In this document: positions 1 to 64,000 of the stretch, in pieces
Layout of the letters: each line of letters opens with the position of its first letter
Numbering within the stretch: position 1 is the first letter of the stretch
NCBI GenBank assembly: GCA_038087875.1
Contig: CM075995.1
Location: 5,086,001 to 5,150,000 of the forward strand
Source of the DNA: Malacoraja senta
Lineage: Eukaryota
Length of the DNA: 64,000 nt
Direction: 5' to 3'
The notes under the pieces: generated by a model
Databases searched by the model: none
What the model was told of the DNA's origin: nothing
The model's input: only the letters and a program-made list of their open reading frames with translations
Position numbers and translations under genes: made by a program

Positions 1-1081
1 TTCACCACCATGTGTAGGATGAACGAAAGAACTGGGGAGAATGATTGAAATTGTATGTGGATTAACAGCCACATTGGAAAATTGTTGGAATAGCACAGGA
101 ACTCATCCTAAACGTTAAAGATAACAGAGGGGTTTGTAACATTCAATGAAATGCAATCATTGCAATACATACGCCTTCTGTACCTATTATTGTTTAGGTA
201 ACTTTGGGTGGTTATGTTTTGCACAAAATGCAGCACCATAAATATTATTTTGAAATTGCAACTCTTCACAGATTTTGCAAACAACAATTTATTTAGGATA
301 CCTTGGCGTTGACTCTTCTAATTATATAAATGTTGGAAATAATTATGTGGGCTTAAGTAATTCAATTGAACTGAATCCATGGTCACCTGTTGTACAATTG
401 TTCAATTTGGGCAGATTTCCAAACATGATTGCTTTAGACTCTTACAAGATAGAAGAGCGCTATTTAGCTCATTGCACCTGCTTTAGTTTACAAAGGGCTT
501 AGTTATTGGTCCCACAATCCATGTCTTTAAATTTTGTTTTCAAATATCAATTCACCTCTTTTGGATGGTATTATCAATTCAGCATCTAATATTGTAGGCA
601 ATTGATCTAACAACCATCCATAATAAAAAAAATCTTAACCTTACCCTTCATAATTCTTAAATTTAAGCCCTACCATTTGAGCTACAACAATCAATTAAAA
701 AAAATTTTTTTTTTAGTTTTATTCTTATCATTTTAAACAGCTAAATTAGTTATTTTAATAATCTTCTTAACCGATAAAATGAGATCAAATTGTTCAATTC
801 TCTTCTCATAACTGAAATCTATTCATCCCATGTATTGTTTCAATGAACATCTATGACACTCTATCCGTAGCCTAGACCTCTTTTCTGATGGACAAAGCTA
901 AAAATTTGACGCAACATGCTAACAGCTGCCAAATCCTGGGTTGACTTTCTAAATGCTTACTCTTTAAAAGAAAAAAAGGGAAGACCACATAATTCTTTTA
1001 ATAAAGCTTCATTGACTAGTCCGATCACTTTTGAAGATTTGAATTTCAAATTCTCACCATGCCTCTATTGTCCCTGGAGTT

Positions 1082-1216
1082 CTTCTTGCATATGGAGTGC
1101 ACAGCCTAAAGTTGTAGGACAATTTGTTCTATTTGATCTTATTTGATTGTGCACGCCAGGTTGATTGCATTAGTTGAAACAGGGCGGACCACGTGAAGGT
1201 TGCAATCTCCCACCCC
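1082..1216 (-). mobile_element. Short SINE-like element headed by an HDV-like ribozyme (copy 1)
   Basis: Near-identical to 47584-47708. Flanked by an 11-bp direct repeat with 1 mismatch (TCCCTGGAGTT 1071-1081 / TCCCTTGAGTT 1217-1227). Minus-strand 3' end has a long stem-loop and a CAAGAAG tail. Confidence 0.85.
1163..1216 (-). ncRNA. HDV/CPEB3-like self-cleaving ribozyme with minimal P4 (copy 1)
   Basis: Minus strand: GGGGUGG(P1) GA GAUUGCA(P2) ACC(P3) UUCACGU(L3) GGU(P3') CCGCCCU(P1') G UUUCAA C UAA UGCAAUC(P2'). Nested double-pseudoknot order, G1-U wobble, putative catalytic C at 1173. Confidence 0.8.
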
Positions 1217-1289
1217 TCCCTTGAGTTATAAGGTCATTAGGCTTTCTTTGTAATTAACCAGAGAACATACACAGAACATAGAATTATAC

Positions 1290-1496
1290 AACAAATGACA
1301 CAAATTGCTGGAGTAACTCAGCAGGTCAGGCAGCATCCCTGGAGAACATGGATATGTGATGTTTCTGGTTGAGACCTTTCTTCAGCTTGAAATGTCATCT
1401 ATCCATGTTCTCCAGGGATGATGCCTGACCTGCTGAGTTACTTCAGCACTTTGTGTCCATTTGTGTATTAACCAGCATCTGCAGTCCTTTGTTTCT
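1290..1496. mobile_element. Palindromic Penelope-derived mini-element (degenerate hammerhead region)
   Basis: Long inverted arms ~1297-1459. 14-bp TSD with 1 mismatch (ACATAGAATTATAC 1276-1289 / ACATAAAATTATAC 1497-1510). Homologous to the Penelope 3' end at 50990-51120. Confidence 0.75.
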
Positions 1497-2329
1497 ACAT
1501 AAAATTATACGGCACAAGAACAGGTCCTTTGGCTCACCATGTCTCTGCCGGACAGGATGCCAATTTAAACTGCACATCAGCCTGTACATTATTGATATCC
1601 CTCTATTTCCTGTCTGTTAATGTGTCTAAATACCTCAAAAGTTACTCAGTCTGTTTCCCTGGCAACAGTTTCAAAGTACCTATCACTCATTGTGTAAAAT
1701 AAATTGCCTTGTAAACTCCTTTAAGACTTCCCCCATCTCACTTGAAACATATGACCTCTAGAATTTAACATTTTCACCCTAGGAAAAAGACTCAGACTAT
1801 CTACCATATCTAAACCTCACAAATTTTATATTCTTCGATCAGATCTCTTCAGCCTCCGATGTCCCAGAGAAAACAATCCAAATGTGTCTAGTACCTCATA
1901 CTCTCTAATCCAGGGAACATCCTGGTGAAGCATTCTTATACTTTCTCCAATGTCTCCACATCCTTCCAATAATGTGGCAACCGGAACTGCACACAAAATA
2001 CAGGTGCAACGTGACTTCTCAACTCTTAAACTCAGTGTCCTGACCGATGAAGGCAAGCATACCATACCTTCTTTACCACCTAATCCACATATGTTGCCAC
2101 TTTGAAGGAGTTTGGATTTGTACATCACTCTCTGAAGGGATCAAAGGGCTCTGCCAGTTGCTGTGTATTTTCCTCTTACTCTTTGGGTCAGCACAATGGG
2201 GCAGCTGGTAGGTTTGCTGCCTCGCAGTGGCAGAAATGTTGGTTTGTTTCCCTCCTTAGATTCTGCCTGGTTGTTAAGTTCCTCCAGCGCTTTGGTTTTG
2301 GCTCAAGGTTCCATAATCTGCAGCCGCTG

Positions 2330-2950
2330 GTGTCTCTAAGAGAGAAAGCAAGTTCTAAGTTGCAGAGAGGTGGGAATGATGGGACAAAGGGAATATCTCT
2401 GATAGGATGAGGCCAGAGTTGTGTTCTAAAAAAAGTGTTGAAGCCATCTGGTTGATAGATTAACGAGGACTGTTGGAGAAAGGGAACATAAACAAAGAAA
2501 TGTGTAAAATCTGTGAAATGCTTGGGTGGTCAGACCATGCTAGTAGAGAGAGAGAAATATAGAGTCAATATTATAGATGGATAATCTACAGAAGAGCTAA
2601 TCAGTTATAAACCAAACAGAGGAAGTAACAAAAAATTGGGGTTGTTCCTTACATCAGGCCTTGTTATGAGCCCCATGGACAGCTGGTCATCGTGGGTGTG
2701 AGCTGGAGAATAAAAAAGAGAGGCTGAGATATGCGAATACGGATTTAATGTTGGTGCTTTGCAAAGCAGTCAGCCAATTTACAGTTGGCTTCTTTAGTGC
2801 AGAGTAGACCACATCTTGAACACCGAATGCTGTACATTGGATTGAGAATTGCAGAGGGAATAATTCCCTTATAGAGCTGAAAGGGGAGGGGACCAGGTGG
2901 TCTGGTGATAGAATCTCTCTAATGAATGAAATGGTGTCATCCATCACCTT
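2330..2950 (-). mobile_element. Old Penelope-like fragment (degenerate GIY-YIG and 3' region)
   Basis: Minus-strand translation near 2750-2850 gives NPMYSIRCSRCGLLCTKEANCKLADCFAKH, matching the GIY-YIG segment at 50630-50700. The 2350-2415 segment recurs near 39808-39872. Confidence 0.55.
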
Positions 2951-3077
2951 TCCTCAGGATTGGACTATTTGGTTTTGCGGTGTAGGATATTGAAAAACTG
3001 CAAATGCTCAGTATGCAAGAAGAAAGGGGAGAAAATAGAAAAGTTATTACTTTAAGTCAAAAGCATGTTTGAAACAA

Positions 3078-4331
3078 TCATAGAAACGTAGAAACATAGA
3101 AAATAGGTGCAGGAGTAGGCCATTCGGCCCTTTGAGCCTGCACCGCCATTCAATATAATCATGGCTGATCATCCAACTCAGTATCCCGTACCTGCCTTCT
3201 CTCCATACCCCCTGATCCCTTTAGCCACAAGGGCCACATCTAACTCCCTGTTAAATATAGCCAATGAACTGGCCTCAACTACCTTCTGTGGCAGAGTTCC
3301 AGAGATTCACCACTCTCTGTATGAAAACAGTTTTTCTCATCTCGGTCCTAAAGGATTTCCCCTCTATCCTTAAGCTGTGACCCCTTGTCCTGGACTTCCC
3401 CAACATCGGGAACAATCTTCCTGCATCTAACCTGTCCAACCCCTTAAGAATTTTGTAAGTTTCTATAAGATCCCCCCTCAATCTCCTAAATTCTAGCGAG
3501 TACAAGCCGAGTCTATCCAGTCTTTCTTCATATGAAAGTCCTGACATCCCAGGAATCAGTCTGGTGAACCTTCTCTGCACTCCCTCTATGGCAATAATGT
3601 CCTTCCTCAGATTTGGAGACCAAAACTGTACGCAATACTCCAGGTGTGGTCTCACCAAGACCCTGTACAACTGCAGTAGAACCTTCCTGCTCCTATACTC
3701 AAATCCTTTTGCTATGAATGCTAACATACCATTCGCTTTCTTCACTGCCTGCTGCACCTGCATGCCTATTTTCAATGACTGGTGTACCATGACACCCAGG
3801 TCTCGTTGCATCTCCCCTTTTCCTAATCGGCCACCATTTAGATAATAGTCTGCTTTCCTGTTTTTGCCACCAAAGTGGATAACCTCACATTTATCCACAT
3901 TATACTGCAACTGCCATGCATTTGCCCACTCACCCAGCCTATCCAAGTCACCTTGCAGCCTCCTAGCATCCTCCTCACAGCTAACACTGCCCCCCAGCTT
4001 AGTGTCATCCGCAAACTTGGAGATGTTGCATTCAATTCCCTCGTCCAAATCATTAATATATATTGTAAATAGCTGGGGCCCAGCACTGAGCCTTGCGGTA
4101 CCCCACTAGTCACTGCCTGCCATTCTGAAAAGGACCCGTTTACTCCTACTCTTTGCTTCCTGTTTGCCAGCCAGTTCTCTATCCACATCAATACTGAACC
4201 CCCAATACCATGTGTCTGAAGAAGGGTTTCGGCCCGAAACGTTGCCTATTTCCTTCGCTCCATAGATGCTGCTGCACCCGCTGAGTTTCTCCAGCATTTT
4301 TGTGTACCATGTGCTTTAAGTTTGTATACTA
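3078..4331 (-). mobile_element. CR1 LINE, 5'-truncated (RT C-terminal half and 3' tail)
   Basis: ORFs 3275-4048 and 3838-4191 contain SGVPQGSVLG, SKFADDTKL and LVRPHLEYCVQFW. (TTTCTATG)n tail near 3081-3100. Very similar to 60267-61410. Interrupted at 4215-4304. Confidence 0.95.
4215..4304 (+). mobile_element. 90-bp hammerhead-bearing Penelope mini-element inserted into CR1
   Basis: Perfect 9-bp TSD TACCATGTG (4206-4214 / 4305-4313). The uninterrupted CR1 site is visible at 61381-61410. Begins T-CTGAAGA-A-GGGTTTCGGCCC-GAAACGTT. Confidence 0.85.
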
Positions 4332-5296
4332 ATCTATAATAATTATAATGCTATTTTATTTATTATACAATCCATATGTAATTAAGCCTGTTGAAAGCAA
4401 TAATATAACATCAATTTTGCACATAATGCAATGGACCCAGAGTATAAATTTTGGGCTTCAACTATGAAATTGTCATCAATGAACAAGATAATCAGTAAAT
4501 CAAAACTCTGTGAATTTTTTCAACACTGATACACATAATCTGCCTTAGATGTAATACTGGCACCAAATTCACAGAGAAGTTGTTGAACATTATTGGACAG
4601 CAAATCTCATTATAGTTTCATGCAGCTTCTACTCCAGTTCTGCTGGAATTCAGTCAATGCCCTCTAGTGGATTACTTGTCCTTCAATTGTTTTTTTTTTA
4701 ATGCAACTAAAAGTACAGGCGAATTCCATCAAATTGTATGTATAAATTAATACCAATTAACTCAACTTAGCTCATAAAAAGTAGACAATGCTCCCATCAT
4801 TGTGGATTTATTTTCCGTCATTGATTTTGGCTGGTCAGAATCAACTGCCACATTTATTTTTACATTCTTTGCACTGTGTCTGAATTCAAGTAGACATAAC
4901 TGAAAAATCATGGTTCCTTTTTTTAATTTTTTTTTATTTATTAGAAGTACATTACATTACAACCACATACATTAGTACTCGTCACATGTCTTCTTACAAT
5001 TAATGTACTCCATTTGTTTTTTACACTAGTAAAAGGAAAGGATAAGATTGAAAGAAAGAAGAAAGTGAAGGAAAAAGTGAGAGTGTAGAAAATGTGACAA
5101 CAAAAAAGGACGAAGACCCTATTAAAAACAAAAGAAAAAGAGTTAAGAAATAGACCCTAGAAAAGAAGGAGAAAGAGAAAGAGGAAAAAGAGAGAAACAA
5201 ATATTTTTTATGAGCATTACGCAAATGGGACATACCAACTCTTCTACTATCATCCCCCATTACCTGACCTCAATTTTTTTAAGGTACCTTTGCACC

Positions 5297-8200
5297 CTAT
5301 ATTTGTAATAATTCTATAAATGCAGACCACGTCAGGTGGAAGTGATCTGGTTTACCTGCCAGGAGGAGTCTTATCTCTTCTAGGTGTAATGTTTCGAACA
5401 TATTTGAAATCCACATGTTTATAGTTGGTATTGGAGCCTTCTTCCCAAATTTTAGGATTAGCTTTTTTCCAGTTATTAACCCATAGTCTATTAGTTTCTT
5501 TTGAAACACATTTAGTTCTGGACCATCTTCCGTTATTCCGAAGATAATCCATTCTGCTTTGGGTATCAGTTTTATTTTAAATAATTTTGTAAAGATTTCG
5601 AAAATTTCATTCCAAAATTTTTGAATTTTTGTACAGAAAACAAATGAGTGCGCTATAGTAGCTTCTTGGGATTGACATTTATCACAAATAGATGATACAT
5701 TTGGGAAAATTTTATGGATTTTAGTTTTGGAATAATATAATCTATGTAAAATTTTAAATTGTATTAAAGTGTGTCTTACATTAATCGAACATTTATGCAC
5801 GTTTAATAAGTGTTCATTCCAACTTTCCTTTGAAATTTTAATAGCTAACTCTTGTTCCCAGTCTCTTCTGATACCCTCCGTAGATGGTATTTCTACATTT
5901 AAGATAATATTATACAAATATGATATTAAGTTTGCTGATTCAGCTTTTATCTGCATTGCCTCATCCAATACATCTGCTGGGTTATTATAATGATCTTTTG
6001 TATATTTTTTCAAATAGTCGCATATTTGAAAATATTTAAAATATTGATTATTTCCAAGTTTATATTTTATTTGTAATTGTTGAAATGAAAGTAATTTTCC
6101 AGTTTCATACAAGTCACCGAACGTTTTAATTCCTAGTCTATCCCAATGTGTAAAAGCTTTATCTATAATAGAGGGATTAAACGAAGGGTTATTAACTATG
6201 GGTAATAAAAGTGATAAATTTCTTAATTTTAAATTTTGTTTTATTTGTTTCCAAATTCGGATTGTGCTATGAATAATTGGGTTCTTATTATAATTTATAT
6301 TATTCAGTTTCATTGGAGAGAGGAGGATCGCTCCAATGTTTCCAGAGGAGCAATCCTCTTTCTCCATTACAATCCAGTCCACTTGCTGGGCGGAGTTATC
6401 CATCAGTTGAATCATATTTTTAATATTTACTGACCAATAATAATACATAAAATTAGGTAGTGCTAAACCCCCTAATACTTTAGGTTTATTCAGGTGAGTT
6501 TTTTGTATTCTATGTGATTTATAGTCCCATATAAAATTAGTGATATCTGAGTCGAGTTTTTTTTTAAACTTCTTTGGTAAGTATATAGGAATCGATTGAA
6601 ATAGGTATAAAATTTGTGGTAGAAAGATCATTTTTATTGCATTTATTCGGCCTATTAAAGACATCGGGAGCGTTTTCCAGAATTTAATTAGTGTGTTTAA
6701 TTTATTAAGTAGGGGATCAAAATTTGCCTTAAACATACCTTGATATGTTCTAGTAATTTTGATTCCCAAGTATTTAAATTTTTCTGTAGCTATTTTAAAA
6801 GGGAATTTTAAAAGATGTGTTGAATCTTTCGGTTTTATTGACATAATTTCACTTTTATTCCAATTTATTCTATATCCAGAAAAAGATCCAAAGTCTTCAA
6901 TTAAATTTAATATATTTGGTATAGTGATTTGAGGTTTTGTAATGTACAGTAATATATCATCCGCGTATAAAGATATTTTATTATATGAATCTTTAGTATT
7001 ATATCCATGGATATCAGGGTGTATTCTAATTTTTTCTGCTAGCGGTTCAATAATGAGAGCAAACAGCTGTGGTGATAATGAGCATCCTTGTCTATTTCCC
7101 CTTGATAGTTGGAATTTCGAGGATAATATGTTATTAGTTAATATTCTAGCTGTAGGTTTATTATATAGTAATTTGATCCATAGAATAAAATTCTCTCCCA
7201 GTTGGAATTTTTGTAATACTTTATCCATATAATTCCATTCTACTTGGTCAAATGCTTTTTCAGCATCCAGCGAAATAATTGATTTGTGTGAGTGCATTAT
7301 GTTGAGTAAACGTCTCATATTGTTAGATGAGTATCTCTTAGGGATAAACCCCGTCTGATCTGGGTTTATTAATTTACTAATGTATTTACTTAATCTTCTA
7401 GCTAATGTTTTCGCTAATATTTTTTGATCTGTGTTTAACAATGCTATAGCTCTATATGAACCCGGTTCTTCTAAATCTTTGTCTTTCTTAAGTATTAGTG
7501 TAATCGTTGATGTATCAGGTAGTATTTGTTTTTTAAAAGCATATTGGTACATTTTTTGTAATCTTGGTATTATTTTATCATAAAAGCTTTTATAAAATTC
7601 ATTAGTAAATCCATCAGGACCTGGTGTTTTTCCATTCTTTAGTGAGTTTATTGTATCTTCTAATTCCTTAATTGAAATTTGTGCACCCAATTCCTCTTGT
7701 TCCTTCAGCTCTAACTTTGGAACATTACAATTATCCAAAAACTTTGTGATATTATTGGAATCAATTGTCGTTTTAGATGTATACAAATTCTCATAAAATT
7801 GCGCAAATCTTTTATTAATATCCTTCGGTGTTGTTAATAATTCCCCTTTATCTGATTTATTCTTTGGGATAGTATGTTCCTTTTCTCGTTTTTTTAGCTG
7901 GCAAGCCAAAAGTTTATGCGGTTTATCCCCAAATTCAAAGTGCTCTTGTTTTGTAATTTGAAAAAGTCTTATAAGTTTGGCAGATAATAATTTATTTAAT
8001 ATAAATTTCAAAATTATTATTTTATTATGTTTATCTATTGATGGATCTTTAGCATTATCTATATCCATTTGTCTAATAAGTTCTTCTAACTGTCTTTGTT
8101 CATTCTTATTCTTTTTATTTTGAAAAGCTTGATATGAAATTATAATACCCCTAATGTATGCTTTAAAAGATTCCCATAATACAGTAGACGATATATCTGG

Positions 8201-9040
8201 AGTATCATTTATTTGAAAAAAGGCATCCATTTGTTCTTTTAAATATATACTCGCTTGTGGATCTTTTAGAATTTGAGAATTAAATCTCCAAAACGATTTA
8301 TTCTTAAACATTCCTTCCAGTTTTAAAAAGAAAGTTAGTGGAGAATGGTCTGAAATCGAATTTGTATGGTAAGTTGGGTTAAATGTTTGAGGGATTAATT
8401 TTGTATCCAGCATGAAGTAATCTATACGTGAGTATGTCTTATGTACCATTGAATAAAACGAGTATTCCCTGCCAGTTGGATTAACAATTCTCCAAACATC
8501 TGCTATATTAGTATTGTTTATATAAGTATTGAGAAGTTCCCCGGTTTTCGATTTCATATTCCCTCTCTATTTTTGGCTTGATTTACCTAAGTACGGATCT
8601 AAAACACAGTTAAAGTCTCCTCCTATTATAACATTTTGATAGTTAAACTCTGCAATTATGTTGAAAATTTTATTGAAAAAGTGGGGGTTGTCAAAGTTAG
8701 GGGTATATATATTTACCAAGGTAAGTGGAGTATCATGAATTTCTCCATTAACTATTAAGTATCTCCCTTCTATATCTGTTATGATATTCTTTGCTTTAAA
8801 TGGTATACCTTTTCTTATAATGATTGACGTGCCTCTGGATTTCGAAGTGAATGTATGTTTGACCTATCCATTTCGCCCTCAACCTAGCTTGATCCTGAGA
8901 TTTTAAGTGTGTTTCTTGTAAGAAGATAATGTCAGAGTTGTACAATTTCAGTTGAGCTAGTATCTTACCCCTTTTAATAGGTTCGTTAATACCTCTTATT
9001 ATTCCAACTACAAAAAATGAGATTCCTCCTAGGTTCTTTT
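5297..9040 (-). pseudogene. L1 ORF2 (APE endonuclease-RT), disabled near its 5' end
   Basis: 1086-aa open segment at 5297-8557. Upstream, GGDFNCVLDPYLGKSSQK is followed by an in-frame TAG just before 8557, and there is a frameshift near 8830-8850 after IIFLQETHLK. Confidence 0.88.
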
Positions 9041-9887
9041 GTTTAGTATCATGCATTTTGAATAATTATAGTACCTTTAAATCTTGTGGTGCATCCATAT
9101 CCCAGGTCTTTGGGTATTGGGGGAACTTTTGAATTTTTAAGTTTTGTTGGTATATCCATTTTACGCTTATCACTAAACACAAAACACAAACATGAGAGTT
9201 TATGTGGTAATAAAAAAAAAACGAAAAAAGTGAAAATACAGTGTCTAATATAGTCGGCACTGTAGCGAGTGTCCCACCTGTAGGTGGGAAAAAACCTTGT
9301 TTCGACTTCCATTGTGATGTTAAACAAATAGCTCCGCTCTCTTGGTTGATCATAACATATTAAAATATTAAAACGGGGCCTCACATTCAGATATATAATA
9401 CAATTTTACCCTATATATTTCATTATAACATATCATATATATATCGCAATTTTAGCTACTAATTATTAAACCGATACTTTTGACTTCAATAAGAATCAAC
9501 TGTTGGTTGAAGGGGTTAACGAGACGTGCCCCTGGACCTAAGCCAGGTGCTCGTTTCTCATCCCTTCCTCCCACTTATAAATAAGGTTTCAATTTATTAA
9601 AAATTCATATTAGTATGTTAGTTCGTTATTTTTTATTTTTATTTTTGTAAGTATTCTAATCTAACATGAATAACGTATTAAGTTATAAATTCTTACAATT
9701 GGTTTTAATATTATAATCTAATAAACAAGTAAATGCTTCTGGTATATACCATTCCCGTCTGTTCAGCTGTTTACTCATTTTGAACAGAAAGTGTCCTTGA
9801 TTCAACATTCCAAAGATAACAGTCTAGCTATCCCCAGACAAAGCATTGCTTAGAATGGTTCAGATCTGCCAAACCCCCATTTGATTT

Positions 9888-10175
9888 CTATTTTTCAACG
9901 ATAGTTTTGGCATATTTGAACGCGTCTTCAGGCTTAACAAATGACTTTTCAGAACCCTTGAAGGAAATACGCATTTTCGCTGGATAAAAAACTCCATATC
10001 TGATCCCTTCTTTCCCTCTTAAAAGATCCTTAACCTTCTCGAATTTGTTTCTTTTTTGCACAATTTCATACGGGTAGTCCCTGAATATCTTGATAGTGTC
10101 ATTGTCCAGCCGCAGTTGCAAATCATGGTTACTGTACTGATTCTTGGAGTACCTGAATTTCCCAATGTTTTTCAT
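9888..10175 (-). pseudogene. L1 ORF1p C-terminal fragment
   Basis: IKIFRDYPYEIVQKRNKF...RYGVFYPAKMRISF resembles the ORF1p C-terminal domain; lies upstream of ORF2 on the same strand. Confidence 0.75.
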
Positions 10176-10454
10176 TAATCCCTTGGAACACCCAACTCTT
10201 TTTATTGTCTTGTTTATTTACTCATTCTTTGCCGAGATCAACTCTGATTTCTCACAAGTTGAAATGTTGGTAGCCTGTGGTGTGGCACGTTTCATTTATA
10301 CCTCTCTCAAGCATATCCATATTGGTCTGACTATAAATAATTTTTAGTAGGATTGTTGAATGACTTTGTTTAAAAAATCTAATCCCAATTAATTGATCTG
10401 ACTATAAATATTTTTAGTAGGATTGTTGAATCCTACTAGTATTAATCTAATTAG

Positions 10455-10760
10455 GTCAGGGACGGTGTGGTAGCGCAGCAGTAGAGTTGCTGCCTTATAG
10501 CACCAAAGACCCGGGTTTGATCCTGACTACGGGTGCTGTCTGTACGTTCTCCCCGTGACCTGCGTGGGTTTTCTCCGAGATCTTCGGTTTCCTCCCACAC
10601 TCCAAAGATGTACGGGTTCGTAGGTTGATTGGCTTGGTATAAATGTAAAAATAGTCCCAAGTGTGTGTAGGATAGTGTTAATGTGCAGGGGTCGTTGGTC
10701 GGTGCGGATTCGGTGGGCTGAAGGGCCTTTTTCCGCACTGTACCTCTTAACTAAACTAAA
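10455..10760 (+). mobile_element. tRNA-derived SINE (HE1/V-SINE-like)
   Basis: A/B-box-like head (GGTAGCGCAGCAGTAG; GGGTTTGATCC), central TGCGTGGGTTTTCTCC...GGTTTCCTCCCACACTCCAAAGA core, (CTAAA)n tail. Related copies at 58950-59210 (+), 56985-57245 (-) and 37230-37520 (-). Confidence 0.8.
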
Positions 10761-12999
10761 CAAAATGGTCAGATTGATAATTAATTCATCATCGTAAACA
10801 ATGCTGCTAAACAATCATAGAAAAATCATATTTTGGATGGAGATATGAGACTGCGGACTCTTCTTCAGACTTCATATTTTGAGGAATAACTGGAAAATGC
10901 TAAAGAGATCATTTAAAATCCTTTTTTGTGTGCAAATCCATCCACAGGTTTACCCTTTTCTAACTGTAACTTGCAGTTTTATAGCCTTTCGGATCTCTGA
11001 GTTCCTCAAATTCCAACCTCTTCAATTTCTTCACCTCGCCACTGGTAGATGCATGACCTTTGTCAAGTTGCTTGGCTACACATTGACAATGTTTGTTGCT
11101 GATTTACCTTGGCTCGAATAGTTCCTCGATGACAACTGGCAGTAAAACTGTTTCTCCAAAGTCTGATAACAACAGGGTTCACACACATTTGTTTGGTTGA
11201 AAGCTGCAAAAGCCTTTGTGCTGTGCTTGTGAGGGCCATTCTCCCCAACTATCCATTTAGCAACACCTATGAATCCAAAACCCCATTCTGGTAGAATCCT
11301 ACTCAAAAATGGAGGTTAAAATCCTAAACCAAATAATCAGCAAATTCTAACAAGATAATTAATTCTTTAGTAAGTTATGAGGGAAATGTAGTCAATTTTT
11401 AATTTTACTTCGGAGTCACGTGAGTGACTACGTGAAGAACCCCGCCAGTGCGCCTGCGCGTCATTACGTCAGACGCCTTGACGCAAACGGACGTGAGGAG
11501 CAGTGCTCCTCGAGTGGTTTGTAGTTTTTCAACTACAAGGTAAGTAAAAACTTTTTTACAGGTTTTCCAGGTCCGTTTACTGTGGGTCTATGGCGATTTT
11601 TTCCACAGACGCCATGGGAAAAAACGGACAGGGGGAAGAGGCGAGCGACATAGCCGACAGAAGTCGGGAAAGTCGGGAGTCCGCGGTTAGAGACCAACCG
11701 CCTCTAAACCCCGGTACAGTCGCCAGCGGTGAGCATAGCGACTGTGGACCTGGGGCTGGTGAAAACACAGTCAGTGCCTGTCGGGCAAAAGACAAAGTTT
11801 AAATCCCAACGGAGGGAGTCCCAGGCAATGAAGAAGCTCCAGGGCTAGATACTGCTTTAGAGCGTATTGCCCAAATAGAAAGCCTTTTACACAGGCTGTT
11901 GGAGCAACGTTCACTCAGTGAGGAGTGTTCTGAAAGCCAAGCTGCTGGAAACAGCTCAAACAGCTCCTGGTACAGGGCTAGATACTGCTTTCGAGCGTAT
12001 TGCCCAAATAGAAGCCTTTTTCATAGGTTGTTGGAGCAAAAGTTCACTCAGGAAGGAGTGTACTGTAATCCAAGCTGCAGGAGCAGCTTAACAGCACCTG
12101 GCTCAGGGCTGATGGAATGCACCCTCAGGAATGAGGAGCGTGCTACGGGTCATGAGATTTCAGACCCCGACTCTGACGGTGAGGCTGTACAAGGCGATGA
12201 AAGGCAGCTGCCAGATGTTCCACCCCTGGTAGTAGGATTCGCTGCCCCGTCAGGGTCAGGAGAGCCATTAGGAAGAACTGGCCTCCTTAATAAATTACTT
12301 GGTTTACCATTAGCTGGAACAGCATGAAATGGATGAGACTGCAAGAGTATCTGGAATCAGTTGCAGAGAATATTAAAGCTGCTGGGTTCTGGAATAACTG
12401 CTTTTACCAGAATAGCAGGTAACAACCAAAAGATGACGAAGTTCCATCAGCAAGCACTGGGGTTGCTATGCAGCACCCACTTCGAGAAGTGCTATACGGT
12501 CTACTATGAATCCGAAATTCGCAGCACTCTGCAAACCAAGTAATATACAAATTACCCAACTTACTCTTTGGAGAGATCTCGGGAGACGTATTAAAGAGTT
12601 GGAAGATGAAGCGAAAACAGGATTGATGAAGACATCAATGGTTGTGAAGTCTGTAAAGAGGAAGTATCCTTTCAGACGTCATACGGATCCTGGACCAAGT
12701 CGCTCATCAACGCAGGGACGTAGTTGGCGGCCTGCAGCGGGAGCAAGAACCAGTGGGCGTGCTTCCGGGAGAACCCAGGAATCTCAGGGTACTCAAATGA
12801 CTCAAGAGGTAGGTGGACCTGGTTCTCATGGGAACATACTAACTGGATTAAGTCCAAAAGTTGGAGGCAGGTTACATTTCTTCTATAATAATTGGAAGAA
12901 AATTACTTCAGATGTGGTAATCCTGAATAATATACAAGGATTTCGAATTGAATTCAATCCAAATTATGATTTGCCTGTTCAGCATGTTCCTAGCCGAAC

Positions 13000-14273
13000 T
13001 CTGCACTTTGTACAAAAAGAAGTGATGGAGGTTCAGGTTGCAATTGAAACCCTATATAAAAAAAAGGGGTTATTGAAAAATCAGTCTACCAAAGTCACCA
13101 ATTTGTGTCAAAAATATTCCCTCGATCAAAAAAGGATGGAGGATGTAGGATTCTTGTAGATTTGATAAATCTGAATCCTTTTGTGCAATTTAGACATTTT
13201 AAAATGGAAACATTTGTGACTGCCAAACAGCTTATTTCAGAAGCATGTTATATGGCAACTATAGACTTGAAAGATGCATATTATTCAGTGTCTGTTCATT
13301 CAGAAGATAGGAAGTATCTTAAATTTAAATGGATGAACCAGTTGTGGCAGTTCAAAGCTCTGCCTAATGGGTTAATATCTGCACCCAGAATATTCACAAA
13401 AATTGTTAAAACCAATTCTGGGCTTGCTGAGTAGCCAGGGGCATGTACTAATGGCATATTTGGATGATGTCTTGATTATAGGAAAGACAAAACAGTCAAC
13501 AGAAGTATCTGTTGCAGTTGTGAAATCAACTTTTGAAAAGTTGGGGTTTCTAATTCATCCACAGAAATCTAGGTTAACACCATGTACCTCTATTAATTAT
13601 TTGGGGTTCACAATTGATTCAGTCCAAATGAATATCACTTTGCCCAGGGAAAAGGGTGGATTTGATTAAAGATTGCAGTAATCTCCTAAACGAGCAAAAA
13701 CCTTCAATTAGACAGGTGGCTCGTGTACTGGGAAAATTAGTAGCAGCATTCCCAGCAGTCCAATTTGGACCATTACATTATCAACAGCTGCAGAGACTTA
13801 AAGAACAGGCACCGAGAATGCATGTTGGTCATTTTGATCGAACCATGCAACTAACAACAAATGCTGTTTCTGATCTGCAGTGGTGGATCCTACATGTCTC
13901 AAGCAGTTCCAGCAAAGTGCTGATTGAACAACCTTCCATGATATTACAAACTGATGCCAGTGCACCAGGATGGGGTGCAACTGACTTAACATCTAGCTGA
14001 GGAGGCAGATGGAATCAGGAAGAGTCATTGTTACTGCAGACATGGGGAATTAACTATTTGGAGCTTCTAGGATGTTTCTATGGGCTCCAAGCTTATTGTT
14101 CTAACTCAACTAATAAGCATGTTCAAGTTCAAATTGATAACACAACAGTAGTTGTTTATATTAATGATATGGAATTAAGTCGGTGTCTTGTGACAAAATG
14201 GTTAATCAACTTTGGGCTTGGTGTATTGAAAAGAACATTTGGATTTCAGCTATCTATCTACCAGGTAGAATGA
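13000..14273 (+). pseudogene. DIRS reverse transcriptase and RNase H (frameshifted)
   Basis: KKDGGCRILVDL, IDLKDAYYSV, ALPNGLISAPRIFTK and YLDD; RNase H motifs TDAS..GWGA, INYLEL and IDNTTVV, spread over ORFs 13105-14273. Confidence 0.9.
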
Positions 14274-14322
14274 ACGATAGCAGACACCAGGTCACGAAAA
14301 GTTCCATGATAATAAAGAATGG

Positions 14323-14670
14323 ATGTTGAATCAAAAGGTATTCAATGATATAGTCATCAGATTTGGAATGACCGACATCGACTTGAATCATCAGCTATCG
14401 AGATATGTCTCATGGAAACCAGATCCAGGAGCAGTGGCGATTGATGCTTTCTCGCTACATTGGGGTGGTATGTTTTCATATATATTTCCACCTTTCTGCC
14501 TCATAAGCCAATGTTTGCTTAAAATCAGGCAAGATGCTGCTTCAAGGGTATTGGTAGTACCAGATTGGCCTATACAGCCATGGTATCTGTTGATATTAGA
14601 ATTAACAACACAAATGTTGATGAAAGTCCCAAAAAGGAGTAATTTATTGCTGCACCCTGTAACAGGGTAA
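14323..14670 (+). pseudogene. DIRS-associated DNA N6-adenine methyltransferase-like domain
   Basis: YVSWKPDPGAVAIDAF..W...YIFPPFCLI..CLLKI....VLVVPDWPIQPWY, located between RNase H and YR as in DIRS1 elements. Confidence 0.8.
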
Positions 14671-14720
14671 CAACATCCATTATATCATCGTTTGGATTTG
14701 TTGATTTGCAGGTTTTAAGA

Positions 14721-15682
14721 ATGCCTTTTCTGGGACGAGGACTGTCTGAGCATACTGTGGACATGCTTACGGCAGCCGGGAGGAAGAGCACTCAAAAACT
14801 GTACCTTTCCTATATTAAGAAATGGGAAGAGTTCTGTGTACAAAAGAATGTGCAATAAAGTACTGCAGATATTTCAAATGTTTAGAATTTCTGTCAAAAC
14901 TTTATTATGATGAAGGTCTGAGTTGTAGTGCAATTAATTCAGCCAGAAGTGCATTGTCCTCATATTTGGTTCTGGATTCAGAAAGAAACTCAATTGGGTC
15001 ACACCCAATTGTTTCCAGACTAATGAAAGGAATCTTTAATTCCAAACCACCGAAACCTAGGTACGTGACAATCTGGGATGTAAGTGTGGTACTGAAACTA
15101 CTTCGTGATGGTTATCAAGTGTGTCTTTACCTTTGGTCAAGCTCAGTATGAAAGTATTCATGTTTATGGCATGAGTGACAGCACAACGAGTGCAAACACT
15201 TGGAAAATTACAAATAGACAGTATGGAAGTAACTGAAGACAAGGTTACATTCTATATCTATGACCTAATAAAGCAAATTAGGCCAGGTGTGACAGGATTT
15301 AAAATTATGCTGGCAGCATATCCAAATGATCCATGTCTTTGTATAAGACATATTTATTACAATACATTGAGGTCACAAAGAATTTGAGAATACGGAAACT
15401 GGGTTTTTGATCACACACAAGAAACCACACAAGAGAGTTTCAATACAGACTATTTCCAGATGGATAAAATAAGTCTTAACAGCTGCTGGTATTAACATTT
15501 ATGTTTTTACGTCTCACTCGTCTAGGGCAGCAGAAATGTCGGCGGCCAGGGCAAAAGACGGTCCCGTCGACCATATCCTCGCAGCCGCCGGGTGGTCCAA
15601 TGAGTTGATGTTTCAACATTTTTACCATCGGCCTATTGTTAATGCGGGGTTGTTTGCAGAAACTATTTTAAGTTCTGTGTAA
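14721..15682 (+). pseudogene. DIRS tyrosine recombinase (disrupted)
   Basis: N-terminus ...RKSTQKLYLSYIKKW, then SAINSARSALS and TAQRVQTL; C-terminus HSSR...AAAGWSNELMFQHFY carrying the HxxR, W and catalytic Y positions. Confidence 0.88.
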
Positions 15683-15850
15683 ATTCCTCTGGTTTAAAGG
15701 GGATCTGATTCATTTCATTCTTGAAATGAATTACTGCATTTGTGGTACAAATGTTATTATGAATGCATGATTGATTATTCTCGTTCCGAGTCAATCTATG
15801 CAGTGAGAAGCCGGGATTGATCCACGGCATGAAATCACAAAGCTTTAAAA

Positions 15851-15964
15851 TCTTCACGTAGTCACTCACGTGACTCCGAAGTAAAATAGTAAGATTAAAC
15901 GAGAACTTACCTAAGTTTGAAGTTTGATCTTTATTTTATGAGGAGTTACGTAGGTGATTACGTG
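15851..15964 (+). repeat. DIRS internal complementary region (ICR)
   Basis: 15851-15887 is the reverse complement of 11402-11438; 15888-15964 is the reverse complement of 16117-16193. Confidence 0.95.
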
Positions 15965-17373
15965 CCCACCACGACCCTACCCTCTATCATAAAGGTCAGA
16001 TGGAAGTTCTTGTCTTACTCGTTTTAGTATGAGACTATATTACTTCGGTTGTTGTTTTTTGTGATTTCACACCGCTGCTTTGAAGATTGACGCGCAGGCG
16101 CACTGGCGGGGTTCTTCACGTAATCACCTACGTAACTCCTCATAAAATAAAGATCAAACTTCAAACTTAGGTAAGTTCTCGTTTAATCTTACTATTCTTA
16201 CATGTAATTGCATATACAGTAAACATCGGTATTTCAAACAACTTATTCAAACGTGCTGAAAAAACGTTATTTAATCATTGCTGTTCATTTGGTCGTGATA
16301 GGAATTTAGGGTGTCCAAGGTTGTGGTTGGTCTGGGAATATAATGTCTTCCACAGTTAAGTAGCCAGTCAGCATTTAAAAGAATAGAAGATGATATGGAA
16401 TAAGCCTTCTCTTCCACTCCAGCAGTTTCCATCCTAATAATTTTGAAAGTCAAGAGGCTGAACAAATCAGTGAAGGACGTGCTGCCGAGAACAAGAAGGG
16501 ATCCGTTGTGGGGGGTGGGGAGGCAGCTGAGAACAAAGAGGGAACTGGCGTGGGGAAGGGGCAGCTGAGAAAAGAGAGGGTCTGGGGGGGGGGGGGAAGA
16601 AAGAAGGTCTATATGGAATACTTTTGTAACCTGGTCGGCGCCCTTTATACTTGTACTGTACGCAAACATAGAATCTCACTGTACCAAGAACACTTGACAA
16701 TAAAATATTAATCAATCAATCAATTCTTGTTGATGTTTATCACCTACTACTAAATGAATAGTGGGCACATGCTATGTTGCAGACTTTACTCCCATGCATT
16801 AATTCTGCCTAACACTGAAAAGAGGAGAAGCGTGTAGCAGCCATGTAGCCGTTCTCCATCTGAAGAGATATTTTTTTAGGCTGCAAGAAGCAAAGCTGCT
16901 CCGACTTTGTCTCTCAGCAGCCCTACACAACGTCCAAGAAATGTCAGAATTTACTGCACCTGAGCCAACTGCTTCACCAAACGTGGAAAGAATTTGCAGA
17001 ACATTAAAATTTTATTTTGATGCCTTTTTTGATAACATTCCTGATTAATGCAGTGAAAGGGGAATGTATCAACATAAATTTAATAGAAATGCACATTAAT
17101 ATAAATTTGTGGGAAATAATTCAAAATCTCTATTCCTTTAGTGTCAATAATTGTTCCTTAATTTATTTTCTAAAATGCTCTGGCTCTTATTGTAAGGTTA
17201 ACTCTTGTTATGAATTCCTCTATCAGCAAAAAGGTTTTTTCTTCTCTGCCCACTATAAGAACATCTTAAATGCCACAATCAAATCTCTCTTCAATCTTCT
17301 ATATCACAATGAACATAAATCTGTATGTAATGTCTCCTTGGAATCTTTGGAGTTCCGTGAATTATTATTATTT

Positions 17374-17665
17374 TGTGGCGGCAGTCTATACACGGGCCAC
17401 TTATGCTCGAACCCTCGTCAGGAAATACGAGGGCGGGCACGTGACGTCATGGGCTAGAGGGAGTGTCCTGGTACTTAAGGTCATCTCACCTCGAGACCAC
17501 CAGGTGTTCAACCGGTAGCTGAGCCCGAGGGAACAACCTCGCTCAGCTTCAGCAACAACATTAATAATAGTTAGCGCACCAACCTAACGTGTCGACCCTT
17601 GAGTAAACAACTGTTTGAACCGGCCTGACGTCTCCTCTTTATTCACCACGTTTGGTGCTGCTACA
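17374..17665. mobile_element. Solo LTR (292 bp), probably Gypsy-type
   Basis: TG...CA ends with imperfect 10-bp inverted termini (TGTGGCGGCA / TGCTGCTACA) and a 4-bp TSD ATTT (17370-17373 / 17666-17669). GC/CpG-rich island in AT-rich DNA. Confidence 0.65.
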
Positions 17666-18254
17666 ATTTGCTATAATACAGTTGCCATGGTGATTAAGTT
17701 TATTGCCAACACTTACCTCTGAAATTTTTATACTAATTACTTTACACCACAATTTAGCAAGCTGCTCTATTTTGCAAATTTTCTCAGATCTGTATACATG
17801 TCTGGATGCATATTTTTAAAGTTTACCTTTCTCAAAGAAAACACAACGACAGCATCATGTTTCAGAGTATTTCTTAACTCTAGATTGTATCTATCTTATT
17901 TATCTTTTTGCAATTATTGTATGAGGGCATCCTGCTCCCCTTAATGTTTAGTGTTAATGAAATAACATCACAGTCATAATTCCCTTGTGTGGTTTTCCCA
18001 ATGTATTAGGAATCATTGATGATTAGTTGCGACTGCAGCACTGAGAAATGTGTTGGAATGCTTTTCTTGAATAAAAGTGTTTTTATTCTTTAGATTGGAC
18101 AGTCAACTAGAAATTGTAATTAAATTACACCATGAGGAAATCAGCTTTTGGCTGAAAGCAAAGGTAATACAAAATTATTGTTTTAGAAGGAAGGCTGACA
18201 TATCCCACATGTAATTATTAATGCCACAATGCTTACTTTTAAGAATTAATTCTT

Positions 18255-20680
18255 AGTTCTTGGTTCTTGGTTCTTCTTGGTTTCTTGGTCCTCCAAAATA
18301 TTCCAAATGGAATTTAAACTGGAGGTGGTGGAGGGAGGACTTAAGCCAGAAAGGGTTTTTGGGAAGAAAGAGCTACCTTAAATTTAGTTGCATCTGGTTG
18401 GGTAACTATGGTAGGGTGAAGATTATTCCATGCTTTAATTGTGCGGGGGAAGAATGAATTGCTGTACACATCTGTCTTGGTAGCTGGAATCTCAAATTGG
18501 ATTGAATGTCCTCGTCTGCTCCTAATTGGTTTGGGTTTGGTGTAGGTCTTGTAATCTATGTTGAGCTGACCATTTAACATTTTGTAAAAACAGGTCAAAC
18601 GGTGAGCTTCACGTCTGTCTTGGAGAGGGTTCCACCCCAGAGAATTCAGAAGTTTGGTAACACTCGCTTCTCTCTCATAGGTGTTAGTAACAAATCGAGC
18701 TGCCTGTCTTTGGATACGTTCGATGGAAGAAATGTTTTTATTTGTGTATGGGTCCCATGCTGCAACTGCGTAGTCCAAATGAGGTCTAACGAGGGTGAAG
18801 TATAGCTTCTCCTTGACAGAAGTTGAACAATGATGAAAGTTGCGCCTCAGAAAATTTAGGACACCTGTTGCTTTCACCGTTGCATGATGAGTCTGACCAT
18901 TCCAGCGCAGATCATTCTGCAATTTGATGCCAAGATACTTGGTTTGTTTGGATTCTTCAAGGGTGGTACCAAGTATATTGTATGATGTTTTGCCTGGATT
19001 CCTCTTTCTGGTGACACGCATGGTTTCACATTTGGAAGGGTTGAACTGCATGCCCCATTGGTGTGACCACTCAACCATTGTATCGAGGTCCTTTTGGAGA
19101 GCATCTTCATCATCAGCTGACTTAATTGGATGGTACAGCAAACAATCATCAGCGAATAGTCTGGTCGTGCTTGCGACTTTTTCATGGATGTCGTTTATGT
19201 AAAGCAAAAACAGATGTGGGCCAAGTACTGTGCCCTGAGGTGTACCACTCAACACTGGATGCCAATTGGAGCTCTTTCCGTTCACACACACACGCTGAAG
19301 ACGTTTTGTCAGGAAACTGGAAATCCATCGTTTCGTGTTGGAACGAATACCATAGAAGTCAAGCTTCCGAAGCAGTCTCTGGTGTGGGATGACATCAAAT
19401 GCTTTAGAAAAGTCCAGCACTACTAAATCCGTGATGACATTACCATCAAGATGTTTGGCCAGGTCATTTGTCGTCAGGATAAGCTGAGACTCACATGATC
19501 TATGCCTCCTAAATGCATGTTGGTTGTCAGCAAGAATATTATGTTTGCTCACGTGTCGCATCAGATTACTATCAATTACATGCTCCAGTAATTTGCAGCA
19601 AGTACTTGTTAATGAAACAGGACGATAATTCGCTGGGTTGGTGGTTGAACCTTTCTTAAAGAGAGGAGTGATGTTAGCCTTCCTCCAATCCAGCGGAACT
19701 TCACCTGAGTCAAGCGATTGTTGGAAAATGAACTGCAAAACTGGAGCCAGTTCTTCGGCTGTGATCTTGAGGGCTTGATTCTGTATCTGATCTGGTCCAA
19801 TTGCTTTTGTGGTATTGATGTTGAGCAATAACTTCTTGACATCTTCAACCTCAATTTTAATAGCAGGCATATCAGCATACGGGCTGGGCGGTAGAACTGG
19901 AAATGATGAAGGCTCCATATCCTCCCGGGTGAAAACGTGCTGGAATTGGTTTGCAAGAGCTTCTGCTTTCGCCTGGTCCTCAGTGATCAGACAGTTGTTC
20001 ACTTTAAGCATCTGGACACCTGTGTTGTCTGTCCGTCTGGATTTCACATATCTCCAAAAAGCCTTGGGTTGCTCTCCCCCAAGAATAGAAGAAACATGTT
20101 GTCTATGAGCACTCCTAATAGCACGATCGACTTGCTTTTGCATTCTAGTAAAATTGTCCCAGTCCAGTTTTGTACCCCTTTTTTTGGTACGGATATAAGA
20201 CTTCTCTTTCTTACTGCAGAGACGTTTCAGTTTTGCCGAAAACCAAGGAGGACGCATACGGCCCTTAATGAGTTTTTGAGGAACATGATTTGTAACAATA
20301 TTATTTAAAGAGTTTCTCAGCCACACCCAGTTGTCATTTACGGATCTTTTATCTGGTTGCAGGTTGAAGAAATCTTTTCCCAGTTTTTTTGCTAAGACTT
20401 TAAATTCCTCGCTGTTCACTTTTCTCCAGAGGGAAATTTTACGCGGTGGCTTTGAAGGAACTTTAAGCTTTGTGTGCAGTTTTGCTTGGATAATATAATG
20501 ATCGCTAATTCCAGCACACGATGAAACTTCCGAAATTAAATCTGGGTGAGAAGTGAACAATAAATCTAGAGTATTTTCGGTGCCACTTGTCTCATCACGT
20601 CTGGTAGGGAAAGTGACTTTTTGGGACAGGTGATTTTCCAGAGTAAGGTCAGCTAGGGCTTCCTGGATTGTTTTCAATGT
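18255..20680 (-). mobile_element. CR1-group LINE of a second lineage, 5'-truncated, with an open ORF2 remnant
   Basis: 784-aa ORF at 18341-20695: APE end (TLDLLFT, GISDH), RT (NYRPVSLTS, LDFSKAFD, GTPQGTVLGP, LFADD), SFFPRTIKAWNNL. Short 3' UTR hairpin and (CCAAGAA)n-type tail. Confidence 0.9.
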
Positions 20681-23600
20681 AATAATCAATACCACAAATC
20701 AAATGTGAAACTCATTGAATCGTGAAGACTTAGCTCTGAGATCAACTGTAGCTTACCACCTAATATAGCCATTTCATCGCAGATGAGGAATTGAACATGG
20801 AACTATTTTGATCTATAATTCTTAGTACCGCACTAGATTGAGCATTTCCATTTAAATATTGTCAACCCGATAATAAAGCAGCTCATTAAAATGTTACCTA
20901 GGTGTACCCTCCTTAAAATTCTAATATTACCATTAGTAAGCAGAAGTAGACTTGAGAAAAAGGAAATGAGATGGCAGAAAAAAACCATTGAAGGAGGAAG
21001 GAAATGGTTGGAGGAGGGAAGGGGACTAAAAAGCCAAAAAGAGAAGAGGTTGGGACAAGGCCACTGAAGGCCAGAAAGGAGAAACCATTGAAGAATGTAA
21101 AAGAGGGGAGATTAGTGGAAGAAGAAAAAGGAGGAAAGAGAGTATATGAGGGAAGGAACAACAACTTGCAATGTGTAATGACTTTAATGTAGAAAAAATG
21201 TTTCAAGATTATTTGTGGTGGACAATAAACCAATGAACAAGACTAAAAGTGTTAGCAATGTTTGTGTTTTAAAGAATTATCAAGGAAGAAGAGTGAGGTG
21301 AGAAAGCAAAGGTATTTAGGCTGGGAATTTCAAAGAATCTGTCCCCACAGCACTGTACCAATAGTGGGGCAAAGGAGCTTAAAATACAGATAAGGCCAGA
21401 GTGAAAGGAACACAATAAGGTGAGAATAGTGGAGCAAGATGAGGTCACAGGCCTCATGTGGTGAAAAAAAAGTGAGCTTAACACATAAACTGAGTTCTTG
21501 AAGTTTTGCAGCCTATATGAATAAGATCAACAAGGACTAGTTAGAGACATTTGGATATGGTTATGTTTATGGAGAGTGGAAGATAGCAGATTGGCCAGGA
21601 TATAATTAGAGTAAGATCGAGTCCAGAGGTGAGGAAGGTACGAATGAAAGATTCGGGTGCAGTTTGGATAAGGCTGAGCTGGAAGTGAGTGATATTAAAG
21701 AGGGAAGTAGCTTTGTAATATAAAGTAGCTTTGTAATATAAAGGATATGAAGTCAGAAACAAGCAGGGGACCGAACAGGACTCCTTGCATGCAGTGTTTT
21801 TTTTTGTTCAGCTGTTCAGGCAGTAGGTGAAGGCAAGAAATTAGGAGATTGAAGGAAGGAAAATGAATGTAATCCATTGTTGATCACTATGGACTCCTCA
21901 CGGTGTGATTTCTCATTTCCTACCTGGAATCATGTCTTTGAAAAATAACTTTCAGCTTGAGTGAGAAATGTTGGCATCCCAAACTAAATAATTTCTTACT
22001 TAAGATTGGAGAAAATTGAATGCCAATAATTCTGAAGGTAGAGGATTGCAGTGACAGTCTTCTTTCATTTTTCAGGGAAATTGGGCTGCCAACAGTCACA
22101 ACACACAAGGTACACAAAAACTTGAAATTAAAATTAAATTAAAAGTGAGGGGGAAAAAAAACAAGCGACTGTTGGCTGGCTGCCATGTGCACAGCGCCTT
22201 AACCAGAACGAACAAACGCAGGCTTATCCCGTGGGCAGAGGATTCTAAAGCTAGAGTGGCCCCCCTCCCCCACATGGGGTCCCCCTTTGTTCTCCCACCA
22301 TCCCTCACGGCGGTCCCCCCCACACTGGGCCCTCCATTGTTCTTCACTGCGGTCCCCCCACGCCAGGTCCCCATTGTTCTTCACGGTGGTCCCCCCACCG
22401 CGGATCCCTATTGTCTTCCCCATCTCACCTCACGCTCATCGACACTGATCGCGGGTTGATCATGAGGCCCCACCGTTGTCGAGGCCCCCGTGGCCGCCGA
22501 GGGTCACACCCCTTACGTCAAGGCTCATGCTGCCACCGAGGCTCCCATCGCCACTGTCGCTGAGGCTCCTTTATCCCAGACAGGTCTCTCTGCCCGGCTT
22601 CTCTGCAGTCCTCTGGGAGGCTTGTGGGGCCAGTTGGGCCTACCAGGGCGCAGTTGTTCGGCAGGAGATCAGGCCCGCGCGGGTCCCCGGGACACTCCCG
22701 CCACGTGCGTGGCTCCCCAGAATTTATTATTTTTATATTTTAGAAAGATTTAACTCATGAATGACCTTTATTGGACCAATGAGAATTCAGCAACAAACAG
22801 AATGCATCCTACAGAGCAGACAAAGGATGATGTTGGATTTTTTGGACAGACAAATTTGTATTCATCATAATCCTGCTCTTTTGGCAGAGGTGAAGCATTT
22901 GTAAGGTCGGGACTATTCCCCACATCATTCTTCGATTTGTCACACAGTGGAGAATATGCCCACTGAAGAAGGGTCTTGACCCGAAACATCACCCATTCCT
23001 TCTCTCCAGAAATGTTGAGTTCCTTCCTACACTGTACCTTTTGATAGGCACAGTACACATTGTAACCCTGGGAAGAACTCTTCAGCCACAGGGAGGAGAG
23101 GTTTGAGGAATATCGTAACAATAATATTCCCCAGACGGACACTTGTCTTCTTTCTTGGCAATGGTCATGATTACTGCAACTTGCTCAAGTATGTGAAATG
23201 CCATTAGGAGGTAGCTGAGAAGTAGGAGATTATTGACAGAGACATTGAATCTGTTTCATCAAATTACAAAGGACATGATTACATGATCCTGAGGTTGTAG
23301 TTTGTTTAGGAGACTTGATACAAGCTTGTTCAGTGAAATCCAGGAGATAATATAGCAAACGAAGTTCCTGTTTCAGGGAAGCTCACTATTGAAATGCAAG
23401 AACTTGAAATAAGAACAGATAATGCTGGGCATACTCAAGTGGTTTGGTAGCATCTGTGGAGAGAGTATCCACAGACAGCTTTTAGACTAATGATCAAGTT
23501 GTCTACCTTTGGAACATTAATAAACAAGGACAGTGTATCCAAGGGCATGCTTCGCTGCATCCATCTTTAGAATTTAAGTCAAATAAAATGGGTGTAGCAA

Positions 23601-23978
23601 AACAAGTAATGCAAGGATCAGGGATTTTATCCAGCTTGGCTGGGAAGGACGATCGATTTTGTGCTTCCTCCATAACTGGACAATGGGAATTGTTGATAAA
23701 TTATGAAAATTCGCAATTGTTATACAGGCCATGTAGACTAGAAAAAAACAAGCAATGTTCTGGGGAAGGAAACATTTAGAAGCATTGACCAGGACATAAA
23801 TAATCATTCCAGAGAGGACAGAAAGAGCAGTTAGAGAACTACATATGGCACTAACTAATCTGACGATGTTGGGGAGGTTCAATAGAGAATGTCACCTCTA
23901 TCTGTTGTGATCTTGAAATCAGTGCCTAAACATTGTGATATGCAAGTTGTTGTGTTAATGACCAACACCATTACTGTC

Positions 23979-24065
23979 TGAAGAAGGGTCTCGACCCGAA
24001 ACGCCACCTATTCCTTCTCTCCAGAGATGCTGCCTGTACCGCTGAGTTACTCCATCATTTTGTGT
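23979..24065 (+). mobile_element. Hammerhead-bearing Penelope mini-element
   Basis: 11-bp TSD with 1 mismatch (CCATTACTGTC 23968-23978 / CCATCACTGTC 24066-24076); contains CTGAAGAAGGGTCTCGACCCGAAAC. Confidence 0.75.
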
Positions 24066-24119
24066 CCATCACTGTCACCAATATGGGTCAATACTCCATT
24101 TTGGATTTGGGGGTGAAAA

Positions 24120-24890
24120 GATACAATGATACAATTTATTTGTTGTCATTTGAACCTAAGTTCAAACAAAATTTGGTTTCTGCAGTCATACAAACAAGTA
24201 AAAAGAACCAAGACACAACACAATTTACACACAAACATCCATCACAGTGAATCTCATCCTCACTGTGATGGAAGGCAAAGTCTCGTCTCTCCCCTGCTCT
24301 CCTCATTCTCCTCCCGATGTCAAAGTCAAAGCCCCCGGCGGGCAATGGTAAATAAGTCCCGCGGCCATTAAGGCCGCGCCGGGCGATGCAAGGCCACGCT
24401 CCGGGTCTTGATGTTGGAGCCCCCGGCGGGCGCTAGCAAGTCCCGCGGCCATTTAAAGCCACGCCGGGTGATGTGAAGCTCCGCTCCAGGTCATTTTCAA
24501 CCCCGCAACTCGGGCGGGAGAAGTTGCCGTTGCGGGAGCTCTGAAAAGCGGTCTCCCACTAGGGACCCGCGAGCTCCCGGTGTTACCGTCCACCGGGCCG
24601 GCGGCTGGAGCCTCTGAATCTCCAGGGTCGGGTCGCAGCCGCACGCCACCACAGCTCCTCCCGTTCCGAACTCAGCCAGCCCCACGATGGTGAGTAGTCC
24701 GCAGGCTCCGTGACTGGAGCCCCAGGTCGTTCCGGTTGGAGGCCGCTCCACGGTGCTAGGCCCCAACGACAACGGAGACCCGACAGAGAAAGGTCAGGTC
24801 CTCCGTACAGGGAAAGATTTTAAAAGTTTCCCCAACCCCCGCCCCACCACACATACCCAGTTAAAAAAACACTATAAACTACACTACTAA
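24120..24890 (-). mobile_element. GC-rich non-coding retroelement with simple-repeat tail
   Basis: CpG-rich body with an internal duplication (24330-24480). Minus-strand AATAAA followed by an (ATTGTATC)n tail at 24120-24140. Layout resembles 30075-31030. Confidence 0.5.
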
Positions 24891-25282
24891 AAGGTTAACT
24901 GGTACTACATAAAACCCAATAGCTTTGTTGAGTGATTAGATTCCTTCAGCAGAGATCTCACTAGACATCAGTAAACATCTTTGAACAAATTATGGAGGAA
25001 TGCAACTTCTCTCTAATAAGTTAAACTTTTCCAAACATCTATTGACTTCTATGTTTCTATGTTCTTGTAAACAATCTCAAAAAGCTAGTAAATCTTATAG
25101 AAATTCTAACATTGACAGCAGTTTGAGAACTTTACAGAGTGTCAGACTCAAAAGTCAACTTGAAATGTATTTAATCTCATTTCTCTCTGAAAAGGATTTT
25201 CAACAATAATGACAAGCACTCTCATTCTCTCCTCAACTGGCTTGCAGAAACAATGTTTTCCACTTCTCCGTTTATAACATTA

Positions 25283-28200
25283 CTAGACTAAGTGGGACCT
25301 GTTGGGTCCCAGTCACACGAGAGGCCTGGTCCCCCAACGCAACCCATTTCCCAACGCAATATTCCACCACTCACCCGTTCCCCCAATGCAACCCGTTCCC
25401 CCAATGCAATATTCCACCACTCACCCATAGCCCCTAACTGTGCAGGCGCGGCTGACAGGTTCCCGTTGTGACGCCCCTGATCCCCCCTCCTCCCCTCACC
25501 CCTCCACCCCGCCCCTGGCCCTCCCCCCCCACCCAAGCACTCACTCCATCCCCCCTCAACCCCTCCCCATCCACTCTTAGTGGCTCTCCGGCGGCGCAGC
25601 CATTCCCTCCCATTGGGTTCCCATTGTGATGTAGAACATGCAGATATTACTGCGCAGGCGCAGCTGACGGGCAGGGCAAGTGGAAAAGGGATTTATTAAA
25701 CCTTAAAATGTGAAAAAATAACAACAATTTAAACGTTACAGATGAGATTTATTCTGTCCATTCTTTCTTGTTGCATCTCTTGTTGAGTTCTGCACACGGG
25801 GAGGGGCGGGGGCTGTCGGGGCTGGTGGGGGGAAGCGCCTGCAGCCGGGGGTGGGGCACGGCTTTAGGCGGGGTGTGTCGGGGGCTGGTGGGTGAGGGGG
25901 GAGCGTCCTGCAGCCGTGGGAGGGGGAAGGCTTCAGGAGGGGGCTGTCGGGGGCCGGGGGGGGAGCGTCCTACAGCCGGGGGAGGGGGGCGGCTTCAGAC
26001 GGGGGGGGGTTCAGGGCCGGTGGGGGGGGGGGGTGTCTGTGGGTAAGTGGGGGGGGGGTGTGGGTGGGTGGGTTGTGGGCGGGGGGGTTGTGGGCGGGGG
26101 GGTGTGCGTGGGCAGAGGGGAGTGGGTGTGTGGGCAGGGTGGTGTGTGGGCAGTGGGTGTGTGGGGAGACATTGTGGGCGGGGTGCGTGGGCAGAGGAGA
26201 GTGGGTGTGTGGGTGGGGTTGTGTGGTTGGGGGGGTGTGGGCAGGGGGTGGGGAGTGGAGGTGTGGGGAGGGGGGTGTGGGGGGAGGGGGGGGTGTGGGG
26301 GGAGGGGGGTTGTGGGGGGAGGGGGGTTGTGGGTCAGGGGGGCGGTGTGGATCAGGGGGGGGTGTGTGGGTCAGGGGGGGTGTGGGTCAGGGGGGGGTGT
26401 GTGGGTCAGGGGGGGTGTGGGTCAGGGGGGGTCAGGGGGGGTGTGGGTCAGGGGGGGTGTGGTTCAGGGGGGGTGTGGGTCAGGGGGGTGTGTGGGTCAG
26501 GGGGATGTGTGGGTCAGGGGGATGTGTGGGTCAGGGGGGTGTGTGGGTCAGGGGTGTGTGTGGGTCAGGGGGTGTGTGGGTCAGGGGGTGTGTGGGTCAG
26601 GGGGTGTGTGGGTCAGGGGGTGTATGGGTCAGGGGGTGTGGGTCAGGGGGTGTGGGTCAGGGGGTGTGTGGGTCAGGGGGTGTGTGGGTCAGGGGGTGTG
26701 TGGGTCAGGGGGTGTATGGGTCAGGGGGTGTGTGGGTCAGGGGGTGTGTGGGTCAGGGGGGGGTGTGTGGGTCAGGGGGGGGTGTGTGGGTCAGGGGGGG
26801 GTGTGTGGGTCAGGGGGGGGGTGTGGGTCAGGGGGGGGTGTGGGTCAGGGGGGGTGTGGGTCAGGGGGGGGTGTGGGTCAGGGGGGGGTGTGGGTCAGGG
26901 GGGGTGTGGGTCAGGGGGGGTGTGGGTCAGGGGGGGTGTGGGTCAGGGGGGGTGTGGGTCAGGGGGGGTGTGGGTCGGGGGGTGTGGGTCGGGGGGGTGG
27001 GTCAGGGGGGGGGTGGGTCAGGGGGGGGGTGGGACAGGGGGGGTGTGGGACAGGGGGTGGGTGGGGCAGGGGGGGGTGTGGGGCAGGGGGGGGTGTGGGT
27101 CAGGGGGGGTGTGGGTCAGGGGGGGTGTGGGTCAGGGGGGGTGTGGGTCAGGGGGGGTGTGGGTCAGGGGGGGTGTGGGTCAGGGGGGGTGTGGGTCAGG
27201 GGGGGTGTGGGTCAGGGGGGGTGTGGGTCAGGGGGGGTGTGGGTCAGGGGGGGTGTGGGTCAGGGGGGGTGTGGGTCAGGGGGGGTGTGGGTCAGGGGGG
27301 GTGTGGGTCAGGGGGGGTGTGGGTCAGGGGGGGTGTGGGTCAGGGGGGGTGTGGGTCAGGGGGGGTGTGGGTCGGGGGGGGTGGGTCGGGGGGGGTGGGT
27401 CGGGGGGGGTGGGTCGGGGGGGGTGGGTCAGGGGTGGGGTGGGTCAGGGGGGTGTGTGGGTCAGGGGGGTGTGTGGGTCAGGGGGGTGTGTGGGTCAGGG
27501 GGGTGTGTGGGTCAGGGGGTGTGTGGGTCAGGGGGGTGTGTGGGTCAGGGGGGTGTGTGGGTCAGGGGGGTGTGTGGGTCAGGGGGGTGTGTGGGTCAGG
27601 GGGGTGTGTGGGTCAGGGGGGGTGTGGGTCAGGGGGGGTGTGGGTCAGGGGGGTGTGTGGGTCAGGGGGGTGTGTGGGTCAGGGGGGTGTGTGGGTCAGG
27701 GGGGTGTGTGGGTCAGGGGGGTGTGTGGGTCAGGGGGGTGTGTGGGTCAGGGGGTTGTGTGTGGGTCAGGGGGGTCAGCGAAGAGGACCAGAGGGGAAGG
27801 GGCTGGAGCTGACAGTGCGATGGGAACTCACAGCGGGCGCTGGTCGCTGGACGTTCTCCTCCGCCGGGGTCAGATTTTCCATTTTCCGTTTGGCGACATC
27901 TTCAGCGGTGGGCCGTGCTGGGCTTCCGGTCCCTCCGAAAATTGTGTCCGGTTGGAAACCTCCGCCAGCCATCCAGAGCCTCCCTCAGCTCCAGTAAAGA
28001 TGCGAAGGCGCAGGAGGGGATGGACCGTCGCACGGAGTGACAGGAGAAAAGACCAATCCACGCGGCGCTGAACGGCAGGAGAGGAGATCGATCTGCGCAG
28101 CGCGGTTTGAAAGATTTTTTTAATCTCGCTAACTTTTACATTAGACCACCGATCTGAACGAAACTTGGTGCAATCACAGCACAGAACAGTGAGTAAGCTG

Positions 28201-28301
28201 GCGAAAAATTGTAGCGCTATCGCGTACCTTTTTTGCACAAATAGAATGACCGTGCAAACTGGAAGTTAACAAGATCAGAGCTTTAGTTATGTATAGATAG
28301 A
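25283..28301 (-). mobile_element. Non-autonomous Helitron containing a G-rich minisatellite
   Basis: Minus strand starts A|TC-TATAC... near 28297-28301 and ends ...CTAG|T at 25283, with a GC hairpin TGGGACC-N5-GGTCCCA (25293-25311) 10 nt from the 3' end. No TSD. Confidence 0.7.
26330..27777 (+). repeat. G-rich minisatellite (GGGTCAG5-8TGT/TGTGT)n, 15-18 bp units
   Basis: Directly visible tandem array, with a homogeneous 16-bp block at ~27090-27370 and a 17-bp block at ~27440-27750. Degenerate G/T-rich lead-in from ~25990. Confidence 0.95.
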
Positions 28302-28786
28302 TATAGATATCAGATAGATCGATTTTCCAGGCACCACAATTCTGCCGTTCATCGAGAGACTAACTGCTCAACAGCCACTTCCAGGGGAAATAGAATACAT
28401 ATGTTTGCATATTTCCCTGCCCATTACATTAATGCACCTATCTCAAACAGAAAAGTCACATGAACACATTTTGGTTTAATGTGTAACATCAATGCAGAAA
28501 ATTAATTAATTAAAATCACTCTGAAAATGTATCCAATAAACAAGAAATGTACAATATCTACAAAAATTAACTTGAGATATAGACATATATTTGGTTTCTA
28601 AAACTGAATTCTTGTTCATCTTAGCCATAAAACTGGAAGAACAAAAAAAGTAAATTCTCAAATACACAGCAATATTCTTTGTTTTTTAAATCTGCAATTC
28701 TGCTATTAAGGATAGCTGAGATGCCATGCAACCCTTCCAACACAGATTAAAAGTGCTCCTAAGATAGACACAAAAAGCAGGAGTAA

Positions 28787-29074
28787 AGGCCCTGTCCCAC
28801 TTTCCCGAGTTACTCACGAACTCTCCCGAGTTTTCCCCTTGATTCGAACTCGGAGAATTACGGTAATAGCCATTCGTAGGTACTCGGGGCTATTTTTTTT
28901 ACTCGTGGACACTTTTCAACATGTTGAAAAAACGCCCCGACTTACCTGATGCCCCGAGTTCCTATGGCTGGCATTACGAGCCACTACGAAACATCTACAG
29001 AATCCTACGCATCCTACAAGCTCGCTACAGACATTCCCCGAGTTCGAATCACTCGGGAAAGTGGGACAGGGCCT
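28787..29074. mobile_element. PIF/Harbinger-type MITE
   Basis: Perfect 24-bp TIR AGGCCCTGTCCCACTTTCCCGAGT (28787-28810 / 29051-29074) and TAA TSD (28784-28786 / 29075-29077). Splits a Penelope mini-element. Confidence 0.88.
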
Positions 29075-29389
29075 TAACTCAGTGGGTCAGGCAGCATCTC
29101 TGGAGAAGTGGAATTGGTGACATTTCGGGTCGAGACCTTTCTTCAGACTGGTATATAATAAGCCAGTCACCTAACAATATTGATGTAGTTTACAACGTAT
29201 ATCCATGACAAAATATCTCCAGCTCTTTCTGCAAGCAAATTTGATTATTACATTTCTAATGGATACTCTGGCAATTTACAGCATATGAAAATGGCTCGAA
29301 GCCAGAACCGTTGCATTTTTTAAACAGTCTGATAGCTGTGGGGGGGATGAAGCTACTCATGTCTTGTAATTGTTTACAAGAGATGTTTG

Positions 29390-29960
29390 GAAATGTCTGA
29401 ATTTTCAAGTTCCTGTACCTTCTCCCAGAGGATAGAAGGGAATGACCAGGGTGGCAGGCATCCTTGACAATACTTCCAGCCATAAGGATTGAAGGAAATA
29501 ACAAACCGGTTACTGGACTGTTTAAGAAGGAACTGCAGATGCTGGAAAAACAAAGGTTGACAAAAATGCTGGAGAAACTCAGCGGGTGAGGCAGCATCAA
29601 TGGAGCGAAGGAAATAGGCGACGTTTCGGGTCGAGACCCTTCTTCTGAACAAGGGTCTCGACCCGAAACGTCGCCTATTTCCTTCGCTCCATAGATGCTG
29701 CCTCACTCGTTACTGGACTGTGTTCACCACTCTCTGCAGAATCGGATAGTCAAGAGCAGAGCACTCATTCAGAGAGGATAGAAGTAGCAGTTAGAATATT
29801 GTCAGAATGCGTTCTATAGTATGTCTGTAAAGGTTCAAAAGAATCCTTGTGTACTTGCCATCTACAGTCAATGAATAGCATCCTGACACAGCTGTTTTTA
29901 TTGTTAAGGTGCCCTAGGGCTGAATATATTTCAAGGGAAATGGTGTTTTCCCTGGATCTA
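29390..29960 (-). mobile_element. Degenerate Rex1/Babar-like LINE fragments
   Basis: ORF 29765-29968 contains ALGHLNNKNSCVRMLFID (Rex1-type RT motif). The 3' segment resembles 43585-43990 and 63040-63300. Confidence 0.5.
29522..29708. mobile_element. Palindromic Penelope mini-element with two opposed hammerhead stem II/GAAAC motifs
   Basis: Perfect 13-bp TSD GTTACTGGACTGT (29509-29521 / 29709-29721); inverted arms centred near 29645. Confidence 0.85.
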
Positions 29961-30074
29961 TTTTTCATTTAATCAAAATTCCAAAGGGTTCAGATTAGCT
30001 GCAAGATTGGCCATAATGTGGACCATTACCAGTCTTCCAAGCACTTCATTATTATTGATGTTAGAGCTACCTGA

Positions 30075-31030
30075 CAAAGGACAAAGGACAATTATTTGTC
30101 ACGTACACCAATTGGTGTAGTGAAATTTGTTTTGCCATGCAGCACACAGATAAAGATAAGACACAACATTAAAGAATTTAACAATAAACATAAAAAACAT
30201 CCCCCCACAATGGTTCCCATTATGAGGGAAGGCACAGAGTCCAGTCCCCATCCCCTTGTCCACCCATAGTCGGGCCTATTGAGGCCTCCGCGGTCGCCGC
30301 TACGGGGCCTGATGTTTCAGGCCCTTCTTCGCCGGGTGATGGTGCTCCGGCGTCGGGAGAATCCTCTCAGCGGCCGCTTCCTAACTGGAGACCGCGGCTT
30401 CCGAAGCCGACAGGCCGCGCTTGATGGAGCTTCACCACTGGCGATCTCGTCGCGAGATCCCAGGCTCCCGGTGAAAAGTTCAGCGCCGCTGCCCGCAGCT
30501 GGACGCTCCACAGTCCCGCAGCTCCACGATGTTCACCTGCGGTCTCAGCATTCCGGAGCTCCAGCGCGGCAACCCGGGCAAGGCATCACCCGCTCCGCGA
30601 TAGCGCTCCAGCGCTGTGCCGCCGCCCGCAGCTGGACGCTCCACAGTACCGCAGCTCCACGATGTTCACCTGCGGTCTCAGCATTCCGGAGCTCCAGCGC
30701 GGCGACCCGGGCAAGGCATCGCCCGCTCCGCGACAGCGCTCCAGCACTGTGCCGCCGCCGAAGCCGAGGTTCTGGGCGGTCCCCGACAGGAAACGCCGCT
30801 CCAGGCCCGCTGGTAGGCCGCGAGGATGGGTCGACGGTGCAGCCCGGAGAAAAGCTGCCTCTCCGAACGGGTAGGGACCCTAGAAAACAGTTTCCCCCTT
30901 CACCCCCCCTCCCCCACATAAAAAAGGCTAGAACTCCGAAAACAAAAAAACTCAACTAACTAAAAATAAAAAAGAGAAAAAACGTACAGCTGCAGGTTGG
31001 GCAGCCATACCCATACAGGACGGCGCCCCC
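30075..31030 (-). mobile_element. GC-rich ~950-bp non-coding retroelement (family shared with 32855-33610)
   Basis: Clear homology to 32960-33300. 133-bp internal tandem duplication (30495 / 30628), (TTTGTCC)n tail at 30073-30091, 5' hairpin ATGGCTGC-N7-GCAGCTGT. Confidence 0.6.
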
Positions 31031-31746
31031 TAGAAGGTGGCCTTCTAGGGGGACGATGGTCATTGAAACAGGCCACCTTTCTTCACTACTGGTATGATGG
31101 AGGTCACCATAAAGTTGACAGTAAAATCCTGGCCCTTATTTCTATTGACTGATATCAGGACAAATAGTATGTCACAATCATTTATCTTAGGACACTGTCC
31201 TTTATGCCAAGCTCCAGGGTGGTAGTGCTGGCAAGGCCGGTGTTTGGGAGAGGGATGAAAAGAGAATATAATAATAAGAGAAATAAGGACATACATTCTT
31301 GTTTTACGCTAGTCTACCTTTAAAGTAACGAAAGTGCCTTATAATAGAAGAGTGTTGTAGTAATAACAACAAAGACAACTATTGAATATTGAAGAGAGAA
31401 GATAAACCCAGGACAAATAAAATGGAAACCATACTCGTAAACTGTCAGAGTGGAACTCACACACACACAAACACATTGCTTCCTTCACCAGCCCGTTATG
31501 CAGGCGGGGGGACAGGGCAAGCAGGGGGAGCGCTGTCTAAAAAATTCGCATGATGCAAAGCCAAGGTGAAAAGATACACACCGCGATGAACAGGAAGGTT
31601 GGCGCTGTAAAAAGACGGCTAAAGCACAGTGTACGGTAAGTCCTTTAAAAGAGGGGGGGTGGGGAGAGGGGGGAGAAGGAGTGAGGCAACTTTTAAGAAG
31701 CCAGAGATATACAGCTGTGAAACTCGGCGGACATTTAACATTACTG

Positions 31747-31875
31747 TGTTTAAGAAGGAACTGCAGATGCTGGAAAATCGAAGGTAGACAAAAGTGCTGG
31801 AGAAACTCAGCGGGTGCAGCAGCATCTATGGAGCAAAGGAAATAGGCAACTTTTCGGGCCGAAACCCTTCTTCAG
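31747..31875 (-). mobile_element. Hammerhead-bearing Penelope mini-element
   Basis: Perfect 9-bp TSD ACATTACTG (31738-31746 / 31876-31884); its minus-strand 5' end is at CTGAAGA. Confidence 0.82.
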
Positions 31876-32854
31876 ACATTACTGGTCGGTTATCCTTGGT
31901 TCTGAAAACTACTGCTTACCTTTTTTCCCCCCAATGAGCCAATGAAATTCACCGGTCAGCACCGGCTACAACCTACGAGAACCTTCGACCTCCTGGCAAC
32001 CCATTAGGACCTCCCGGCGACCCACCTATGGCACGAGAATTCTCTCTACTCTCCATGGCGGCTTCATTCTAGTTGCCACTAATTTTTCAACATATGGAAA
32101 AATTCACGGCGACCATAATGAGGCCGCGACCAGTTCTCAGAATGCGGGAATCCTCATGACCATGAAGGCGACTCCCTGGCATCCACCTGCGAACATGTGG
32201 CGACTGCATAGTCTCCTGCAGTCGCCTAAAAAGCCTAAGTGGAACAGGCCCATTACATGCTGCAGCCGAATAGGTCTATAAACACTGCTCAAAAGATAGC
32301 ATTTTGAACAAACAAAAAAAGTTAAACATATAACAAAACCCAATATGGTGCAAAGCAAAAGCCCTTATTTCTTAGTGCAACCGGGGGAGTGTGCAAATAT
32401 CTGGGGACATTTTAAGAAAGAATGTAAAGGCTTTTACAAAGATGAACATGAGATTTATTAAAGTTATTCCAGGAATGAGAGACTTTTAGTTTTTTGAAAC
32501 TTAGGATTGTTCTTGGAAAAGAGAAAGCTACAAGAGGATCTGACAGAAGCATTAAAAATTACTGTGGGTTCAGATAGATAATCATTTCCCTGATAACAAT
32601 CAGGAATTGTTAATTGGCAAAAGAAAAGAAAACAAATTATGCAAGAAGGTGTTGGGTATCTGAAATCAATTTCTAAAGCAAGTTGGGGCAAGATTGAACG
32701 GTAGCCGTCAACAGGTGGGTAATTTTCCCGAGGAAAGAAACCAAAAGTTCAAGGAGCAGAATTAGGTCATTCGGCCCATTCAAGTAATCCACCATTCAAT
32801 CATGGTTGATCTACCTTCCCCTCTCATCCCCATTCTCCTGCCTTCTCCCCAATT

Positions 32855-33868
32855 AGGAGGAGGAGCCATCTTGAGGAACGGCTGCCAAACAGCAGCCGTC
32901 CGTTAATTGTACTTTTCCCCCCAAGTTTTTTAGTTTTCTTTAAGTCTCTGTTTTTCTTTATTTTGCCTTTTGATGTGGGGGGATCAAGGGGATTAAGGAG
33001 AAATCACTTCCCGGTCCCTACCTGGTCGGTGAGGCAGCCTTCTCTCCGGCTGCCCAGTCGACCCGTCCTCGCGGCCTACCAGCGGGCGTGGAGCGGCGTT
33101 TCCTGGCGGGGACCGCACAGCACCCTCAGCTTCGGAGGCGGCACGGCGCTGGAGCGCTATTGCGCAGCGGAGCGGGCGATGCCTTGCCTGGGTCGCCGCG
33201 CTGGATCGACGCGCTGGAGCTCCGGTGAGCTGGACCGCTGAGCTCAACACCTCTGGGCTGCGGGACTGTGGAGCGACCATCCGCTCCAAATCGGCGCGGC
33301 CTTGTCGGCTTCAGGTGCTGCGGACGCCTGCGGGAAATCGGCCGTTCCAGCCGTAGTTGCGGCCTCCGGTGAGGGATGCGACCGTTCCAGGTGGCCCAAC
33401 TGCTAGAGGACTCTCCCGACGCCAGGGCTACATCACCCGGCGAGAACGGCCAGGATCATTGGGCCTCCGTAGAGGCAATAGCGGGGGCTTCATTTGGCCT
33501 GACTTTTTTGGGTGAACTGGGGCTGGGGACTGGACATTGTGCCTTCCCCCACAGTGGAAATCATTGTGGGGGGATGATTTTTGTATGTAATTGTTTGTAA
33601 TTGTATTTGTTAGTCTGTGTTCAAGATGGCGGTCGGAGGGGAGAGTGGACGCTGGCGCGGCTTCGCTGCCGCTGCTCTCTCCTCAAATTGTGCTTCTGAT
33701 TTTCTTTTTTGTGTTTTTGGAAGGAATTCTGTCCCTGATTTGTGTATTGGTCTTTATAACTTATTTTTTTAATTCTGATTATATGTTTCCTATAAATCTC
33801 TGTGAGGTGTCCTTGAGACCTCGGTATAAGGCGCCCGTAAATAAAATTCATTATTATTATTATTATAA
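32855..33868 (+). mobile_element. GC-rich retroelement plus AAGATGGCG-headed short element with (TTA)n tail, inserted in a CR1 3' fragment
   Basis: The CR1 sequence CCTTCTCCCC|ATAACCCCTGATATCC is split across 32850 and 33865. AATAAA at ~33840 precedes a (TTA)n tail. Homologous to 30280-30960. Confidence 0.55.
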
Positions 33869-34459
33869 CCCCTGATATCCTTACTAATCAAGAATATGTC
33901 AACTTCTGCCTTAAAAATATCAATTGACCTGGCCTCCACAGCCGTTTGTGGCAATAATTTGCCACGTATGGAGGGTATCAAGCTCGTTGCATTGGTCTTA
34001 TAAAGCAACCCGCTTACTTTCGCCAAGCGGGGTCCTTACACGTTGTGTTCAAAGACGAATAAGATATTTATGAAAGACACTCCATGAATGGGAAACCAAG
34101 TTAACTGGCAAAAATAAAGCTGGGAGATTTATGCAAAAAGGCTAAAATCTATTTCTAGAGCCGAATTCAATGGCAGCTATCGAAAGGTCGTTATTTTCCT
34201 GAGGAAAATATAATTTGCCATGTTATGGACATAAGGAGGGGGAAGGCGCGCTGCGTTGCTCTGATAACGCAGCCCCTTTCGGCTGGCTTGAACGTTGTGG
34301 CATCGCAGTGAATCGCCTGCAAAACTTTCCCATTTATAGTCGTACACAGTCAATAACAGTTGGGGCGAAATTAAAAAAAAAAACTGAAGTCCGCCTCCGC
34401 CCGCCAGCCAGCCATTGTGAAGCGGCTGCATGATTGTACACGGGTGTAGTCTGTCAGGG

Positions 34460-34600
34460 AGCAGGGCGGCACCGCTTGCTGTCGATTGGCGCGGGTGTGG
34501 TCCGGGCGGACCGTTTGCTTCCCCTCCCTCCTCCGGGCTTGCGATTGGCGGTTGGCCCCTTCGGCGGCGCGTAATTTCAAATTTTGAACGGTGGGAGCGG
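34460..34600 (+). promoter_or_regulatory. ANLN promoter: GC boxes, two inverted CCAAT boxes and CHR elements in a CpG island
   Basis: GGGCGG at 34464 and 34504; ATTGG at 34485-34489 and 34544-34548; TTCAAA at 34576-34581 and TTTGAA at 34583-34588. About 110 bp upstream of a strong Kozak ATG. Confidence 0.75.
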
Positions 34601-34694
34601 CGGCGGCTCGAGGCAGCACTACAGCAGCAGGCGCGTGAGAAGAGTCGCAGCGACCCATCGACCCATCGGAGCTGGTCGGACCGACGCCACCACC

Positions 34695-34712
34695 ATGGAC
34701 CCCTTCACCGAG
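34695..34712 (+). CDS. ANLN: Anillin coding exon 1 (MDPFTE)
   Basis: GCCACCACCATGG Kozak context; donor GAG|GTAGGG, phase 0. Confidence 0.93.
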
Positions 34713-34944
34713 GTAGGGCGAGCGAAATTGCAAAACTTAATCGCTCCCATTGAATCTGGCTCCACCGCCGGCTCTAGAAATGCACTCTGATTCCAGCATG
34801 TCTTGTTGCATAAAGTATTTTTTTAATTTCACTTGTGCGATATCGACCTCCCCTCACCGAGGTAGGGCGAGCGAAATGGAGCGTTGCGACCGTGCAGAAC
34901 TTAATCGCACCCATTGATATCTTCCAGTAACCTTTGCATTCCTA

Positions 34945-35045
34945 TCTCTGTCTGTCTCTGTCTCTGCCTCTCTCTCTGCCTCTCTCTCTGCCGCTCTCTC
35001 TGCCGCTCTCTCTGTCTGTCTCTGTCTCTTGTCTCTGCCTCTCTG
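34945..35045. repeat. CT-rich microsatellite
   Basis: Runs of (CTCTGT/CTCTCTGC)-type units. Confidence 0.8.
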
Positions 35046-38000
35046 CTGCTCTCCTCTGCCCCTCCCCACCCTAGTCGCTGTACTAGTCCCACTGTCTTCC
35101 TGGTGAGTTTCATTGTTTATATAACTTGTTATCGCAGTTAACAATGGGCCGTTTCCTTTATCATCGTTATCTATTTTTGCATATCTTTCCTTCATTTGTT
35201 CTATATCTCTCGTTTCCATCTCCCCTGATTCCGTCTGAGGAAGGGTCTCGACCGTGCAAAGATTGATTTCTCTATCTTCAAGTAACCCCCCCCCCCCTTT
35301 CTGTGTCCCACCCCATGAACTGCTGTCATCATACTAGTTAGCTGAGAGGGATGAGAAATGCACGTTCTCATAAACTGACTTTGCAAAGCTTAATCGGTCC
35401 CATTGAATCTGGCTCCATTGCCACCTCTAGAAATATATTCTGACCCTGGCACCTTTCTGCAATAAGTATTTTTTTATTCCCCCTTATGCTGGGGTTCTTG
35501 GCAGCAGTGGCGCTGAACCTTCCTAAATCGGCTTGGGCACAGTGCTCTTGGATTACCGTGAATGCTGTGGTACTAGTTTGCTGGATAAAAGGGATGGGAA
35601 ATGCACAAGTTCTCACAAATCGTGTCCGTGCAAAGGTTAATCGTTCCCATTGAATCTGACTCCACCGCCGGCTCCAGAAATACATTCTGACCCCAGCAAC
35701 TTGTTACATAAAGTACTTTTTTATTTTACCTTTGCGAAGGAAATGAGGGCATGGCAGCTGGAGTAACAGCGGGCCAGGCAGCATCTTTGGAGACCAATGG
35801 ACGCATCATCTGTCCATGTTCTCCAGAAATACTGCCAACCTGCTGTGTTACTTTGTCTTTTTTTTCCTTTCTGTGGAGATTCTCGGCAGCAGTGGCGCTG
35901 AACCTTTCTAAATCGGCTGGGGCACAGGGCACTCGGATTGGCGTGAACGCTGAAGTACTAGTTGGCTGTATAAAAGGGATGGAAAATGCGCAGGTTCTCC
36001 CATATCGTGAACGAACAGGCGTGGCACGTCGCCTATCCATCTCCTCCAGCGATGCAGCCTGACACTGGATTACTCCGGTACTTTGGTTCTCCCCCCCCCC
36101 CCCCCCCATGAGCTAACAGCCCTGTCATGCAGGACAAATGTCAAGTATTAGGGTCCTTTAGTCATGCAGAATGAGGCACCCCGGCTACAACAATTCAATC
36201 CCTTTAATCCAACTTAATTAGCCCTGGTCCTCGTTTTAGTAATAATTTTACTAAATAACATCCCATCCATCATATCCCATTCTTCATTTAAAATAATCGG
36301 GGAATAGATTCCCCTAACATCGCATAATGAAGTCCCTCGCCTAAATTCGGGGGTAAGATTCCATTATTTCTACATTCAGAACAGGGATCAAATGAGCATA
36401 ATAAGGCGATTATTGGACAGACTTTGAGATCACTTGCTGTTAATGCAGTGGTCTTCAGGGTCAATGATATTTTATCTAGTGCGGGATATATTGTTCAATA
36501 GAATTTAATTCTGTGGATGCCAAAGTGATGGTAAGCACAGTTGTCGCAGGTGTCTATGATGGTCTACCAAACCGGCAGGACATCTTCACGTGGGAATGTA
36601 GCATTGCTTCAGGTTGTGGAGAGATTTGTCCAGTTTCTGTAAATTGAAATGACAGTTAAGTAGTTTTGGGTTTGTACCCAGAGGTAGATGTCATTTGTTT
36701 ACTGTCTTTATTGATGGTGACAGACATGACAGTTTCTAGCACTTTCTGCACTCCATTCGGATTTTTAACATTTATTTTTGTGTCTCTTATATAAACTGCT
36801 AAATCTTTTTATTGAACAAGTTGGATGTGCCATGAATACAATGGAGAAACGAGGAACTGCATTTACTGCTTTATAAAAAAGATAGTGCTGCAGTAATAGT
36901 GGGTCAGGCAGCATCTCTGGAGACCAATGGATAAGTGTAAGAAGAAGGAACTGCAGATGCTAGTTTAAACCGAAGATAGACATAAAAAGCTGGAGTAGCT
37001 CAGCTGCACAGGCAGCAGCTCTGGCGAGCAGGAATGGGTGACATTTCGGGTCTAGAAGAAGTGTCTTAACCCGAAAAGTCACCCGTTCCTTCTCTCCAGA
37101 GATGTTGCCTGTCCTGTGTTACTCGAGCTCTTTGTGTCTTTCTTCGGATAAAATCTATCCATGTTTTCCAGAGAAAAATACATTGTTTTCTTTGGCTGCG
37201 CTGGTCATAGAGATCATTTGATTTTAGCCCCCCCAGTCTCATTTTATGACACAGTAGGAGGCTTTTGGGTCCATGCTGCCCCCCAGGGGAGCAATCCAAT
37301 TAGTTCTTCCCTGTACCCTACAATTTATCCTCGCACATGCGCAGCAACTCCCCTTATTTTTGTCATTAAACTACAGAAAATTTACAGTAACCAATTAACT
37401 TGCTGACACCTCTTTGTGATGTGGCAATAAACCCATGTGTCACAGAGAGAAGGTGCAAAGTGCAAGACAGCACCCAGAGTCAGGATGAAAACTGGAGTAT
37501 GAGGCAGCAGCATTGCGTCGCCTCTATCTAGTACTTCATTAGGGAATAAATGGTCAGTGTTATTTTTCAATTGGAATTAATTGAATTTAGTAATTAAGAA
37601 GTGTTGGAGCGCATTTTTAATTTAATATTGTTATTATTATATTATATTATATTATATTCTTAATAGAGAATATGTACTTGGAAAGGAGGGGAGTTGGTGG
37701 TGATGCACATTTTTACTGAGTTCAGGAACATCTGGCAATATAATGACTCAGCAGTCAAAATGAAATTGAGTCATGTTTCATTACATGGAGAGAAGCACAA
37801 TTGGTTGGGTTTAATTTGAAATTTCAGTTATGTCTAGTGTCTGTTTTAAGATTAGTCCATAAGGTGTACCAGGGGAAGGAGGTGGGATGAGGGAATGCTT
37901 TCGAAGTATAATTGCATACACTATCTAACTGGCAAACTTACTGATGTACTCGTATTGTAGACATAGTCGCTTATTAGTTTGGTTGTCATGTCGGCGATAT

Positions 38001-41000
38001 CACAAAGTTAGGGTTGGGAGTATGATATCCATAACAATTAAAAATAACACACAATCTCCATGTAGGTTTGGAAAAGATACTAGTAATTTTCAGATTTGAG
38101 ATTCTGACCAGTGTTATTGCACAAATGATATGAAAAACGTATACCAAGTCTTTTGTTGCTTTAAATTAGAAGGTTACATTTATATTTAGTGTGTGTGGTT
38201 AACTTTTGTGCAATAGTATTTGCATTTATGATGATGCTTACAAAAAAATTAAATTTTGGTTTCCCTCCAGTTGCTATCATTATCTACTGTTGTTAGGCTA
38301 TAGTTCAGTAAAGTGTATGGCTGCGGTTTAACAGTAAGGAAGGAACCAAAGTCAGATTGTCATCTTGGATAATGCAAACTTCAAAGTCATTGTTAGGGAA
38401 ACTATAAGGTCCATAACTGGAGAATGGAATTGCCACAGATGGGTCAAGTCTGTTAAATTATCGTCTATTAAAATAGCTGCTTTTCTTCAAATCTGTAAAG
38501 TTTGCATAAATGACTCCAGATGCTAACCATCTTCACAATAATGGTTGACTGTGAAGCATAATAGATCGTCTGATCAAATTGAAATATTGCAAGGTGACAT
38601 CGACAATTTTCTGATTTTTAGGAAATAGACTGTGACCTGCACCCACTGTCTTTAGAGAGGATGAATGATAGCATAGTGTCTTTAAAATGTTTTAATTTTA
38701 ACTTAATAAATTTGTTTTATTACTGATTTAAGACAATTCCAAATTTTCCATCTTGAGGCATTTTTACTATTCTTGTATCATGTGTAGAATAAAGGGAAAC
38801 ACAATCAACGGTTAATATTAAAATTGAGGAAGCTTAGTGTGAGTTACACATGATTGTTGTAATAAAATGAACTGCAGATACTAGTATATACCAAATATAG
38901 ACACAAAATGCTGGAGTAACTCGGGTAGCGTTTCTGGAGAAAATGGATAGGTGACATTTCTGTAGGGATGTTTGAAGAAGAGACCCAACCTGATTTGTCA
39001 CCTATCCATTTTCTCCAGAGATGCTGCCTGATCTGCTGAGTTACTCCAGCATTTTCTGATTATTGATTTTGCTGTCACTTTCTACATGTATTTGTCAGTA
39101 CCATTGCTGTCAGGAAATTTATTATTGTATTAACATTTTTAACCTGTTAATTTTTCACCCCAGAATAAATAAAGTGCCTCTGTACCATAGCTAGAGATGC
39201 TGTCGACATACATAAACTAATCTAGAAAAGAAATCTTTCAAATATTGTATATACTGTACTAACTTTCCACCATCAAAATCCTCAAAATATGAATTGCATG
39301 CAAGCAAATAATATACTAAAATACAGATTCTAACAATGACATTTGGGCAAAATTGTATCTTGCTTGATACTTTTTGTTCAGATTGAGACCTGACTCTGAA
39401 GACAATGGAGTTTGAAAGGTGACAGTGTCCCCCCCCCCCCCCCCCCCACCTCTCTCCGATTCTGTTCCGCCCTCTGATATTTCAAACTTTTGACTGCAAA
39501 AGTCTATCAATCAAAATGATTGTTGGTACTTCACAGAAAATGAGCATTTGGTATGTGATAAAGTTATAGAAAACGATATTTCTTAAAGATACTAATCTAT
39601 CATTCATCCTCTCTAAAGATAGTGTTAACAAGTGCATGCAGGTCACAGTCCAAAAAATCAGAAAACTAGATGCTGGAAATTGCAATAGAAACAGAAAATT
39701 CTGGAAACGCTGAGCCTGTCAAGCAGCATTTCTGGAAAGAGAAACCAATAACATTCGTGAGTTCAGTGCACTTCATTGGAACTAGGAAAGAGAAAAAAAC
39801 TCATTTAAGGTTGCAGAGAAGGTGTGGGAGGGTTAAATAGAACAAAGGGAATATCTCAGATAGGATGAGGCCACATCCATGGTTACATCCATCCTGGTCA
39901 TTATTAATTAGTTTTGTTTGCTCAGAACTCAGTAACATTTAAAACTGAGTAATACTGTTTTCAAAGTACACTTCACTGAGTGGTACAATTCTGCAGGGTA
40001 TATTTCCTCTTTCCTTTTTGTGTTCCAACTTTTGATTTGAAGAGTAAGTAATATATAATTTGATTCAAGGCGTTTTCCATTTCATGACGGTGCTTTGAAT
40101 GAAATGATTGTGAATGATCACTGTGTAGTTTGGGTCTTTGAGGGAATGGAAAATGCTGCTGTAGCCAAAAAGATTTAAATTTTGTGCACCACCCAATGTC
40201 TTTGAAATTGTGAATCATGTTGTTTGCTCCAATAGAATTTGAATTTTTAGTCACATGCAGAACTGGACATTCTTGAATGAGATCCAGCTGTTTCAACAAA
40301 ATATATTCTGGTGTAGTGCATGCTAACAGACCAGGTATGTGTTTCGACAAAGTGAAATGCTGTGAATGTAACTGATTATGAGCAATCCATTGGAAAATTG
40401 CATTTGCCAAATTATAACAATATTAAGTGCTTGAAATTGAAAAAAATTTAGGTCTCAGATTAGGTTTTATATGGATATACTCATGTCTATTTGGGGTACT
40501 TCAAAATCCGTCATAAACATTTTATTTATTAATAGCCGTCCTTAAAAGAATTTGTGAAACTTCTTTACATGGAGAGTGATTGTGAACAGAGGCACTAGAT
40601 AAATACAAATATGGCACAATGGTAGATTGACGCAGTTGAGCCTAAATACTGATATATAGTTCTAAATGCCACAGAGCCATTTACCACAGAAAAAGGTCAT
40701 TCAGTCCAAAATATTTGTGCTGAACAATACCTGGCTTTCCTGATCCCATTTCCCAGCACTGCCCAGAGCTTTCCATGCTTAAGTATTGACAAGTGCTCAT
40801 CCAAATGTTACTTAACTTGCCTGCTCAACTCACAAGCAGTGAGTGCCAGCTTTTGACCACCCTCCAACTGAATTTTCTTTCCTGAAATCCCTTCCAAAAC
40901 TCAAATGCTTATTGTAAAACGTAGCCCTCTAGTCACATGTGTATTTCATCAGCCATAGGGATTTATTCACCCCTAAATCAACTAATATACTTGAATCTCC

Positions 41001-41149
41001 TTTTCATGACAATTTGTTATAGAATTTCACTGTCCCCCGCCTGAATGTAAATACAGGTACGAGTCCCTTTCTTTAGCGCATAGAAATCAGAAGCATTAAT
41101 TTAAGATTTTGACTGTTTCCTCTGGCTTCATGCACAGACTACTGCTTTG

Positions 41150-41830
41150 TCACTAATATGCCCTGTTCTTTGAGCCTGAAGATGAGGCTTTCCACTCCTG
41201 GACATCCGAGATGTCCTCTTTCAGTAAACATGGCTCCCCACCTGCTGTTCTGTATGGATCAGTCGTCCATGTCTCCTCTGTGTCTTGCGTGTGTTCTTGC
41301 TCCTCTTTGCCCACCCCCACCCACGTCGTTCTCCAACATTTTCGTGACCTTCAATATGATCTCGCCGCATCCCATCTTCCCATCCCAAGCTCTTTCAGCT
41401 TTCCGGAGAGACCACTCTCTCCACTACTCCTTTGTTCACTCATCCCTTTCCACCCAAACTTCCCTAACCTCAGGTACTTTCCTCTTCAACTGCAGAAGGT
41501 TTAACACCTGTCCCTACACCTACTCCCTCACCTACATCTAGGGACAGCAGCAGCCCTTCCAGGTGAGACAGGTTCACATGCAACTCCTCAAAACTTTGTC
41601 TATGCATTCGTTCTCACAATGTGGCTCCTCTACTATTGGTGCTACTAAGTGTAGACTAGGCAAAAACTGTTTTGCCAAACAGTTGCTCACCAAGACCAAC
41701 TGGATCTCCTTTTCCCATTCCAATACAGTCCTTTCTGTCCTGGTCCTCTTCCATTGCCAGAGTGAGAATACACTCAATTGGAGGAACAGCACCTCCCATT
41801 CCACATTGCTGGCTTGCATAACCATGAAAG
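41150..41830 (+). mobile_element. Old Penelope-like fragment (thumb to GIY-YIG)
   Basis: LSAFRRDHSL...GTFLFNCRRFNTCPY aligns by eye with 50150-50870. Confidence 0.65.
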
Positions 41831-42124
41831 AAGTGGGAATGACCAGATGCAAAGAGTCTAGCTATTATGCTGGCTGCTTTCCCATGGTAGCATGAGGAGT
41901 TGATGGAGGGGAGAATCTGGTCTGTGTGATGGACAGGGCTGCATCCACAACACTGCAATTTCATGCAATCTTGACCAGAGCTGTTCCCAAACTGAGCTGT
42001 GATGCCATCCGATACTGAGACAAATAAGCAAGAATGTTTGATTATCTATATGGTCATTCTATTACATTATCTTCCTTTTCTTCGCTTCCTCTTCCCTCCT
42101 AGGGGAGAACTAAGTTTTGTAGAT

Positions 42125-42152
42125 CTGATGAAGGGTCTCGACCCGAAACGTC
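42125..42152 (+). ncRNA. Minimal hammerhead core in ANLN intron 1 (sense strand)
   Basis: CUGAUGA-A-GGGUC-UC-GACCC-GAAA-CGUC. Helix I pairing is poor in this copy. Confidence 0.45.
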
Positions 42153-42720
42153 ACGGAGTTACTCTAGCTTTTTGTGTATCTTTTGTAGATTATTGGATGT
42201 GTTTTCAACTAAGATGCTATTCATGATTTTCATTGACACTGCTTTTTGTTAGATCACAAGTTTAAAGTATGGTCCTATAGTTTTCTTGCCTTTCCCTAGA
42301 AAGCTATTAATCTAGTGAGAGCCTACTCTGCAATATTAATTGAGATATTGGAAGCCTTTATGCTGATAAAAAACTACTGTGGGAACACATTTGTTTAAAC
42401 CTTAGATTATGCACTTTGCACTATGTAATGTTAGTATAACAGTGAACTTGCAAAATGTACCAATTCTAGTCAAGCTAAGAGGAATTATGGCCTGATTCCT
42501 CATAGTAGTTCTATATGTGATTCCTGATGTGCGAGGACTATTTCTGTGATCTGCTTGTCTGTTTAAAACAAAATAAAAGCTTATTGTTTCAATTGAATGA
42601 AGTAATGTGATTTGCTTATTGTTTTATTTGGATGAAGTAATGCAATTTGTTTAATGATAGTATAATGTAATCTGATTTTATGAGGCTGTGGACAATACAC
42701 TGAATTGTTACCTATTCTAG

Positions 42721-42868
42721 AAACTACTTGAACGAACTCGTGCTCGTCGAGAGAATCTGCAGAAGAAAATGGCTGAGAGGACCACAAAAACTGTTCGGCC
42801 AGTTGGAAAAAGATCCAGGGAACCTTTGTCTGAAGCTAGCAACCAGCCATTGGAAGTCACTGAGGAAG
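42721..42868 (+). CDS. ANLN: Anillin coding exon 2
   Basis: ctag|AAACTA acceptor; [20 protein letters not shown]...REPLSEASN (RxxLxxxxN D-box consensus at 42817-42843); G|GTAGGA donor, phase 1. Confidence 0.96.
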
Positions 42869-45800
42869 GTAGGAGCTTCCTTCAATTGTATTTGATTTTG
42901 AGGAAAGAAGTTCTGCAGGCTTTCTATGAATTGTAACGGTCTTCCTTCTGTTCTGAAGAAGTAATAGTAGTTTTACTTGATGTACTCAGTGTCTTGTTTA
43001 AAGGGAATTTGCATTTTCTTGACTGGCATAACTGTAAAACGTTAATCACGAAATATGGTGCTCAGTTATGTTACAGCTACTTACAATTGACTGAAATTAT
43101 TTTAATGGTTTAGCTTCATCTAGTTTATTATTTTCTGATTCATAGTACTAAATTTATGTGATGTGCCCTCAGAATTAAGAAATTCAAATTAAGCATGGAT
43201 TCAAGATGTCCAGTATAATAGGATTAAAGCAAATGGGTTAAAAGATCAACGATTTTGATTGAATTTTCACTTATTTATGATCATAAACAGTCCAATGCAG
43301 AAAATATTGCTAGAATTGTGCAAAGTGTTTGAAGATTTTAAATGGTAATCACTTACCATGAAACACCCCCACAACCCCCAAAATGCATTTTACGCGTTTG
43401 TGATCTTTATCATTGGTTCAAGATTTGTTTCAATGGGATAAAGATCTGGGCAGAAGATTGGGCACATACATGGTTTGGCATTATGAGTGTCCACTGATTA
43501 GGGAAGATTTTTCAAGTGTACTTTTTTAAGGAGGAATTTTTTAAATAGCCTTGAAATCACAAAGTATATCAATTTAACAAAGAAAGTCAAGTCAAGAGAG
43601 TTTATTGTCATGTGTCCCAGATAGGACAATGACATTCTTGCTTGCTGCAGTACAACAGAATGTTGTAAGCATAAATAAGCAAAAATACAGAACGGTTCAG
43701 TTCAATATACACATAAATAAGCAGTTAAAGTGCAATAGGCTGTTACAGTTCAGAGTTGGTGAGTTTAATAACCCGATGGCTGTGGGGAAGGAGCTGTTCC
43801 TGGATGTAACAGATTTCAGGCTCCTGTACCTTCTGCCCGATGGTAGCGGAGAGATGAGTGCGTGGCCAGGATGATGTGGATCCTTGATGATGTTGGCTGC
43901 TTTTTTGAGGCAGCGACTGCGATAGATCCCTTCAATGGTGGGGAGGTCAGAGCCGATGATGGACTTGGGCAGTGGTTACAACTTTCTACATCCTAAATAA
44001 CCTTTACACTTGCACAATAATTGGGAATGGCTCAATGAAGGCTTGATATTTTCACTGATTTTTAAATTAGTCATTTGGATTATAGGGGGCTGGAGGCACA
44101 ATTAAAATATTTTATATATTTAAACCCTTTTTCAGATGTACTGCTCACTACAGTATGAGGTCACGACACAAGTACCTCAATGGACACATTAAAGAAAGGA
44201 AACATATCCACTTTCCAGTACACTACATTGTACACCAATGTTATTGCTGTTGTATTTCACATAATCAAATTGATTGTCAGTTGAGAACATAAAGATTATC
44301 AGCACAATAATCATTTGGTTAAAAAGCAGCAAATCTGGATTTGGAACGGAGAGAGGCACTTTGTGAAAGCCTTCACCTCTTTGAAGGCACTACCTTTGTA
44401 ATGGTCTGCGATAAGCCTTAAAATATGTAATTTCATAAATAGATTTTTCAAAGTCTAAATTACACATAAAAGAACAGTCAAGGCAGAAATTGTGGGATTC
44501 AAGGTTAAATTTGTGGTTAAAGAACTGGGTGGCAGGTGGAGAAAACTGAGACTTACAACTGGAATCAAGAGAATGGGTGAAAAGCTGGATTGGGAATTGT
44601 GAAATCAGAAACTCGATACAGCTGGGTCTTTAATCTCCTAAATTAGTTTCTGGGTTAAACAAAGTATCCTATTGTATCCCTACGCAGCTGTAGTTGGAAC
44701 TGTTGGCATTGAGCTCAGAGCCAACTGACTGGAATATTTGTCATTTATTTAACAATATAAACCATAACATAGTGCGGTGGCATATTGATGAAAAGTGCCT
44801 TTACTCCTGATACCTAGCCAGTTGTTGTAGGGTCAACACAATTCACTCATGTACTGCTGGGAATGACAAAATACAAATATGAAGAGTGCAAATCTTTCTC
44901 CATTAAATCAACAGATTCTGGAGCAATAAGGTGGAAGTGTTTAAAACAAAGAAATAAAAAAATGATAGAACTTGTGCTTTTTAGTTTAGGTTTTATTCTT
45001 TAGAGGTTAAATAATGCCTGTAATGGACATAGCCATTATTAGGCCAGCTTTTACTGATTTTCCTAAACAGTGGCCAAGAGCAAAGAGTAAGAGGCGAGGA
45101 TTTCATCTCTGTGGTTCTTTATTGAGGCAGAAACATGTAATATTCCCGATTTAAATTGCATTGTAGCACAAAAGAAATGTTGAAGGGAAATGGAAATGGA
45201 AACAAGATAGTTTACTTTGGTTAGAACATTTTGCAAACTTGAAAAGTAAGTAAGTCAAAGGCAAGTTTTTGTGAGCCAATATTTGAAATATATATATATA
45301 TTAAATTTTTTATTAGAAGCATGTATACAAATAATAGTAAGTGACAATTTAATTACAGATTTCTTACATAGCTTCAGTTTTTTTTTTAAAGAATAAAGAT
45401 AAAGAGAAAAAGATGAGAGAAACTATAATCTAATAGAGAGAAAAAGAAGACGCAAAGGGAAATATTTTATTACTTAAAGGCAACCTCATCCTTTGGACAT
45501 GACATGTGGAGAACATGTCAAAATATTTTTGGGTGTTGGTGATTTTAATATATAATAACGGACATTGACAGGCCCATCAGCAGACAATGTCTGGGCTGAA
45601 TATGATATCAAATTAAACTAATCCTTTTTGCCTGCACATGTAAGTCAAGCTATTGCCACTATTTACTGCTTTGACATTAAGATGCATAATTTTTTTTGCA
45701 AAATAAAATTAAAATTGTTCAAGGTGGTCCTGCATTATGAGTGATAAAATTAACAAATTGGCACTTTCCGCCTTAATGGATTATTGATTTGAGGCTTTTA

Positions 45801-45932
45801 AAAAAACTTTGGGAGAAATGGAAGATGGACTCTGACAATTGGTAAAGTAATTAGAATACAAAGACATTCTAATTGTAATTTATACTTGCATTTTATGTTG
45901 TACTTGGGTATCATTTTGCGGACGTACTAAAC

Positions 45933-46355
45933 CAGGGGTATGGGGGGGGGGGGCGGGGAGTATATTCACAACCATTTATTATGCATCTGCCCGGCAGCCT
46001 CTCGCCGCTCTCTCCCACCGCTGTCTGTGCCACCTGCTGCACCGGCAGGGGTGCTCCCGTCCACCACTCCATGATTGGCCTGCGGTTGCCATGGGGACGG
46101 TTGCCCCGGGCAACAGCCGTTAAAGAGTCAAGATGGCGGCGGGTCGCTCCCGTCATCCACTCCGTGATTGGCTCGTGTTTGCCAAGGGGACGGTTGCCCG
46201 CGGCAACTGCTGTCAGACAGACAAGATGGCTGCGCTGAGCTCCCCTTGGCCTCGGACTGGCTGACTGACGTCCGCGCGTGCACAACTGATCCGGCCCGCA
46301 TGAAGTTTCATTTTGCCCAATCCGCCCCTGACCTAAATTGAGTTTGACACCCCTG
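45933..46355. mobile_element. hAT/Charlie-like MITE
   Basis: CAGGGGT...ACCCCTG termini; 8-bp TSD with 1 mismatch (TACTAAAC 45925-45932 / TACTAATC 46356-46363); 93-bp internal duplication. Confidence 0.65.
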
Positions 46356-46383
46356 TACTAATCAAAATTTATTTTGTATTTAG

Positions 46384-46698
46384 CAAAAATATCAACCAAG
46401 CCTTCCCCATCCAAAAAACGTTGTTCAGATAAAATGGAAACACCAATACAAGAGATAGAAAACAAAGTTGCACGATCTCCACCTGTGATCGATTCTGTTG
46501 CACGATCTCCACCTGCGATCAATTGTGTTGAACAATCTCCATCTTTGATTACTTCTGTTGCACAACCTTCAACTCAACCCAGACAATTAATTAGGGAACA
46601 GGAAGATCAGAAGGTGATCCAAGATCCAACCCCACCTGCATCCCTGAAGAATCGGATGCACAGGCTGGCACAACAGTTACGCCAAAGGGACGCTGAAG
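46384..46698 (+). CDS. ANLN: Anillin coding exon 3
   Basis: tttag|CA acceptor; KISTKPSPSKKRCSD...SLKNRMHRLAQQ; G|GTATTG donor; phase 1 to 1. Confidence 0.93.
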
Positions 46699-47583
46699 GT
46701 ATTGTGTAATTGTGTTGGAATGTGATGATCAATTTCATTGTTTTACATTTCTTGCTTTCATTTTTTTAAATAATGCTTTATTCAAATATTTAACATGATA
46801 ACACTGGAATTAATTATCCTTTCCCATCTTAATGTCACGATAATTACTTGTATTTGTTTAACACCTTTGGTAAGGTAAATCATCTCAAAAGGCCTCGCTG
46901 GGGCATTAAAAAAATGAGGGCAAGGGCTAGGGATAAAAGAACTGACAAAACTAAGACAAAGTGTTGGGTTTTAAGGAGTGCCTTAAATGAGGATAAACAG
47001 GTGGAAATATTTAAGGATGCACTTCAGAACTTGGGTCTTGAAGATATCGTTGCCCATCATGGAGGAAAGAAAGTCTAGGAAAGAACTGCAGATGCTGGTT
47101 TAAATCTGAAGGTAGACACAAAGTGCTGGAGTAACTCAGCGGGACAGGCAGCATCTCTGGAGAGAAGGAATGGGTAACGTTTGTGCAGAATGGAGGAAAG
47201 AGACCTTGAGTTGGGCAATAGTCATGTATTTAAGGTTCAGGGTGGCCAACAGCTGAATATAAGAGCTGAACCCTCTTTAGTCAGAGGGTGGTGAAACTCT
47301 GGAATTATTTGCCATAGAAGGCTATAGAGGCAAAATCAGTGGATATTTTTAAAGAAGAGATAGATTTTTGATTAGTACATGTGTCAGAGGTTATGGGGAG
47401 AAGGCAGGAGAATAAGGTTAGGAGGGAGAGATAGATCAGCCATATTTGAATGTGTATGAAAGAACGGCAGATGCTGGTTTAAATTGAAGGTAGACACAAT
47501 GCTGGAGTAACTCAGCAGGACAGGCAGCATCTTGGGAGTGAAGGAATTGGTTGACTTTCGGGTCGAGATCCTTTTTCTCTCCA

Positions 47584-47708
47584 CTTCTTGCGTATGGCGT
47601 GCACAGCCTAAAGTTGTAGGACAACTTGTTCTATTTGATTGTGCACGCCGGGTTGATTGCATTCGTCGAAACAGGGCGGACCATGTGAAGGTTGCAATCT
47701 TCCACCCC
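47584..47708 (-). mobile_element. Short SINE-like element headed by an HDV-like ribozyme (copy 2)
   Basis: TSD TTCTCTCCA (47575-47583 / 47710-47718; 10 bp with one mismatch if 47574/47709 are included). Same sequence as 1082-1216 apart from a 10-bp internal duplication there. Confidence 0.85.
47655..47708 (-). ncRNA. HDV/CPEB3-like self-cleaving ribozyme with minimal P4 (copy 2)
   Basis: GGGGUGG AA GAUUGCA ACC UUCACAU GGU CCGCCCU G U-UUCG-A C GAA UGCAAUC; putative catalytic C at 47665. Confidence 0.8.
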
Positions 47709-48769
47709 CTTCTCTCCAGTGATGTTGCCTGTCCTGCTGTTACTCCAGCATTTTGTGTCTAGCCATGATTGAATGGTGGAGTAGACTTGATGGGCCAAAT
47801 GGCCCAATTCTACTCCTATCACTTATGACTGTATAAATCTAAAAAAATTGTAATTCCTTTGAAATTTTATCTTATTTCTTTAAAACATTCTTATTCAAAG
47901 TTAGTGACCTAACATTGGAACGGAACAAGAATCACCAAATTTTCTCGTGATCATATTTCTAGGAAAGAACATGCTGTTATTGATTTGTCCAGGTCATGTG
48001 TTAATGGAATCAAGAGCATGCATTCTTTAAGTAGCCTTGACATACATGAATGGCCCAATGAGCTTTTCGTGCAAATGCTGAACTTCTGAAGTAGAACAGA
48101 AACATGCGCTTCAGGCCACCCTGTCCATTACGACCAAGTTGGTATTCTGAGCTTGTCTCATTTACCTGCACCCAGCCCCCAGCCAATCCAACCCCTCCCC
48201 ACAATCCAAGCCCAGACAAAATAGTGGCAAATTGCTTCTGCAATTTCCAATCCAATGGTCTCCTCGTGGCTGGGTAATCAGAATTATACACGCACTCCAA
48301 GGGTCGTTGTTGCGTTTTTTTAAATATGGGCAGTTTGTATACAACCAGAATTAATAAAAATTAAAGCTTTTTATTGCATGTTAGGTGAGAGATGGAGTAA
48401 ACATCTCATGATAATATATTTTAGAATTAATGGTTTTGTAGTCACCAGGACACTAACAAAATGGAGGCTTGCTACTTTGAAAATTTGTAAATGAATCTGA
48501 TGCAATCTCACAATTTAATCAAGAATGTGAGGTGGAATTTAAAAAAAAATAAAGAATAGTTACTGAAGCCCCCAACACTGGAAATATCTCAACATGTGCT
48601 TTGACATGCAATTTCATGACTTTTACACTCAATAAAATTGCGACTCGTTCTTCTAAACTCCAACGAATTAGGTCTAACTTATTTTTAGCCATCCATGTCA
48701 GGACAATCCTGTCTTCCCAGGAATTAATCTCTTGGTTGTTTCCAATGCCAGTATATCTTAAATGTGTGA

Positions 48770-51700
48770 TGCTATTGTGGGATATGACCAGTTGGGGGAG
48801 AGCAGTCGTGGTCTGGAACGCGGTGTCTGGCCTGTCTTTGGGGCACAGTGCGGAAGGGAAAAGTCAGAGCCATAGTGATGGGAGACTCGTTAGAGGGACA
48901 GACGAGGAGATTCTGTGGCAGCGAATGAGACTGCAGGATGTGTTGCCGCCCAGGGTCCAGGATATCTCGGAGCAGCTGCAGAACATTGAGGGAGGGCGAG
49001 TAACTGGAATTTGCTCTTTGGCACAAGTGACATGGGTAGGAATAGGGATATGGTCCTGCAGAGTCCATATAGGGAGTTAGGCAGAAGAATATAAAGAACC
49101 CCGAGGGTAGTAATCTCTTGTTTTCTCCCAGTGACACGTACTTGTGAGGTTAGGAACAGAAAGATGGGGCAGGGGGACGAGTAGCTCAGGAGTTGGTGCA
49201 AGCGATGGGGATTTTGATTTTTTTTTAACCTTTGGGATCTCTTCTGTGCAGACGTGTTCTGTACAAGAGGGATGGGTTGCACCTGAACTGCCGCCCCACC
49301 GGACATCGCCTCTACCTCAGTCCTTCCTCCGGACCCAACCCCCATCCTTGCCATGTGTTCACCATCCCCCCTGACCTCCCCCTCTCTGATACCGAATGGT
49401 CTGTCCTCAGCAGAGGCCTCAGCTTTGTTCCCCTCCATCCCCACCTCAATGAGTTCCGGCCCGCCACGATGTGGAGCTCTTCTTCCGTCGCCTCCGCCTC
49501 AAAGTGTTCTTCCATGGGAAGGAGTCCTCGCCCCCCAGTGAGATGACCCCCTTCTCCCATCTCCAACGGACCCCCTCCTCTTGGACTCCCCCACATGGCC
49601 ATCTACCGGCTTTAGACCTTTTTATTTTAATCTACCAGCGGGACATCAATCGCCTCAACTTCTGCACTCCCCTGTCTCACTCTAACCTCTTCCCCACCCC
49701 CCCCCCCCCCCCGAACGTACAGCCCTCCACTCACTCTGCAACAACCCAGATTGGGTGATCAAACCTGCCGACAAGGGAGGTGCCGTGGTAGTCTGGCGCG
49801 TTGATCTCTGTAAGGCTGAGGCCACGCGCCAACTCTCAGAAACCTACTTATCCTTGTTCCATGACCCCACAGACGAGCACCAGGCCACTATCTCTACACC
49901 ATCACTGACCTCATCAACTCCGGCACCCTGCCCTCCCATGCCTCCAACCTCATCGTTCCCCAGCCCCGCATGGCCCGATTTTACCTTCTCCCCAAAATCC
50001 ACGAACCTGACTGTCCTGGCAGACCCATTGTTTCTGCATGTTCGTGTCCATCCAAACTTATTTCCACATATTTCGACTCCATCCTATCTCCCTCCCCCCC
50101 CCCCCCCCCCCCACATCTCCCAATTCCTCTGTCTACGCCGCATCTGCACAGGTTGAGGTGTTCCACACCAGGGCATCGGAGATGTCCTCATTCTTCAGGG
50201 AACGGGGGTTCCCCTCTTCTACTATAGATGAGGCTCTCACCAGGGTCTCTTCTATACCCCGTGACTCTGATCTCACTCCCCATCCCCCCCACTCTCAACA
50301 AGGGCTGACTCCCCCTTGTCCTCACCTTCCACCCTACCAGCCGTTACATACAACAAATAATCCTCCGACATTTTCGCCACCTCTAACGTGATCCCACCAC
50401 TTGCCATATCTTCCCATCTCCTCCTCTGTCTGCTTTCCACAGAGACCGCTCCCTCCGGAACTCTGTGGTCAATTCGTCCCTTCCCACCCGAACAACCCCC
50501 TCTCCGGGCACTTTCCCTTGCAACTGCAAGAAATGCTACACTTGTCGCTTTACCTCCACCCTTGACTCCATTCAAGGACCCAAGCAGTCTTTCCAGGTGC
50601 TGCAGAGGTTCACCTGCACCTCCTCCAACCTCATCAATTGCATCCGCTGCTCTCGATGTCAGCTGCTCTACCTCGGTGAGACCAACACCGAACACCTCCG
50701 CTCGGTTCGCAATAACCAACCTGATCTCCCGGTGGCTCAGCACTTCAACTCCCCCTCCCATTCCGAATCCAATCTTTCTGTCCTGGGCCTCCTCCATGGT
50801 CAGAGTGAGGACCACCGTAAATTGGAGGAGCAGCACCTCATATTTCACTTGGGCAGTTTGCACCCCATCGGTATGAACATTGACCTCTAATTTCAGGTAG
50901 TCCCTACTTTCTCCTCCCCCTCTCAGCTCTCCCTCAGCCCACTGGCTCCACCTCTTCCTTTCTTCTTGTCACCACCCCACCCTCACATCAGTCTGAAGAA
51001 GGGATTCGACCCGAAACGTTGCCCATTTCCTTCGCTCCATAGATGATGACTCACCCGCTGAGTTTCTCCAGCATTTTTGTCTACCTTCAATTTTCCAGCA
51101 TATGCATTCCTTTTTAAACACTCAATATCCTTACAAGGAGGTTTGCAACTGCTACTTGGGTGGGCTTAAACTTAGAGGTGCAGGAGGGTGGGAACCAGAG
51201 TAGTAGATCAGAAGATGGAAGGAGTGATGGGAAGGCCGAGATTGGGATCAGTAAAGGCAGGGAGAGGTGAAGGTATATGGTTAAGCTGATGGGTTGAAGT
51301 GTGTTTATTTCAATGCAAGGAATTTTGTGGAGAAAGCAGATGAACTGGATCGGTGCTTGGCATTATGAAGTTGTGGCCATTTGCGGAACTAATTACAAGA
51401 GGAACATGACCGGGGTCTCAATGTTTCAGATGTGATCGAGGAGAAGGCAAAAGAGGTAGAGGAGTTGTGCTACTAATCAGGGAGGCTGGCACCGGCACTC
51501 TGAGAGAACACTCTGTGGGTGGAACTTAAAAATAAGAAAGGTGCAAGCACTCTAATGGAATTGTACAATAGGCTTTACAATGGCAAGTGGGAGATAGAGG
51601 GACAGATATGTATTATTAATTGGAACATGCTCAGTGCCAAAGGCTTAGACAGGCAGAATTTGTTAGGTGTATTCAAGAATTTTCTGAAACAGTATGTGGG

Positions 51701-51970
51701 TGGTCAAACTCAATAAAGGAATATGCTGGACCTTGTGTTGGGAAATGAGCCTGGCCAGTTGACTGGCGTTACAATGCAAGAGCATTTTTGGGGATAATAA
51801 TTGCAACTCCATAACTTGAGATTGTTTTGAATAAGGATAAGGCTGGATCTTGCAGTATATGGTAAAGCAGTTTACAACATTATTAGGCAGGATCTCTGGA
51901 GGGTACATTGGGCTAGTCCGCATCTAACATGTGGATAGGCACACGTGGAAGTTGTTTAAAGGCCAGGTGA
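48770..51970 (+). mobile_element. Degenerate CR1 5' region (ORF1 esterase-like and APE remnants), split by Penelope
   Basis: GD...VRGTD...FC and LYKRDGLHLN lie before 49290; the sequence resumes at ~51122 with CAATATCC...; later LKCVYFNAR- and LDLVLGNEPGQ-like remnants. Confidence 0.6.
49290..51122 (+). mobile_element. Penelope-like element (Neptune-type Cys-rich linker), RT core deleted, 3' terminal region with hammerhead
   Basis: IKPADKGGAVVVW and ARFYLLPKIHEPDCPGRPIVS, a junction at the poly-C run near 50095-50110, then SQFLCLRRIC, PCNCKKCYTC and GIY-YIG NLINCIRCSRCQLLYLGET. CTGAAGA...GAAACGTT at 50993-51020. Confidence 0.9.
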
Positions 51971-54002
51971 TCAATTTGTTAGTAGAACCAGGAAAATGAT
52001 TACCTTACGATACAATAGAACTTTATTTATCCCAGGCTTTGTGCACATTAAGCTAGAAACCGTGCCCCAGTGAATTGCAGAATTGAGTTTGTTGACAGCG
52101 CTTGAAACTAATTGGATGGGGTGGGTGGTTGAGCAGGATTCAGGTGACGGGAAGCTTAATAAATGAAAGAAACAAGAAATCAGTGGCACAGGCATGTGAA
52201 GGAGTGATTGAAAATCAAATGTGACAGAGGTGATAGAACATATAAACAAAAGTGAGCGGCAGAAATTGAAACCAGAAATAGAAATTATAAAATGCCCAAG
52301 CATAAAGCATGCAGGATTTGTAACAAATAGTGATAGATGAGTTTGATTTAATAGGTATTCCATAATTGTTGGGGGATTAAGATTGATGAATCATTATTCC
52401 AGATTATTCAATGTTCCAAAAGAGCAGATAAAGAGGGAAAGGAAATGGGATAGCATTGTTAAATCAAGGAAGATAGCGCAGAAGTGACTGGTAATATACA
52501 TGTGTAGGAAGGAACTGCAGATGCTGGTATAAACAGAAGATAGACACAAAAAGCTGGAGTAACTCAGCGGGTCAGGCTGCATCTGGAGAAAAGGAATAAG
52601 TGACATTTCTGTTCTCGACCTGAAATGTCACCTATTCCTTTTCTCCAGAGATGCTGCCTGACCCGTCGAGTTACTCCAGCTTTCTGTGTCTATCTTCGGT
52701 GATATAGCATAGGTGGTGATTTGTGATGTGGAATTAGTTGGGATGGAAATAAGGAACATCAGGAGGTAAAGGCATGGGTGGTAAGCTCCCAAAGCATTGT
52801 CTTGTATTTGGAACAGAAGTGGTGGAGACGAAGTAATTGAGAGTGAGTGTGTGGCATCTTTGCAAGAATGAAGCAGGATCTTGGAGCAGGTGTTGTCCAG
52901 AGTCAATAGGTTTATAGCTGGTGTTGGTTGGAAGTCTGTCCCTGGTTGTTTCCTGTTTATGAAATTTCAATGTAACTATTCCTTCAGCTTAGTGGCATCA
53001 CTGGTGAATGCCAGAGATCCTTGAGCTTTTGCTAAAATGGAAGTAACACTGGGGAATGGACAAAGAAGTAGATATAGATTAGTATTACAAAGATGAGTAT
53101 TAGTATTACAAAGGCGTTTCCTTAACAAATTGTAACAGACCATATTGGCCACTTGGTGGCTCTGTAACCTGATACCATTTCTATCATCGATCATAATTTC
53201 TCTCATCATTCTCCAGTGGGAGAATTGATTTAAATCTTTACAGAGACCAAATTCGGGCAGCTCCTCTTTGAAGGTGCAAAAAAAAAACTTGCATAGTAAA
53301 ACGGAGACTTGGCAAGGACACTTTAAGGGATAATTCTAAAGGACACAGCATGATAATAAAAGGAACAATAATTGCTTGGGTGGGGAGTAAAGCAAAGGCA
53401 TGCAGTGATAACAGTGAGGATTTTCCCATGATCTGCATGTGTCTGATTGAACTTCTGGCTATCTAATTAAAATATCCCATAGAGCTATTGGTTACAAAAT
53501 TACAGATTTTAGTTATCTTAAACGTGTAGGGACGAAGTGTTTCTAAAATAGAATAGGGTGTGGTTGAAGAGAACGTGCAGGCCGTGGTGTGGCCCTGCAC
53601 CTGCTGTCATTCGTGGTAATAGAGATGAGTTTAGGAAGCTTTTGATCATTATAACTAAGAGCCAACTGCAGTAAACCTGTCTAACCCTGTGGACGTCCTC
53701 TTTGCTTCATGTCAAATTATGCGGTGGATGCAATGAATTGACTTTATTTGTGTTATTCTAGTCAATGCCATTTGAAGAAGGTTTTGTTTTCATTTAAATA
53801 ACGAATGGTTATTTGGAAAGTGGTTGCAGCAAACCAATCTAGGGAGTGCTCCAATGGTTCTAATTTGCAGAATTCAAATTCGGAGTGAGATTTGTATGGA
53901 GAGCAAAAAGGACAAATCCATAGGCAAATGTAAAATGTGAGCTTCTATAATCCCGGTTGGTTTATCATTAATGTGATAATGTAGATTGGTATACGTGATA
54001 TA

Positions 54003-54640
54003 AGCATGCAGGTACAGCAGGCAGTGAAGAAAGCGAATGGCATGTTGGCCTTCATAACAAGAGGAGTTGAGTATAGGAGCAAAGAGGTCCTTCTGCAGTT
54101 GTACAGAGCCCTAGTGAGACCACACCTGGAGTATTGTGTGCGGTTTTGGTCTCCAAATTTGAGGAAGGACATTCTTGCTATTGAAGGAGTGCAGCGTAGG
54201 TTCATGAGGTTAATTCCTGGGATGGAGGGACTGTCATATGCCGAGAGAATGGAGCGGATGGGCTTGTACACTCTGGAATTTAGAAGGATGAGAGGGCAGC
54301 TTATTGAAACATATAAGATTATTAAGGGTTTGGACACGCTAGAGGCAAGAAACAGGTTCCCGATGTTGGCGGAGTCCAGAACCAGGGGCCACTGTTTAAG
54401 AATAAGGGGTAAGCCATTTAGAAAGGAGACGAGGAAACATTTTTTCACACAGAGTTGTGAATCTGGAATTCTCTGCCTCAGAGGGCTGTGGAGGCCAGTT
54501 CTCTGGATACTTTCAAGAGAGAGCTAGATAGAGTCTGGGGATATGGGGAAAGGGCAGGAACGGGGTACTGATTGTGGATGATCAACCATAATCACATGGC
54601 TCGAAGGGTCGAATGACCAAATCCTGCACCTATTGTCTAT
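54003..54640 (+). mobile_element. CR1 LINE 3' fragment
   Basis: ORF 54006-54527 (QVQQAVKKANGMLAFI...RPHLEYCVRFWSP) followed by the CR1 3' UTR. Confidence 0.92.
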
Positions 54641-55148
54641 TCATAGTCTAAGACGCACAGTTTAATTTGGTTTAATGAAATGTTGGCTTGCTGGGTGCAA
54701 TGCAATGGTTAAAGGTAACAGTAATTGCAATGAGAGAATTTTTAGTTCAAAATGGAGCCTCTCCCTCATTTGAAGGCCAAAATAAGAGCTCTCAACGGAC
54801 CTGAGGAAATGATTTTAAATTGTTGTTTCCTGATCTAGAAGTTGTGATCTATCAATTTGATGGGAATGGTTTATGTTAGAAATACTCTTCAGCCTTTTTA
54901 TATTGTTTGAGAGAGTTGTATAAATATACTATCAATATTTTTGAGTATTTTTTCAAGTATAACAGATGCAATGTAAACTGGTGATAATTCAAGGAAGCCA
55001 ACTTTTCATTTATCAACTCAACTTTAACAAATCCTACTATTTAGATGAAATTTATCAGCTGAGGACCAAATATTCAGTAATTGCATGTGCTAAAATAAAG
55101 AATTTAAACCTTGACGCGTCTCTTTTTTCATGATTTTCTTCACAACAG

Positions 55149-55495
55149 GCAATGAAATAGATTCCCCTGTGTCGCCTGTGAAACCATGGACGTCTGTTTC
55201 ACCTTCACCTCAGCAAACAGTGAGTACTGTTGAGTCCAAAACTCCAGTTGGAAGGAGAGGGCGATTTGCAAATCTTGCTGCAACGATTAACTCCTGGGAC
55301 GACGACATGAGCCATCCGATCATTAAGCATGACAAGTCATCAGGACAGCCTGGTACTGCTTGTTTACCAGTTTCCTCTGCAACAAACAAAGCTCCACCTA
55401 CTATTGACAGCAGTTGTACTAACCAGCAAGCTGTAATCTCCACACAACGACCTCCAGAAAATACAGTTAATAAAATAAACTCTACAGCCTTACAG
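55149..55495 (+). CDS. ANLN: Anillin coding exon 4
   Basis: acag|GC acceptor; TPVGRRGRFANLAATINSWDDD...QPGTACL; CAG|GTAGGT donor; phase 1 to 0. Confidence 0.95.
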
Positions 55496-56440
55496 GTAGG
55501 TGAAGATATTTATAAATGAACTCAAGAATCCTTATAAGGAGGTACAATTATTTTTAAAGTTGTGCATATTCCTAAGAGTTTTTCAACTTGGTGATCCTGG
55601 GGTATGTGTCTTTAACTACTGCCCTGTGAACCCAGAGATTTAAAGGGTGATGACTTATCCGCTGATATCCTTACAGGAAATCTATTTATTTTACGTTCCA
55701 GTATAAAAATAAAATGGCTTGCCTGTCCTTGGACAGATATATTACTTGAATACTTTCCCCCACCCCCCCCCCCCCATTTTCTTTTTATTTTTTTTCTAAA
55801 ATGTAAATACTGATCCTGTTCTATTCTGTTCTGTTGTTTTTGCACTATCCGCAGGCATTGCCACTTTCATTTCACTGCACATCTTGTATGTGTATGTGAC
55901 AAATAAAGTTGACTTAAATTTTCTGCAAAGCGAAATATGCTTTTTTCCCCTCCCTTGCATGTTATTTGTGCCAACTACATTCAATGTTATTGCTCCAAAT
56001 ATATTTTTAAAGATGGCTCGAAAAGTAGACGATTATTAATTTTTTTTCAATGGATGTAAGATTGAGTTTTCCACCAAGCATGAGGTTATTTATCTTCACT
56101 GAATTTCCTCATGTACTTTTTGACAGGAAACAATTGACTGGGGGGGGGGGGGTCCATAAGGAAACGGAGCACTTGTAGCTTTCTGATCAAAGTCCAGTGA
56201 CGTTAAATCTGGAACTTCATCCAGGTTACATGGTGACTGGTAAATCACCATTAGTATAGTCTTAAGTGTGGTGAAAATATATAATCGCTGGAGATGTTGG
56301 TATAGTTTATATCAATGCCCAACTTTTCCTGACATTTTAAATGGATTGAAATTTGAGTAAAACCTCCAGCTCTTAATGTAAGATTTTCACATATTCGTCA
56401 ATCTGCTACCCTAATTATTCCGGTTAATTAATTTTGTCAG

Positions 56441-56651
56441 AAAACTGTTCGGCCTGATGTCCATTTAACAAAGGTGATCCCACCCACCTCGGAGAAAGTT
56501 GAAGAGATTAAGTCGCCATCGACCAAAGGAGCCCAGGGCCAACCATTAGCAGCAAAAGTGACAGTTTCCCAGCGTCAAATCCTGTTTAGAGATCAACCAA
56601 CAAAAGACTGCGCTGTTCATGTTCAGCCAGGGGGCAGTCTGCCCACTCCAG
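56441..56651 (+). CDS. ANLN: Anillin coding exon 5
   Basis: ttttgtcag|AAA acceptor; open frame KTVRPDVHLTK...SLPTP; G|GTAAGT donor; phase 0 to 1 bridges exons 4 and 6. Confidence 0.85.
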
Positions 56652-58013
56652 GTAAGTTGTTTCCCAAAACATTTGAATGTGATTTACAGGACCAATTGTC
56701 AGGACAATGAACACTATTTTAACTTTTGTATTAACATTTGCAGATTTGATAACTGGCTTTAGAGTTTAATTACTTCCTTCACTGTACAATCTTTTCCCAT
56801 ATCAGATGCTCGAGTTGAAATCGCCTGACTGTATTGGAAGTTGTACTGCTACGGATTGGAGATCACATGTAATCTGTAGAGTGCAGGATGGTGCCTTGCC
56901 TCTGTCAAATGTTCAAATGGGAAATATTACTACATCTTCACATGGTATTGGTGAGGCCATATGTGGAGTAGAGTGGTAGAGCGATGCAGCACAATCTGGC
57001 GCCCATCAGCCTACCAAGTTATCAACCATCCAGTTATATTAATCCCATTTTTCCCCTCCATATTTTCATTAACTTCCCCAGTTTCTGCTACTCGGCTATA
57101 TACTAGAGACAATTTACAATCACCACGCAGCTAACCAACTCGCACATCTTTGGAATGTGTGTGGATCACCTGTAGAAAACCCACGCAGTTACAGGGATAT
57201 TGTGCAGACTCCATACAGGTTTGGATTGAACCTAGGTCTCTGGCAGAAAGTACTCCCTGAGCTACTATATACTGGCATTGGTGGCGGCCTAAATCGGATT
57301 AATTAGACTAATTTCTGGGATGAGAGGGGTGTCCTATCATGAGGACCTGAATAAATTAAATTTTTATTTTGGAGTTTAGGAGAATGAGGGGTAATCTCAT
57401 TAAAGCGTATTGGCAGGATCGCTGTCAAGATATTTCTACAAGTGCGAGAATCTTAAATGGGAGACATTGCTACAAGATTTGGGATAAGCATCTAAAATTA
57501 AGGTGTGCAGGAATTTCATGCAGAGGGTAATGCATCCCCCATAGTTGTAGATATTATTCTATATTTAAAGAGGAGGTAGCTAAATAGTTTTGAAAGATGT
57601 GTAAATTCAGGGGGCATGGGAAACTGCTACAGATGGGGCAGATCAACCTTGATCATATTGAATGGCAGAGCAGGCTTGTGGGTCTGAGTGGCCTACTCTT
57701 GCTCCTATCTTTTTGCACTCTTAGAACTATTGGGGAATGCAGCAAGAAAGCTAGAATGCTTTGAATGGACAGTTAACTGAAGGTTCAATATCATGGATTC
57801 AAAGTGTGATCAACTGTTCATGAGCATATGTATTCTGTGCATCCAGATTTTTTACTATTATAGTTTCCTGCATTTGTTGGTGATTGTTTTTCTGTTAAAA
57901 ATCAGTTACAAAAGTTTGAAGCTATTTGGAATATTGCATGCATTAATGCACCTTTCACCTACTGTTGGTTTATAACTAAAACGTTCCACTTTTAAATTCC
58001 TAATATATTATAG

Positions 58014-58207
58014 GTGGTCCAGGAGTCAAATCTTTCCTGGAATGTTTTGGTGAGCGTTGCCAACAACACAGTGTGTCAAGTCCTGCTCCATCTACTCCTG
58101 GGCAAAGAACCCTCAATGTTACACCCAGCACAAAAGCAATACAGGAGCGGCTACTTAAACAGCAGGAGCCTTCTGCTACAGCACATCTAACTCGGCAATT
58201 TAAACAG
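58014..58207 (+). CDS. ANLN: Anillin coding exon 6
   Basis: tatag|GT acceptor; [19 protein letters not shown]...[11 protein letters not shown]...QFKQ; CAG|GTGTGG donor. Confidence 0.95.
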
Positions 58208-58949
58208 GTGTGGATTTGAACTTTATTCCAGGATTCATTTAAGACCTAGAAAGAGGGCACAATGTCTCAGCCTATGTTTGATCTTGGAATGGGTGGAGGA
58301 CGGCAGTGGAGAAAAAAGCCCCATTTGTTACATTGCATCATCTCATAACACTCAAGTATTTTATTAACTGTATGATCATTCCTCACTGATCCTGTTTAAG
58401 GTGCTATGTAAATTCAGTAGTTAATTTGGTTTGGGATTGATTGGAAAATAAATATTGGCCAGAATGTTTCCATGCTCTTCTTGGAAATAGTGTCATGGGA
58501 TCTTTTGTATTCATCTGACTGAAAACAGGGTGTTGATGTAACCAGATTAATATGCTACCTGCCAGGACAATTTTATTTTTTTGCTCCAATTGATTGTGTT
58601 TAAATGGGAAGTGGAAATGAAACCCAAGGAATTGGTATGTGAAGAGTCCCATAGTAAATTGCTTTGTCCTGACCTTGCTTTGCTTTGGAAAGTTCAATTA
58701 TTCCATGTTGCAGAGTTTACGGTGGCCATCTCCTGTTTGCAATAAGCTTCATAGCTGCCTTATGTCTGAGCTGCAGGTATTATACATTTATGAAACTGTC
58801 CATTCTGGGCAGTTCATCTATATTGTATTAAACATGGAGTTGGCAACTATTCGCTGCTTATTGTCTCAGACCTAAATTTTGAACCTTTATTTTTATCATA
58901 ATGTGCAAATTAAAGCATTATCAGTATTCCATCCAAGTGTTATTTATTA

Positions 58950-59210
58950 CCAGTGCCAGAGACCCAGGTTTGATCCTGACTATGGGTGCTATATGTATGG
59001 AGTTTGTATGTTCTCGTGACCTGCGTGGGTTTTGTCCGGGAGCTCCAGTTTCCTCCCACACTCCAAAGACGTACAAGTTTGTAGGTTAATTGGCTTGGTA
59101 AAATTGTAAATTGTCCCTAGTGTGTGAAGGGTATTGCTAGTGTGCGGGGATCGCTGTTCGGCACTGATTCGGTGGGCTGAAGGGCCTACCTCTGTGCTGT
59201 ATGTCTAAAT
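58950..59210 (+). mobile_element. HE1/V-SINE-like SINE, 5'-truncated
   Basis: Homologous to 10500-10760. Confidence 0.8.
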
Positions 59211-59677
59211 TTCAAACCTTCATTGAATATTTTTCATTTTTGCAGATATTATTCAAACGATATTTGAAACAAGCTTTTAGTGGTTTTGAGTCTCTTTGGG
59301 ATCTGCTTAACAATGTAGTACTCACAAAGATTGATACAGTGTGGGAACAGGCCCTTCGGCCCAACTTGCCCACATCAGCCAACATTTTAATTGGAAGAAC
59401 GATGCTGCTTTTCTTAACTTTCAATTCAGATTGTGGACTTGAAAATATAATGGGTATTTTAAGGTGGAAGATTACTTTATTATGATAGTTTGAGATCTGT
59501 CTTTCTCAAATAAAAATTCTATTAACTTGTTTGAATTATATTTCACAAATTCTGGCAGCCTAATTAACGTTGTAATTAGTGTACCAAACTTATTTTGGAT
59601 TCAATCTACAGCATATTGAATATATTTGTTCTTTCAAGCTGAAATAGTCCCTCGCTATGATTTTGCTGTTGTTTCAG

Positions 59678-59779
59678 GAACGGGAAAAAGAGCTGGCAAC
59701 TGTTCGCAATCGGATTCAGAGAGGCAACTTGTGGAGTGTTGATAAGAAAAGAGAAAATTGTACTTCCACTCTGCCTGAG
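59678..59779 (+). CDS. ANLN: Anillin coding exon 7
   Basis: tttcag|GAA acceptor; EREKELATVRNRIQRGNLWS...; GAG|GTGTGT donor; phase 0 to 0. Confidence 0.93.
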
Positions 59780-60266
59780 GTGTGTATGTGGCACTTCTCT
59801 TAGAACCTGAACAGTAATGAGGGATGCTATTAATGCTTGACTGTGCCAGGAAATAAATATTAATTGTATAGCCCCCAATTTTAATTTGAACGAGGCACGA
59901 ATTTGAATTCCTCATATTGAACGGGATTAAATCTTAATTGATTATTTACAGATACTGGTTTATACGAAAGATAAACACAACATTCTGAAGTAAGTCAGTG
60001 GGTCAGGCAGCATCTCTGGAGAAAATGGATAGATGATATTTCAAGTTGGAAATGTTCTTCAGCCTGATTGTAGTGGGGGGGGACGGGACTCGAAGCGAAA
60101 ACAAAGGACAAATCGGGGCTGGCCTTGCAAGGAGGTTCCCTGCGAGTCTGGTTTTTGGACAGAGGCGGGTGTGAGCCATGGTTGCTAACTGTGGAACGGA
60201 TTAATGGACTTGGTGGAGGGGGGGGTATTTGTAGAAGTTACCAAAAATTTAAGATTTCGATATTTA

Positions 60267-62155
60267 TAGAAACATAGAAAATAGGTGCAGGAGTAGGCCA
60301 TTCGGCCCTTCGAGCCTGCACCGCCATTCAATATGATCATGGCTGATCATCCAACTCAGTATCCTGTACCTGCCTTCTCTCCATACCCCCTGATCCCTTT
60401 AGCCACAAGGGCCACATCTAACTCCCTCTTAAATATAGCCAATGAACTGGCCTCAACTACATTCTGTGGCAGAGAATTCCACAGATTCACCACTCTCTGT
60501 GTAAAAAATGTTTTTCTCATCTCAGTCCTAAAAGATTTCCCCTTTATCCTTAAACTGTGACCCCTTGTTCTGGACTTCCGCAACATCGGGAACAATCTTC
60601 CTGCATCTAGCCTGTCCAACCCCTTAAGAATTTTGTAAGTTTCTATAAGATCCCCCCTCAATCTTCTAAATTCTAGCGAGTACAAGCCGAGTCTATCCAG
60701 TCTTTCTTCATATGAAAGTCCTGACATCCCAGGAATCAGTCTGGTGAACCTTCTCTGTACTCCCTCTATGGCAAGAATGTCCTTCCTCAGATTAGGAGAC
60801 CAAAACTGTATGCAATACTCCAGGTGTGGTCTCACCAAGACCCTGTACAACTGCAGTAGAACTTCCCTGCTCCTATACTCAAATCCTTTTGCTATGAATG
60901 CTAACATACCATTCGCTTTCCTCACTGCCTGCTGCACCTGCATGCCTACTTTCAATGACTGGTGTACCATGACACCCAGGTCTCGTTGCATCTCCCCTTT
61001 TCCTAATCGGCCACCATTCAGGTAATAGTCTACTTTCCTGTTTTTGCCACCAAAGTGGATAACCTCACATTTATCCACATTATACTGCATCTGCCATGCA
61101 TTTGCCCACTCACCCACCCTATCCAAGTCATCTTGCAGCCTCCTAGCACCCTCCTCACAGCTGATACTGCCCTCCAGCTTCGTGTCATCCGCAAACTTGG
61201 AGATGTTGCATTCAATTCCCTCGTCCAAATCATTGATGTATATTGTAAATAGCTGGGGTCCCAGCACTGGGCCTTGCGGTACTTCACTAGTCACTGCCTG
61301 CCATTCTGAAAAGGACCCGTTTACTCCTACTCTTTGCTTCCTGTCTGCCAGCCAGTTCTCTATCCTCATCAATACTGAACCTCCAATACCGTGTGCTTTA
61401 AGTTTGTATATTAATCTCTTATGTGGGACCTTGTCGAAAGCCTTCTGAAAGTCCAGATATAACACATCCATTGGTTCTCCCTTATCCACTCTACTAGTTA
61501 CATCCTCGAAAAATTCTATAAGATTCGTCAGACATGATTTACCTTTCATAAATCCATGCTGACTTTGTCCAATGATTTCACCATTTTCCAAATGTGCTGC
61601 TATCCCATCTTTAATAACTGACTAGCAGTTTCCCCACTACCGATGTTAGACTAACTGGTCTGTAATTCCCCGTTTTCTCTCACCCTCCCTTTTTAAAAAG
61701 TAGGGTTACATTAGCTACCCTCCAATCCTCAGGAACTACTCCAGAATCTAAAGAGTTTTGAAAAATTATCACTAATGCATCCACTATTTCTGGGGCTACT
61801 TCCTTAAGTACTCTGGGATGGAGCCTACCTGGCCCTGGGGATTTATCGGCCTTTAGTCCATTCAATTTACCTAACACCACTTCCTGGCTAACCTGGATTT
61901 CACTCAGTTCCTCCATCTCATTTGACCCCCGGTCCCCTGCTATTTCTGGCAGATTAATTAAGTCTTCCTTAGTGAAGACAGAACCAAAGTAGTTATTCAA
62001 TTGATCTGCCATGTCCTTGTTCCCCATGATCAATTCACCTGTTTCTGACTGCAAGGGACCTACATTTGTTTTAACTAATCTTTTTCTCTTCACATATCTA
62101 TAAAAACTTTTGCAGTCAGATTTTATGTTCCCTGCCAGTTTTCTTTCATAATCTA
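60267..62155 (-). mobile_element. CR1 LINE, 5'-truncated (RT domain)
   Basis: ORFs 61680-62093 and 60356-61591 (KSPGPG..HPRVLKE, LDFQKAFDKVPH, FADD) separated by a frameshift; (TTTCTATG) tail. Confidence 0.95.
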
Positions 62156-63333
62156 TTTTGTGTTGGTTGTAAAGGTACTAAGCAAAATATGAGGTGCTGT
62201 TCCTCCAGTTTCCGTGCCGCCTCGCTTCCAGTGTCTTCCCCCCCCACCTCCACCAAAGTCACCCTACTGCAATCATTCTGAAGCAAGGGTCCTAACCCAA
62301 AGCGTTGCTTATCCGTTTTCTCTAGAGATTCTGTCTGACCCGGTGACTTACTCCAGCATTTTGTGTCTATCTTTGATCAGATATGGCTTAGGATGTCCAG
62401 TGCCACCTCAATTGTAATAGTGTCCTCAAGACATCTCCAATTATTGTCCCAAGTATCATATCTTTGTGGTAATAACAGGAGAGAGATTCATTGAGGGCCT
62501 TGCCCATATCATTCAACTCCCAATGTAGATGATCACTTTGGTGTCTGAGGGGCTCCATTCCCTCTCTAGTTGCCCACTTTCCCTAAACATACTTAAAATC
62601 TCTTTCCATTCTCATTAATCTTATCTGCTAGAGCTTTTTCGCCCTTCTGATTTCCTCCTTAAGCAAGCTCCTCCAGGGATGCAGTTGTTCCGATCTGCCT
62701 ATACCTGACCAATGTCTCATTTTTCCTGGTGAGAGCCTCAATTTCCCTCAACATCTAGGATTCCTTAAACCCACCGACATTTCCTTTCACTCTAATAGGA
62801 ACATTGCATCAATTCCACTCACCCGAAAATCCTTGGCACTGTGGCAGTCTCATGCAATCAAATCAAACACAAGTACAATAGATAGAGCAAACTGGAAGAG
62901 AGCAGCACAAAGCAATTTGATGATATTGTGTTTGATATACCTGATCTGTTTGGATAACATGCAAAACCCATCTTATCACTGCACCTCAATTCATGTGAAA
63001 ATAATAAACCTAAATCTAAACTGGGACTGCCGTAGAGCAGAATATAGTTCCATAGACAAAGTCCAATGTTCACAATGGGGTAGGAGTGAATCCTACCCGG
63101 GAGGGCCGTTCAAATGCCTGATAACAGAGGGGAAGAAGCTGTTCCAGAGACTGGTGGTGCATGCTATCAACCTGCGGTGTGGGAGCAGGGAATGAAGGAA
63201 TGACCAGGATGGAGCAAGTCTTTGATTATATCGGCTGCTTTTCTGAGGCAGCGTGAGGTGTTGATGGAGTCAATGGGGTCTAGCCTCTGATGGACTGGTT
63301 GTTACAAAACTAAACTGTAATGCAACCCAATAG

Positions 63334-63545
63334 GTAGACACAAAATGCTGGAGTAACTCAGCTGGTGAGGCAGCATCTCTGGAGAGCAGGAATGGGTGAC
63401 GTTTCGGATCGAGACCCTTCTTCAGATTGGGTCTCGACCCGAAACGTCGCCCATTCCTTCTCTCCATAGATGCTGCCTCACCCGCTGAGTTACTCCAGCC
63501 TTTGTGTCTACCTTCGATTTAAACCAGCATCTGCATTTCTTTCTT
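63334..63545. mobile_element. Palindromic Penelope mini-element with hammerhead motifs
   Basis: Perfect 14-bp TSD ATGCAACCCAATAG (63320-63333 / 63546-63559); ~85-bp inverted arms around 63420-63430. Confidence 0.88.
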
Positions 63546-64000
63546 ATGCAACCCAATAGTATGCTTTCTATGGTGCATTGCATGGTGCACTATTGGGAAA
63601 GTTAAAATCCCCCACTATGAGAACCCTATAAGTCTTGTGGCTGCCTGCAATCTCCTGTCATATTAGTTCTTCTAATTCCTGTTGCCTATTTGGGGGCCTA
63701 TATATATACATATATATATACATATACAAGGTGATCTTACTCTTTGTATTTCTCAGCTCTACTCCCTTCAGTAATGTCATCTCGGACTACTGCCCTGATA
63801 TTCTCCTTAACCTGATATTCTCCTCATCAAATACTAGTGCCACCTGCAATATTGTGATTATGATGCACATGTTATATTGCAATCGTGTGGGACATTGTAA
63901 TTTTTTACAGTATTGATCATGGTTGTGAGAAATTGTGTATATGTCAGTTGATGTAAAATTATAATTGGTGTTTCTCATGTTCCATTTGTAAATGAGAATG

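Follow-up and report, generated by a model that had tools for sequence, protein, structure and literature searches.

A short internally deleted LINE-derived retroposon with a predicted HDV-like ribozyme head without P4, likely inactive in this copy, in ANLN intron 3 of the ray Malacoraja senta

The copy in ANLN intron 3 and its sister copy

The window, by which we mean the whole 64,000-nt stretch of Malacoraja senta DNA that was analyzed, contains coding exons of the anillin gene ANLN on the forward strand. Searches by tblastn with chondrichthyan anillins, combined with splice sites, placed coding exon 1 at 34695, exon 2 at 42721, exon 3 at 46385-46698 and exon 4 from 55149; the best exon matches were to Pristis (80%) and Mobula (72%). 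Coding intron 3 hosts a 125-bp element on the reverse strand (Table 1), in agreement with the sequence-only reading, which had placed the copy antisense in this intron. The ANLN pre-mRNA would not be cut by this copy because the copy is antisense. A G-rich tandem repeat of about 2 kb (window 25868-28071; GC 72%, GC skew 0.76) precedes the ANLN start codon by about 7 kb.

The copy is bounded by two 9-bp target-site duplications (Table 1), with one additional base at 47709 between G1, the first base of the head (47708), and the head-side duplication. The base preceding G1 is a G. In genomic HDV, G before the cleavage site was the slowest of the four bases (PMC1874588). The 10-nt deletion that defines the 125-bp form is a minor variant, found in 3 of 79 sampled copies. 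Within the segment that comes from the 5' end of the LINE, 10 nt are complementary to the 3' tail (window 47640-47649 with 47594-47603); the most frequent short form (38/79) pairs perfectly here, and the LINE form with one mismatch. The copy is enclosed by a palindromic repeat of very high abundance, about 200 bp long (window 47448-47583 and 47710-47761), which has more than 10 copies within the window.

Table 1. Positions in the window of the retroposon copy, the parts of its predicted ribozyme, its target-site duplications, its host intron and its sister copy.
Feature	Position	Strand	Basis
Whole non-autonomous retroposon copy, 125 bp	47584..47708	-	sequence
Predicted HDV-like ribozyme without P4, 54 nt	47655..47708	-	sequence and covariation with L266 and L327
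P1 of predicted ribozyme	47708-47702/47679-47673	-	
J1/2 of predicted ribozyme	47701-47700	-	
P2 of predicted ribozyme	47699-47693/47661-47655	-	
P3 of predicted ribozyme	47692-47690/47682-47680	-	
L3 of predicted ribozyme	47689-47683	-	
G37 of predicted ribozyme	47672	-	
6-nt stub in place of P4	47671-47666	-	
J4/2 of predicted ribozyme	47665-47662	-	
G25A within a CpG; corresponds to the G25 responsible for positioning the catalytic Mg2+	47684..47684	-	copy counts; PMC13635239 and PMC4836649
C44, predicted catalytic cytosine (C75 equivalent), intact	47665..47665	-	position in the fold; C likewise in L242, L266 and L327
Remaining part of the LINE-5'-derived segment; predicted to pair with the 3' tail	47632..47654	-	LINE matches, fold
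Last 36 nt, parent LINE 3' end (ORF end, short UTR, AAG tail)	47584..47619	-	36/36 identical to L213
Target-site duplication, tail side, 9 bp TTCTCTCCA	47575..47583	.	sequence
Target-site duplication, head side, 9 bp TTCTCTCCA	47710..47718	.	sequence
ANLN coding intron 3, hosting the copy in antisense	46699..55148	+	tblastn with chondrichthyan anillins, splice sites
Sister copy in the 135-bp form, with both G25 and C44 intact	1082..1216	-	local BLAST

Local BLAST detected only one other copy in the window, 46.4 kb from the first (E 4e-44). Its target duplication is 11 bp long with one mismatch and differs in sequence from the 9-bp one, as the sequence-only reading of the 47584-47708 element as a second insertion with its own duplication had it. 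The two copies are 86.7% identical overall. Their 17 pairs in P1, P2 and P3 are the same (17/17), as had also been claimed, and within the 54-nt core they differ only at positions 8, 25 (G25A), 42 and 45, none of which lies in P1, P2 or P3. The further statement that differences fall only in loops and junctions is correct for the core but fails for the 3' part, where four more substitutions and a 10-bp deletion were found. By itself, the two-copy comparison says little about selection, because three of the four core differences lie in CpG dinucleotides, position 8 often varies within the family (in 23 of 76 copies) and stems are not spared among 79 copies of the family. No spliced joint was seen over window positions 200-19000, around the sister copy, among the matches listed in four runs against putative-RNA contigs of other organisms. 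A search there for the MATCAP family, the neighbor expected from human synteny, gave no match, and neither did its controls.

Family members and the parent LINE

The exact 23-nt motif at the 3' end of the element had 3,919 matches in the genome, a lower bound on the number of copies that includes some LINE ends, and the reversed control had none. Searches of the same genome with the two window copies gave 1,150 and 1,969 candidates, of which the best 40 each were 95-100% identical. The first 90 motif matches, all within the first 38 Mb of contig C1 and chosen independently of the head, were taken as a sample; removal of four segmental duplicates, two LINE ends and five headless copies left 79 copies. 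The headless copies, which are 5'-truncated, make up 5 of the 86 non-duplicate loci. A clean anchor was available for 62 copies, and 51 of these had a target duplication (median 11 bp), compared with 0-1 in each of 20 mispaired controls. The variable target duplications, the AAG microsatellite tail, the fixed ends and the 5'-truncated copies identify the element as a non-LTR retroposon, a class inserted by target-primed reverse transcription, and the duplications and the thousands of copies support the earlier proposal of a mobile unit. The element has deep contig coverage in four other organisms (A, B, D, and E), so the family is common to relatives. A classical Pol III SINE was rejected as a description, given a head that comes from a LINE 5' end and the lack of an Rfam match to tRNA, 5S or 7SL. 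The base before G1 in the 62 copies was T in 29, G in 16, A in 13 and C in 4. For HDV cleavage, too, T is the most favorable base; here the base before G1 belongs to the target site.

The parent was recognized from its own copies. In two loci (L111 and L177), an ORF encoding a C-terminal zinc knuckle ends in the 3' motif. A search with this ORF gave 495 candidates, the best 40 of which were scored, and BLAST matched the tail in 28 of the 30 loci fetched. Locus L245 is near full length (2.8 kb), has a target duplication and contains, in order, the same ribozyme head, an endonuclease, RT, a C-terminal zinc knuckle and the same tail. LINE copies match positions 1-77 of the element: the 47584-47708 copy is identical to L242 at 67 of 75 positions at the 5' end, with no gaps, and its 3' end is identical to that of L213 (Table 1). 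The middle of the element, about 22 nt, had no match in three LINE copies. With both ends from an autonomous LINE and no ORF, the element is a bipartite non-autonomous LINE (SIDE).

The proteins closest to the parent LINE are single ORFs of about 1,000 amino acids with APE and RT, and an RNase H family was absent among the homologues listed (120 and 64). The parent LINE has the same organization, a single ORF with APE and RT and without RNase H (L245 translation; Pfam on seven pieces and P0001). This architecture and a C-terminal pattern that we take to be Vingi-like suggest that the parent is a Vingi-type LINE; none of the homologues listed bears the name Vingi or Ingi. A single-ORF LINE without RNase H is the architecture given for Vingi (PMC13708176).

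The short forms likely arose more than once, since other internally deleted derivatives of the LINE (L144, L160, L241:439-894 and L242:3602-5193) differ in their junctions and in length, at about 135 bp, 450 bp and 1.6 kb. In 7 of the 40 parent-LINE loci (L205, L206, L207/L231, L214, L216, L224, and L246), the ribozyme-bearing 5' end is inverted beside the 3' part, an arrangement that appears to resemble the twin-priming inversions of L1.

Predicted fold of the head and the G25A change

The head of the element is predicted to fold as an HDV-like double pseudoknot without P4. In head numbering, P1 is formed by positions 1-7/30-36, P2 by 10-16/48-54 and P3 by 17-19/27-29, with J1/2 at 8-9, L3 at 20-26, G37, a 6-nt stub and J4/2 at 44-47; P1.1 consists of one pair. 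Rfam gave no match at the gathering threshold over the window, the only matches being two chance ones to lncRNAs (E 0.96 and 8.2). The fold was evaluated in 77 metagenome loci that code for relatives of the LINE protein (320,894 bases). A structure descriptor matched twice on the coding strand of these loci (L266 and L327) and not at all on the other strand, and both matches lie no more than 190 nt upstream of the ORF match. The fold was seen in 2 of the 27 relative loci with N-terminal coverage; a stricter descriptor matched 1 of the 27 upstream regions and none of the reversed or shuffled controls.

All 17 pairs are kept in both relatives (17/17 each), with six double-sided changes in L327 and nine double-sided and two single-sided changes in L266. 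The P1.1 pair (C22-G37) is invariant and hence lies outside the covariation support. The head of the parent LINE and that of the short element differ by one compatible change, in P1. The earlier claim of a conserved fold holds, for an HDV-like fold, through covariation in these distant LINE relatives, but not through the two window copies, whose comparison proves little. The region of P4 is 24-29 nt long in L266 and L327 and is a stub in both the LINE and the short element. Because P4 is real in both relatives, it was likely lost in the lineage of the ray element.

The catalytic C expected in J4/2 is present in the window copy, in the LINE and in both relatives (Table 1). The letters at U20, U21, C22, A23, G25, U26, G37 and U38 are those named for the CPEB3 ribozyme (PMC4836649). 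A nested-only folding model, which cannot score pseudoknots, preferred for the 125-nt form a pairing that competes with P1, so that P1 had a probability of 0.03-0.07 vs. 0.94 in a 135-nt copy. The misfolding of the stub as a GU-UUCG-AC hairpin, suggested by the sequence-only reading, is not favored by the model: at +1.7 kcal/mol and a pair probability of 0.05, the UUCG hairpin is predicted to be unstable, and most family members carry this stub as well.

The U20-G25 wobble in L3 is present in the family majority and is lost in the 47584-47708 copy, which has A at position 25. G at this position was the majority in four runs covering four organisms. The G25A change in an HDV ribozyme of C. briggsae left no visible cleavage in 60 s (PMC13635239). 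The G-to-A change in L3 had been taken for a harmless loop change and instead hits G25 of the catalytic wobble. Since its L3 carries G25A, the very change that silences a related ribozyme, the copy is by analogy likely dead in either orientation.

Mobilization, alternative readings and related systems

The family shares its ends with the LINE and has an AAG tail, a constant 5' boundary, thousands of dispersed copies and target duplications near 11 bp, and the fold of its head shows covariation in distant relatives. We assign a probability of about 0.8 to the reading that the 47584-47708 copy is a short, internally deleted retroposon made from the ends of a Vingi-type LINE, that its predicted minimal HDV-like ribozyme likely serves to free its RNA from a longer host transcript, and that this particular copy is likely inactive through G25A. 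A source copy would be transcribed by read-through within a host transcript or from an internal promoter, and the ribozyme would cleave just before G1 and generate the fixed 5' end. The LINE protein would then bind the 36-nt tail and insert a new copy by target-primed reverse transcription, with a duplication of about 11 bp. Inserted copies would decay neutrally, and the fold would be kept by selection on source copies. We infer cleavage and mobilization in trans from the R2 SIDEs (PMC3414825) and from NARTc/SIDER (PMC4035085), to which the ray element would be analogous.

Counts of single variants bear on the source copies. On the same 30-nt background, the genome contains 1,135 intact sequences, 64 with G25A, 59 with C44U, 79 with C41U, 253 with G42A and 195 with G45A. 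CpG variants at the catalytic positions G25 and C44 are thus near baseline (64 and 59), whereas those at the tolerated positions 42 and 45 are 3-4 times higher. Decay after insertion should be about equal on both halves of a CpG, and C41/G42 lies in a palindromic context, so the excess at 42 and 45 likely comes from source copies or from copying. The pattern gives a hint of selection on source copies, as a contrast over five sites in which the tolerated C41U is not raised and with uneven per-site CpG ratios also found in LINE coding DNA. G42A and G45A occur on several backgrounds. Strand-biased deamination as the origin of their excess is made somewhat less likely by the LINE coding DNA, which over few sites has no general excess of G-to-A at CGA (0/38 and 9/76).

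A ribozyme-derived head could instead act as a structural or DNA-level signal, such as an internal promoter or a protein-binding or translation element like Pr77 in L1Tc, that has not cleaved since P4 was lost. The P4 stub in the LINE and the short element, compared with 24-29 nt in the relatives, and the competing fold predicted for the 125-nt form fit such a signal, and Pr77 is both promoter and ribozyme (PMC4035085). We nevertheless regard it as unlikely that the head does not cleave, since most of the family retains U20, G25, G37, C44 and every stem, HDV-like ribozymes without P4 are active in vitro (bioRxiv 10.1101/2023.06.13.544163), and copies with a variant G25 or C44 show no excess.

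The neutral decay of inserted copies that the cleaving-head reading predicts has a rival in selection on each copy, in which copies keep an active ribozyme, the fold is selected copy by copy and sense intronic copies are purged for cutting the pre-mRNA. The intact fold in both window copies and the antisense orientation of the present copy would agree with this, as would the fully intact core of 29 of the 79 copies, many of which could then cut if transcribed in sense. The sequence-only reading had named an even spread of substitutions through the stems and loops of many copies as evidence against itself. Among the 79 copies, with the 5'-truncated parts of five and the local rearrangements in five others masked, non-CpG substitutions numbered 56/2356 in stems (2.4%) and 12/1010 at unpaired positions (1.2%; p = 0.02), an excess in stems that probably stems from composition and noise at the 5' junction. 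At least one pair is broken or deleted in 46 of the 79 copies. Stems are not spared and pairs are broken or deleted in most copies, so inserted copies look neutral, which argues against selection on them. The copy studied here carries G25A, and its orientation, a sample of one, is the basis of the otherwise reasonable idea of purging. A proxy for orientation, the T-A skew of the flanks over 83 loci, was null (+0.006 +/- 0.007), although this proxy is weak and underpowered. An antisense excess is, moreover, expected for many intronic retroposons without ribozymes. Copy-by-copy selection with purging is therefore quite unlikely in our judgment.

The same genome contains two RTE families, of which A ends in AAG repeats and B in TAAG repeats. 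They were analyzed through PF20049, a domain that we take to be RTE-associated, by scoring the best 150 of 772 candidates and examining 50 fetched stretches. Both families start, as judged by eye and unscored, with an HDV-like fold that has a long P4 (A at L075:1891 and L079:1779; B at L067:1547, L068:440, L071:2236, and L074:1520, in oriented stretches), and family B shares a 21-nt stretch with the element at 86-90%. One of the 50 RTE loci carries a separate copy of the short element. Mobilization by an RTE family rather than by the Vingi-type LINE is highly improbable, despite the AAG repeats of family A, the HDV-like heads of both families and the stretch shared with family B, because the ends of both families differ from those of the element, with no 3' match in the 50 loci beyond the AAG microsatellite, whereas the Vingi-type LINE matches at 36/36 positions of the 3' end and 67/75 of the 5' end, which largely refutes RTE ancestry.

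The element resembles several described systems. R2 SIDEs of Drosophila (PMC3414825) are longer (the one detailed is 529 bp), rDNA-specific and low-copy, whereas the ray element is 125-135 bp long, dispersed, without P4 and represented by a motif count of at least 3,919. NARTc/RIME and the SIDERs of the L1Tc/ingi clade have a 77-nt 5' hallmark with an HDV-like ribozyme that is common to short derivatives (PMC4035085), and the 5' segment shared by the ray element and its LINE is likewise about 77 nt. Their LINE belongs to a sister clade. Its hosts, however, are trypanosomatids, L1Tc has the RNase H that the ray LINE lacks, and those ribozymes were shown to cleave, whereas the ray ribozyme is a prediction from sequence. 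Bipartite non-autonomous derivatives of Vingi elements such as Vingi-1_EE (PMC5786205) likewise arose by internal deletion from a single-ORF LINE without RNase H. The portions surveyed of the Vingi literature describe no ribozyme in these LINEs, although one may be recorded elsewhere, for instance in Repbase or in patents. Minimal HDV-like ribozymes (drz-Mtgn, theta) lack P4 as the ray element does and are reported nearly only from (gut) phages (bioRxiv 10.1101/2023.06.13.544163), whereas the ray ribozyme heads a vertebrate mobile family. The CPEB3 ribozyme has the same letters in L3 and P1.1 but is a single conserved intronic ribozyme with P4 (PMC4836649), unlike the mobile head without P4 found here.

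If the predicted ribozyme is real, Vingi would join the LINE clades with a 5' ribozyme; Vingi, native 5' UTR included, is now being used to insert genes (PMC13708176). It would also be a natural HDV-like ribozyme without P4 in a vertebrate. Since the copies number in the thousands and include catalytically dead point variants that could serve as internal controls, they would make it possible to test cleanly whether self-cleavage within introns does harm, which has been left unanswered for CPEB3 and other intronic ribozymes (PMC6765202). A bolder version, which we advance only tentatively and with somewhat less than even odds, is that a Vingi-type ray LINE shrank its ribozyme to an active 54-nt core without P4, that the resulting parasite of 125-135 bp is among the smallest self-releasing retroposons, that catalysis is needed for its spread (no amplified G25 or C44 variants genome-wide) and that the more than 1,000 intact copies form a natural experiment on intronic purging. 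The 47584-47708 copy taken singly is an ordinary and likely inactive member of a moderately interesting family.

Several other mobile elements lie in the window and are named here by the resemblance of their ORFs to what we presume to be CR1-, L1/Tx1-, DIRS-, LINE- and Penelope-like proteins. They are a CR1-like pair with 96% identity (3089-4214 and 60267-61395), an L1/Tx1-like frame of 1,089 residues (5297-8566), a decayed DIRS-like element (12437-15151), a LINE frame of 785 residues (18341-20698) and a Penelope-like remnant (49229-50890).

Follow-up and report, generated by a model that had tools for sequence, protein, structure and literature searches.

The window analysed here, a stretch of 64,000 nucleotides from the skate Malacoraja senta, contains at 50991-51120 (plus strand) what is, judged by its sequence, the 3' pseudo-LTR (pLTR) of a dead Neptune-type Penelope-like element (PLE) of a batoid fish. 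Upstream of it lies a decayed PLE open reading frame in two parts: i) 49337-50092 (+), read in several frames, covers the N-terminal part up to the start of the reverse transcriptase (RT); and ii) 50158-50900 (+), carrying frameshifts and stops, covers the RT thumb, a Cys linker and the GIY-YIG endonuclease. The parts were located by tblastn and with a profile of 78 full-length homologues; positions 166-418 and 651-899 of its 902 map, in several frames, to 49337-50887. This 49337-51120 element lacks its 5' pLTR and about 165 aa at the start of the frame, and the RT core (profile about 419-650) is deleted. The best protein matches are PLE proteins of skates, rays and sharks, with 60-71% identity. 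Pfam gave no match for the window's PLE fragment alone; the RT and GIY-YIG assignments come via the homologues, which carry an RT followed by a C-terminal GIY-YIG. The linker between RT and endonuclease reads C-x4-C-x2-C, within the CX2-5CxxC form, which places the element in the Neptune/Nematis group as defined in PMC8557442; Neptune rather than Nematis is assumed from its occurrence in vertebrates.

Public contigs show a 2-nt gap at 50884; with this taken into account, the endonuclease frame closes with a stop codon at 50898-50900. A pyrimidine-rich 95-nt spacer (50897-50991, +) starts with GT, ends with CAG just 5' of the hammerhead core described below, and is a candidate intron. The sequence TCAGTCT at 50988-50994 (+) is initiator-like in that it fits the initiator consensus, YYANWYY, and its A at 50990 is a candidate start of a short template RNA. 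The pLTR itself, as delimited by a hidden Markov model (HMM) and by public contigs, ends in a tail of ~30 nt (about 51090-51120). A candidate ATG lies in the pLTR about 22 nt 3' of the cleavage site; the short frame that it opens runs through the tail in the minus-strand copies at 31825 and 29597, and was set aside after comparison with the N-termini of the 78 homologues proved not significant (best E 0.07).

The hammerhead core

The initial annotation placed a minimal hammerhead core at a Penelope 3' end, downstream of a GIY-YIG frame, and this is what is found: the core occupies 50991-51022 (+), with C3 at 50993 as claimed, 93 nt 3' of the stop codon of the decayed GIY-YIG frame. It consists of a 2-bp helix I, CUGAAGA (50993-50999), an extra A (51000), stem II (51001-51012), GAAA (51013-51016), and a loop-less CG helix III leading into a GUU triplet (51017-51020), with the scissile bond 3' of 51020. 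Stem II had been drawn with 5 bp and a 2-nt loop, which needs correction, as the family form has 4 bp and a CUCG or UUCG loop; in the 50993 copy an A.A mismatch at the fourth pair leaves 3 bp. Other subfamilies have GUC as the triplet. The consensus features CUGANGA, the extra nucleotide, a helix II opened by G10.1-C11.1, GAAA, a palindromic 15.2-16.2 without loop III and an NUH triplet are present, and this match to the published consensus supports the assignment of 50991-51022 as a PLE-type minimal type I hammerhead within a pLTR.

A loose core pattern matched the window 16 times, against 5.6 +/- 2.0 in shuffles, and a strict descriptor without loop III matched 4 times, against a mean of 0.04 (maximum 2) in 200 shuffles. 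The intact minimal-hammerhead descriptor occurs in only four arms: 4216+, 42125+, 50993+ and 63425-. A covariance-model search, which had been proposed as a check, gave no Rfam hammerhead match at E<=10 in either the window or 50950-51130; this is expected for a motif without a helix III loop. The Rfam microRNA matches were rejected, being merely the palindromes described below and all under their gathering scores.

Short copies and their insertion junctions

An HMM built from 11 arms matched the window 33 times at E<=0.5, with 30 of these matches at E<=0.01, whereas a reversed-window control gave no match. The 17 positions at which the segment had been said to recur were all recovered, the weakest being 35235 (21 nt, E=0.2), but many of these copies are without part or all of the core. 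Further copies were found near 2231, 23402, 35756, 36026 and 39667. The copies span about 2.9 kb, or 4.6% of the window, and form 24 units, including 9 head-to-head palindromes; no tandem array of the pLTR unit occurs in the window. Several subfamilies are distinguished among the arms by 15 diagnostic columns out of 59, and 33 pLTR arms stand against 3-4 endonuclease remnants. The 50991-51120 copy cannot be the source of the mini-elements, as had been thought, because it is truncated and has lost its RT core, and because the arms belong to several subfamilies.

Solo pLTRs with target-site duplications lie at 4215-4304 (+; no tail, 9-bp duplication, intact core), 23977-24065 (+; no tail, 11-bp duplication with 1 mismatch, U16.1 mutated), 31747-31876 (-; tail, 9-bp duplication), 42124-42180 (+; internal deletion, 10-bp duplication, intact core) and 47073-47189 (-; tail, stem II deleted, 14-bp duplication with 1 mismatch). 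A short solo at 22963-23018 (+) begins at the core and has no convincing duplication, and another at 28756-29148 (-) is interrupted by a 286-bp inverted-repeat element. Head-to-head palindromes with a tail on the right arm only are found at 1296-1491 (14-bp duplication, 1 mismatch) and 63332-63546 (14-16-bp duplication, intact core on the minus arm). Those with a tail on the left arm only are found at 29519-29710 (13-15-bp duplication), 38866-39059, 47452-47768 (split by an unrelated repeat with an HDV-like ribozyme), 52502-52700 (joined within stem II) and 36940-37149, the last lying in the apex of an older core-less palindrome at 36852-37176. This outer element has a junction in common with a second older core-less palindrome at 35756-35852. 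Sequence from upstream of the core is retained at 59948-60085 (-), where a pLTR of another subfamily keeps the pyrimidine-rich upstream stretch as a 5'-truncated 3' end; at 62170-62377, where an inverted endonuclease-end fragment (minus) is followed by the upstream stretch and pLTR (plus, 62277-62377); and at 35180-35254 (+), where the pyrimidine-rich stretch is followed by the first 21 nt of the core.

Target-site duplications scored >=9 in 8 of 24 units, compared with 5 of 552 mismatched junction pairs, and were weak or absent in the other 16. Since the mini-elements have their own duplications of variable length, they are independent insertions that moved in trans. Five of the eight strongly duplicated units are solos; in all five the duplication directly abuts TCTG, the 5' edge of the core, and none starts at the cleavage site, so that the template was probably uncleaved RNA, as far as five solos with secure ends can tell. 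The 3' ends form two classes, one near HMM columns 92-103 and the other, some 30 nt further on, near columns 125-131, as expected from internal starts of reverse transcription. The units do not have the fixed termini and duplications of constant length that mark MITEs: their duplications are of 9-16 bp, their arm ends unequal and their junctions different.

The tail is present on exactly one arm in each of the seven younger palindromes, which are joined at or just after the core and have seven different junctions. Four palindrome junctions, read by eye, fit microhomologies of 2-5 nt that the self-complementary stem II shares with the bases at the element's start. The closest relative within the window was the partner arm for 8 of 14 arms and another arm for the other 6. 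The older palindromes at 35756 and 36852 (outer) are alike over 71 bp at 83% across their common junction and have unrelated flanks, which indicates that at least one palindromic master spread as a unit; their apex is near helix III and the cleavage site. The proposal of a very high-copy non-autonomous family thus holds with regard to abundance and to movement in trans with individual duplications, but not as one family with one master, since the younger palindromes have as many junctions as members and only the two older ones share one.

The repeat that splits the 47452-47768 palindrome, which is short and unrelated to the pLTR, begins with a minimal HDV-like ribozyme, a 54-nt motif found at 1163-1216 and 47655-47708 (minus). 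In contrast to the pLTR solos, both copies of this repeat begin within one base of G1 of the fold, where the HDV-like class cuts. The HDV-like repeat may deserve more attention.

Contigs from 4 of 23 listed public runs were aligned to 49200-51300 at 80% likeness. In run X1 the summed depth, which is not a copy number, was 3,000-54,000 across the 5' part of the element and 0.49-0.89 million across the endonuclease. It was 0.16 million in the bin immediately upstream of the pLTR and 1.7-2.0 million in the pLTR itself. The profile had a like shape in the other three runs, with the pLTR above every other bin; the step upstream of 50975 is partly inflated because the upstream sequence diverges between subfamilies. 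Among the matches listed, loose ends fall at 50989-50990 (38 in X15, 7 and 9 in X18) and joints return to 50990 in X1 and X4. A few direct-tandem joints occur, and one X1 joint, 51080 to 51021, resumes at the first base past the cleavage site. This joint, together with the apex of the older palindromes near the cleavage site, suggests that cleaved RNA may sometimes serve as template. If the window is typical, its 24 units in 64 kb would correspond to several hundred thousand units per gigabase.

Ribozyme activity and known relatives

The description of the copies as hammerhead-bearing is mostly nominal. Because the solos begin at U2.1 or G2.2, their helix I has at most 2 bp; it has 2 bp and then an A.C mismatch in the full copy, 2 bp and then mismatches in 4215, and 0-2 bp in others. 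Of the 11 copies examined, 10 have either a broken core or a stem II whose predicted pairing probability is below 0.1, owing to predicted pairing of the core purine run with a downstream pyrimidine run. A core-open fold with stem II is predicted at 4.6-6.3 kcal/mol above the minimum at >=60 nt, and at 0.5-5.0 kcal/mol above it at 36 nt; the double hammerhead was not the minimum-energy dimer in either of the two sequences folded. An active hammerhead fold needs A14 and U17 unpaired, but in the GUU variant these two bases would pair with each other as part of the 6-nt palindrome. With four intact arms, a 2-bp helix I and a competing hairpin predicted to be 5-6 kcal/mol more stable, most copies are probably inactive. 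Published minimal hammerheads (min-HHRs) did not cleave as monomers and cleaved weakly as dimers (PMC4209133), and the hammerhead of an anole PLE is reported to require protein (PMC11167929).

Conservation and covariation were examined on the window copies, and there provide a weak test because such copies decay neutrally after insertion. Mismatches fill 11 of 158 core cells and 100 of 830 flank cells (p=0.07); the non-diagnostic flank, however, with 36 of 617, is as low as the core. Diagnostic columns number 0 of 10 in the core, compared with 15 of 59 (p=0.10). Covariation did not rise above shuffles (54 of 500). One-sided swaps keep their pairs, U2.1 being paired with A or G (5 each) and stem II pair 4 being U-A in 11 copies and U.G in 2.

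By its core, its helix III, its triplet and its position in the pLTR, the skate element belongs to the min-HHR class of metazoan PLE pLTRs described in PMC4209133. The two have in common: i) a CUGANGAH core with an extra nucleotide separating position 9 from 10.1 and with a G10.1-C11.1 pair; ii) a loop-less palindromic CG helix III, a GUC or GUU triplet and a position in the pLTR after GIY-YIG; and iii) many solo motifs and opposite-strand pairs. That paper reports such motifs for the Xena, Poseidon and Neptune elements of fishes, but its Table S1 and Fig. S3 include no chondrichthyan. The skate stem II is short (4 bp, tetraloop), and the 2-bp helix I (U-A or U.G, then G-C) is at the low end of the published set, in which helix I has 2 bp in D. 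virilis, Culex and Oikopleura and mostly 3-6 bp.

The order of RT, Cys-rich linker and C-terminal GIY-YIG, the solo and inverted pLTRs, the junction palindromes, the 30-40-nt tail at one end and the variable duplications are all as described for Neptune/Nematis PLEs (PMC8557442; PMC3846280). The skate differs in that pLTR-only insertions far outnumber the endonuclease remnants; moreover, rotifer solos are described there as often without duplications, whereas many skate copies have them. With the anole (Anolis) Poseidon element PAc the skate copies have in common two 3' end classes that define the tail and a motif unlikely to fold unaided, and PAc inserts without hammerhead cleavage (PMC11167929), as the skate copies probably did. 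PAc belongs to a different clade, however, and its frame is reported to begin at stem II, not, as with the skate candidate ATG, past the cleavage site.

A search of openly accessible papers found none on PLE mini-elements of skates or sharks and none on twin priming in PLEs; repeat databases such as Repbase or Dfam may already list the family. Searches with DNA patterns in viral contigs and prokaryote genomes, and by BLAST against plasmids and phages, gave no match, and protein scans of viral contigs gave no relative. Five matches from a metagenome scan were discarded as chance matches in bacterial genes, without further similarity.

Origin of the mini-elements

The interpretation that we favor, with a probability of roughly 0.7, is that 50991-51120 is the 3' pLTR of a dead Neptune-type PLE, its first 32 nt being an ordinary minimal hammerhead, and that PLE protein acting in trans made the mini-elements as insertions of the pLTR alone. 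The PLE protein would bind the pLTR RNA and nick the target. Reverse transcription would start within the RNA at one of two sites, by analogy with the anole PLE in vitro, and run for about 100 or 130 nt until it reached the RNA 5' end at about the initiator-like A50990. A solo would come from a single cDNA. A head-to-head palindrome would arise either from a pair of cDNAs, primed on the two opposite strands at a staggered cut, or from the fold-back of one cDNA, joined via the 2-5-nt microhomologies between the element's first bases and stem II. Microhomology of 1-3 nt with the target would account for starts at G or T. Only intact masters would probably have a functional ribozyme, working as a dimer or assisted by protein, while most of the scattered copies would be inert, and a minority of older palindromes would have spread as units from a non-autonomous master. 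An RNA start at 50990 is what we infer from the DNA ends; a 3' splice site at these bases is plausible as well.

Much of this scheme has precedent in other PLEs. For PAc, the tail is reported to be delimited by two internal start sites of reverse transcription. Cutting and extension are described for both strands of the target, mutants of the hammerhead remain able to insert, and RNA reads with an end at the cleavage site were not seen (PMC11167929). Inverted pLTRs in head-to-head arrangement are on record, as are palindromic junctions, solo copies and tails on one side (PMC3846280; PMC8557442). The anole mechanism is borrowed from a different clade, Poseidon, and is applied to the skate as an analogy.

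A bolder extension, rather unlikely as it stands, is that the batoid pLTR hammerhead has become mainly a template-handling signal and no longer chiefly a cutting device. An initiator directly before the core would leave the RNA no usable helix I, and a dimeric PLE protein would hold two pLTR RNAs head-to-head, paired by their palindromic helix III and by stem II. Priming on both strands of one staggered cut, with copying toward each other, would then place the ribozyme core at the apex and the two RT start sites at the ends. If this were true, several hundred copies per megabase would constitute a very large fossil record of PLE priming.

Palindromes and solos could also arise by self-priming on an antisense template, as in the Arkhipova model, an earlier proposal made for PLE palindromes of the head-to-head kind (PMC3846280). 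On this reading, a 3' splice site would lie at the CAG that precedes the core, and the 5' ends would not mark a transcription start. A comparable intron in D. virilis ends at the 5' end of helix I (PMC4209133; PMC2377424). The skate spacer, GT...AG and pyrimidine-rich, ends 1 nt before U2.1, and the 40 nt upstream of the core are 73-83% pyrimidine in all four copies that have upstream sequence. Its donor is weak, however: the splice donor consensus has G at +5, and the spacer has none there. No solo carries an upstream exon, the duplication abutting TCTG in each of the five, and no exact spliced joint is seen among the matches listed for the public contigs. An X15 joint, 50888 to 50987, was considered as a spliced form and rejected, as it mismatches the GT/AG pair and occurs in one contig only. 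Internal initiation in vitro, moreover, took place on a sense template (PMC11167929), and we regard the antisense route as improbable.

A self-propagating, ribozyme-dependent family would resemble the animal non-LTR retrozymes, which are likewise non-autonomous, pLTR-derived and equipped with type I hammerheads (bioRxiv 10.64898/2026.07.22.740005); its dimers would cleave themselves, circularise and re-insert. Such pLTR-derived retrozymes are reported there for one chondrichthyan genome, and the skate core fits the published consensus, its one-sided subfamily swaps preserve pairing, its core is free of diagnostic columns, and the direct-tandem joints of the public contigs include the one to 51021. 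Retrozymes, however, are arranged head-to-tail in tandem, and two or more of the hammerheads in such an array are complete, whereas the window has solos and head-to-head pairs; with no tandem array present, what is seen in this window is not a non-LTR retrozyme. The start of all five solos 5' of the cleavage site, the 2-bp helix I, the predicted preference for the competing hairpin and the lack of covariation above shuffles also speak against this origin, as does the cleavage of only 1 of 9 Xenopus dimers tested in the same preprint, and we consider it quite improbable.

It is very unlikely that the copies are LINE-like 5'-truncated 3' ends or recombination leftovers, with the clustering at the core an alignment artefact: PLEs are strongly 5'-truncated (PMC8557442) and upstream sequence, which varies from subfamily to subfamily, is retained in four copies, but the duplicated target abuts the first bases of the core in all five solos, leaving no room for unaligned upstream sequence, and five random truncations would not all have stopped within 2 nt of each other.

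Earlier publications already describe hammerheads in the PLE pLTRs of fishes, as well as solo copies, palindromes of the head-to-head kind and tails on one side. The useful detail from the skate is where its solos begin, namely at the core's 5' edge rather than at the cleavage site. With long hairpins this dense, host transcripts could also give rise to double-stranded RNA. The value of the locus is as a data set, with 24 units in 64 kb and many readable junctions; with copies this dense and junctions this readable, the skate genome would permit a direct count of cleaved versus uncleaved templates, and would allow the RNA start and the origin of the palindromes and the tail to be addressed.

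Coding remnants and tandem repeats

Four LINE-type reverse transcriptase (RT) frames lie on the reverse strand (3275-4105, 5297-8566, 18341-20698 and 60356-61621), one of which is a stop-free frame of 1089 aa with a zf-RVT domain. Decayed remnants of the endonuclease region of Penelope-like elements (PLEs) are found at 41331-41804 on the forward strand, and at 2739-2912 and 62170-62235 on the reverse. A G-rich tandem array consists of ~95 copies of a 16-bp unit (26229-27774). Two unrelated 133-bp dimers lie at 11840-12110 and 30485-30759.

Insertions into, and candidate signals within, the pLTR

The solo pseudo-LTR (pLTR) at 28756-29148 is interrupted by a 286-bp element (28790-29075), presumably a Harbinger-like MITE, with terminal inverted repeats of ~24 bp and a 3-bp, TAA-type duplication; it is present in one copy only in the window. 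At 36852-37176, the apex of an older pLTR palindrome, a head-to-head pair, hosts an inserted younger one, and this position suggests that pLTR units prefer their own sequence as target.

An ATG lies ~22 nt 3' of the predicted hammerhead cleavage site (31825 and 29597, reverse strand; 51043, forward strand). In one pLTR subfamily it opens a frame of ~26 codons across the 3' tail; the other subfamilies preserve its length, although in several of them a TAA interrupts the frame. This ATG may be a PLE ORF start; the short frame gave no significant match to the N-termini of homologues. An 8-nt block 3' of the hammerhead core could pair with either of two CCAGC motifs, ~27-31 nt apart (51042-51105, forward strand, and equivalent arms), and each of the two 3' end classes lies 10-25 nt downstream of one motif. 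Such pairing is a candidate signal for the two RT start sites.

A repeat headed by an HDV-like fold

Two copies of a 125-135-bp repeat, 87% identical to each other, occur in the window on the reverse strand (1082-1216 and 47584-47708), each flanked by a 9-10 bp target-site duplication. The repeat starts with a predicted 54-nt minimal HDV-like ribozyme fold: P1 of 7 bp with G.U as first pair, P2 of 7 bp, P3 of 3 bp, a 7-nt L3, a nearly absent P4, and a J4/2 with C. A 10-bp hairpin and then an AAG-repeat end follow. Both copies have their 5' end no more than one base from G1, the expected cut site. A descriptor scan of the window matched these two copies only; in Rfam, two HDV-like families matched at 16 and 14 bits, both below threshold. 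The repeat looks like a SINE-like element headed by an HDV-like ribozyme, and a literature search found no account of such an element. Its interest may exceed that of the hammerhead-bearing pLTR mini-elements.
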